Assembly (NCBI GenBank): GCA_003144275.1
Contig: NJBF01000009.1
Coordinates: 62,594-94,593 of the forward strand
Length of the DNA stretch: 32,000 nucleotides
Source: Candidatus Heimdallarchaeota archaeon B3_Heim
GTDB taxonomy: Archaea > Asgardarchaeota > Heimdallarchaeia > Hodarchaeales > Hodarchaeaceae
Reading direction: 5' to 3'
Below the pieces are notes generated by a model. The model did no database searches and had not been told where the DNA came from. It was given only the letters and a program-made list of their open reading frames with translations. Within the stretch, counting starts at the first letter, position 1. Each line of letters starts with the position of its first letter. Of this stretch, positions 1 through 32,000 are shown one piece after another. Both the position numbers and the translations under genes were made by a program.

Positions 1-1795
1 AGACAGCTCTCTTTCCTGACTTCATGAAATACTCTTGATTGGGATCAGCTATAATTAGATCGTAATCACTTTTTTGAATCGTAATTTGGGCACCATCAGC
101 TAATTCTAACTCAAATTCAATAGGTGAAACTATGCTTGAAGTAATTTCATATCCAATAACTTTTCCCCATATGGTCGTTTCCTTTTTTATTTTTGGTTTT
201 GCGAGTACAAAATGGTTAACAATTTTTTTAGCAGTCTCTTCCTCATAGGTAATTTCTAAATAGTCTTTGATATTACCAAAGTCACGAGAGTACTTCATTG
301 AGAGTAAACGATCCATTTCATTATGGGATTTCTGCAATTTTGCAATAGAACGGTTTCTAAATCCAGGAAGTAATAATCCCCAAATCATTAAACCCGCTCT
401 AATCGCGCCTATCGAATGATCTGCCTGCATTGCAATTCTTATTGAAGTTAACGGATGAGAGGCAATTAAATTCATGAAACAAGTCATACGGCTAGGAGCA
501 AGATTTTGGTACAAGTAGTAAGCTTGATCTCCCATGAAACGAATATTTTCATCTTTAGTACGTTTCTTTCCAGTCATCAACTGAGTATTGAATCCAATTT
601 CCCCAGCTATTCCATAATAAAATCCTTCAAGACGATATAATGATTCTGCTAATTCGATTCCATAGCCTTTTTGTCTAGTTATTTTGTCAGCTTGCCCTTC
701 TAACATTTTAACAAATGTCAATAAGATTGCAAATAAGGCTATATTGAACAACCAAAACGATAAAAAGTCCCAGGTTTGTTCACCAAGAAATACATATTCC
801 CAATAGGTCGCAGGAGCATCAATAATCAATTTCACAATCAACTCAAGAGCAGTTATACCAAGTAAGATCAATGTATGCTTTTTCTTTACATGAGCTAATT
901 CATGAGCCGTTATTCCTCGAATTTCTGTGTCGGTGAACTGATCTAAATCAGAAGCGATATAAGCTATTCGCTGATCAAACCATGGCCCGAAGGCAAAAGC
1001 ATTTAGAATCGGAGCTTCTACAATACCAATCTTACGAATCGGCGTCTTGATTTTCATCTGAACCTCTGAAATAATTGAGTGGACTCTTTCATCATCAAGA
1101 GGTTTTATTCCGTAAAGGATTGTTAGTAGAGGTCCCGAAATTAAGTAGATAAAGATATTTACTACAAAGATTGCTGGATATTTTACAATATCTGGAAAAT
1201 CGAGTTGAAGAATGACTAAGATTGCGACCAAATATAATATTAAATATGTCATCTGGGGGCTTATAAACCGTGTCACTACAATGAATTTACGACCAAATAG
1301 AAGAAATGCCGTGAAAACCATTACCCAGATTATTAAATTATAACCAACGCCAACAAAGAATTGCTGAATTTCAATTGCGTTACTAAACCCAAATGAAACC
1401 AAGAAATTCTTTAATGAAGCACCTAAAGATGGTATAACCTTTGAAGTTAAATATCCAATTGCTACCATAATGAAAAAGAAACCATAACTTATTGTAAAGG
1501 TTCCCATCATTCGTACCCATATTGGATTTTCACGTACTTCAAATGTTCCAATAACCATCAGACCCATTATACCTGCCAGTCCTGATAATAACATGTCACC
1601 TGTTAATGCAAATAATCCTGTTGCTAACACACCTATACCAGATAATTCCATGATATCAGGATAAGAGCGATATTTCAAATACTTCCTAAGTTCTAGGAGG
1701 AATATCACAAGTAGTAGTATAGATAAAAGACCAGATAATGTTTGCTCTGTTGAAAAAGAGTCTAATAGATCTAATAGATCATTTTGTGACAACAT
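1..1795 (-). CDS. M48-family (HtpX/Ste24-like) membrane zinc metalloprotease; 3' end runs off the window
   Basis: Not in the ORF track; translated by hand from ATG at 1795 (MLSQNDLLDLLDS...) and open to the window edge. Multiple hydrophobic helices, LNAFAFG, HELAH (HExxH, 889-903), LEGQAD (ExxAD) and ASHPLTSIRI. Confidence 0.88.
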   Translation of the reverse strand, partial: MLSQNDLLDLLDSFSTEQTLSGLLSILLLVIFLLELRKYLKYRSYPDIMELSGIGVLATGLFALTGDMLLSGLAGIMGLMVIGTFEVRENPIWVRMMGTFTISYGFFFIMVAIGYLTSKVIPSLGASLKNFLVSFGFSNAIEIQQFFVGVGYNLIIWVMVFTAFLLFGRKFIVVTRFISPQMTYLILYLVAILVILQLDFPDIVKYPAIFVVNIFIYLISGPLLTILYGIKPLDDERVHSIISEVQMKIKTPIRKIGIVEAPILNAFAFGPWFDQRIAYIASDLDQFTDTEIRGITAHELAHVKKKHTLILLGITALELIVKLIIDAPATYWEYVFLGEQTWDFLSFWLFNIALFAILLTFVKMLEGQADKITRQKGYGIELAESLYRLEGFYYGIAGEIGFNTQLMTGKKRTKDENIRFMGDQAYYLYQNLAPSRMTCFMNLIASHPLTSIRIAMQADHSIGAIRAGLMIWGLLLPGFRNRSIAKLQKSHNEMDRLLSMKYSRDFGNIKDYLEITYEEETAKKIVNHFVLAKPKIKKETTIWGKVIGYEITSSIVSPIEFELELADGAQITIQKSDYDLIIADPNQEYFMKSGKRAV

Positions 1796-2009
1796 TGTAA
1801 ATTTCACCGTACTTAGAAGGTCTAAAAGGATGATAGGATGTAAGTATGCCGATATTCTGAGGATATAAATGGCTACTGACCAGTTCTTCATAGTACTATC
1901 AGAAACATGATCAAATTTGTCTGACAATTTTAGTCATGTAATTATAAATGAGAACCATGGACTCTTATAATCAGAGTACTTCCTCTAAATCTAGTTGTGT
2001 GATGTATAA

Positions 2010-2909
2010 GTGAAAGGATCATCAAAACCTGATTGGATTCGGGCTAAAATTCCAACTGAAACGAAATTTAAAGAGGTTAGCAATCTAATTAAAAATCAAG
2101 GACTTCATACTGTTTGTGAAGAAGCGTTTTGTCCAAATAGAACCGAATGTTGGGAATCTGGAACTGCTACATTTTTGCTAATGGGTGTTTATTGTACCAG
2201 AGCCTGTAAATTCTGTGATGTGGATACTAAAAATCCTCATCAATATCTCGATATTGGTGAACCTCTGAAAATTGCAGAAGCTATCAAAACTCTTAGCCTG
2301 AAATATGTTGTTCTGACTTCCGTGACAAGGGATGATCTTCCTGATGGAGGGGCAAGTCATCTAGCTAATTGCATCAGGACAATAAAACAGGAAATGCCTT
2401 CTACACTGATAGAAATACTTATCCCTGATTTTAAAGGTAATGTTCAATCATTAAAAACCATTGCTAATGCTAAACCTGAAGTAATTGGTCATAATATGGA
2501 AACGACTGAAACATTCACCCCTAAAATACGTGATCCTAGAGCCAAATATCAACAATCATTATCAGTTCTAAAAACACTTAAAAATATCGACCCTGAAATT
2601 TTCACTAAATCTTCAATAATGTTAGGGTTTGGAGAGACTGATAAACAGATCCTTACCTCACTTAAAGATTTAAAAGACGTACATGTTGATATCATTACCT
2701 TAGGACAATACCTCCAACCTTCTAGAAAAGCTATTCCCGTTCATGATTATATTGAACCAAAAAAATTCGCATATTGGGAAAATAAAGCCAAAGAAATGGG
2801 ATTCTCTGCTGTAGTAGCAGGCCCTCTTGTAAGAAGTTCATACCAAGCTGGATTACAATATTCAAGAGTACGAAAAATAGTAAGGAAGAAGCTCAATGAG
2901 CAAGAATGA
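2010..2909 (+). CDS. lipA: Lipoyl synthase (radical SAM)
   Basis: CEEAFCPNRTEC auxiliary-cluster motif, CTRACKFC radical-SAM motif and C-terminal RSSY motif. Confidence 0.96.
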   Translation: MKGSSKPDWIRAKIPTETKFKEVSNLIKNQGLHTVCEEAFCPNRTECWESGTATFLLMGVYCTRACKFCDVDTKNPHQYLDIGEPLKIAEAIKTLSLKYVVLTSVTRDDLPDGGASHLANCIRTIKQEMPSTLIEILIPDFKGNVQSLKTIANAKPEVIGHNMETTETFTPKIRDPRAKYQQSLSVLKTLKNIDPEIFTKSSIMLGFGETDKQILTSLKDLKDVHVDIITLGQYLQPSRKAIPVHDYIEPKKFAYWENKAKEMGFSAVVAGPLVRSSYQAGLQYSRVRKIVRKKLNEQE

Positions 2910-3203
2910 AAAACACTATGATTTCAATATGGAAATAATTGTGAGCTTATACAGCAAGTGGAACGTGGAGAGAGCTTTTCTTGAATTGATCTAGAAAAAT
3001 CGTCCTTTTATCGAACACTCTAACTAGGCCCTGAAATTAGACCCTCGATATTTACATCTTCCTTTAAAAGAAGTGAATGTCTGGAATCTGAAAATTGGAA
3101 TAATAAGAAAATTCTTCAGAGTAAAGATTGAGCCTCTTCAATGCAAATGAGAATTAAAATTGACGGAACATTTCTCTAGATAGACATTAAAACTTAAAAT
3201 TGG

Positions 3204-4223
3204 GTGTTGGATCGATTAGATATGGGCCAAGTAAATCATGTATCACATCAAAAATGTCCAGAGTGCGGAGCGGTTGATAATATAGTTTCTGATCCAAGGT
3301 CAGGGCAATGGATTTGTGCGTGTTGTGGGGTTGTAGTAGATTCATTAATGTTTGATCAGGGACCGGAATGGAGAGCTTATGATTATCAAGAAGAACAAAA
3401 TCGTTCTAGAGGCGGTTCGCCACTTTCTTTACTCCAGCCTGATTTTGGAATTAAGACTCAGATAAGTAAATCTAGAAAAGATGGGAAAGGTCGAAAATTA
3501 TCTTCTAATAAAAGACTAGCTTATAATCGATTAACAAACGTCGATAATCACGCACATGAAAGCGAGATCCGCAACTTAAGAATTGCCTTGAGAGAACTTA
3601 AGAGGTTACGTAGTCAAATGGAATTGCCAGAAAGAACGGCCCAAATGGCAAGCTCTTATTATCGCCAGTGTCTCAAGAAAAATCTGATTCGAGGACGATC
3701 AATAGATGGAATGATTGCAGCAAGTCTCTATCTAGCCTGTCGCAAGACAAAAATTCCCCTTACACTAAAAGATATATCTATTAATGCTAATGTTTCAGCT
3801 AAAGAGCTGGGCAGATGTGTTAGGACAATAATTCAACATTTAAGAACAAAACCTGACTCTGGAAGACATGAAGCCTTAATTCATCGTTTAGGGGAAGAAT
3901 TGTCATTATCTATGCCTACACGGATGATTGCTGTAAAGATTGCGATTAAAACACGAGAGTGTGGAATTACTGTTGGTAAAAATCCAATGTCAATTGCTGC
4001 TGCGTGTCTGTATATATCAGGTGTAAAAACAGGAGAACGACGAACTCAACAACAAATTGCTCGAGCAGCTAAAACAACTCCTGTTACGATCAGAAACCGA
4101 TTCAAGGAAATTGTACGAATCTTAGGTATGGATGATATTGAGGTAAAACGTGGTGCTGCCGCGATTCCCGTTTTTATTGAGGATCCCAGATCATTATTAA
4201 GTGCCACACAGAATGTATTCTAA
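3204..4223 (+). CDS. tfb: Transcription initiation factor IIB (archaeal TFB)
   Basis: N-terminal Zn ribbon CPECG...CACCG, B-reader GPEWRAY, two cyclin repeats (RGRSIDGMIAASLY; GKNPMSIAAACLY) and TPVTIRNRFKE. True start may be ATG 3222. Confidence 0.95.
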   Translation: MLDRLDMGQVNHVSHQKCPECGAVDNIVSDPRSGQWICACCGVVVDSLMFDQGPEWRAYDYQEEQNRSRGGSPLSLLQPDFGIKTQISKSRKDGKGRKLSSNKRLAYNRLTNVDNHAHESEIRNLRIALRELKRLRSQMELPERTAQMASSYYRQCLKKNLIRGRSIDGMIAASLYLACRKTKIPLTLKDISINANVSAKELGRCVRTIIQHLRTKPDSGRHEALIHRLGEELSLSMPTRMIAVKIAIKTRECGITVGKNPMSIAAACLYISGVKTGERRTQQQIARAAKTTPVTIRNRFKEIVRILGMDDIEVKRGAAAIPVFIEDPRSLLSATQNVF

Positions 4224-4283
4224 ATTTATCTCCATTTTCTCCCTTTTTACTTTGGAACAATATCACTCTCATTACATGACAGT

Positions 4284-5552
4284 TCAATATTGATTTGCTG
4301 ACGGAGTTTTTGATTTATACTCAAAAATCAGAAATCCAATAACTATTCCAATAGCATGGAGTCCTAGGAGAACACCAATGCCTATGCCTGCAATATCTTG
4401 ATTCAAATTAAGTAGGTAGGCATTAAGAAGTTCGAAAGTGATGATTATTACTGAATTAGTTAATAGTAGAGCATTTTCTTTTGTGAATATCTTAATATTT
4501 CTCACTTTTGTCAAGAATTTGAAGAATGCGTATTTAAATTTGACTAATACAAATATAGAGAGAATAATTGTTAAAATAAATGCAATTAAGAGTAAAAAAT
4601 CCAAAAAGACAGTTATTTCCGAAGCGGATGTTTCCAATTGAGCCAGTAGAGAGAAAGAATTCCAGAAAGAATGAAAAAAAACGGCATATAATAATCCGTA
4701 ACGATAGAAAATTAGTCCAAGAACTACTCCAAGAAAAAATACAACGAATAAATGCTCGATAGTAAATCTAAATGAACCATTTTGTAGATCTGCAGGTAAG
4801 TGGTTAAGACTAAATATTGCACTGCTAAGAAGTATCACAGATACCTTTGAGGATATTCTCCCTTCTAAGAAAGAAATTACATGTTGACGAAAAATTATTT
4901 CTTCAAATAATGGTCCTATTATGATGACTAAGAGAGAAAAAAGTATTGTCACAAGAGGATTAGCAAAGTAAACATCATAGGGAGAAGAATGGGACGGAGG
5001 AACGGCAAAATAATCCAAAATATTGTCAATAAGAGTGATACTCATTTCTAACAAAGTAACTGAAACTAGAAAAACAATGACTAATAGGAGAACCGTTTGT
5101 TTTTTCCTTTTTACAGGATCAATCTTTATAACAGTAAATGGTACATACTTAATTAAAACAAGAATAAAAACAAGATTTGATATGATTGTAATAAAGAGAT
5201 TGAGAAACTCCATTATAACTGCATCATCAAAAACATTGAATGGTAAGAATATAATAACAACTGTTCCCACAATTAATTGAAATATAAAATAAGAAGAGAG
5301 TATAAATATTATCAATAGACTTGAATCGAACGGTAGAAGTCTTGTAATGTACCAGGGCGTTGTTTTTATTGTCGGTATTCGTGCTTCAGCATTTATAGAG
5401 GCAGAACATATTGGACATTCTGATAACTGGTTTGAATATAGGTTACCACAATTTGTACAAGTATTAATCCCCTCTATCGTTTCTCCACAGAAGATACAAT
5501 AACGATTAGCTGGAATATGATTACTACAATTAGGACAGATAACCCTGGACAT
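4284..5552 (-). CDS. Double zinc-ribbon plus CPBP (Abi/Rce1-like type II CAAX) intramembrane protease
   Basis: Four CxxC pairs at the N-terminus, then multiple TM helices with EEIIFR, FSLNH and HSFWNS motifs. Confidence 0.88.
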   Translation of the reverse strand: MSRVICPNCSNHIPANRYCIFCGETIEGINTCTNCGNLYSNQLSECPICSASINAEARIPTIKTTPWYITRLLPFDSSLLIIFILSSYFIFQLIVGTVVIIFLPFNVFDDAVIMEFLNLFITIISNLVFILVLIKYVPFTVIKIDPVKRKKQTVLLLVIVFLVSVTLLEMSITLIDNILDYFAVPPSHSSPYDVYFANPLVTILFSLLVIIIGPLFEEIIFRQHVISFLEGRISSKVSVILLSSAIFSLNHLPADLQNGSFRFTIEHLFVVFFLGVVLGLIFYRYGLLYAVFFHSFWNSFSLLAQLETSASEITVFLDFLLLIAFILTIILSIFVLVKFKYAFFKFLTKVRNIKIFTKENALLLTNSVIIITFELLNAYLLNLNQDIAGIGIGVLLGLHAIGIVIGFLIFEYKSKTPSANQY

Positions 5553-5684
5553 GGTATGTTCAACAATGGCTTTATAGGATGAGTTCCGCTAAAAAGGTAT
5601 TGGTTTAGGAAACGTATTAAACTTAATGCTTAAAATTGAGATTAAGAGGTTCATTCTTTTACACGTCCAAAGACTTCGGATTAC

Positions 5685-6713
5685 TTGAACGAAGAGGGTA
5701 TTTCAGTGCTACAACAATTTATTGACGAGGAAATAACGAAAAATTTAGCTAAGCAGCTAAATTCAGCAATTGAGGGACTTGAAAGCCCCACGAAAGATCG
5801 GATTCGTGAGTTTATTCTGTCCACTAAAGGAAAACAATTACGTCCAGCACTTATTGCAGTTACTACGAAACTTTTAATTCAAGATACTGAGTCACAGGAG
5901 TCGCGATTAGCTCGTGCGTATAAATTCGCAATTGTAATTGAATTACTTCATAATATGACTCTAATTCATGATGATTTGATTGATAATGCTCCCATTCGTC
6001 GTGGAAAGGATGCATTTCATATCAGGCATGGCACTGATCGGGCATTACATGATGTTGATGTTCTTCACGCATATGCTCTTACCCTCATTAAAGATGATCC
6101 CGCAGGGCTAAAATTAGTACTTGATTATGCTTATCAAGTAGGTTTGGGCAATGCAATCGAACTAGAAGACAGACTTGATCAGAACTTCGATTTTGAAATG
6201 TCACGCGTTATCAAAATAATGGAATATAAAACTGCGGTAGTATTTGCAGGTTGCGTTAGATTAGGATGTTTAGCAGCTAATCGTGAAGATTTATTTACAG
6301 AGGCATTAAACAAGGCAATTATCGCCGCTGGAATCGCTTTTCAAATTCAAGATGACTATTTAGACATTCTTGGCAATCCCGAAGAATTTGGGAAAATGCA
6401 ATTTTGGGACATTCAAGAATCAAAACGAAATTTGTTCCTACATTTTTCAATGCGAACAGAACATTCTACTAAAATCAAAGAAATATATAATAAGGATATC
6501 GGGCAAAAAAACAAGGAAGATATCGATATCGTCTTAAAAGTTTTTCAGTCTATTCAAGAAAAGGTAAAAGAAGTTCGCGACCAGTACGCTAAACTAGCAA
6601 TCGATGGCTTAAAATCTATTCAGGCTAATATAAATAAGGATGATTATCAAGCTGAAGAGTTAATCGATTTCTTGTTAATCCTATCGAAATACCTTATTGA
6701 ACGTAGTAAATGA
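5685..6713 (+). CDS. Polyprenyl diphosphate synthase (GGPP-synthase-like)
   Basis: GKQLRP, first Asp-rich motif IHDDLIDNAPIRRG, YKTA, and second Asp-rich motif FQIQDDYLD. Confidence 0.92.
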   Translation: MNEEGISVLQQFIDEEITKNLAKQLNSAIEGLESPTKDRIREFILSTKGKQLRPALIAVTTKLLIQDTESQESRLARAYKFAIVIELLHNMTLIHDDLIDNAPIRRGKDAFHIRHGTDRALHDVDVLHAYALTLIKDDPAGLKLVLDYAYQVGLGNAIELEDRLDQNFDFEMSRVIKIMEYKTAVVFAGCVRLGCLAANREDLFTEALNKAIIAAGIAFQIQDDYLDILGNPEEFGKMQFWDIQESKRNLFLHFSMRTEHSTKIKEIYNKDIGQKNKEDIDIVLKVFQSIQEKVKEVRDQYAKLAIDGLKSIQANINKDDYQAEELIDFLLILSKYLIERSK

Positions 6714-7599
6714 ACAAGTAATTATCTTCCACATTAATGGATTGGCTCAAATGAGCAAGCATAAGGATATTCACAAATATACGATAGAGTTTACAGAGAA
6801 TTTCTGGATCAATTTATTAGAAGTAGCTGGACACGGGAACGTTAAACAATTTATTATACAGGCCCTGAAGGTTGCCCTAGAAGCGCGTACAATCAAATCA
6901 TTGATTCTTTGCGGAGGAAAAGGTACTAGTTTTCGTCCTCTATCTGTTGCTACACCAGCTGTAATGCTCCCAATAGGATATCAACCAATTCTTGAATATT
7001 CTATTGACCTACTAAGAAAGCATGCGTTAACCGAAATTTTTCTTTCAGTGGGGTATAGAAAAGAGCATATCCAATATTTGATTACTGAAAAAGATTTTCC
7101 AGGTGTTAATCTTGGCTTTATATCTGAGGAAGAACCGTTGGATACTGCTGGTGCAGTTTTAAATGCGAAAAAACAGTTCAAATCAACATTCTTAGTTATG
7201 AATGGTGATTTAATTACAAACTTAGACTTAAGCAAATTGCTAGAATTTCATCGAACTGTTGTGAAGGAGGGTGGAATAGCTACTATGTTCGTTTTAGAAC
7301 ACGATGACAGTCAAGTAGAGCTAAATAAAGAAGTAAATCAGATAACAAGCTTTGTTAATAACAGCAAAAAAGGGTTTAATTACGTGAATGCTGGTGTGTA
7401 CATCTTTGAACCGGAAATTTTCCCCTATATCGATAAACAAGTGTCTTCACTTGAGAACGATATTTTTCCAGTGTTAAGTGAGGAAGGATTGCTTTATGGT
7501 TATCTTCCCGAAACACAAGTCTATTGGAATCATATAAATTCACCAAAAAAGTATAAAGAAGGATGGGCTGATTTTCTTTCGGGAAAATTAGATTTCTAA
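6697..7599 (+). CDS. NTP-transferase-fold (sugar-phosphate nucleotidyltransferase-like) protein with an N-terminal RHH-like extension; signature residues degenerate
   Basis: LILCGGKGTSFRPLSVATPAVMLPIG, EEEPLDTAGA, VMNGDLI and VNAGVYIFE. Likely start is ATG 6751. Confidence 0.8.
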   Translation: MNVVNEQVIIFHINGLAQMSKHKDIHKYTIEFTENFWINLLEVAGHGNVKQFIIQALKVALEARTIKSLILCGGKGTSFRPLSVATPAVMLPIGYQPILEYSIDLLRKHALTEIFLSVGYRKEHIQYLITEKDFPGVNLGFISEEEPLDTAGAVLNAKKQFKSTFLVMNGDLITNLDLSKLLEFHRTVVKEGGIATMFVLEHDDSQVELNKEVNQITSFVNNSKKGFNYVNAGVYIFEPEIFPYIDKQVSSLENDIFPVLSEEGLLYGYLPETQVYWNHINSPKKYKEGWADFLSGKLDF

Positions 7600-7650
7600 C
7601 GTATACCATAGGTCTTTTCCCAGACTGAACTAGATACGGGAAATTAACAA

Positions 7651-9180
7651 ATGCAAAAATATAAAATTCTTACGAAAATAACAGACATTTTTGCATCAGC
7701 TGTTTTACTATTTATACCATTTTACTTAGTAATAAGTATTTTCGATATAAGAAATTCACCAGATCTATTTTCCCTTATGTTAAATTTCTTACTTCTAGCA
7801 ATAGAAGCGTTTGGTTTAATTTTCTCTTATTATCTTGTGGATATGATAGCAGGTTCCTTCTTTTATAGGAGCACAAAGAACCTTACTGAAAGAGAGTCGT
7901 CCGAAAAGCCTTTTTTCAGTATCATAGTACCTTCCCATGGTACACCTTATTCCATACTAGAGCAAACACTCATTGGAGCCCTTAACCTAAATTATGAAAA
8001 TTATGAGTTAATCGTTAGTGATAACGGAAAAAATAGATCTGTGACAGGAAAGCTCCATAAATTCTGCAAGAAAAAAGGAATAGTTTTCTTTCATAAAAAA
8101 GATGAGAGAGGATTCAAGGCTGGTAATATAAACGCTGTTTTCAACCTCACTAAAGGAGACTTCATTATGATTCTTGATTCAGATCATATACCAGTTCCAA
8201 ATTTATTGCAGAAGTTTTGCTCCATCTTTGATGACCCAAAAATTGGTTTTATTCAAGCAAAGGTTTCCTATCGCAAGTCTTATCGATTATATCAAAAAGC
8301 AAACTCAATTCTATATTCTCAATTTTATGAGGTAATCGAAGCTGCAAAAGATAGAAGAGGTATGGTTTTATTCAATGGAACGACTGGTTGCTTTCGTAGA
8401 TCAGTTCTCAGCGCGATAGGAGGCTTTTCTGAGGATACTTTGATTGAAGATATTGATACATCAATGCAAATTATAGCACGAGGATATGAGGGCAAGTTCA
8501 TCAATTTTATAGGATCTTATGGACTTGTACCAGAAACTGCTAAGGCTCAAATAGCCCAGTTATGGAGATGGACACATGGAGCCTGTAATATCCTTCGTAT
8601 CAGGTTACGTCTACTACTCACTACTTCTCATATAGGCTGGTTTAAGAAATTTGAGTTAATATTAAACACAATGGCTTTTTTCTCTGGTATAAGTGTAGTC
8701 TTTTTCTTCAGTATCCTAGCTCTAATGGTATATGTAGGTACACCAATTCTTAGATATTCATTATTTGGATTTAATACAATTTACATTATGCCACTTCTCA
8801 TTAGCTTTTCTTACTCAACCATAGCTTTACTAACGATTTTGTGGGAGGAGAGGGAAGATCCATTCTTGATCCGAGTTCTCCATCTCATCCCCTTCTACCT
8901 TTTTTCGTTAGGATCATTTTTATTTTTAATTTCTGGTGTTCTAGAGGGTTTATTGTTACGCAATACTCCCAGAAGTGAGACCAGCGTATGGGATAGGCAA
9001 TTTAACATTCTTAGAAATTCAATACTAGCGTTATTATTTACAGGTCTGATAATAACTTTAACAATTCTCGGTTTACCAAATGAATATTCATATTTTATCT
9101 TAGGTGGAACGATAACTTGGGTGTTTGCACCCTTTATGCTGATTTGGGAGGAAATTTTCCCCCCAAAAACCGAAAACTAG
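7651..9180 (+). CDS. Processive GT2 glycosyltransferase (cellulose-synthase-like), membrane-bound
   Basis: FKAGNIN, ILDSDH (DxD), LIEDI and QLWRW (QxxRW) motifs, with N- and C-terminal TM helices. Confidence 0.9.
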   Translation: MQKYKILTKITDIFASAVLLFIPFYLVISIFDIRNSPDLFSLMLNFLLLAIEAFGLIFSYYLVDMIAGSFFYRSTKNLTERESSEKPFFSIIVPSHGTPYSILEQTLIGALNLNYENYELIVSDNGKNRSVTGKLHKFCKKKGIVFFHKKDERGFKAGNINAVFNLTKGDFIMILDSDHIPVPNLLQKFCSIFDDPKIGFIQAKVSYRKSYRLYQKANSILYSQFYEVIEAAKDRRGMVLFNGTTGCFRRSVLSAIGGFSEDTLIEDIDTSMQIIARGYEGKFINFIGSYGLVPETAKAQIAQLWRWTHGACNILRIRLRLLLTTSHIGWFKKFELILNTMAFFSGISVVFFFSILALMVYVGTPILRYSLFGFNTIYIMPLLISFSYSTIALLTILWEEREDPFLIRVLHLIPFYLFSLGSFLFLISGVLEGLLLRNTPRSETSVWDRQFNILRNSILALLFTGLIITLTILGLPNEYSYFILGGTITWVFAPFMLIWEEIFPPKTEN

Positions 9181-9189
9181 AGGAAGATA

Positions 9190-9810
9190 TTAATCGTTGA
9201 GAAAACGAAATCGACTCGCACCAATGAAATGGGCAATTCTAAGTGCTTCAGGAATTGTTCCAACCACCGTGCATTTTTTAATGAGCTGAAAAGCGTTCTC
9301 GAGTGAGATACCTGCAGTTTGTAAAAAAATTTGTGGATTTTTCTGAACCTTAATCGGTTCTCCAGCCCTTTTAATCGTTTCCCAACGAACTTGATTGTCA
9401 TCGAATACTTTCTCTAATGCAGACTGAATTTTCTGATAATTCGGGTATTTTCGAAGGACAACAATCACAGGAATAGTTGTCATCCTCCAGAGATGGTGGA
9501 TATCAATGATACCAAATCCCGCTATAGTTACTCCCTGGAGAAAAATGGCCCTGATTTGAGGCTTATGTGAACTTGCTGAAATCATGTTAGTCAAAATTTT
9601 AGTAGCTTGTGAATCATCTCTTTCCAATTGACTTTGGATGATACCATCAACATAAGCGGCTCCCTTCATGACTACTCCAAAAACAGGAACTTTCCTTTTT
9701 TCTTCTGAAAAACGATCAAACCCCCCATCATCGATACCGATAATAGGGGTTTTTGTTTTTACACTTCGCCATTGTCTGACTGATTCTAACACTTTCGACC
9801 GAACAACCAC
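9190..9810 (-). CDS. DUF99 family (endonuclease V-like) protein
   Basis: IIGIDDGGF, VFGVVMKG..YVDGI, GVTIAGFGIIDI and IPEALRIAH match my recollection of the archaeal DUF99 pattern. Confidence 0.85.
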   Translation of the reverse strand: MVVRSKVLESVRQWRSVKTKTPIIGIDDGGFDRFSEEKRKVPVFGVVMKGAAYVDGIIQSQLERDDSQATKILTNMISASSHKPQIRAIFLQGVTIAGFGIIDIHHLWRMTTIPVIVVLRKYPNYQKIQSALEKVFDDNQVRWETIKRAGEPIKVQKNPQIFLQTAGISLENAFQLIKKCTVVGTIPEALRIAHFIGASRFRFLND

Positions 9811-9824
9811 AATTCAACATAAAT

Positions 9825-10073
9825 TCAATATGAATCGCGAGATTGGGCAATAAATGTATTTCCACGAAGACTCCAAAGTTCATCTTTGAGCATGTCTCGA
9901 ATCGCAAATCGGATGGCTTCACTTCGGTTTGGATATCTACCCGTCCGTACAAGTTCATCCAGACCACTAACCTGATCATTTGGCAAATGTACTGTGATTA
10001 ATTTCATCATTATTTTATCAACCTCTTTCACTGATATACCTATTATCATGTTCTCTCGCTTTAAAATAGGCAT
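9825..10073 (-). CDS. Ribbon-helix-helix CopG-family regulator (CdrS-like); likely start ATG 10010 or 10007
   Basis: MKLITVHLP..QVSGLDELVRTGRYPNRSEAIRFAIRDML is the archaeal RHH signature. Confidence 0.88.
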   Translation of the reverse strand: MPILKRENMIIGISVKEVDKIMMKLITVHLPNDQVSGLDELVRTGRYPNRSEAIRFAIRDMLKDELWSLRGNTFIAQSRDSY

Positions 10074-10599
10074 AATTCAGGGGTAATATCCCAGTCATTC
10101 GCAGGTAGTACGGATTAATAGCCACACCCATTTTTCATAGATAGAAGGATCGCTTTCAGGTTTATTCTCACACAATTATCAATCTTGACCAAGAGGGATT
10201 TTCCTCAACAGAAGAAGCTTTAGCGGTGAAGTTCTAATCGTGTTAACTAAACTGTACAGATTGGGGAAAGTTAACGATTCGGTCAAAGATTCTAGGGATG
10301 ATATTAGAATTAACATCATTATTTCTCCCAATCGTTCGTATTTTTCATTCTTAAGGAGTATCTACTCATTAGTACTTTCCCGAATCCTTTTATGAGAAAT
10401 GTATCAATTCCTACTATATCGATAATCATGAAGGATTTCAAGGGACTTCGAATAATTTTCAGGTTTTTAAATCAAAAACTCAATTCCCCTAGTAGTGATG
10501 AAATACTTCTTTGTGTAGAAAGAAAAGTGTTCCATTTACACCCAAACTAATTATTCAAGCCCCAAATTTCAAGCAATTTATTATGACACGTGATAATCT

Positions 10600-13500
10600 A
10601 TGACTTTAGTATCTAACGTTCATAAAGATGAAAGGGATCGAAAACAACCAGTGCTCACGCCCAATGCAATGACTGTATTAGAAAAAAGATATCTATTGCA
10701 AAATGACAGAGGGGAGATCATCGAAACGCCAGCTCAGCTCTTTACACGAGTAGCAAAAGCAATTGCAGCAAATGAATCACGCTATGGGCTTGATCCTGCT
10801 ATAATGGAAAAACAGTACTATGATATGATGGTGAATTTTGAGTTTTTACCGAATAGTCCTACTTTAATGAATGCAGGAACAAAAATCAACCAGTTATCGG
10901 CCTGCTTTGTTTTACCCATAGAAGATGATATGACTTCGATCTTTCAAGCGATAAAGAATGCGGCAGTGATTCACAAGTCAGGAGGAGGGACTGGGTTCTC
11001 ATTTTCACGATTGAGACCTACTAATGATAAGGTACAAACTACTGGAGGAGTAGCGTCAGGACCAATCTCTTTCATGACAGTATTTAACTCTGCTACTGAA
11101 ATTATAAAACAAGGGGGGTGTTTATCAGCTGAAAGCTATATTAGGACTAAAAATGGAGTAACAAAAATTGGAAATCTACTGGATTGTCCGCCCATGGGAG
11201 AAAATTTTCCCAATGAGCTTGTTTTTGATGGAGATGCATATAATAACGCGTTAGTTTCAATAGATAATGGTTTAGCAGAAGTCCTCAAGCTTAAAACAGA
11301 ACTTGGCATAGAAATTGATGTAACACTAAATCATCAGGTTGCTTGCATCAATCAAAATGGAGGAAGAGTCTGGAAAAGCGCCAAGGATGTAAAGGAGGGT
11401 GACTGGGTAGTTTTAGTACTAGGAGGGCACAGTGGGAAAGATGTTCTACTTCCAAGGCTGAAAGAACAACACTTCAATGCATCACCCATTAAGATACCAC
11501 AAAAAATGACTCCTGAACTTGGGGAGATTTTAGGCCTATATATGGCAGATGGTTGTATGAGTACAGGGGGAAGAATAATTTTCAGTGTCGATAACAAAGA
11601 TACAGACCTCATACGAAAAATTGAAGATTTAATGAAGACTAGTTTTAGTTTAAAGATAGGAAGAAAAGAAGATAATGATTCTTGGAGCGATTTAGTGTTC
11701 TATTCTCATGACTTATGCAGATTCTTTGAGAAAATGAATTGGAGAAAGGAATCATCATCGAAGGCTTTTATTCCACATGAGATTTTTTTGTCCTCATCAG
11801 AAGTAGCAAAAGCGTTTATACGGGGTCTTTTTGAGGGAGATGGAAATGTTCATTCAGACGGTTATCCAAGATACTATTCAACATCAAAGAAACTAATAAA
11901 ACAATTACAACAACTGTTGCTTGGATTGAATATTGTTTCTAAATACAATAAACGAGAAAAAGGAAAAGATAGTTTTGGAAAAAAACCAATCTATACTTTA
12001 ATGATAAATTCTGATCGTAATATTCAAGTCTTTAAAAAGGAAATTAACTTCTTATCAAAGAGAAAAAAAGAGATGTTAGATACAAGATATCATGAAAAGG
12101 CTTTCGAACAGAATGATATAATACCAAACCAAGAAAGAAGATTGAAAAGTCTTTATACATACGTTGGGAGAGGATCAGGAAAGGGAAGAAAAAATAGAGG
12201 GGCAGATAGAAGATTTTATCGTGCAATTTATCATTATATATCCGATAACCCGTCTTCTAGAAGAAACCTGACAAGAAAAAGACTTCTGAAGTTAAGAGAG
12301 AAATTTGATATCATTAACAATGATGAGCATTTTACTAGAATTTCGGATCCAAAATATTATTATGCCCAAATTAAAGAAAAACAATGGACTCAAGCCTATA
12401 CGATGGATATAGAAGTCCCTTCTTCAGGAAAGTTTGTTGCTAATGGTGTTTTAGTACACAATCGCCGGCGTGGAGCAAACATGGGAGTATTGCGTGTAGA
12501 TCATCCTGATATCCTAGAATTTATTGAATGCAAGCAAGATCTACAGAAATTAAATAATTTTAATATATCCGTGGGTTTAACAGAAGCATTTATGAAAGCA
12601 GTACTTTCTGATACCGATTATCCTTTGATAAATCCCAGAAATAATGAAATAGCTGAAAAGCTCAATGCCCGTACAGTCTTCGAGAAAATAGTCAATATGG
12701 CATATAAATCCGGCGAACCAGGAATACTCTTCTTAGATCAGATAAATGCAGCAAATCCCACTCCTCATATAGGAGAAATCGAGGCAACTAATCCATGTGT
12801 AGCTAAGGATTCATTAATATCAACAGAAAAAGGCATATTAAATATCTTAGAAGTTCCTAATGTTATTAAGACTGCTAGAAAAGGTCTATTTAACTTAGAG
12901 ACTAAAGAAGGATACTCCATTAAGCTCACTTCTGATCATAAAGTTTTAACTCCGAGTGGATGGAAAGAAGCTAAAGACTTACAGGTTGATGAGAAAATCT
13001 GCCTCCAAAGAAATAAAGGAGGATTTGGGTCAGAAGGCAATCAAAAAATAGGACATATTTTGGGGTGGTTTGTAGGAGATGGTTGGACAACTGGAAAGGA
13101 TGGTAGAGCGGTTCTAGCATTCTATGATAAAGATAAAGGAGAACTCTCTGAATATTATGCAAATATCGTTAACGAGGAGCTAAATGCTAATGTTTCTGTC
13201 ATCAAAATTCCTCAAAGAGAAGAAGTAAAATCTGTCAAGATCCTTAGACTGCTCGAGGAGTGGGAAGTCGAGAAAAAGAAGATATCTGCGAGGCTCCTTG
13301 AATCATCTGAGAGTTGTCAAAGAGGGTTTATACAGGCAATTTTTTCGGCTGACGGATCCTTTCAAGGTACTCTGGAAAAAGGTTATAGTGTCCGATTAGC
13401 TCAAAGTAATCTTCCATTACTCAAAAAAGTTCAGCTAATGCTCCTTAATTTCGGAATTGCTTCGAAACTGTATAAAAACCGAGGACCCAAGGGAAAATCT

Positions 13501-15273
13501 CTTTTACCTGATGGTAAAGGTCAGAAAAAGTACTATCCCATTAAGGCTCAACATAAATTAGTAATCTCAAAAGACAATCTTATTCGTTATAAGGATGAAA
13601 TTGGGTTTATTCTCCCTAATAAACAAACAAAAATGATTGATTCCCTAAAATCCTTAATTTCCAGAGGACCTTATAAAGAGAAATTCACAGCACGGGTCAA
13701 TAAATTAACCTACATTAAAGATGATGACGTTTACGATATCGTAGGAACTCCTCAGGGGGGATTTATTGCAAATGGAATTATAGTCCATAATTGTGGCGAG
13801 CAACCCTTATTACCTTATGAATCGTGTAATTTAGGCTCAATCAACCTAGGAAAAATGCTTAAAATCGATTCTAATGAAATTTTTGGTTTTAGTATTGATT
13901 ATGAGAAGCTAGAGCAGATTACTAGGTTATCGGTTAGATTTTTGGATAATGTTATTGATCTCTCTACTTTTCCTTTACCTGAAATTGAAGAAATGACAAA
14001 GGCAAATCGCAAAATTGGCCTCGGAATCATGGGATTTGCAGACCTTTTAATTAAGTTAGGAATACCTTACGATTCAACTGAAGGCACCAACCTTTCTGAG
14101 AAGGTGATGAATTTTGTTCATGATATTGCCCTTCAAGCCTCTCAGGATTTAGCTCATGAACGAGGATCCTTTCCAAATTTTTCTGGAAGTACATTAGCAA
14201 AGAACTATCCTATGATGAGAAATGCTACCTTAACTACTTTGGCACCCACAGGGACTATCTCAATTATTGCTGGTTGTTCCAGTGGGATTGAACCCTTATT
14301 TATGTTAACCTATGAAAGACGAGTCCTTGATGACGATATTCTTGTAGAAGGTTATCCTTTCTTTGTGGAAACCGCAAAGCGATTGAACTTTTATTCTCAG
14401 TCTCTGATGGAACAAGTTGCCGATACAGGTTCTATTGCCGATATTGACGAGATTCCTGAAGAAATCAAGAGGGTATTTGTAACAGCACATGATATAACAC
14501 CCGAGGCACATGTCAGGATGCAGGCAGCCTTTCAAAGTGCTGGGGTGGATAATGCAGTCTCAAAAACAACAAATTTCCCAAATGATGCATCCTCAGAAGA
14601 CATACAGAAAGCGTATTTGCTTGCGTATGAATTGGGATGTAAGGGGATTACAGTATACCGTTCTGGCTCACGAACTTATGACGTTTTGTCCAAAAAGGGA
14701 ACAAATGAGCAAACTACCGAAACAATCAAATCTTTTGAGACCAAGAAACCACGTCAAAGACCTAGTATTACCCAGGGGATTACCGAGCGTGTACGTGTCG
14801 GATGTGGTACAAATTTATTTATTACTATCAATGAGGATGAAGAGGGTTTAACAGAGCTTTTTCTATCTTTAGGAAAGTCAGGAGGATGTGTGGCTTCTCA
14901 TATTGAGGCAATGGGAAGGCTAATTTCCTTAACTTTACGGAGTAGGATTGAGCCTGAAGAGATAATTCTCCAATTGAAGGCAATCAGGTGCCCCTCCCCA
15001 ACTTTTGGCCCCGACGGTCCAGTGCTCTCCTGTGCAGATGCAGTAGCCAAGTCGGTCGAACGGTTTATTGAACTGCATAGTCAAAATGGAAATGGAAAAA
15101 ATGTATCGAGTAGCGAAACATCCAGTAACGAGGAGCACTACGAGCCAGAAACATTATATTTGAGTCATACTACCTCTGGATTGCGACCAGAATGTCCCGA
15201 ATGTGGTAATATTGTAGAACATAGTGAGGGGTGCATTCTTTGTAGAGTTTGTGGATATTCAAAGTGTGGTTAA
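10600..15273 (+). CDS. nrdJ: Class II (B12-dependent) ribonucleotide reductase precursor with two inteins; 777 aa after removing both
   Basis: PNSPTLMNAG, QLSACFV, KSGGGTG, NP/CGEQPL, ESCNLGS, APTGTIS and KGITVYR, with C-terminal TSCPD-like and Zn-ribbon domains. No ATP cone seen. Confidence 0.95.
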   Translation: MTLVSNVHKDERDRKQPVLTPNAMTVLEKRYLLQNDRGEIIETPAQLFTRVAKAIAANESRYGLDPAIMEKQYYDMMVNFEFLPNSPTLMNAGTKINQLSACFVLPIEDDMTSIFQAIKNAAVIHKSGGGTGFSFSRLRPTNDKVQTTGGVASGPISFMTVFNSATEIIKQGGCLSAESYIRTKNGVTKIGNLLDCPPMGENFPNELVFDGDAYNNALVSIDNGLAEVLKLKTELGIEIDVTLNHQVACINQNGGRVWKSAKDVKEGDWVVLVLGGHSGKDVLLPRLKEQHFNASPIKIPQKMTPELGEILGLYMADGCMSTGGRIIFSVDNKDTDLIRKIEDLMKTSFSLKIGRKEDNDSWSDLVFYSHDLCRFFEKMNWRKESSSKAFIPHEIFLSSSEVAKAFIRGLFEGDGNVHSDGYPRYYSTSKKLIKQLQQLLLGLNIVSKYNKREKGKDSFGKKPIYTLMINSDRNIQVFKKEINFLSKRKKEMLDTRYHEKAFEQNDIIPNQERRLKSLYTYVGRGSGKGRKNRGADRRFYRAIYHYISDNPSSRRNLTRKRLLKLREKFDIINNDEHFTRISDPKYYYAQIKEKQWTQAYTMDIEVPSSGKFVANGVLVHNRRRGANMGVLRVDHPDILEFIECKQDLQKLNNFNISVGLTEAFMKAVLSDTDYPLINPRNNEIAEKLNARTVFEKIVNMAYKSGEPGILFLDQINAANPTPHIGEIEATNPCVAKDSLISTEKGILNILEVPNVIKTARKGLFNLETKEGYSIKLTSDHKVLTPSGWKEAKDLQVDEKICLQRNKGGFGSEGNQKIGHILGWFVGDGWTTGKDGRAVLAFYDKDKGELSEYYANIVNEELNANVSVIKIPQREEVKSVKILRLLEEWEVEKKKISARLLESSESCQRGFIQAIFSADGSFQGTLEKGYSVRLAQSNLPLLKKVQLMLLNFGIASKLYKNRGPKGKSLLPDGKGQKKYYPIKAQHKLVISKDNLIRYKDEIGFILPNKQTKMIDSLKSLISRGPYKEKFTARVNKLTYIKDDDVYDIVGTPQGGFIANGIIVHNCGEQPLLPYESCNLGSINLGKMLKIDSNEIFGFSIDYEKLEQITRLSVRFLDNVIDLSTFPLPEIEEMTKANRKIGLGIMGFADLLIKLGIPYDSTEGTNLSEKVMNFVHDIALQASQDLAHERGSFPNFSGSTLAKNYPMMRNATLTTLAPTGTISIIAGCSSGIEPLFMLTYERRVLDDDILVEGYPFFVETAKRLNFYSQSLMEQVADTGSIADIDEIPEEIKRVFVTAHDITPEAHVRMQAAFQSAGVDNAVSKTTNFPNDASSEDIQKAYLLAYELGCKGITVYRSGSRTYDVLSKKGTNEQTTETIKSFETKKPRQRPSITQGITERVRVGCGTNLFITINEDEEGLTELFLSLGKSGGCVASHIEAMGRLISLTLRSRIEPEEIILQLKAIRCPSPTFGPDGPVLSCADAVAKSVERFIELHSQNGNGKNVSSSETSSNEEHYEPETLYLSHTTSGLRPECPECGNIVEHSEGCILCRVCGYSKCG
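11119..12462 (+). mobile_element. Intein 1 (448 aa) with LAGLIDADG homing endonuclease, inserted at KQGG/RRRGANM; +1 residue is Arg
   Basis: Begins CLSAES and ends GVLVHN; LGLYMADG and FIRGLFEGDG motifs. Removal restores IKQGGRRRGANMG. Confidence 0.92.
12796..13791 (+). mobile_element. Intein 2 (332 aa) with LAGLIDADG domain, inserted at the catalytic NP/CGEQ motif
   Basis: Begins CVAKDS and ends GIIVHN followed by Cys; LGWFVGDG and FIQAIFSADG motifs. Confidence 0.94.
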
Positions 15274-15300
15274 TGTAGTATATTCGTACCAAAAGGAGTT

Positions 15301-15481
15301 AACCACTGATCTGACTTTTACCATAAAATTACACTGGGTGACCATAAGCTTGTAGTGAGGGACGATAAATTACACAAGTGGTAGCTTTTTGTTCTCATAA
15401 GCTTGCATTGGGTAGCACGGAATGTTACCATATGTTTGCACTGATGGTAGCTTTTTATTCTCATAAGCTTGCATTGGGTAG
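15301..15481 (+). repeat. Left-end array: 36-bp terminal repeat plus six ~21-bp boxes
   Basis: Boxes start at 15320 (ACCATAAAATTACACTGGGTG), 15341 (ACCATAAGCTTGTAGTGAGGG), 15362 (degenerate), 15394, 15427 and 15460. A 36-bp unit GGTAGCTTTTT(G/A)TTCTCATAAGCTTGCATTGGGTAG is duplicated at 15380-15415 and 15446-15481. Confidence 0.93.
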
Positions 15482-15612
15482 ATCGTAAGTGAGGGTACAC
15501 TGAAGGAAGGGTACTCCTAGGAAAATATGTGACTCTGGAGATAGAGATAAATCATCTGGATTGTTTTCTTACTCATAATTATGAAATTTGCTGATTTTCA
15601 GATCAACATTAC

Positions 15613-15858
15613 ATGACTGGAATTTCACGCAATTACATTGAAGGAAAAGAAAAGTATAGGAAGATAGTCCTGAAAGATAAGAAAAAACATGAGCAAATAA
15701 AGGGAAAGAAAATTATATCATATTTGGAAATTATGATAAAAGAAGGAATTGGTATTACTATTATATCAATTCATAGACAAACAGGTATGTCATTAAGGTA
15801 TTTAAAAAAACAAGAAAACAAAATCTGGATTAAGAAAACGATTAATCAACTCTCATAA
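15613..15858 (+). CDS. Small basic HTH protein, DUF6262/Tn554 TnpC-like
   Basis: KIISYLEIMIKEGIGITIISIHRQTGMSLRYL...IKKTINQL resembles the I..AI..L...G..IT...VA..AGVS..LY pattern; first gene inside the left end. Confidence 0.5.
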   Translation: MTGISRNYIEGKEKYRKIVLKDKKKHEQIKGKKIISYLEIMIKEGIGITIISIHRQTGMSLRYLKKQENKIWIKKTINQLS

Positions 15859-15969
15859 TTTAGATTGTGTAAAGATTTAAAAATTCAATATATTTGAGAT
15901 GATGCGTAAGGGCGTAATCGATATTCTTGTAACGAGGACTAAGAGTGCAAAGGGATTGAGAGCAGAGCA

Positions 15970-16614
15970 ATGAATCCAAACCTTCCATTACATTCAAGAT
16001 CGTTGAAAATGAATTGGAAATGGGTACAAAACCTTGGAAATAACGCATGTTTTGCATCTTGTGTCCTTGTTTGTATACGATATTTAAATGCACAGTTAAA
16101 GAGGGAAGACCGTTTTAAAATAACACGAAAGATGAGAAGAGAATTACGTAGAACAAAAAATTTTCCTGTCTTGTCATCTGGAGTTAATGAAAGAAAAACT
16201 CTGCGAATTATGGAAGGTTTCTCAGATTTTCTTAAATTTGAAACTGATTCTCTTAAATCAGTAAAAGACTTACATATTTTAATGCTCCTAAAAACAATTA
16301 ATCCGATAATAGTTGTTTGGGATACCTCATATGGTCAAATAGGCTTAGAATCAACGAGTCATGCTAATATTGTTTATAATACAGATTTTGAAAGGGAAAT
16401 AATTTATTTGATTGACACAAGAAGTACATTTGATCCCCCGATCGTGCCTGTAATCATGGAAACTTTTACGAGAGGATGGCAAAGAACGGAAAACCTTACG
16501 TATATCTTATATAGCAAGGTGGATCCTCCCCTAAAAGTTGTGGATAAACGATTTGCAAAAAACTCTATACAAAATCTTCCTAATTTCTTTAAATCTGAAA
16601 ATATTAAAAAGTGA
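15970..16614 (+). CDS. C39-like papain-fold cysteine peptidase, stand-alone
   Basis: Ordered Q-C-H-D residues: WVQNLGNNACFASC, SHANIVY and IYLIDT. Confidence 0.72.
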   Translation: MNPNLPLHSRSLKMNWKWVQNLGNNACFASCVLVCIRYLNAQLKREDRFKITRKMRRELRRTKNFPVLSSGVNERKTLRIMEGFSDFLKFETDSLKSVKDLHILMLLKTINPIIVVWDTSYGQIGLESTSHANIVYNTDFEREIIYLIDTRSTFDPPIVPVIMETFTRGWQRTENLTYILYSKVDPPLKVVDKRFAKNSIQNLPNFFKSENIKK

Positions 16615-16632
16615 ATAGGTTGTTGATATATA

Positions 16633-17691
16633 ATGAGTAGAATGGAACATCATAATCCTACCAACAAGAAACTTTTAGAAATAAAGGAAATTAAACTAAC
16701 TTTTTTGGATTATGGGGTACAGGTTAATAGAGGTATTAAAAGAGATATTACCAGACACATTGCGAAGTATTATGGGCATAATATCCGTGCAAGAGAGCGT
16801 ATTTATGATTCTCAGTATAATAGATATGCAGTTCCTTTAGATGCAATTCTATTAAATGAAGTTAGAGCATATTCGGGGAAAACAAAATTCTTTCAAATTT
16901 CCTTGAAAAACGTTGGTTCTATTATTATCACGGATGAAGAAAAAATAGATAGATCTGCAACGACTTCGCCTGCTAACCTAAATTCTGCAATAAAACAGAA
17001 ATTTTGGGCTTTTAGAGAAGATCTTTCATCATTTATTCTAAAAGAAAAGCAAGATATTTGGGGAAAAATCCCTAGAATTGCTACTTTCATGAATCCTCTT
17101 TTTGTCGCAATCAATCGGCTTGTAAACTATCAAGAAGTTCCTGTTTCATTCTGGAAACAATTGGAAGAAGAAAAAGAAACAAAACATTGGAAATACATAC
17201 AATTGCTAAGCCAGTTATCAAAATCCTATGTCGTTATTAAAGACGGAAAAACGTTCATAGGGGAGGAGTTAGAGCGTTTAATCGAGAAATATCAAGATTC
17301 TTCAAAAGTGTCTGAAGTAGTGGCAGGAATAATATATGCAGAGAGATTACAAGATTTAGTTCATGATTTCCAATTGCGAAGTATAGCTAATTACGTTTAT
17401 TTACCAAGAACTTATTATTCAGATGCCTTAGACTATGGTGAAAACATTCGAGTACCTGAAAAACATCTTTTACGAAAACACTTTCTCAATAATTCTAGAG
17501 GAACTTATCAGGAGAAACATATGATTTATTTAGAAAATACGTTATCAGAATTGGTAAATCGAAAATGCCTAGAGAAAGAAGAGAAAAACAAGAAAAAAGT
17601 GGTTTTTGGAGAAGAAGATCTTTGGCAGCGACTATACAATCATAGAGAACAAGTTCTCGGACAGGTAGAGGTGGCGGAGGTAATTTCTTGA
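16633..17691 (+). CDS. Hypothetical protein (352 aa), possible C-terminal winged helix
   Basis: Long ORF 18 nt after the peptidase; no family recognised. Confidence 0.75.
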   Translation: MSRMEHHNPTNKKLLEIKEIKLTFLDYGVQVNRGIKRDITRHIAKYYGHNIRARERIYDSQYNRYAVPLDAILLNEVRAYSGKTKFFQISLKNVGSIIITDEEKIDRSATTSPANLNSAIKQKFWAFREDLSSFILKEKQDIWGKIPRIATFMNPLFVAINRLVNYQEVPVSFWKQLEEEKETKHWKYIQLLSQLSKSYVVIKDGKTFIGEELERLIEKYQDSSKVSEVVAGIIYAERLQDLVHDFQLRSIANYVYLPRTYYSDALDYGENIRVPEKHLLRKHFLNNSRGTYQEKHMIYLENTLSELVNRKCLEKEEKNKKKVVFGEEDLWQRLYNHREQVLGQVEVAEVIS

Positions 17692-18269
17692 AAAATCATA
17701 TCTTGGATGATGATATTTATTCTTGCTATAGCCTTACAAGAGATCTTAAAATTTCACCTGAAGATGAGGTAAAAGCTTTAGAAGACTTTTTGAAGTTTTT
17801 TAACTTAGATTATGATGTAGAAAACACAAAGCGTTTGGGAGAAATAATTAATGATTCTTTGTCCCTAATACATTCACCAGAATTTGAAGATGCTCTTGAA
17901 GAACTTAGCCAAATATCATCAGAGATAGTATATATTGGGAGCTCAATTCCTTTAGATTTAGCTACGGCAAAAGAGTTAGTTGCCGTAATTCTTGCCGTTG
18001 CTGATGCTGTTGGAAAAATAGGTATAGCTAGCTGGGGTATTAAAAAATTTGGAGATTTATTTGCAAAGGATATTTATGAGAAGGTAAAAGAAAAATTCCT
18101 TGGAGGGAAGAACAATAATCAATTGGAAGAGAAGAAGGTCTTACGTCTCTATCAAGAAGCTGAAAGAGTTGTTAGGACTGAAGAAGGAAAAGAGTTAGTC
18201 GAGAAGATTTCTTTTCTTTATGAATTAACTCGACCTGAATCTACTTCAGATGATACAAAGAAGCGATAA
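17688..18269 (+). CDS. Hypothetical protein (193 aa) with acidic N-terminus and central hydrophobic/amphipathic helix
   Basis: TTG start overlaps the upstream TGA (TTGA coupling); segment LVAVILAVADAVGKIGIASWGIKKFG. Confidence 0.7.
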   Translation: MKNHILDDDIYSCYSLTRDLKISPEDEVKALEDFLKFFNLDYDVENTKRLGEIINDSLSLIHSPEFEDALEELSQISSEIVYIGSSIPLDLATAKELVAVILAVADAVGKIGIASWGIKKFGDLFAKDIYEKVKEKFLGGKNNNQLEEKKVLRLYQEAERVVRTEEGKELVEKISFLYELTRPESTSDDTKKR

Positions 18270-20966
18270 ACACGCAATTTTGAATGATAACTTTGTCTAA
18301 AAATAACAATTTTAATTATAGAAAATCAAAAGAAATGATCTTATACAATATTATATTGGGGTTTATCCATGGAGAATAGTTTATTTAATATTGGTAAAAT
18401 ATTTGATGCTTGCGATGATGAGCCAACCACCGCACAAATCGATGTTGCAAAAGAATGGGCAAAATTAGTTACTGATAAGAAACTAGAGGATGAAGTGAAG
18501 AACTATTTCAAGTTTGGAAACAAAATTCTCCTCAAACTTCTAGGCTATGATGAAGACGACATTGGATTTGAGGAGAGTGCTGGTAGAAAAAGAGTTGAAT
18601 TTTCTATTAAAGACAATACAAATAAGTTGAAACTTGTAATTGAGTTAAAAGGTCAAAATGTAGATTTGGATAAACCACAGAAACGTGGTAAGAAATTTGA
18701 AAGGTCTCCAGTTGACCAAGCTTTTACTTATGCGATCGAAAATAAAGGTGTACAATGGATTATAGTTAGTAACTACAAAGAAACTAGGTTGTACAATTAC
18801 TATCATAAGAAACGGTTTATTTCTTTCACAGCTGATGATCTGTTAGTAATATCCAACTTGAAGATTTTTCTTTGTCTTCTTTCCAAAACAAATTTCTTGA
18901 TCAATAAATTACCCGATAAAATTCTGAATGATACTCTATTAGTAGATAAGCAATTCACTAAGGATTTTTATAAACTATACCATGCTACAAGATTAGAAAT
19001 AGCACGACAAATCCAGACCGGTAATCCAAGTTTCTCAATTAAGAAAATTGTGTCTTTAACGCAACTAATCCTAAATAGAATTATTTTTATTGCATTTACA
19101 GAGGATAGAAATCTTCTTCCATCTGAAACTTTGATAGAAACAATCTTACCTCCTATAAAAAGTAGAGATGTTTCTAAAACACGTCAAGAAATATGGAGAA
19201 AGTTGAACCTATTATTCGATGATATTAACAACGGAAAAGAAGACAAGGATATATCGCAGTACAATGGAGCAGTTTTTAAAGAGGATCTCAGCTTTTTGAA
19301 AATAGTCGATCTTTTCTCCCATTCAGAAAAGAAGAATATCGCTTATAATCACGGTTTTGATTATTCTGAGATTGAAAAACTGATTGGTGAATATAAATCT
19401 CTGAACCCTATATACAAGAATTTTCTATTGATTAGTCAAACTAATTTCAAGGATGAGAGATCAATAGATATTCTGGGGCATGTTTTTGAGCAGTCGATAT
19501 TGGATATTGAAAGAATTGCCGATATCGGCCTAGATAAGATTATCGAGGAAACCTTAAGCAGATCGAAAAAGAAAGGAAAGAGTAAAAAACGAAAAAGTGA
19601 GGGTATCTTCTATACACCAGAGATGGTAACTCTTGAAATAACGAAAACTGCACTTATCCGCTATTTATCAGATGATGATAAAATCACAACCATAGAAGGA
19701 TTGATAAATGAATTTGAAGGAAATATTACCTCTCTCGAAGACAAACTTACTAACATCAAAATTACTGACATTGCCTGCGGATCTGGAGCCTTTCTAAGCC
19801 AATTGACCAATCTTATTCTTGAATTATTCGAAAAAATACATCAATTGAAAATTGACCAAGGATTTTTTGTTGACGATCCTCTAAAAGAATTTTTTGATCC
19901 CTCACTAAAAAAGATGGAAATTGTTACAAATAATATTTTTGGTGCTGATATCAGCTCACAAGCAATTGAGATTGCTAAACTCTCCCTATTCCTTAAAATT
20001 GCACATAAAAAAGACAAGCTTCCTGATTTAGATTCTAATTTTACTGTTGGAAACAGTGTTATATCGGATAGCTCTGTTGTAACTGATGCAATTGATTGGG
20101 AAAACCTTACTCCCAATAAATTCCATATAATCGTTATTAATCCACCTTACATTCCGACTGAAATGCTACCAGAAGGAGATCGCTCCTATTTTTCTGGTAA
20201 TTTTGCGGTTTCAGGAAAATATGACACTTCTGTTATTTTTTTACAAAAAGCTTTAGGATTGTTGGAAGATGGAGGGGTTTTGGGAGCAATTGTACCCTTA
20301 ACATGGCAAACTGGAGTGAATTACAGATTATTTAGAGAAGAGATCTTCAAAATTTCGAAGATAATAACATTGATCAATCTTCCGTTTGATATTTTCCCAG
20401 ATGCATATGTTGATACAGGAATTGTAATATTAGAAAAGACCCCACCGTCACAAGATGATAGTTTCCGTGCTTATCAGTTTGATAAGCGAGCACGTGTTGC
20501 TACTCTGCACATTGACGAATGGGAAACGATTCCGTTCCAATATGTGCTAGAATATGAGGGTAAAAACGTATTTACTACAAAAGCTTTCTATACGTTTCAA
20601 AATAAGATTAAGCTCCTTTTTGAAGGGGGTAAGGCCAAGAAACTTGGAGACTTAACTGTATCAAGGCAGGGTTATTACGCTAGTAGACTTCAAACGAAGA
20701 AAACTCAACCTGATATTAATCACATCCCCTTCTATACAAAGGGCTTAGCCTTGCGTCATTTCGTAATCCCCCACTTAAGTGAATTTGTAGATATAAATGA
20801 ATGGGAAAGACTCAAACCATTTTATTGTACCCCAAAATTGTTCATTCGTAGAATAATTAATAGACAGGATAGATTAATGGCGTTCTATGTTGAACCAGAC
20901 CTATTAACAACAAAAGATTATAATCCATTTGTTCTAATAAAAGAGTCTGAGTGGTATAAAAGCTTG

Positions 20967-22385
20967 CTCGAATGATGAGTAAGTCACCATCGGGGAGTAA
21001 TGACGGAGCTGACCCACAAGCATTTAACTTCTGAACCAAATGTAATTCTATGTCACCAAAACAAGAAATACACCCGTTAGAAAACGAACTCCGTCACTAT
21101 CCTTCACGGACAGTCCAAGTTTTTAAAACTACCCATCTGACCCGTATTCTCAGGAAACACATTCACGAGACAGATGCCGACAAAAATCGGAAAGAATTTA
21201 GCTGTGAACAGTGGATTAAAAGTCTTTTCTTGATGCAGATTCATAAGTTCGAAGCGGTACGACCCTTTGTTCGTCAGCTCGAGCAAAACAAATCTTGGCA
21301 AGCGATTTGCGGTTATCAGGGAAACATTCCGACTCAAGGGCAGTACTCCCGAAGAATTCCTGATCAGCGCGTTCAGGAGGTGTTAGTACGGATGTTCCAG
21401 ACTTATCAACATTTAATTCCCTTGACACACAAGCAATTACCTACTACGCCCTCGAAGGCTCAATTTACCCTCCTTCAACAGGGGTATTATCCATTTCGGA
21501 TGGATTGTACCAGTTTAAAGTTATCTCCAGACCGTTATCCTTATGCTACCTGGGGGTACGTAGCCAGCAAAAAACAGCCTTTCCCTAGTGCGCGAATACA
21601 CACAGTTCAGGAAGGAATTCACGGATTCATTGCTAATTATGGACCATCGGGAGGCCATGAACATGAATCTCCCGTAGCTGAGGTACTATTGAATGAAACC
21701 GAAGAAATCAGTAGTTGGCTGTCTATTAATTCCATTGCAGATCAACCTCGACCATTTATAATATTTGATCGGGGATACTGGAAGTTAGCTCGTTTTCAGG
21801 ACTTAGATACTCGAGGATGGGGATGGAGCATTCCTTGGAAGAAACGAACTCTAATTGGAGTTCAAATAGAGATATTAAAATTTCCTCAAGCTGAGGATGA
21901 TCCCCTGGAAATTCTAGTCTGGGGATCAAACACTGAAAAACCGTGGCGTCGAATTATTGGTAAGCTAAATTCATCTAGCGATAGTTTCTGGGATGTATTT
22001 ACCAATGATTTGTCCCTTCCTCCCTTAACGGTGCTTCAACTCCAAAAGGAACGCTGGGAGATCGAAACTTTGTTTCAATGGATTAAACAACACACCACAA
22101 TTAAACGTCCGTTGGGGAAATCTTGGATGAGTTTTATCACCCATTGTCTGTTAGTGACCTTATTACAGATCATCCTCTTTTATTATCTCCTCCTTCTTGG
22201 ATTTACTCGTTGGCAAGACCATTTAACTTTATTACTAGAAAATTTACGTTATTCAGACTTAGAGCTTTGGCCTGATTGTTACTTGATAGCAGAAAGGTTG
22301 TAATTAATGTCAGGTGATAAAAATGTGATGATATAATCCATTAGACTTAAAAAGGCCAGTGAAGTGAAGTTACTCATCAATCGAG
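20967..22385 (+). mobile_element. IS4-family insertion sequence, 1419 bp
   Basis: 16-bp TIRs CTCGAATGATGAGTAA (20967-20982) and TTACTCATCAATCGAG (22370-22385) with one mismatch; perfect 9-bp TSD AAAAGCTTG at 20958-20966 and 22386-22394. Confidence 0.95.
21050..22303 (+). CDS. IS4-family DDE transposase
   Basis: N-terminal FSCEQWIKSLFLMQ (DUF4372-like), RMDCT, IFDRGY and ERWEIETLFQWIKQH motifs. Confidence 0.92.
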   Translation: MSPKQEIHPLENELRHYPSRTVQVFKTTHLTRILRKHIHETDADKNRKEFSCEQWIKSLFLMQIHKFEAVRPFVRQLEQNKSWQAICGYQGNIPTQGQYSRRIPDQRVQEVLVRMFQTYQHLIPLTHKQLPTTPSKAQFTLLQQGYYPFRMDCTSLKLSPDRYPYATWGYVASKKQPFPSARIHTVQEGIHGFIANYGPSGGHEHESPVAEVLLNETEEISSWLSINSIADQPRPFIIFDRGYWKLARFQDLDTRGWGWSIPWKKRTLIGVQIEILKFPQAEDDPLEILVWGSNTEKPWRRIIGKLNSSSDSFWDVFTNDLSLPPLTVLQLQKERWEIETLFQWIKQHTTIKRPLGKSWMSFITHCLLVTLLQIILFYYLLLLGFTRWQDHLTLLLENLRYSDLELWPDCYLIAERL

Positions 22386-23011
22386 AAAAGCTTGAGTTAC
22401 TATTACCTCTCGGCAATAATCAATTCAAAACTAATTTCCTTTATCTACATTAATACCTCTACAATTGCACAAAAAGATGATTTCCGACAAACCGATCTTA
22501 AAACTTTAAGAGATTTGCCAATTATTCTTCCTAATGAAACTGCTAAAGAATCGCTTGAAAAGCTAGCTGCTGAACTTGAGGAAAACTGGAAATCATTCCA
22601 TGTTGAGAAAATACGAGTGGGAGCTGTTCTGAAATCAAAATATAAAGTAAAAGTAGGGATAAGGATTGCGAATCTTCATAAATATACTAATGAAGAAGTT
22701 GCAGGAGATTTTCCCAAGCTATCGTTGAAAGAGACTGAAGAGCTTTTAGAATATCTAAATGAAAAAAGAGAATTAATATCTTCAATTAGTGAGACAATTA
22801 TTGATCTAGAGAACAAAATCGACAATCTAATTTATCAACTGTATGAATTAACTGAAGAAGAAACCCTGATTGTAGAAGATAGAATAAAATTAATTATTTA
22901 ACCATTTATTGTTTATACACTTCAATGAAACAGAAATAAATCATCCTTTAATTATATGTTAAAAAAACTACTTCGTGCAAGGACTTGGGAAGTAGGAGAG
23001 AGTAATTCAAC

Positions 23012-24157
23012 TTGAGAAAACCACAGAAAGCGACTCGTTCTATATTTTTTGCGAATCTAGGTAATGATCCAAAAAATCAATTGAGTAAAATTGCTAAAAT
23101 AGGAATCACAGATGTGGTTAGGAAATTCACTGATCTCAGTAAAATACCCGAAGGTAATTATCTCATTGTTATGAAGAGATGGAGTGGAAATTCATTTGAT
23201 GGAGTCCCGATTGCAAATGCCCGTTATCCATTAGGGGGCGGATACATTTTATTATGTGACCAGAATTGCATCGTGATTGATCCCGGAATAAACTTTTTTC
23301 AAGCTTTTCAGGAAATGGGGTTTAAACCTGCTGATATTGATGTGATTCTAATAACACATAATCACCTAGATCATCGTAAAGATTTAACTAGAATTTCCTC
23401 TGCATTTTTGAGATCATTTAATGCATCTAAAAAACACAAATCAATAATTCCTAAAAAAATCACATTATATCTAAATAATAATACACGAGTAACTTTATCA
23501 GCAGCTTTAGATCATATTAATGCGGAAATACTTGAACCTGTGAACGATTTTGCTAACTTGCGTGGGGATTTCATTAAATTTAAGCCAGTTGCTGTAGATC
23601 ATCCTCAAGAGGTAACCCATCCAGATTTTCAAAACGAACCTTCTTATGGCTTTATATTCAAGATTCAAGTACCTAAAGATTTGATTTTAGGTATAACAGG
23701 AGATACGAGATATTTTGAGGATTTAGAAGAAGAATTTAAATCTGTATCTGTATTAGCAACTCATATTGGGTCTATAGATCAATCAAACAATCATCTCAAA
23801 TTAGAGGGAGTACTCAAACTTGCAAACAGTCTGAAGCGATTAACACACCTTATAATGACTGAATATGATTACGACGAATTTCATTTAGAGAATAATCGGG
23901 TAAAAACAACGGATTTTATTAAATCAGAATTAAAGAAAAAATCTGTACGAGTGATCTCTGGAGATGTATCTTTAAGAATGAATTTGAATAACAGGAAAGT
24001 ATTCGTACCTTGCTCAATCTGTAATAAATCAATGTTAAACAACTTTTTATACTGTGTAAATAAATGTAAGAAACCAATTTGGTTTGACATCAAAAATATT
24101 GTAGAGAAAGAAGAAGTAGATGAATTTGGGCAAGGGATTCATTATTCTGTGAAATAG
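23012..24157 (+). CDS. Metallo-beta-lactamase-fold hydrolase with Cys-rich C-terminus
   Basis: GGGY..IVIDPG, THNHLDH (HxHxDH), VDH, ITGDT and THIG motifs; C-terminal CSIC...CVNKC. Confidence 0.85.
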   Translation: MRKPQKATRSIFFANLGNDPKNQLSKIAKIGITDVVRKFTDLSKIPEGNYLIVMKRWSGNSFDGVPIANARYPLGGGYILLCDQNCIVIDPGINFFQAFQEMGFKPADIDVILITHNHLDHRKDLTRISSAFLRSFNASKKHKSIIPKKITLYLNNNTRVTLSAALDHINAEILEPVNDFANLRGDFIKFKPVAVDHPQEVTHPDFQNEPSYGFIFKIQVPKDLILGITGDTRYFEDLEEEFKSVSVLATHIGSIDQSNNHLKLEGVLKLANSLKRLTHLIMTEYDYDEFHLENNRVKTTDFIKSELKKKSVRVISGDVSLRMNLNNRKVFVPCSICNKSMLNNFLYCVNKCKKPIWFDIKNIVEKEEVDEFGQGIHYSVK

Positions 24158-24180
24158 CTTACTTATTTAGAGAGATTGGA

Positions 24181-25332
24181 TTAAAGATTATCGTTGGAAT
24201 ATTGACACCGGATTATTGCTTCTTTATTGGCAAATCCGATAATACGGTTGTCATCACGTATAGGAATCTCATCTAAATTATTTTCTGCTAAGAAACTTGC
24301 TACCGTAAGCCATGTACCATCTTTCGGGAAAGGAACAATTTTTTCGGTTATATCTTCAACTATGGTTATAGGTGACTTACCTTGAAATCGTGCATAGATA
24401 ATATTATGAGTTTTTTCTGAAGGGATAATGCCATGATACTCCTTATCTCTAAAAACCATGAAGAGGTTAGAATAACTGATAATCTCATAAGGTTTTTCAG
24501 CCCAAATTTGTATTAAGTCTTTTTTCTCGACGCTTTCTATTAGTTCTAGTTCCTCTATTGATCTCGAGTATAGGGCATGTTTATTTACAAGAGCATCTTC
24601 GATCTCCCCAGATAGAATATTGAGAAATCTTGCTAATCCTTTCCCTTCTTTAGATAGTTCATATCTTGATTTTTTCCGTTTAACAAGAAATTTCTCACCA
24701 ATTAAATCCTTTAGATGGCCATCTATTAAACTAGATGTTGGAGTTTTTGACTGCGAAAGTTTATTTGGAACTAGATGAGTAAACACCTCAACCCCTCTTT
24801 CTATCTGTGAAAAATTAAATGGAGGGTTCTGGAAAAGAGTTAAAAGGATGAAAAATTTTATATCCACGGAACAGATTGAAATTATTGTTGATAGATACTC
24901 TTTGACATCTTCAATTGGCATCGATGACATTATTTTATTTGAGATTTGCTCATTTATGACTCTTTTTACCTGAATCACGGTATCATCAGGAGTAAAATAC
25001 TTAGTTATTTTATTATATGAAAATAATTTACTTTCAATCATTCTCTTCTTGTGATAACTATACGTGGATTTTCCTTTTCCTTCGTCGAAAAGCATTCTGA
25101 GATTAAAATTGTTTTCCTCAGATTCTAATTTTTTTGGATTTATAATGAAGTTCTTAATTGGTTTAATTTTCCTAATCTTTTTAAGAAAGTCAATGACTAG
25201 CCGGTAGGTCATCATTCTTTGAGTAAATTCTGGATTCTTTTGTTTCTCCTCCAAAAGTAAGATTGACTCATCATTCTCTACTAAAAGATTCTTTTCAATC
25301 ATTAAGTGTTCTGAATCTTTTTTGTTTTTCAT
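24181..25332 (-). CDS. Putative regulator with winged-helix domains and a C-terminal CBS-like pair
   Basis: KSTYSYHKKRMIESKL and SSLIDGHLKDLIGEKFLVKRKKSRYELSKEG (wHTH-like); NNLDEIPIRDDNRIIGFANKEAII (CBS-like). Confidence 0.65.
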   Translation of the reverse strand: MKNKKDSEHLMIEKNLLVENDESILLLEEKQKNPEFTQRMMTYRLVIDFLKKIRKIKPIKNFIINPKKLESEENNFNLRMLFDEGKGKSTYSYHKKRMIESKLFSYNKITKYFTPDDTVIQVKRVINEQISNKIMSSMPIEDVKEYLSTIISICSVDIKFFILLTLFQNPPFNFSQIERGVEVFTHLVPNKLSQSKTPTSSLIDGHLKDLIGEKFLVKRKKSRYELSKEGKGLARFLNILSGEIEDALVNKHALYSRSIEELELIESVEKKDLIQIWAEKPYEIISYSNLFMVFRDKEYHGIIPSEKTHNIIYARFQGKSPITIVEDITEKIVPFPKDGTWLTVASFLAENNLDEIPIRDDNRIIGFANKEAIIRCQYSNDNL

Positions 25333-25516
25333 TTTTACCTCACTTCTTCTGAGTACATATGTTACTTAGACCTTAATAAAGATTTCGAATATGACTAACT
25401 CAATTACAATAGAACTATGTTATCTCAATTTTATAGAATTACTAGGTCTAAAGAATCTTTTATCGCCTAAATTTCATTGTCCTTTTTTTCCAAGATTTCG
25501 ATGGTACACCTTCGAA

Positions 25517-25717
25517 GCTACCCAGTGCAAGCTTATGACAGCAAAAAGCTACCGGAATGCAAACAATTGGTCACCTAGTGCAAAGATATGATCCACTTTT
25601 TGAGTGACTTATTTATTCTCCTATACCCCTCAGTGCAATTTTATAGTAAAAGTCAGATCGGTGGTTGTGACTTTCACTTCGGAATTGCACTGAGTGACCA
25701 TAAGCTTGCACTGAAGT
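25517..25717. repeat. Right-end array: four inverted boxes, a 12-8-12 palindromic core and two outward boxes
   Basis: Minus-strand boxes at 25519-25539, 25551-25571, 25572-25592 and 25627-25647. Core GTAAAAGTCAGA-TCGGTGGT-TGTGACTTTCAC (25646-25677). Plus-strand boxes at 25676-25696 and 25697-25717. Confidence 0.92.
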
Positions 25718-25870
25718 ATACTTTCTAAGATGGGAAGGATGTCTATTCCCTCAATCTACCTAGCTTGATCAGTTCTTCTCGCAACTCTCTTATTCCGTCA
25801 TTAATTTGGTCAATCTGTAAATCTATAAATAATTAGTGACGTTATAATTCTAATAGGAGAAATCTTAATC

Positions 25871-26002
25871 TTGTATAAAAAGAGAAAAGATAAAGAGAAG
25901 AGTTTAGACTATTTGAAAAAAAATAAGAAGAAAAATGATCATGATCTACTTGTTGCTTACAGCACATCAAAGATGATTGATCCCCCTGGGCAAGGTGGAT
26001 AG
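25871..26002 (+). CDS. Possible 43-aa Lys-rich peptide ending IDPPGQGG
   Basis: TTG start with AGGAGA upstream; translated by hand and below the ORF-track cutoff. Confidence 0.3.
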   Translation: MYKKRKDKEKSLDYLKKNKKKNDHDLLVAYSTSKMIDPPGQGG

Positions 26003-26637
26003 TAATTTCTTCCATAAGCCTGTTAATTTTGAAATCGCACCAATCCAAGCTATTTGAATTTCATTTGTCATCATAATTATTGCCCCTGACTTTTAAATCA
26101 AGATTGTCAAGTAAAGTGAAGGTTTGATCCAAATATTTTTTCTCTAGCGACTCCCATGGCAATTCAAAGGTAGGAATTACAAAAAGTAACAGCTATTCTG
26201 AACCAATGGATCTATTCTATAAACTTTTTCTTAGATAGTGAATTTCATACCTTTTTTAGTTCATTTAACAATCATACCAAGACATAAATTGCGTTTGTTT
26301 GTCTTTAAAGATGAAAATCGCGTATCAAGGCGTTTTAGCTGATTCTAGTGTATTACTATGAATAAGTAAATTAATAGTATCTTTTCTTTTTTCTTTAATG
26401 ATTGAATGGTTCTTTGTATTCGTTGTTTCTTACACTCTTCTTGGTATTTTTTATTCTCTAAGATAAGCTTCCTATTCTTTTTATAGCCTCAAAAATAAAC
26501 ACTATAGACCGAAAATGATATAATTAGAAATAAATTATTAGTCATAGAAACGTTTAGCTTTATATAGTTATTACACCTTTTAATGACAAATATTTAACTG
26601 TTCTCGAAAGCATAAGAAAAAGAAGTCGATTAAAAAT

Positions 26638-26961
26638 ATGCCCGATATTGTAGTAACTTGGGGTTTAGACAGAGGGGAATTTTGGGATCATGATGTGACA
26701 GATGAAGAAATTGCTACTGAATGGGGGCCTTGGGAGTTAAAAACACGTCTACCTGAGCTTCATTTAATGAATAAAGTATATGTTTGTCATAATAAAGAAA
26801 TTAAAGGATATAATACAATAAAAAAAATATGGGTTGATGAGTATAGGACTCGAATGAAAATTTTCTGTAAAAGCTGGGTTAAAGTTGATCCTATCCCCAT
26901 AAGAAAATGTGGTCAGAGTTTTAAATACTTTGAAAAAATTAAGCGGTTAGGAGCAAAGTGA
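26638..26961 (+). CDS. Small PUA-superfamily (ASCH/EVE-like) protein
   Basis: KVYVCHNKEIKGY..I..I and C-terminal W..VDPIPIRKCGQSFKY resemble the ASCH-like P.P.kG.QGF.Y motif. Confidence 0.5.
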   Translation: MPDIVVTWGLDRGEFWDHDVTDEEIATEWGPWELKTRLPELHLMNKVYVCHNKEIKGYNTIKKIWVDEYRTRMKIFCKSWVKVDPIPIRKCGQSFKYFEKIKRLGAK

Positions 26962-26971
26962 GTTCCCATTT

Positions 26972-27307
26972 CTAACTTTTCGGATATTGTTGATTATAGG
27001 GTGGTTGATAATAATGAATCAATTGTGCCTCTGCTTGAGGTGTTTGATTCTCTGGTAAAATGTACCACGAAACGGTTCCAAATGGAATGTAATCATTCTC
27101 GTAATAATGGCTTCTTTCCCAATCCTTTAGTCGTCTTTGTAGATTGTTACTCATACCAATATACTGAAGAGTATCTCCCCAAAATAACGCATAGACACCA
27201 GATCTTTATGGAATTTCATCAAGATCTTTTTTTTCGAAATATTCCCCACAATCAATTATTTTAAGTCTTAAATTATCGAGCTTCTGTTTAATTCTTACCC
27301 TTGACAT
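26972..27307 (-). pseudogene. GIY-YIG nuclease with an in-frame TAA at codon 34
   Basis: From ATG 27307: ...DLDEIP*RSGVYALFWGDTLQYIGMSNNLQRRL...AEAQLIHYYQPPYN. Stop at 27206-27208. Confidence 0.8.
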
Positions 27308-27679
27308 GTTACAAACTCGCTCTTCAGGTTAATTATTGCTCCTCAATTCTTGGTTGTATACCCTTTTAGTGTGATAGTTTAAAGTATGGTTCATTCTTTC
27401 TTATTAATATATTTTATTTTCATTGAATCTTATTTACTCTGAAATGTCCTTAGACTTTAAATTACCTATTAGTTAACAGAGTAATCGTAACTTTCTCAAG
27501 AAAATGAAAAAATTTACATGTAAATCTGAATCATTTCCCGTATGAAAGATGAAAAAGTAATGAGGGATTTATGTTTAAGTTAGTGTTTCGATATCAAGAG
27601 GGAAATACTAACTCGATGATCTTTGTGAGCTTATTAAATCTTAATTCATTTCTTTAGTGTAGCAATCATTGGCTGTATC

Positions 27680-27692
27680 GAAAGATTTAATA
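27680..27692 (+). promoter_or_regulatory. Candidate BRE/TATA promoter for a leaderless tnpB transcript
   Basis: GAAAGA followed by TTTAATA, beginning about 24 nt upstream of GTG 27710. Confidence 0.4.
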
Positions 27693-27709
27693 CTATATCG
27701 TGGTAAAAA

Positions 27710-28945
27710 GTGACTGATCAGGTTCGAGTAATTCGTACAGAACGGATATGGTTGAAATCCAATCCCATTTTGGGGCATCTATGTCATATATCTAAGAATC
27801 TTTTTAATGAGACTAATTATCTTGTCAGACAATCCTATTTTACGAGTGGAAAAAGGATAAAAGGAATTGATTTAAGAAATAATCTTCAGGATTCTCTTAA
27901 TTTCCGATCATTGCCACAGGTAACTGCTTTAAAAATAATTGCAGTTGTCGAAGAAGCATGGAAGTCCTTTTTTGCAGCAGTAGCAGATTGGAAGCGCCAT
28001 CCAGAGAAATATTTCAAGCAACCACGACCTCCTAGATATAAAGATAAAGCTGGTGAGTTTCTACTCTGGTATTCAAAAGCACAAATTAAATCTATTGCTG
28101 ATCTCCTCGTGATCCCTCAAGCATCAAACCTAACATTGAAACCACGAATTGCTTCATATCAAACAATGTTGGGAATCCGTATTATTCCTCAAGGTGTGGG
28201 GTATATTGCAGAGATTCTTTATGCTAAATATGTTCCAGCTATACCCAAGGGTAAACCAACTCGTGTTGTGGGCATTGATCTAGGTTTAACTAACCTCATA
28301 ACTATGGTTAACAACATTGGCAAGGAACCAATTGCTGTGAAAGGTGGGGTAGTTAAATCAATTAATCAATACTACAACAAAGAACGAGTACACTTACACA
28401 GTATTTATTCAAGACAAGAAATCGGTAATGGAGACAAACTTCGAAAATTAACCGCGAAGAGAAAACGAAAACTTAGGAATCATTTTCATGAAGTCAGTAG
28501 CAGTGTTACAAGGTGGTGTCAGCAACATTCTATTGATGCTGTAGTTATTGGACATAATAAACTCTGGAAACAACACATTAATCTTGGTAAGAGAGTAAAT
28601 CAAAATTTCGTATCAATTCCTTTTGATTGGTTTCTGAATCAGCTTAAATACAAACTGAATGATGTTGGGATTCGTGTGATTTGTGTTAATGAATCCTACA
28701 CTAGTAAGTGTAGCTTCCTAGATGTCGAATCAATTTCACAAAAACCAACATACAAAGGAGAAAGGATAACACGGGGATTATACCTATCTTCCCAAGGTAG
28801 AATCATTAATAGTGATGTGAATGGGGGATATAATATCCTTAAAAAGGCAGTCCCGAATGCTTTTTCGATGAATGAAACAGTGGACGGGATAGAGGGTGTA
28901 TGGTTACACCCAGTGAGATTAAAACAAACGTTGGCAACAAGTTAG
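27710..28945 (+). CDS. tnpB: IS200/IS605-family TnpB RNA-guided nuclease, solo (no tnpA)
   Basis: HISKNLFN N-terminus, PRPPRYK, RuvC-I GIDLG, VNESYTSKCS, RuvC-III NSDVNGGYNI and the GIEGV.LHPVR tail. Confidence 0.93.
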   Translation: MTDQVRVIRTERIWLKSNPILGHLCHISKNLFNETNYLVRQSYFTSGKRIKGIDLRNNLQDSLNFRSLPQVTALKIIAVVEEAWKSFFAAVADWKRHPEKYFKQPRPPRYKDKAGEFLLWYSKAQIKSIADLLVIPQASNLTLKPRIASYQTMLGIRIIPQGVGYIAEILYAKYVPAIPKGKPTRVVGIDLGLTNLITMVNNIGKEPIAVKGGVVKSINQYYNKERVHLHSIYSRQEIGNGDKLRKLTAKRKRKLRNHFHEVSSSVTRWCQQHSIDAVVIGHNKLWKQHINLGKRVNQNFVSIPFDWFLNQLKYKLNDVGIRVICVNESYTSKCSFLDVESISQKPTYKGERITRGLYLSSQGRIINSDVNGGYNILKKAVPNAFSMNETVDGIEGVWLHPVRLKQTLATS

Positions 28946-28954
28946 TTGATTCAA
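28894..28954 (+). ncRNA. 3' part of the putative omegaRNA scaffold / IS right end
   Basis: Perfect hairpin GGGTGTA-TGGT-TACACCC (28894-28911) and TCAA at 28951-28954, the usual IS605-type right-end tetranucleotide. The 5' boundary was not determined. Confidence 0.55.
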
Positions 28955-29155
28955 TCTCACAAAAGCGTCCAAAGATGCTATAACCCGTATTTAAATCTTT
29001 CGAACTGCTCCCTCCTCTGAAACTGTCGTCTTTTTGCTATCTTTTCTCTGTTAACCAGCTATTTCGTTCTTTGGTGATTCGAGAAGCTTTTTTCTTGATT
29101 TTTTTTCTCATTTTTGAATATTTAACCAATCCTAGTCAATCAATATTGAAGAGAA

Positions 29156-31909
29156 ATGACAAAAGGAATCAATATTGAACAATGGAATTATCGTCGAAAT
29201 CGGGTGGTTCTTCGGTCTACAACTGATAGAAATGACTTTTCCTCTGCTTTTTCATTCATGACTTGTGGTCCCATTGATGTGAATCATTTATTAAACCGAT
29301 ATACTCTTCCAGCTCGAAAGCTCACAAAGGATGAATGGTCTTCACGATCATTTGATCAATTACACACAAGCATCTCTTCTGACTATCTATCAAACCTCCC
29401 TTCTCACTGGCATCCACAAAAAATCTTTGAGGAAATCATTACTTCTCCTCACACAGATTTTGTTGTTAATGCGAAAACGGGTCAGGGAAAAACAACGTTT
29501 TTACTTCAATCCAGCCTCGAGAGAGTTATCCTCCACCCCTCTAACTACATCTTATCCTTTACTTATGCAAAAAGCCTAGGATCCACACAACAACAAAAAT
29601 TTCATTGGCTCAGACGCAAACTAGTTCCTGATTTGGGAAGGTGTGAATTATATTTTGGTGGAGATCAGGCGACAAAACGACGACTTCGTAACCCAGGGAA
29701 AAATAAGAAACCATTTGCAATGCTTACCACTACTATCCAGTCTTACTCAGGATCATTTGCACATTTTTCCCCTTTGATTCCAAATACTAAGGCTGGATAT
29801 TTAAATTCTGCTCCTGAGGTCTGGGGAAACCGCAGGAAAAATCCTCAATACCGATGGTATGAAAAACTCCGTTTACCGACAGTCTTACTTATTGATGAAC
29901 TTGATTCTCTTCCCACTCATTTAGTACCCTGTTTAGCACACTTGACGCGTGTTTTGAAATGGCATGATCCAACAATACAGGTCATTTTATCTTCAGGGAC
30001 ACTAGGAAATCCAGAAGAGGTAGCGAAGCACTTTTTTACTAACAGCTCAAACGTGAAAGTGCTTTCAGGAAGTGGACAGCGCGGTAAACTTGAAATAAAT
30101 GTCTATAAAGAAGGGCAAGAGGACAAAGTCGAAATTCTGCTTCAGAAAAGCATTCAGATGATTAGAAAACATATTGATCACGAAATTCAACGATATAATG
30201 ATGATAGAAGTTATCGGCCACCTAAAGTTATTCTATTTTTGAACCATAAGACGAAAATTAATATCAAAAAGGTTACTGGACGGTTTTATAAACATGTAAC
30301 GACTGTCCATGGAGGGATGGAAAGTTCTGAAGTTATTAAACGATTAGCTGACTTTGATAAAAACCCAAAGTTGATATGTTTAGTCGCTACTGAACTGATT
30401 CAAGCAGGGATTGACCTACCAGATGTGAAATGGGGGATCTTTTATGGATTACCTGTCAACGCGGAGCAGCAACGAAAGTTTATGCAATTACGTGACCGGA
30501 TCAATCGAAATCCTGATGAGGAAGGCCGTTTAGATGTCATATTACGTGAAAGAAACAAGGTTGAACAATCCTTACTTACTTCTAATAGCACTCAAAAACG
30601 ACAAGAGTATATTCTACGTGAAAAACCAATTTCTTTACATATCCCCTATTATACACCGATTAGCTTACGTTATTGGATAGTTATGGGTATTCTCAATGGA
30701 TTTCCTGATGTTTTAAAGTATATAGAAGAAGATTTAACAGCTATGGACTGCAAATGGGATTACCATCATGATCTAAGAGATGCAGTTATTGATCTGGTTT
30801 TATCCCGAGCGGTAAGAATAGGCTTTGATGGAATTTTGTTACCTGCCTCTGGAACGAAAGAGTGGATATACAAATTCATATGTTTGGGGACAAATCCGTC
30901 TTATAAAGTAATAAAGGTTGACACTGTGGACGATACTGAAACACAAATTGGCCATATTGATGAAGTAACGATGCTGCGTCATCATCTTGAAGGTCAAAGC
31001 TTTCCATTAGGTGATTTTAATTATCTCGTTAAAAGGATAGAACTCGCAGGCAAAAACCGACAGGGAAAAATATATGTGATTCCAGCTCCCCCTGAATTTC
31101 AATTTATGGAGAATAAAATTGTATCGTCAACTCAACGAAGTCGACTTCATGCTTATGTAAAAGAACAGGGCCTAGCTTTAATGACGATAAATATTTCTCA
31201 TCAACTTAAGGAAATCGATGCCCGTACAAAGATTCCTAGACATATCGAACAATATCATTCTTCCTTATCGCATACTGCTGTTTTTCTTAGAACAGATCCT
31301 GAAATGGATGAAGAGGAATCTAACTCTCTTATTACTCAACTGCAATTGGAACTTACCGAATCGCTATCTCTAGATCCTATCTTGTTTGACACAAGACGTT
31401 TCTTTGATGAAGAATTGGGTGAAGGAATCCTTTTTCTTGATAAAACAGGCCATGACCTTGCACGAATGGCTTATTATTTTTTCAAGGACCATTCGTCGCT
31501 ACTCTCAAAGGTCAGATCATCAAAAATACACAATCGTGGGTTTTTAGGTGCAGGATGTGCACCCCCAAAATGGTTAGGGAGATTCCGTTACAAATATGCA
31601 ATGAATATCGTGGCGATCCCTGATCTTCGACTGGGAACTTTGCAACAGGCTGTCCGTTCGCAGTTCCTTCGAGAAGAATTCGTGGGGGTTCGGACTCACG
31701 ACCACCTGTCCATCCGCGTCGATCTTCGCCTCGAAGCGCCCGCGGTACAAACGACACACGCCCGGCTCAAGGTCGAGCTCAACCGGCTGCTGACCTCTTC
31801 CTTCACGGGCCACGACAACTACATGCGCAAGCTGCCCGAGCTCCTGAAAACCGTGAGAGAGTTGAAAGAAAGGATTGCTCGTCTTGAAGCGCAATCAGGG
31901 AACGATTAA
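29156..31909 (+). CDS. Divergent SF2 DEAD/DEAH-like helicase (MrfA/Hrq1-like); the last ~75-100 codons probably do not belong to the native gene
   Basis: AKTGQGKT, LIDELD, SSGT, TVHGGM, ELIQAGID and motif VI-like QLRDRINR. GC rises sharply near the 3' end. Confidence 0.72.
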   Translation: MTKGINIEQWNYRRNRVVLRSTTDRNDFSSAFSFMTCGPIDVNHLLNRYTLPARKLTKDEWSSRSFDQLHTSISSDYLSNLPSHWHPQKIFEEIITSPHTDFVVNAKTGQGKTTFLLQSSLERVILHPSNYILSFTYAKSLGSTQQQKFHWLRRKLVPDLGRCELYFGGDQATKRRLRNPGKNKKPFAMLTTTIQSYSGSFAHFSPLIPNTKAGYLNSAPEVWGNRRKNPQYRWYEKLRLPTVLLIDELDSLPTHLVPCLAHLTRVLKWHDPTIQVILSSGTLGNPEEVAKHFFTNSSNVKVLSGSGQRGKLEINVYKEGQEDKVEILLQKSIQMIRKHIDHEIQRYNDDRSYRPPKVILFLNHKTKINIKKVTGRFYKHVTTVHGGMESSEVIKRLADFDKNPKLICLVATELIQAGIDLPDVKWGIFYGLPVNAEQQRKFMQLRDRINRNPDEEGRLDVILRERNKVEQSLLTSNSTQKRQEYILREKPISLHIPYYTPISLRYWIVMGILNGFPDVLKYIEEDLTAMDCKWDYHHDLRDAVIDLVLSRAVRIGFDGILLPASGTKEWIYKFICLGTNPSYKVIKVDTVDDTETQIGHIDEVTMLRHHLEGQSFPLGDFNYLVKRIELAGKNRQGKIYVIPAPPEFQFMENKIVSSTQRSRLHAYVKEQGLALMTINISHQLKEIDARTKIPRHIEQYHSSLSHTAVFLRTDPEMDEEESNSLITQLQLELTESLSLDPILFDTRRFFDEELGEGILFLDKTGHDLARMAYYFFKDHSSLLSKVRSSKIHNRGFLGAGCAPPKWLGRFRYKYAMNIVAIPDLRLGTLQQAVRSQFLREEFVGVRTHDHLSIRVDLRLEAPAVQTTHARLKVELNRLLTSSFTGHDNYMRKLPELLKTVRELKERIARLEAQSGND
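31820..31909 (+). other. LpxD-like C-terminal coiled-coil tail of bacterial origin, in frame with the helicase ORF
   Basis: YMRKLPELLKTVRELKERIARLEAQSGND* overlaps the lpxC start, as in lpxD-lpxC operons. Confidence 0.5.
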
Positions 31910-32000
31910 AGAACCCGTTAAGTTTTCCGGGATCGGGCTGCACACCGGCAAGGAGATCCACGTGCGCCTCAAGCCGGCCGCCCCGGATACGGGCGTGGTC
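31884..32000 (+). CDS. lpxC: UDP-3-O-acyl-GlcNAc deacetylase N-terminus (partial, bacterial)
   Basis: TTG start after AAAGGA; translates (M)KRNQGTIKEPVKFSGIGLHTGKEIHVRLKPAAPDTGVV. 31921-32000 is 55/80 GC. Confidence 0.82.
   Translation, partial: MKRNQGTIKEPVKFSGIGLHTGKEIHVRLKPAAPDTGVV

Follow-up and report, generated by a model that had tools for sequence, protein, structure and literature searches.

The closest described relatives of the element reported here are canonical class 1 inteins inserted at the same point of NrdJ, the QGG|(T/S)RRGA site, where sister groups (for example P0130, P0140, P0202 and P0249) combine a HINT domain with a LAGLIDADG homing endonuclease. These inteins and intein 1 of the nrdJ gene described below are homologous over their full length, at 25-40% identity, and have Cys1, a block B TxxH motif and a terminal His-Asn in common. 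The sister inteins always carry Thr or Ser at the +1 position and end in SHN or THN, whereas the clade to which intein 1 belongs carries Lys, Arg, Ile, Met or Val at +1, and its His-Asn is preceded by Val, Ile or Leu. According to PMC4031507, Cys, Ser or Thr at +1 is held necessary in every described intein class, and in class 1 inteins it serves steps 2 and 4. Intein classes without an N-terminal nucleophile offer a precedent, in that they splice by a rerouted mechanism after loss of one canonical nucleophile. Their +1 residue must nevertheless be Cys, Ser or Thr, and the present clade is the reverse case, with Cys1 kept and the +1 nucleophile absent.

A further point of comparison is provided by the type A bacterial intein-like domains (BILs; Amitai 2003; Dassa 2004; Aranko 2013; all cited through PMC4031507 and PMC7664689), which likewise consist of a HINT domain that begins with Cys, ends in His-Asn and is followed by no nucleophile at +1. 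By the same papers, BILs are bacterial domains that give mostly cleavage products, whereas intein 1 has a homing endonuclease, a conserved site in an essential enzyme and empty-site alleles. Unlike BILs as a separate bacterial family, the clade of intein 1 is nested among true inteins and is mostly archaeal. Amitai 2003 is said to have described BILs as lacking both an endonuclease and a conserved insertion site. Intein 1 agrees with type A BILs in its residues, and it differs from them in having an endonuclease and a conserved site and in standing outside a bacterial family. A Pfam search of the nrdJ precursor gave no match to PF07591 or PF13403, which we take to be the BIL-related HINT models.

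The window, the whole stretch of DNA that was analysed, comprises 32,000 nucleotides from Candidatus Heimdallarchaeota archaeon B3_Heim, an Asgard archaeon of the Hodarchaeales (contig NJBF01000009.1), and all positions below refer to it. The frame from 10600 to 15273 on the forward strand is open without interruption across 1557 codons, and Pfam detected in its product the RNR all-alpha, RNR barrel, TSCPD, Intein_splicing and LAGLIDADG_3 domains (PF00317, PF02867, PF12637, PF14890 and PF14528). Its features, with the basis of each assignment in brackets and conservation given for the clade of intein 1, are as follows.

10600..15273, + strand: nrdJ precursor, a class II (adenosylcobalamin-dependent) ribonucleotide reductase (RNR) of 1557 aa with two inteins (ORF, translation, Pfam)
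10600..11118, + strand: N-extein, 173 aa, ending ...TEIIKQGG, with Gly-Gly at -2/-1 (translation)
11119..12462, + strand: intein 1, 448 aa, residues 174-621 of the precursor, HINT plus LAGLIDADG homing endonuclease, from a lineage without a +1 nucleophile (Pfam, alignment, AF2)
11119..11121, + strand: Cys1 (TGT), N-terminal nucleophile of intein 1 (invariant in all 123 clade members and all 37 canonical relatives)
11323..11334, + strand: intein 1 block B, T-L-N-H, Thr69 to His72 (Thr69 100%, His72 98%)
11530..11553, + strand: intein 1 LAGLIDADG motif 1, LGLYMADG, with Asp144 (97% conserved; PF14528)
11821..11844, + strand: intein 1 LAGLIDADG motif 2, RGLFEGDG, with Asp241 (99% conserved)
12451..12462, + strand: end of intein 1 block G, Leu-Val-His-Asn, with Val446, His447 and Asn448 (His and Asn 100% conserved)
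12463..12465, + strand: +1 codon CGC, Arg, the residue native to the host at x in QGG-x-RRGA, where x varies (sequence, empty-site alleles)
12463..12795, + strand: middle extein, 111 aa, RRRGANMG...EATNP (translation)
12796..13791, + strand: intein 2, 332 aa, canonical, Cys1...Val-His-Asn followed by Cys +1 of the NPCGE motif (translation, Pfam)
13792..15273, + strand: C-extein with the remaining barrel, the TSCPD domain and the stop codon (translation, Pfam)

Removal of both inteins in silico gave a 777-aa product that aligns gap-free, at 88% identity, with an intein-free NrdJ of the Hodarchaeales (P0264), a protein that scores above the cut-offs of NF006417 (1129 bits, cut-off 961) and TIGR02504 and so matches the NrdJ class II models. 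The first junction of the spliced product reads ...TEIIKQGGRRRGANMGV..., and the second, rebuilt across intein 2, reads ...ATNPCGEQ..., which contains the NPCGE thiyl-radical loop of class II RNRs. At the DNA level, 12457-12474 is CAC AAT CGC CGG CGT GGA, encoding H N / R R R G. The sequence and the alignment bear out the preliminary description, in which intein 1 ended in HN followed by RRRG and the exteins rebuilt a normal protein. Since a gap-free NrdJ results only from cutting at QGG|C...HN|R, no other boundaries of intein 1 give back the host protein, and shifted boundaries were ruled out; the ends of the insert and its flanks have no residues in common. Residues 125-204 of Thermotoga maritima NrdJ (1xje) align with the N-extein, which places QGG at about Tm 203-205, presumably the loop 2 region of NrdJ. 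As judged from these alignments, intein 1 interrupts the conserved QGG|x-RRGA loop adjoining the RNR active site.

Intein 1 has the HINT blocks A, B, F and G of class 1 inteins (Asp430 conserved), Cys1 and the terminal His-Asn, and it is an in-frame insert at a conserved host site through which intein-free alleles read; the class 1 property that is absent is Cys, Ser or Thr at +1, Arg being found instead. Class 3 inteins have no N-terminal nucleophile and an obligate block F Cys (WCT motif). Assignment to this class was rejected, as Cys1 is invariant and block F reads YTMDIEV, with no WCT-type Cys. The two LAGLIDADG motifs, each with an acidic residue, predict a homing endonuclease. The AF2 model of intein 1 (pLDDT 87.7, pTM 0.89) has the predicted fold of an ordinary endonuclease-bearing intein, and its best Foldseek matches are the TliVMA intein (7qss, E 1e-25, TMq 0.68) and PI-PfuI, the P. 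furiosus RNR intein (1dq3, E 1e-18, TMq 0.60); both occupy other insertion sites and have only 16-20% sequence identity to intein 1. Searching the PDB by sequence yielded no closely related solved structure.

The +1 codon CGC is one substitution away from both TGC (Cys) and AGC (Ser), and a recent point mutation or a base-call error at 12463 had been raised as an explanation for the missing nucleophile. Alleles of the same genus refute this. All 14 empty-site loci and all four intein-bearing genomes read IIKQGG-R-RRGANMG and write the Arg with six different codons: CGT, CGG and CGA in the three other occupied alleles, and CGT, AGA, AGG, CGC, CGA and CGG in the empty ones. More distant members of the clade have Lys, Ile, Met or Val at this position. 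A miscalled or mutated Cys or Ser codon is ruled out by this survey, and the chance that one accounts for the Arg is practically nil. The residue x in 113 NrdJ proteins that are empty at QGG-x-RRGA is T in 58, R in 41, K in 12, and A and M in one each. From the comparison of alleles, Arg at +1 is the ancestral host residue. The translation has no Cys, Ser or Thr among the first 20 C-extein residues after intein 1, so a downstream nucleophile near +1 was also ruled out.

Recurrence of +1 Arg or Lys among homologous inteins, which the preliminary description had put forward as a check, was found throughout a whole clade. Of the homologous inteins, 123 have a non-nucleophilic residue (K, R, I, M or V) at +1, and all of these fall into one clade (FastTree support 0.994). 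Outside it, Ser or Thr follows the intein in 37/37 relatives, whether inserted at the NrdJ QGG|x site or elsewhere. Lys, Arg, Ile or Met occupies +1 in 115 of 119 parsed database homologues, with the same result among 50%-identity representatives, and the lone Ser/Thr case inside the clade is one shifted variant. In an IQ-TREE analysis the +1-nucleophile label needed 2 changes, and none of 500 shuffles needed so few. More than 120 independent intact copies belong to the clade, and their hosts include DPANN archaea with tiny genomes and Chloroflexota bacteria. Judged by this phylogeny and host range, the lineage without a +1 nucleophile is old and widespread, with mostly archaeal hosts drawn from many phyla and a few bacterial ones. 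The alignments also indicate that a non-nucleophilic +1 is the rule for the whole lineage, the residue being whatever the host carries there. A search of full-text literature, mostly outside subscription journals, found no publication on RNR inteins without a +1 nucleophile.

Residues specific to the clade are Val446, found in 95% of members and in none of the 37 relatives with a +1 nucleophile (Ser, Thr or Asn there), Arg9, found in 93% of members and 0% of canonical relatives, Leu445 and Ser6. Since one clade is the source of all four, adaptation to a new mechanism cannot be concluded from them. The intein of Nanobdellota archaeon YN1 is a divergent member, in which the block B His is replaced by Glu and the block F Asp by His, suggesting that the chemistry may vary across the clade.

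Substitution rates in intein 1 (dN 0.112 against dS 0.90, dN/dS about 0.12) point to purifying selection, and the exteins are likewise under purifying selection. One relative, whose endonuclease region is shortened by a 67-aa deletion, has retained Cys1, TYNH and VHN|R. Within one genus, intein 1 is polymorphic for presence and absence, with 4 genomes occupied and 14 loci empty. By these comparative data intein 1 is intact, selectively maintained and recently mobile. The same data bear on three further explanations. LAGLIDADG endonucleases are known from introns too, and the insert might accordingly be excised as an RNA intron; it is, however, in frame, with a complete HINT domain, conserved terminal catalytic residues and the low dN/dS noted above, synonymous sites of the junction codons are free to vary within the genus, and the insert matches no Rfam family. 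Removal at the RNA level was ruled out on these grounds, and its probability is vanishingly small. If, instead, intein 1 were never removed, the RNR would function with, or be regulated by, a 448-aa insertion. This would leave the conserved loop beside the active site interrupted, and the splicing residues at both ends, which a permanent insert would not need, are 98-100% conserved and persist despite the 67-aa deletion, making a permanent insert very improbable.

The third explanation, a dead allele in an organism relying on another RNR or on salvage, had been left standing by the preliminary description together with a check for another RNR in the genome. That check gave none: this genome (G000, 94% complete) has a single PF02867 locus and no PF13597, G015 (96% complete) has one PF02867 locus and no NrdD, and three closed intein-bearing genomes, including that of the cultivated Nanobdellota archaeon YN1, have no other RNR by PF02867 and PF13597. 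At 94% completeness a second RNR could have escaped detection, and an intein-bearing genus-mate (G017) does have NrdD as well. Against a dead allele stand the 1557 open codons, the gap-free alignment of the exteins to the intein-free orthologue, the intact NPCGE motif, the conserved catalytic residues, the selection on intein and exteins, and the many independent intact copies. A pseudogene was thereby ruled out, and we consider a dead allele scarcely credible.

Maturation of the RNR probably follows a route that has so far not been reported in inteins. The earlier suggestion of non-canonical maturation in an essential enzyme is supported in this respect, and its choice between true splicing and cleavage only is one that sequence cannot decide. 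Because both reactive ends are kept, namely Cys1 with the block B Thr and His on one side and the terminal His-Asn on the other, the most likely route is aminolysis of a thioester, in which the freed +1 amino group would attack the Cys1 thioester; we assign this route a probability of roughly 0.5. An N-S acyl shift at Cys1 would give a Gly173 thioester, and cyclisation of Asn448 would free the C-extein and expose the alpha-amino group of Arg+1. This amine, kept close by the intein active site and the folding RNR barrel, would attack the unhindered glycyl thioester, restoring the normal peptide bond IKQGG-RRRGANMG and bypassing the branched intermediate. Ligated exteins would give the junction-spanning peptide IIKQGGRRRGANMGVLRVD.

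The favoured route is that proposed for type A BILs, in PMC4031507, as thioester formation, Asn cyclisation and attack by the free amine, and here it would operate in a true intein of an essential enzyme. In type A BILs, according to PMC4031507 and PMC7664689, cleavage products outweigh the spliced product, suggesting that aminolysis may be inefficient, and one BIL showed no splicing until its +1 residue was replaced by Cys (PMC4031507). We put forward tentatively, at slightly short of even odds, that the clade constitutes a fourth mechanistic intein class, which would splice efficiently without a +1 side-chain nucleophile via attack of the alpha-amine on the Cys1 thioester.

The main rival to aminolysis is cleavage into a two-piece enzyme, which we regard as possible though unlikely. 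Hydrolysis of the Cys1 thioester combined with Asn cyclisation would leave the 173-aa N-fragment and the C-fragment as a nicked, non-covalent, active RNR. The predominance of cleaved products among BILs, which are related HINT domains without a +1 nucleophile (PMC4031507, PMC7664689), speaks for it. Cleavage would require the same conserved residues, Cys1 and His-Asn, and the two exteins, being parts of one barrel, could stay associated. A fragmented RNR able to reassemble is reportedly on record in one paper, and we count this in favour of cleavage. The break would, however, fall inside the conserved QGG-x-RRGA loop, and within one genus this loop is identical whether or not the allele carries the intein. 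This suggests that the mature products are equivalent and argues against cleavage only.

A different splicing route, by another nucleophile or by a host factor acting on the precursor through ligation or processing, is a good deal less likely still and would involve chemistry undescribed for any HINT domain. The near-fixed residues beside both junctions that are missing from canonical relatives, Arg9 and Val446, could be taken to favour it. The spread of +1 residues (K, R, I, M or V) means that the nucleophile cannot be a side chain at +1, and the Lys side chain in particular was ruled out because other members have R, I, M or V; the stretch of 20 C-extein residues free of Cys, Ser and Thr also counts against another nucleophile. 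The presence of the clade in hosts as different as DPANN archaea and Chloroflexota argues against a dedicated host factor.

A large, old and mobile intein lineage breaks the rule of Cys, Ser or Thr at +1 within an essential enzyme that is often the sole RNR of its genome. The question can be tested directly, through the cultivated Nanobdellota archaeon YN1 and the easily expressed Asgard sequences. Should splicing be true, the textbook mechanism would need a further class, and the lineage would be a lead towards ligation without a Cys/Ser/Thr scar. A fourth class would allow colonisation of a conserved site with Arg, Lys, Ile, Met or Val at +1, and would offer a natural template for traceless ligation at junctions other than Cys, Ser or Thr. 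Should there be cleavage only, a class II RNR would tolerate a break in a conserved loop beside its active site, and an intein could persist as a self-removing insert with the exteins left unligated. Either way, the lineage illustrates how a selfish element can escape the constraint to sites with a +1 nucleophile.

The window carries a class II (B12-dependent) ribonucleotide reductase (RNR) gene, nrdJ, in which two in-frame inserts, inteins 1 and 2, interrupt the RNR.

Features of the nrdJ gene
10600-15273, forward strand: nrdJ, unbroken frame of 1557 codons (translation)
11119-12462, forward strand: intein 1, 448 aa, residues 174-621, Cys to Val-His-Asn
12796-13791, forward strand: intein 2, residues 733-1064, Cys to Val-His-Asn, followed by the Cys of NPCGE

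Pfam detected the RNR all-alpha, RNR barrel and C-terminal TSCPD domains in the product, together with Intein_splicing and LAGLIDADG_3. Intein 2 is canonical. At the end of intein 1 the DNA at 12457-12474 reads CAC AAT CGC CGG CGT GGA, encoding HN/RRRG (slashes mark intein boundaries), as the preliminary description had read it. Removing both inserts in silico left a protein of 777 aa, with TEIIKQGGRRRGANMGV at the first junction, that aligned gap-free and with 88% identity to an intein-free Hodarchaeales NrdJ (P0264), which itself scores above the cut-offs of NF006417 and TIGR02504, curated models of B12-dependent RNR. The intein boundaries are therefore unambiguous, and the residue at +1 of intein 1 is Arg. 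By alignment, the insertion point corresponds to approximately residues 203-206 of T. maritima NrdJ, which we take to be the specificity loop, loop 2.

The 790 nt upstream of nrdJ (9811-10599) hold no ORF of at least 90 aa, and an Rfam search of the whole window returned no family at the gathering score. Directly 3' of nrdJ, three consecutive ORFs at 15970-18269 (214, 352 and 193 aa) gave no Pfam hit at E <= 0.001. At 18369-22303, an Eco57I/MmeI-type N6 DNA methylase (868 aa) immediately precedes a DDE transposase (417 aa); the pair may be a mobile restriction-modification module.

Using the N-extein to search 24 genomes of the same order, we read the junction DNA of the matching loci, all of which came from the window's genus. 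The intein is present in four genomes of the genus (the window's own, G000, and G011, G015 and G017), and the site is empty at 14 loci. Every occupied and empty locus encodes IIKQGG-R-RRGANMG, the Arg being specified by CGC, CGT, CGG or CGA in occupied alleles and by CGT, AGA, AGG, CGC, CGA or CGG in empty ones. The same residue, kept through varied codons in both kinds of allele, indicates that the +1 Arg is the host's own and under selection. The codon survey also excludes a miscalled TGC or AGC at +1, and the recent point mutation or base-call error considered earlier is refuted. A search by N-extein similarity yielded 113 empty-site NrdJ sequences, in which the variable position holds T in 58, R in 41, K in 12, A in 1 and M in 1; all Hodarchaeales and Heimdall-type sequences carry R except one, which has Lys.

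With residues 150-650 as query, 119 homologues were found to carry an intein at this site. In the 119 proteins with an extractable intein, the window's included, +1 was K (91), R (16), I (7), M (1) or T (4), which answers positively whether Arg or Lys recurs there, a check proposed in the preliminary description. The intein alone, searched against the full set of 50%-identity representatives, had 6333 matches, and junctions were read for the best 150. Among these, wherever x in QGG/x-RRGA is K, R, I, M or V, the intein invariably ends in Val, Ile or Leu followed by His-Asn; more distant inteins at this site end in Ser or Thr followed by His-Asn, then Thr or Ser, and relatives at other sites have Ser, Thr or Cys at +1.

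A FastTree phylogeny of 161 full-length inteins grouped all 123 non-nucleophile inteins into a single 124-tip clade with a support of 0.994. The only nucleophile-bearing tip inside it, the 1111-aa protein P0126, is a single representative on a long branch. Its junction reads KQG/C...VHN/SFRRGAMMG, with the intein one residue upstream and Ser replacing the second Gly of QGG, and it apparently regained a +1 nucleophile through this shifted junction. For 85 representatives, an IQ-TREE phylogeny (LG+C20, quick) was built without the last four columns; only two label changes were needed on it, and none of 500 label shuffles gave as few. Inside the clade the identity of the +1 residue is often exchanged, with 17 such changes counted across the whole IQ-TREE phylogeny. 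The +1 residue of the clade agrees with that of intein-free NrdJ from the same host groups, indicating that +1 follows the host.

Conservation among 123 clade members
Cys1: 100%
Block B Thr69: 100%
Block B His72: 98%
LAGLIDADG Asp144: 97%
LAGLIDADG Asp241: 99%
Block F Asp430: 88%
His447 and Asn448: 100%

Further residues, among them Val446, Leu445, Arg9 and Ser6, are near-fixed in the clade, and none of the 37 nucleophile-bearing relatives used for contrast has them; before His-Asn, the clade has Val446 and the relatives Ser, Thr or Asn. Because all members share one ancestor, such residues may serve as a lead, not as evidence of adaptation. Between intein 1 and the G017 intein, dN is 0.112 and dS 0.90. 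The copy in P0024 (locus L039, Ca. Heimdallarchaeum endolithica type) has a 67-residue deletion in the endonuclease region and Phe for Cys146, and retains Cys1, TYNH and VHN/R, its splice-junction residues intact; this copy looks like an intermediate in the decay of the endonuclease. In one genus the intein is present in some alleles and absent from others while the exteins are identical, a pattern that homing or precise loss would predict. AF2 modelled intein 1 and flanks of 8 residues with confidence (pLDDT 87.7, pTM 0.89), and the best structural matches of the model were the endonuclease-bearing inteins TliVMA (7qss), PI-PfuI (1dq3), PI-PkoII and PI-SceI.

A single PF02867 locus and no NrdD were found in G000 (94% complete). 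The same holds for G015 (96% complete), whose nrdJ carries no intein other than the non-nucleophile one. In three closed genomes the single PF02867 gene is the intein-bearing one, and none has PF13597:

CP084166.1: Ca. Heimdallarchaeum aukensis
OY970229.1: Micrarchaeota chromosome
AP031373.1: Nanobdellota archaeon YN1

YN1 is grown in co-culture with Sulfurisphaera ohwakuensis (PMC11420986). Its intein (L066:2501-3793, AP031373.1; 431 aa, 35% identical) interrupts the sole RNR gene; the genome is closed and measures 0.77 Mb. In this intein the block B His is replaced by Glu (TYDE), the block F Asp by His and the first LAGLIDADG Asp by Lys, and its end still reads IHN/K. At least one carrier, G017, has a further RNR beside the intein-bearing gene, an NrdD. 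This class III RNR (G017:C55:3636-10220) occupies a 2466-aa open frame with its Pfam match in five pieces, and therefore probably carries several inteins too. Five Asgard NrdJ precursors of 2300-2570 aa (P0002, P0003, P0011, P0014 and P0030) also hold several inteins per gene, which differ in Pfam type (Hom_end, PT-HINT, LAGLIDADG_3 and Hint_2).

Among named species genomes, the Asgard carriers of the clade are Hod-, Hermod-, Heimdall- and Promethearchaeota. Other archaeal carriers are Micrarchaeota, Ca. Culexmicrobium, Hydrothermarchaeales, Ca. Methanoperedens, Aenigmat- and Woesearchaeota, Thermoplasmata, Methanomassiliicoccales, Nitrososphaeria and Nanobdellota. Clade inteins in a few bacterial bins (Caldilineae, Anaerolineae, Patescibacteria and one Acidobacteria; L060, L062, L043, L054) suggest that the NrdJ allele or the intein passed from archaea to bacteria, or else mis-binning. 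The Acidobacteria bin (L054), whose junction residues are those of soil archaeal bins, may be mis-binned. A full-text literature search, with most subscription journals outside its coverage, found no description of such an RNR intein lineage.

In textbook splicing, a +1 Cys, Ser or Thr acts in steps 2 and 4 (PMC4031507). Intein 1, by phylogeny and anatomy an intein, lacks this nucleophile, a defining feature shared by all intein classes described. The +1 side chain is ruled out as a substitute, as +1 can be Ile, Met or Val in the clade, and the 20 residues downstream contain no Cys, Ser or Thr. Since Cys1, block B and the terminal His-Asn are kept, thioester formation and Asn cyclisation presumably still take place. 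A thioester would form on Gly173, Asn cyclisation would free the alpha-amine of the C-extein, and this amine would attack the Gly173 thioester, ligating the exteins. Type A bacterial intein-like (BIL) domains have been proposed to follow this alpha-amine route (PMC4031507); they are alike in proposed chemistry but different in family membership. For intein 1 alpha-amine ligation is likewise a proposal, which we favour over cleavage alone with a probability of about 0.5, because the attacked carbonyl is that of an unhindered Gly, the intein active site and one folding barrel would hold both ends, and loop sequences are identical in occupied and empty alleles. Against ligation, BILs yield mostly cleavage products (PMC4031507, PMC7664689). 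In the other plausible outcome the thioester would be hydrolysed and the RNR would work as two associated pieces; the identical loop sequences speak against this outcome, which we hold to be the less likely of the two. A permanent break in loop 2 of NrdJ would be notable in itself.

Follow-up and report, generated by a model that had tools for sequence, protein, structure and literature searches.

The window, as we call the whole stretch of 32,000 nucleotides analysed here, comes from a Hodarchaeales (Asgard) archaeon and contains a 10.4-kb block inserted downstream of a ribonucleotide reductase gene, nrdJ, the 3′ end of which is the presumed attachment gene for the element. The locus is composed of the following features.

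10600–15273, + strand: nrdJ-type ribonucleotide reductase, 1557 aa, with inteins (Pfam Ribonuc_red_lgN/lgC, TSCPD, Intein_splicing, LAGLIDADG_3)
15274–15309, + strand: spacer from the nrdJ stop codon to the element terminus, 36 nt
15310–15490, + strand: nrdJ-proximal end; terminus TCTGAC, then six ~21-bp inward boxes, consensus GTGACCATAAGCTTGCACTGGGT
15613–15858, + strand: 81-aa basic protein with a possible helix-turn-helix; weak DUF6262 match (E = 0.0013, under the curated cutoff)
15970–18269, + strand: three-gene cargo operon; C39-like cysteine peptidase of 214 aa and proteins of 352 and 193 aa
18369–22901, + strand: MmeI-like type IIG restriction-modification gene (Pfam Eco57I, N6_Mtase, MmeI_Mtase, TaqI_C), split by IS4
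20967–22385, + strand: IS4-family insertion sequence (DDE_Tnp_1); 9-bp target duplication AAAAGCTTG; terminal inverted repeats found
23012–24157, + strand: metallo-beta-lactamase-fold hydrolase, cargo (Pfam Lactamase_B_2, E = 4e-15)
24181–25332, − strand: 383-aa cargo protein with a C-terminal CBS domain (weak CBS match)
25508–25657, − strand: nrdJ-distal end; four boxes with start-to-start distances of 55-21-32 from the terminus; terminus GTCAGA
25658–25665, no strand: 8-bp spacer TCGGTGGT, an inverted copy with one mismatch of ACCACTGA (15302–15309), which lies left of the proximal terminus
25666–26190, + strand: remnant of an older proximal-type end with adjoining DNA; TGTGACTTTCAC and two rightward boxes; common to genome G020 and absent from genome G013

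As the original prediction had it, the cargo of this block includes a defence gene; the restriction-modification gene matched the PADLOC model REase_MTase_IIG (E = 4e-54). Its 1034-aa frame reopens when 20967–22385 and one 9-bp repeat are deleted. The insertion sequence that splits it is present in the genome in at least ten full or partial copies and is unrelated to the box element; apart from this copy no recombinase or transposase gene was found between the ends, as had been noted before. The 214-aa peptidase resembled the Peptidase_C39_2 family (feature score 0.96, TM 0.64, ESM Atlas). The 352- and 193-aa operon proteins had no match in Pfam, NCBIfam or PADLOC, and a search for relatives of the former returned the protein itself alone. 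The 81-aa protein could be cargo or a regulator. As a lead, the 383-aa protein is possibly an HTH-CBS regulator, the Atlas having placed it with HTH_11+CBS clusters (score 0.80–0.86).

The borders of the block are formed by inverted repeats. The outer repeat was re-found as predicted, with 36 nt at 15301–15336 and 25631–25666 (92%, 33/36), and the inner one, described originally as 37 bp with 34 matches, was detected as 46 nt at 85% identity (15380–15425 and 25508–25553). A third inverted pairing connects 15446–15481 with 25518–25553 (36 nt, 89%). The two inverted repeats reached BLAST bit scores of 57 and 53; when the same 13 kb was shuffled 30 times, the highest score was 36. Using a weight matrix with 27 boxes as input, we located box starts on the + strand of the left array at 15317, 15338, 15391, 15424 and 15457, with a weak sixth box at ~15359 (spacings of 21, 21, 32–33, 33 and 33), and on the − strand of the right array at 25520, 25552, 25573 and 25628. 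The matrix thus matched the six left and four right boxes claimed previously, and all ten (~21 bp each) point inward. The claimed total of 12 is reached with two extra boxes (25673 and 25694, + strand), which lie just beyond the right repeat and face outward. Inward-directed sets of several ~20–22-bp repeats, differing between the two ends in number and spacing, are a feature of the Tn7 family that the window element shows. Across the 3.9-Mb assembly only 15 box sites scored 16 or more, 10 of them at the nrdJ locus, and the genome-wide weight-matrix scan revealed no second box cluster; the boxes are therefore not a genome-wide motif.

Comparison of the nrdJ 3′ locus with relatives, a check suggested with the original prediction, revealed the empty site. 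In the near-conspecific G013, which over its downstream DNA shares 97% identity with the window's own assembly (G000), the sequence at window position ~15300 is joined to that at ~26190, and both arrays are missing from this closest relative. Neither of the two observations that would have counted against the original prediction was made. In G020, the nrdJ locus of which is syntenic with that of the window, the old end remnant stands alone at nrdJ, with 43 nt between the stop codon and the remnant terminus; in this genome the nrdJ 3′ end is in addition present a second time, as a decayed copy with boxes. Two elements and two remnants were observed 31–43 nt past the nrdJ stop codon, with the many-box end on the nrdJ side in all of them. 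Insertion of this kind, fixed in site and orientation and close to a conserved gene, is a further feature of the Tn7 family. The data support the nrdJ 3′ locus as a hot-spot of insertion that is empty in a close relative.

The second element at this site, of 3.1 kb, was found on a contig of a related MAG with a syntenic nrdJ locus (SDBT01001747.1, here L029, 8593–11701). It starts 31 nt past the nrdJ stop codon and contains seven boxes and four inverted boxes, in the same orientation and place as in the window; the seven-box proximal array (L029 8593–8785) is collinear with the proximal array of the window, and the cargo is unlike that of the window. This sister element exhibited the termini TGTGAC...GTCACA and an exact 5-bp target duplication, TACTC, on both sides (chance of such a match estimated at ~0.001). 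A TnsA-domain remnant (Pfam PF08722, E = 7e-9) adjoins its nrdJ-proximal end and reads inward. In a search over 1.8 billion representatives, the closest relatives of this remnant were the N-termini of TnsA–TnsB fusions of 738–965 aa (50% identity, E = 1e-50). TniB is encoded after these fusions, followed on some contigs by tniQ-sized ORFs without a Pfam match and by defence cargo (TIR, NB-ARC). With tblastn, the fused tnsAB remnant of the sister was found to be frameshifted, its TnsB part lost. The arrays of the window and of SDBT are 76–86% identical and the flanking housekeeping genes ~68%, so that the arrays are better conserved than the neighbouring genes. Over ~150 bp, the distal array of the window shares 76–79% identity with its counterparts in the SDBT element and in G004:C105. 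The 55-21-32 spacing is the same at the three loci, both flanks differ between them, and the TGTGAC terminus occurs also at the G004 end and in older remnants.

Elements of the Tn7 family end in 5′-TGT...ACA-3′, rarely in TGA...TCA, and have a 5-bp target duplication. In the register of the sister element, the termini of the window copy read TCTGAC...GTCAGA, with TGAC...GTCA two bases further in. We found no direct target duplication at this copy, in agreement with the original prediction; the 5-bp flanks differ (ACTGA versus TCGGT), and in a TGA...TCA register the palindromic GATC is the only sequence that the flanks share. The last 8–11 nt of the nrdJ-side spacer (15299–15302 to 15309) recur in inverted and not direct form at 25658–25666, a pattern not expected from a simple Tn7 insertion.

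No tns gene or recognisable remnant of one was detected inside the window element. The entire G000 assembly, which is 94% complete, likewise yielded neither TnsA nor TnsB, the result for TnsA being weak because that search was also silent in control genomes; the rve matches in this assembly corresponded to IS3 and retroelement-like contigs. Cognate TnsAB, TnsC or TniQ were detected neither in the window genome nor in 400 Asgard genomes. An autonomous element with these boxes was not found in the 400 genomes, in the contigs of the nearest TnsAB relatives, or in genome_contigs and metagenome_contigs, each scanned once with a different single exact pattern. Complete tnsA/tnsB/tnsC(tniB)/tniQ modules are present in the same genus and class: G081:C138 contains a tnsAB fusion, tniB and tniQ, and in G012:C353 tnsA, tnsB and tniB are accompanied by further genes and by three tandem 21–22-bp boxes beside a converging gene. 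Since the window element is devoid of TnsB, TnsC/TniB and TniQ, we describe it as derived from the Tn7 family and not as an autonomous member of it.

Tn7 inserts into attTn7 in a site- and orientation-specific manner, downstream of the essential gene glmS and within a few tens of bp of its stop codon. Its right end adjoins the gene, with tnsA reading inward, and the transposase sites there are more numerous and tighter than at the left end (four right, three left). Successive insertions stack and decay at attTn7, and bacteria are known to have genomic islands that retain vestigial Tn7 ends. The nrdJ elements have in common with Tn7 the specificity for site and orientation, the many-box end on the gene side, the inward tnsA (in the sister remnant) and the stacked, decaying insertions. 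They differ from it in the ~21-bp boxes with a consensus of their own and in the six to seven proximal and four distal sites, and the window copy differs further in lacking the terminal TGT/ACA and the 5-bp duplication. The results support the reading that each array behaves as a Tn7-type set of transposase-binding sites, at the two ends of a transposase-less cargo element. Of the two types of array considered originally, Tn7-like transposase sites found support, whereas integrase arm-type sites did not, because the three array-bearing loci (window, L029 and L009) have neither an integrase nor an invertase gene within them or nearby.

Most likely, the 10.4-kb block represents a transposon of the Tn7 family that was stripped of its own transposition genes; it lies beside nrdJ and carries a restriction-modification gene. 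We consider it probable that 15310–25657 (15301–25666 with the repeated flank) is a non-autonomous Tn7-family derivative at a dedicated attachment site downstream of nrdJ. By analogy with Tn7, the boxes would be sites for a TnsB-type DDE transposase, fused to TnsA in this lineage; the array on the nrdJ side, with six boxes in the window and seven in the sister, would be the counterpart of the Tn7 right end, and the four-box distal array with its fixed spacing that of the left end. A TniQ/TnsD-type selector, acting together with a TnsC/TniB ATPase, would read the conserved nrdJ 3′ end and direct insertion 30–45 nt past the stop codon, in a single orientation and with a 5-bp duplication. On this reading the window copy has lost all tns genes, with cargo alone left, and would move solely if cognate TnsAB/TnsC/TniQ came in trans. 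Mobilisation or inversion in trans, as proposed originally, is less likely than a fossil because the window copy has neither TGT/ACA termini nor a 5-bp duplication; as its genome also holds no cognate tns set, we infer that it is most likely an immobile fossil island.

It is doubtful that the boxes represent a still-active miniature Tn7-like family of Hodarchaeales, mobilised in trans by an unsampled TnsAB/TnsC/TniQ set that reads the nrdJ 3′ end. The inverted 8–11-bp flank copy would then be the scar of a second end reaction: a break made by the transposase and repaired on the opposite end, or else site-specific inversion at a 12-8-12 core. Such elements would offer a new archaeal attachment-site specificity and an end chemistry unusual for the Tn7 family. 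The junctions could also be read as sites for a trans-acting tyrosine or serine recombinase, with a lox- or att-like core on the right, boxes of arm type and the 10.4 kb as an invertible or integrative cassette. At the right junction two arms matching at 10 of 12 positions enclose the 8-bp spacer (12-8-12), and at the left one arm is found with the same spacer inverted. The missing target duplication agrees with this reading, a 47-nt direct repeat (15312–15358 and 25668–25714, 79%) could pass as attL/attR, and the second nrdJ 3′ end with boxes in G020, for which the transposition model gives no account, is a duplication of the kind produced by integrases that target gene 3′ ends. Cre/lox or Xer/dif sites, as used by IMEX-like elements, provide a parallel for a recombinase-less element with a 12-8-12 structure at one junction. 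However, two arms are present at that junction only; on the other side of the left spacer lies unrelated sequence, and two complete core sites, each with two inverted arms about a 6–8-bp spacer, were not found. The outer arm at the right is the terminus of the older end, present in G020 without the element, and the hallmarks of the sister (TGT/ACA termini, the tnsAB remnant and the 5-bp duplication) are those of a transposon. We saw no evidence of a host recombinase acting at the window junctions, and a recombinase cassette is in our judgement unlikely.

Both arrays lie 120–175 bp upstream of inward genes (15613, + strand; 25332, − strand) in the same relative orientation, as would operator or enhancer sites through which a local transcription factor, such as the 81-aa protein or the one with the CBS domain, both of no known function, controls the inward units independently of mobility. 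Yet the distal arrays of G004 and SDBT border not on promoters but on the 3′ ends of converging genes, the sister keeps both arrays but neither candidate regulator, and arrays and cargo are gained or lost together between near-conspecific genomes. The array termini are sharp and conserved, and there is the target duplication in the sister; a purely regulatory role is very unlikely. The ~21-bp tandem direct repeats in helical register resemble iterons, and the arrays could be such iterons, or centromere-like repeats, belonging to an integrated plasmid or virus. This is scarcely credible, given that neither the window nor the sister element, of just 3.1 kb, contains a replication, partition or virion gene and that the variable DNA has the two inverted arrays precisely at its borders.

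Tn7-family elements of Asgard and other archaea have been described, with fused tnsAB, TGT ends and target tRNA and ribonucleotide reductase genes, the ribonucleotide reductase attachment gene being nrdD (Thesier, Hsieh, Schargel, Wingo & Peters, bioRxiv 10.1101/2025.07.27.667033). The suggestion of a possibly undescribed archaeal element had to be given up in view of that report; with a Tn7-family origin the window element is another archaeal instance of an already known kind of mobile element and opens no new category. The Asgard host and the insertion beside a conserved housekeeping gene are as reported there, as are the tnsAB fusions found among the nearest relatives of the sister's remnant and the TGT ends with 5-bp duplication of the sister. 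In contrast, the neighbour here is a class II-type ribonucleotide reductase (Ribonuc_red_lgC and TSCPD) and not nrdD, and the window copy is without tnsAB, tnsC and tniQ; the report neither mentions nrdJ nor names the order Hodarchaeales. This order would join the recently reported archaeal hosts of the Tn7 family, with a class II-type ribonucleotide reductase indicated as a further attachment gene. Copies without tns genes were beyond the reach of that survey because it began from TniQ; transposase-less copies escape TniQ- or TnsB-based surveys in general, and the end-array signature can be used to detect them. Like bacterial attTn7 islands, the nrdJ 3′ end gathers and erodes successive defence-carrying insertions. 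Together with the nrdJ target fragment, the conserved ends could serve in a reconstitution, as already achieved for a Heimdallarchaeal element.

The right end of Tn6677, a CRISPR-associated Tn7-like element of Vibrio cholerae HE-45, is printed as TGT + 7 nt + ACCATAAAAT (PMC6360697). The shared register with Tn6677 that was suggested originally holds against this end when the window terminus is taken at 15310, as the first window box, ACCATAAAAT, then stands at the same offset, a likeness of 10 nt in AT-rich DNA that could be due to chance. The window element differs in having no CRISPR–Cas module and in the remainder of the box. The first box of the sister is likewise in register, and the end register TGT + 7 nt + ACCATA(A/T)AAT coincides with that printed for Tn6677.

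The window, 32 kb long, lies at the very end of contig C8 in an archaeal metagenome-assembled genome (G000, 3.9 Mb, 36% G+C) and encodes TFIIB; Rfam and tRNA scans of it gave no match. The element studied here occupies positions 15301-25666 (15310-25657 without the repeated flank), downstream of nrdJ, with arrays of ~21-bp boxes at both ends. The following features were assigned:

10600-15273: nrdJ-type reductase with inteins, 1557 aa, upstream of the arrays
between the arrays: 81-aa basic protein
between the arrays: C39-like peptidase and two proteins without detectable relatives
between the arrays: MmeI-like type IIG restriction-modification gene
20967-22385: IS4-family copy splitting the restriction-modification gene, with a 9-bp duplication
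between the arrays: MBL-fold hydrolase
between the arrays, opposite strand: CBS protein

A repeat search recovered the outer of two inverted repeats described in the original prediction at 15301-15336 and 25631-25666 (36 nt, 92% identity). The second repeat was also present, at 15380-15425 and 25508-25553, but its extent was 46 nt with 85% identity rather than the 37 bp first reported. By BLAST the two repeats scored 57 and 53 bits; across 30 shuffles no score exceeded 36 bits. A weight matrix derived from 27 boxes (consensus GTGACCATAAGCTTGCACTGGGT) assigned six boxes to the left end, five strong and one weak, and four to the right, and all ten faced inward, as had been claimed; two extra boxes facing outward lie immediately outside the right repeat. 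When the proposed scan of the whole genome was run with this matrix, 10 of the 15 sites scoring at least 16 fell at this locus, and no second cluster of boxes was detected in G000 genome-wide with either a regular expression or the matrix. Given this concentration at one locus and repeat scores above the shuffles, neither chance nor a regulatory motif scattered over the genome accounts for the boxes.

The cargo between the arrays is defence-type, and excision of the IS4 copy in silico restored a 1034-aa frame of the restriction-modification gene. Domain searches and tblastn with archaeal Tns proteins agreed with the earlier statement that no recombinase other than the IS4 lies inside the element, and no tns remnants turned up in the window when Tns proteins of archaea (nine) and relatives of TnsAB (six) served as tblastn queries. 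The 81-aa protein resembles TnsB HTH regions weakly (E about 1), which was dismissed as evidence, and a 352-aa cargo protein matched only itself in a word-index protein search. The IS4 copy is present in the assembly in at least ten full or partial copies, many of them at contig ends, fragmenting the assembly.

A pattern scan of metagenome contigs detected a related element on SDBT01001747.1 (longer stretch, L029), positions 8593-11701. The gene order of L029 is that of the window (polyprenyl synthase, nucleotidyl transferase, glycosyltransferase, Endo_dU and nrdJ), and this sister element follows at the same place. Its proximal, nrdJ-side end is a seven-box array beginning 31 nt past the nrdJ stop, and its distal end is an inverted four-box array 2.9 kb beyond. 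The borders read TGTGAC...GTCACA, with TACTC on either side (L029 8588-8592 and 11702-11706). Arrays of the two elements are 76-86% identical, compared with about 68% for the adjoining housekeeping genes, and their cargoes are unrelated. The first sister gene inward from the proximal end encodes a TnsA-like endonuclease domain (PF08722). A word-index protein search matched this remnant only to itself, and a search for longer relatives was empty; in an exhaustive HMMER search it was closest to the N-termini of TnsA-TnsB fusions 738-965 aa long (50% identity, E=1e-50). On the contigs of these relatives TniB follows, and some add tniQ-sized ORFs without a Pfam match and TIR or NB-ARC cargo. By tblastn the SDBT tnsAB is frameshifted, with everything past residue ~235 gone. 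The TGT/ACA termini, the TACTC duplication and the tnsAB remnant thus establish that the sister element is a decayed Tn7-family transposon and that the arrays are its ends. One relative's contig (L089/L090; ENA ERZ26802894 NODE_440, 33.5 kb) carries two tandem tnsAB-tniB modules with TIR and NB-ARC/TPR defence-type cargo between them, which look like stacked Tn7-like elements.

Tn7-family elements from across the archaea, Asgard archaea among them, have been reported in a 2025 preprint (10.1101/2025.07.27.667033); they have fused tnsAB and mostly TGT ends, and attach at tRNA genes and nrdD. In the same study one Heimdallarchaeal element, rebuilt in E. coli, showed TniQ-dependence and target immunity. 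For the element of V. cholerae HE-45, the right end is given as TGT, 7 nt and ACCATAAAAT (PMC6360697); the first box here shares that register, as the original prediction had stated for Tn6677. Tns genes were also found in relatives of the host:

L073 (G012:C353, same genus), 4176-12610: apparently complete Tn7-like module with tnsA, tnsB (rve), tniB and two more genes (511 aa and 508 aa)
G081, same class: tnsAB fusion (TnsA_N, HTH, rve, Mu-transpos_C), tniB and tniQ

Three tandem 21-22-bp repeats in the G012 module (L073 12546-12606) stop about 40 bp from a converging gene; they look similar to the window boxes but face the opposite way relative to the terminus, and relatedness is not claimed. 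Repeats were not found in the G007 element at the settings used. Positions 1-1443 of L073 hold a gene of 84-bp repeats resembling C2H2 zinc-finger units.

Scanning of the genome_contigs collection with the inner-box pattern returned only the same-genus genome G004, whose contig was deposited as Candidatus Hodarchaeota, and two chance bacterial matches; the terminal pattern returned from metagenome_contigs the SDBT contig and one chance match (L020). Among 83 genomes of the class and 400 of the phylum, boxes occurred only in G000, G004 and a further relative, G020; three matches with 3 mismatches were single boxes and were taken as chance. No autonomous element with boxes of this type was detected in the collection scans, the Asgard genomes or the contigs of the nearest TnsAB relatives (L089, L090 and L092). 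TnsA or TnsB was not found in G000, where the rve matches were ruled out as tns genes, being an IS3 copy and two retroelement-like contigs. These short contigs, C40 (L035 3-3737) and C13 (L036 1-5157), encode Ty3/gypsy-type polyproteins (RVT_1, RNase H, Integrase_H2C2, rve), one of them with a SCAN domain, and look like eukaryotic contamination of the bin.

Taken with the sister element, these results make it likely that the window element is a transposase-less, probably immobile Tn7-family derivative at the nrdJ attachment site, and we liken it to Tn7 in its way of working. What sets it apart from a full family member is its missing genes. Its TCT...AGA termini and unequal 5-bp flanks are ambiguous in this respect, and the sister element supplies both termini and duplication. 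Such a derivative would add to the archaeal attachment sites of Tn7-family elements, and would illustrate how Tn7-like islands stack up and erode in the archaea nearest to eukaryotes.

In the register of the sister element, the window element has the termini TCTGAC...GTCAGA. Directly outside them, 8 bp on the left (ACCACTGA) recur inverted on the right (TCGGTGGT); in the register of the original prediction this repeated flank is 11 bp long. The two terminal boxes are near-identical (33/36) in the window element and clearly different in the sister element. We speculate that repair of a broken distal terminus was templated by the proximal end and took a few of its flank bases along; insertion into a short palindrome is a possible alternative. 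A 12-8-12 lox-like core is another possible reading of the right junction, but the outer arm of that core is no more than the terminus of an older remnant, and a recombinase is absent. Among public sequencing runs none of the source sample was found; just two runs contained about 9% of the sampled words, and contigs from the reads fell mostly on the IS4 copy and spanned no junction, so these data bear neither for nor against excision or inversion.

The empty site sought at the nrdJ 3' locus of relatives was found in the near-conspecific G013, which fuses the post-nrdJ spacer to window position ~26190, the whole block missing; downstream, G013 matches G000 contig C38 at 97% identity. G020 (about 84% identical) is cargo-free; 43 nt beyond its nrdJ lies a proximal-type terminus with two boxes, one of them good and the other decayed, and then DNA matching window 25853-26017. 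The same old end remnant is present in the window from 25666 onward, and the window element therefore entered between nrdJ and an eroded end that predates it. Such stacking of insertions is as expected at a transposon attachment site. A single distal-type array is present at G004:C105, a contig of 11.5 kb, with the spacing 55-21-32 seen in the window and SDBT, and the flanks on both sides of the distal array are unrelated between the three loci. No boxes of this type were found in the nrdJ flank of 16 other genus genomes.

Several further observations concern this region. The reductase measures 1557 aa in the window, 1109 aa in G020 (L010 12309-15638) and 1239 aa in SDBT (L029 4842-8561), so intein content varies among close relatives. 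G020 also repeats the final ~39 nt of nrdJ in decayed form, together with the stop codon, a spacer and a TGTGAC terminus with boxes (L010 11910-12026). This second copy lies ~315 bp downstream of where nrdJ really ends, and simple transposition fails to explain it. An apparent repeat of the nrdJ 3' flank around window position 26150 was no better than shuffled controls. A second island (window 26386-32000 and C38 1-7796) is missing from the 97%-identical G013, of which ~28 bp (201-228) match both island borders. It contains small ORFs, a TnpB/IS605 OrfB-type gene (27710-28945) and a 917-aa helicase (29156-31909), and continues for ~7.8 kb on C38 up to a syntenic 303-aa gene and tRNA-guanine transglycosylase. 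Different tandem 20-22-bp boxes (TGACAAA...TGTCA, palindromic half-sites) follow nrdJ in two other genus members, within the first ~90 nt in G012 (L057, C313) and at ~90-150 nt in G004 (L063, C100). In G012 they precede a lone 546-aa gene of no known function, inserted before the conserved 300-aa/TGT block. These boxes may be the ends of another element lineage at the same site, or an operator.

Follow-up and report, generated by a model that had tools for sequence, protein, structure and literature searches.

The locus raised the question of what lies at positions 25646-25677 of the window, the whole stretch of 32,000 nucleotides that was analysed, where two short arms face each other in the manner of a loxP site. 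The right core consists of GTAAAAGTCAGA (25646-25657), TCGGTGGT (25658-25665) and TGTGACTTTCAC (25666-25677), and its two outer segments are complementary at 10 of 12 positions. At the left end, ACCACTGA (15302-15309), which in reverse complement matches the right 'spacer' at seven of eight positions, is followed by TCTGACTTTTAC (15310-15321). The letters and coordinates given in the original prediction for the 12-8-12 core, the left arm and the inverted spacer were all correct, and the direct repeat it described from beyond the right core onto the left end was recovered as an ungapped match of 79% identity (repeat D2, 15312-15358 and 25668-25714). The reading placed upon these letters, namely attL- and attP-like sites of a tyrosine recombinase bounding an invertible cassette, was not borne out. 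Instead, the site is very probably a junction of Tn7-like transposon ends that lie in tandem where nrdJ provides an attachment site, in the genome of a Hodarchaeota (Asgard) archaeon. The two 12-bp arms would be the distal tip of one element (element A) and the proximal tip of an older one (element B), standing face to face.

The homology at the junction is far above chance, and the 12-8-12 core is a small part of it. Three inverted repeats, I2 (36 nt, 92%), I1 (46 nt, 85%) and I3 (36 nt, 89%), link 15301-15481 with 25508-25666, and the two ends of element A pair over about 210 bp as imperfect inverted repeats (alignment A1). Within these ends a box of about 14 bp, TTRCAYTGRGTRRC, recurs. Strict matches to the box numbered seven in the 32-kb window, against a chance expectation of about 3.0 over its whole length, and all were confined to 15329-15482, 25517-25638 and 25685-25698 and pointed inward, away from the nearest tip. 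With the degenerate copies visible in alignments A1, A3 and A4 included, there are about six boxes at the nrdJ-side end of A and about four at its far end. They are presumed to be TnsB-binding sites. An Rfam scan of both end regions gave only sub-threshold chance matches.

Element A is accordingly bounded at about 15307/15310 and 25657/25660, with a length of about 10.35 kb. Its gene-proximal end, of the Tn7 'right' type (15310-15500, plus strand), begins with the tip TCTGACTTTTAC and carries direct boxes, among them those at 15329, 15403 and 15469, with degenerate copies in alignments A1 and A3; it aligns with the gene-proximal end of a related element on metagenome contig SDBT01001747.1 (SDBT). 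The distal end, of the Tn7 'left' type (25500-25657, minus strand), has the tip GTAAAAGTCAGA as read on the plus strand, with boxes at 25517, 25570 and 25625. Beyond it, a remnant of the gene-proximal end of element B (25666-25716, plus strand) starts with the tip TGTGACTTTCAC and retains two boxes, including that at 25685; it was recognised from repeat D2 and from alignment A3 with ends from SDBT and from a related genome, G004. The decayed rest of B occupies 25717-26198, and the far end of this element is lost.

Ends of the same family were found in other genomes of the genus, which were represented, besides the window's own genome (G000), by the Hodarchaeota MAGs G003, G004, G007 and G012. 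All six ends outside element A begin with TGTGACTTT, namely B, two in G004, one on contig C105 of G012 and two on SDBT01001747. When all ends were aligned, T(G/C)TGAC marked the exact start of homology, and the sequences outside it bore no relation to one another. In G004, the tip TGTGACTTTTAC with two boxes lies 43 nt past the nrdJ stop codon. Next come a 166-bp stretch with 93% identity to window 25853-26017 (within the remainder of B), a degraded copy of the last part of nrdJ and, 36 nt on, a second decayed tip. The G012 contig carries a lone end starting with TGTGACTTTCAC, which is 79% identical to the far end of A over 142 bp; the mean column identity of the three aligned distal ends (A, SDBT and G012; alignment A4) is 84%. 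No protein similarity was detected between the ORFs of A and those beside the G012 end. A box scan of 400 genomes of the phylum gave matches in G000 and G012 only, a scan of 185,579 species genomes with the tip pattern gave real matches in two Hodarchaeota MAGs and 26 other hits that are scattered chance matches in bacteria, and a box scan of metagenomes returned the single contig SDBT01001747.1. When the proximal end of A was searched in its own genome, it matched its own contig only; the distal end was covered there indirectly, by the box and tip-pattern scans.

On the metagenome contig, a small but complete member of the family lies next to nrdJ, at contig positions 3038-6146. The tips read TGTGAC at 3038 and GTCACA ending at 6146, and GAGTA at 3033-3037 and again at 6147-6151 forms a direct target duplication of 5 bp around the element. 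The distance from the nrdJ stop to the box-rich end is 31 nt, and the first gene from the nrdJ side encodes a protein with a Tn7_TnsA-like_N domain (E = 7e-9, 36.6 bits against a cut-off of 26.5). This copy is itself a deletion derivative, which keeps the TnsA part only. No empty site for it was found among relatives.

A word-indexed protein search with the SDBT TnsA-like protein returned only the query itself. In an exhaustive HMMER search, its nearest relatives were TnsA-TnsB fusions of 738-894 aa, with 39-50% identity, followed by TniB. The searches found no autonomous element with these exact boxes and no TniQ tied to this end family, and the regions upstream of the other TnsAB relatives contained no recognisable common tip. 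Among the autonomous TnsAB relatives the closest is L084, where TGATATAACTTTTAC precedes tnsAB and keeps the same register with respect to the shared ACTTTTAC. On its contig (ENA ERZ26802894 NODE_440, 33.5 kb) two Tn7-like elements, L084 and L093, lie in tandem; their TnsAB proteins have 738 and 894 aa, TniB follows in both cases, and TIR, NB-ARC/TPR and helicase cargo is found between the two. Two further loci apparently hold complete Tn7-like gene sets in the same class: L053 (G003 contig C353, 4176-11914) encodes a TnsA-like protein, an rve-type TnsB, TniB and two ORFs of about 510 aa, with three AATAATTGTAA repeats near one end, and L054 (G074 contig C138) encodes an 870-aa TnsA-TnsB fusion, TniB and TniQ.

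These relatives bear directly on the recombinase reading, in which a host tyrosine recombinase would invert a 10.3-kb defence cassette between a pair of lox/att-like sites. Like loxP and FRT cores, the right core has two inverted arms of about 12 bp around an asymmetric 8-bp spacer, and the geometry of the two arms and of the inverted left copy of the spacer does fit such a site; several tyrosine recombinases are also encoded elsewhere in the genome (eight Phage_integrase matches, all on other contigs). However, the arms are the outermost 12 bp of transposon ends of about 200 bp that carry repeated boxes, the left site has no outer arm, the two spacers differ at one position, and in G004 and G012 these tips stand alone, with no second arm opposite. 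The finding named beforehand as incompatible with recombination of this kind, a related copy with TG...CA ends and a direct target duplication, is precisely what the SDBT contig provides, together with its TnsA-like gene. No tyrosine recombinase was found in or beside A or on the contig, and no ORF in 15613-31909 has a Phage_integrase domain; there is thus no cognate recombinase of the kind that accompanies a lox-type core. Inversion by a host recombinase is therefore hardly credible, and the locus illustrates how abutting transposon tips can mimic a lox site, a tempting misreading that is corrected here.

The position of these ends relative to nrdJ was consistent. The gene (10600-15273, plus strand) encodes a vitamin-B12-dependent (class II) ribonucleotide reductase with two inteins (NCBIfam NF006417, 1090.7 bits against a cut-off of 961; TIGR02504; intein-type matches). 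Its stop codon occupies 15271-15273, and the TCTGAC tip of A starts 36 nt beyond. For all five insertions examined, in three genomes or contigs, the proximal end was turned, in one orientation, towards either the stop of nrdJ or its degraded copy, and the distance from stop to tip was 31-43 nt in the four exactly measured copies (A, the two G004 tips and SDBT). The tip of B lies 8 nt past A, and would be roughly 44 nt from the stop with A taken out. The nrdJ 3' end is therefore presumed to be the determinant of the attachment site, and it would be read by TniQ. The TGT...ACA tips, the asymmetric distribution of boxes, the 5-bp duplication, the location of tnsA at the gene-facing end and the fixed orientation, a few tens of bp past the stop, are features of the Tn7 family.

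An empty site was present in G007, the closest relative at this locus, in which 8 bp replace window 15307-26198. The G007 contig is 94% identical to window 14779-15306, then has the 8 bp, and is then 90% identical to 26199-26385 (L041, 537-723), which is the host flank and right limit of the insertion. Arf/Ras-type GTPases and archaeosine transglycosylase are encoded in the syntenic neighbourhood, as would suit an Asgard archaeon. The segment 15307-26198 (10,892 bp) is thus an insertion, made up of A and a 533-bp remainder of B. The original prediction had also allowed for a second element starting at 25666 (TGTGAC...), with the ASCH, GIY-YIG, TnpB and helicase region as its cargo. An element end does start there, but as homology to G007 resumes at 26199, what is left of B is a stump of at most 533 bp; the host flank intervenes between it and the proposed cargo, which belongs to a separate island.

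The content of A is cargo only. From the proximal end it encodes an 81-aa ORF (a weak DUF6262 match, below the cut-off) and ORFs of 214, 352 and 193 aa without a family match (15613-18269, plus strand), followed by a type IIG restriction-modification enzyme of the MmeI/Eco57I type (18369-22901, plus strand; Pfam Eco57I, N6_Mtase and TaqI_C). The latter gene is split by an insertion sequence into a main part (18369-20975) and a C-terminal specificity tail (22392-22901), both on the plus strand and both recognised by PADLOC as REase_MTase_IIG. The interrupting transposase (21050-22303) is assigned to the IS4 family by a Pfam DDE_Tnp_1 match and an NCBIfam IS4 score of 90.4 bits that is below the 115-bit cut-off; the insertion lies within 20975-22392, and its relatives were short contigs in a marine sediment run. 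A metallo-beta-lactamase-fold hydrolase (23012-24157, plus strand) and a 383-aa ORF without an assigned function (24181-25332, minus strand) complete the set. In domain searches, no ORF between the ends of A was a recombinase or a Tn7-type transposition protein, and neither TnsA nor TniQ was detected in this assembly, which is 94% complete. A Pfam search for TniB gave matches in every control genome too, and so was uninformative for this genome.

Element A differs from its relatives in its tips, which read TCTGAC at both ends, compared with TGTGAC in the six related ends. Furthermore, whichever register is taken, the two flanks of A share no direct 5-bp duplication and match only in the palindromic GATC. 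With no TnsA or TniQ detected in the assembly, A is non-autonomous and, given its TCT tips, probably now immobile. Its junctions might reflect remodelling between the arms of a long palindrome, or a non-canonical insertion. The absence of a duplication and the odd tips could also suggest that A is not one mobile unit, and that its ends derive from different insertions or from a rearrangement (deletion or recombination between tandem elements) which left the genes between them as leftovers. Tandem and decayed ends are indeed common at the nrdJ site, as in G004 with its two tips, and the nearest TnsAB relatives include tandem Tn7-like elements on one contig. Against this, the tips of A are 92% identical to each other over 36 nt, TCT included, and are thus closer than the two tips of SDBT; the paired ends show the expected proximal and distal architecture with inward orientation, and the whole of 15307-26198 is missing from G007. 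A composite origin was consequently considered very unlikely.

With A taken as a single unit, the order of events can be proposed. Element B would have been inserted first downstream of nrdJ, and would now be reduced to a recognisable stump of 51 bp and about 480 bp of decayed sequence. Element A would have been inserted next, keeping both its ends with their arrays of presumed TnsB-binding boxes, and carrying the IS-broken type IIG gene, the hydrolase and the unassigned ORFs. Its transposition would have relied on a TnsAB-TniB(TnsC)-TniQ machinery acting in trans, which is no longer seen in the genome. Within the B remnant, 25975-26017 overlaps the start of the degraded nrdJ 3'-end copy that is present in G004; in G004 itself (L011, 9952-10040) the degraded last 40-85 nt or so of nrdJ, together with the spacer of the gene, are found between the two successive tips. 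A 337-nt contig from a marine sediment metagenome matched the non-coding stretch 25858-26194 at about 94%, and this stretch is 93% conserved in G004; the sole ORF in it, on the minus strand, has 68 aa and is doubtful. Of the public runs, one alone contained a twentieth (5%) of the sampled words; its short contigs of relatives matched the insertion sequence, the nrdJ 3' end and 25858-26194, and none crossed a junction.

The inverted repeat of A extends 9 bp past the family tip (I2), and these extra bases include the 8-bp 'spacer'. When A is removed, 15301-15309 and 25658-25666 join to give AACCACTGATCGGTGGTT, which is predicted to fold into a hairpin with a 7-bp stem and a GATC loop (dG -5.5 kcal/mol, z -3.2). 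Small hairpins are found at the same place after nrdJ in two relatives, abutting the tip in G004 and 8 bp before the tip in SDBT. G007 has CCAC at the left stem position, and its own fold is no better than that of shuffled sequences. On the strength of the predicted fold, the hairpins in G004 and SDBT and the CCAC in G007, the spacer and its inverted left copy may together have formed one host hairpin, into which A was inserted; the chances of this proposal seem about evenly balanced. The candidate left half would be AACCACTGA (15301-15309, where homology to G007 reaches 15306) and the candidate right half TCGGTGGTT (25658-25666, delimited by I2 and the predicted fold). Element A would then have landed in the loop of this small hairpin, and B just after it.

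The same nine bases (AACCACYGA) may instead be part of the ends of A, which would then belong to a subfamily with longer, TGA-type tips (TGATCTGAC...). The register of TGATATAACTTTTAC and ACTTTTAC upstream of tnsAB in L084 agrees with such a tip, and fused tnsAB genes occur in some archaeal clades, in one of which TGA tips have been reported (10.1101/2025.07.27.667033); with the longer tip, A would also end exactly 5 bp from the tip of B. On the other hand, the right tip is CGA rather than TGA, the 5-bp flanks (ACCAC and GTGGT) are inverted and not direct, the CCAC at that position is common to G007, and the L084 end is not delimited, the second end of that element not having been found. The longer tip was therefore regarded as a possibility, with a clearly lower probability than the split hairpin. 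A further reading, of distinctly low probability, takes the TCT tips, the missing duplication and the place in a hairpin loop, where the inverted repeat runs on for 9 bp into the flank, as signs that A arrived by a non-canonical route, such as hairpin- or cruciform-directed insertion or a remodelling of ends in archaeal Tn7-like elements. In its broader form, the nrdJ 3' flank of Hodarchaeota would be a hot spot of attachment for two or more Tn7-type end families that are unrelated to each other, with degraded duplicates of the nrdJ 3' end between successive insertions.

The preferred reading, tandem Tn7-like ends beside nrdJ, is concordant with the literature. A bioRxiv preprint of 2025 by Thesier, Hsieh, Schargel, Wingo and Peters (10.1101/2025.07.27.667033) describes Tn7-family elements across archaea, Asgard groups among them, and counts ribonucleotide reductase genes (nrdD in that work) among their attachment sites; for a reconstituted Heimdallarchaeota element, the 5-bp duplication and target immunity were proven experimentally. 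As Tn7-like elements at Asgard ribonucleotide reductase genes are already reported there, the kind is known and the present member is new; the main text of 10.1101/2025.07.27.667033 contains none of the accessions dealt with here. The elements described here resemble those of Thesier et al. in their Asgard host, the TGT tips of the family, the arrays of end boxes, the 5-bp duplication (in the SDBT copy), the TnsA-TnsB fusion with TniB (in the nearest relatives), the insertion in one orientation just outside a ribonucleotide reductase gene, and cargo of the defence or methylase type. They differ in the target, which is nrdD there and the gene of a B12-dependent class II enzyme here, and element A differs in that it has no transposition genes, TCT tips and no duplication, and stands in tandem with an older stump.

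The comparison with Tn7 at attTn7 (glmS) is similar. In both, the box-dense gene-proximal end faces the 3' end of an essential gene at a distance of tens of bp, the gene nearest to that end is tnsA, the boxes of the distal end are fewer and lie farther apart, and a 5-bp target duplication is made. In contrast to Tn7, the host is archaeal, the target gene is another, TnsA and TnsB are fused in the relatives, and the ends have no sequence similarity to those of Tn7. Target immunity of Tn7 would normally disfavour insertion beside an existing end, and block a second insertion beside an intact one, which counts against the preferred reading.

The locus thus adds a class II ribonucleotide reductase gene (nrdJ) to the attachment sites, and one which is repeatedly used within one genus. 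It also adds a transposase-less derivative with restriction-modification cargo and unassigned, possibly defence, cargo, and an instance of decayed ends piling up in tandem. The end boxes and the nrdJ 3' target are of direct use for reconstituting transposition, as has been published for the Heimdallarchaeota element.

A second, unrelated end family was observed directly 3' of the nrdJ stop on G003 contig C313 (L040, 15667-15733) and on G012 contig C100 (L025). It starts with a TGA-type tip and has three direct repeats of 21-22 bp, TGACAnTAAATTTGTCA, with a spacing of 22 bp; behind the G003 copy lies an ORF of 546 aa that matched no family. The far end of this family was not found within 2.4 kb.

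To the right of the insertion, the window departs from G007 at about 26382, and the continuation of G007 returns on contig C38 of G000 at 7797, with 95% identity. A direct repeat of about 22 bp lies at both junctions (ATGAATAAGTAAATTAATAGTA and ATGCATAGGTAAATTAATGGTA, 19 of 22 positions identical). The region to the right of 26358-26385 is a separate island, at least 13 kb long and flanked by these direct repeats, with part of it on C38 (1-7820, L092). The island encodes the ASCH, GIY-YIG and TnpB proteins, a 917-aa helicase, a 1339-aa ORF and a weak RAMP-like ORF, and is absent from both G007 and G004. No integrase was found in the C38 part of the island or in the part within the window, to 31909. 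The GC content of window 31000-32000, at the end of the contig, is 0.46, compared with about 0.33 elsewhere, and this segment may be a chimeric contig end or foreign DNA.
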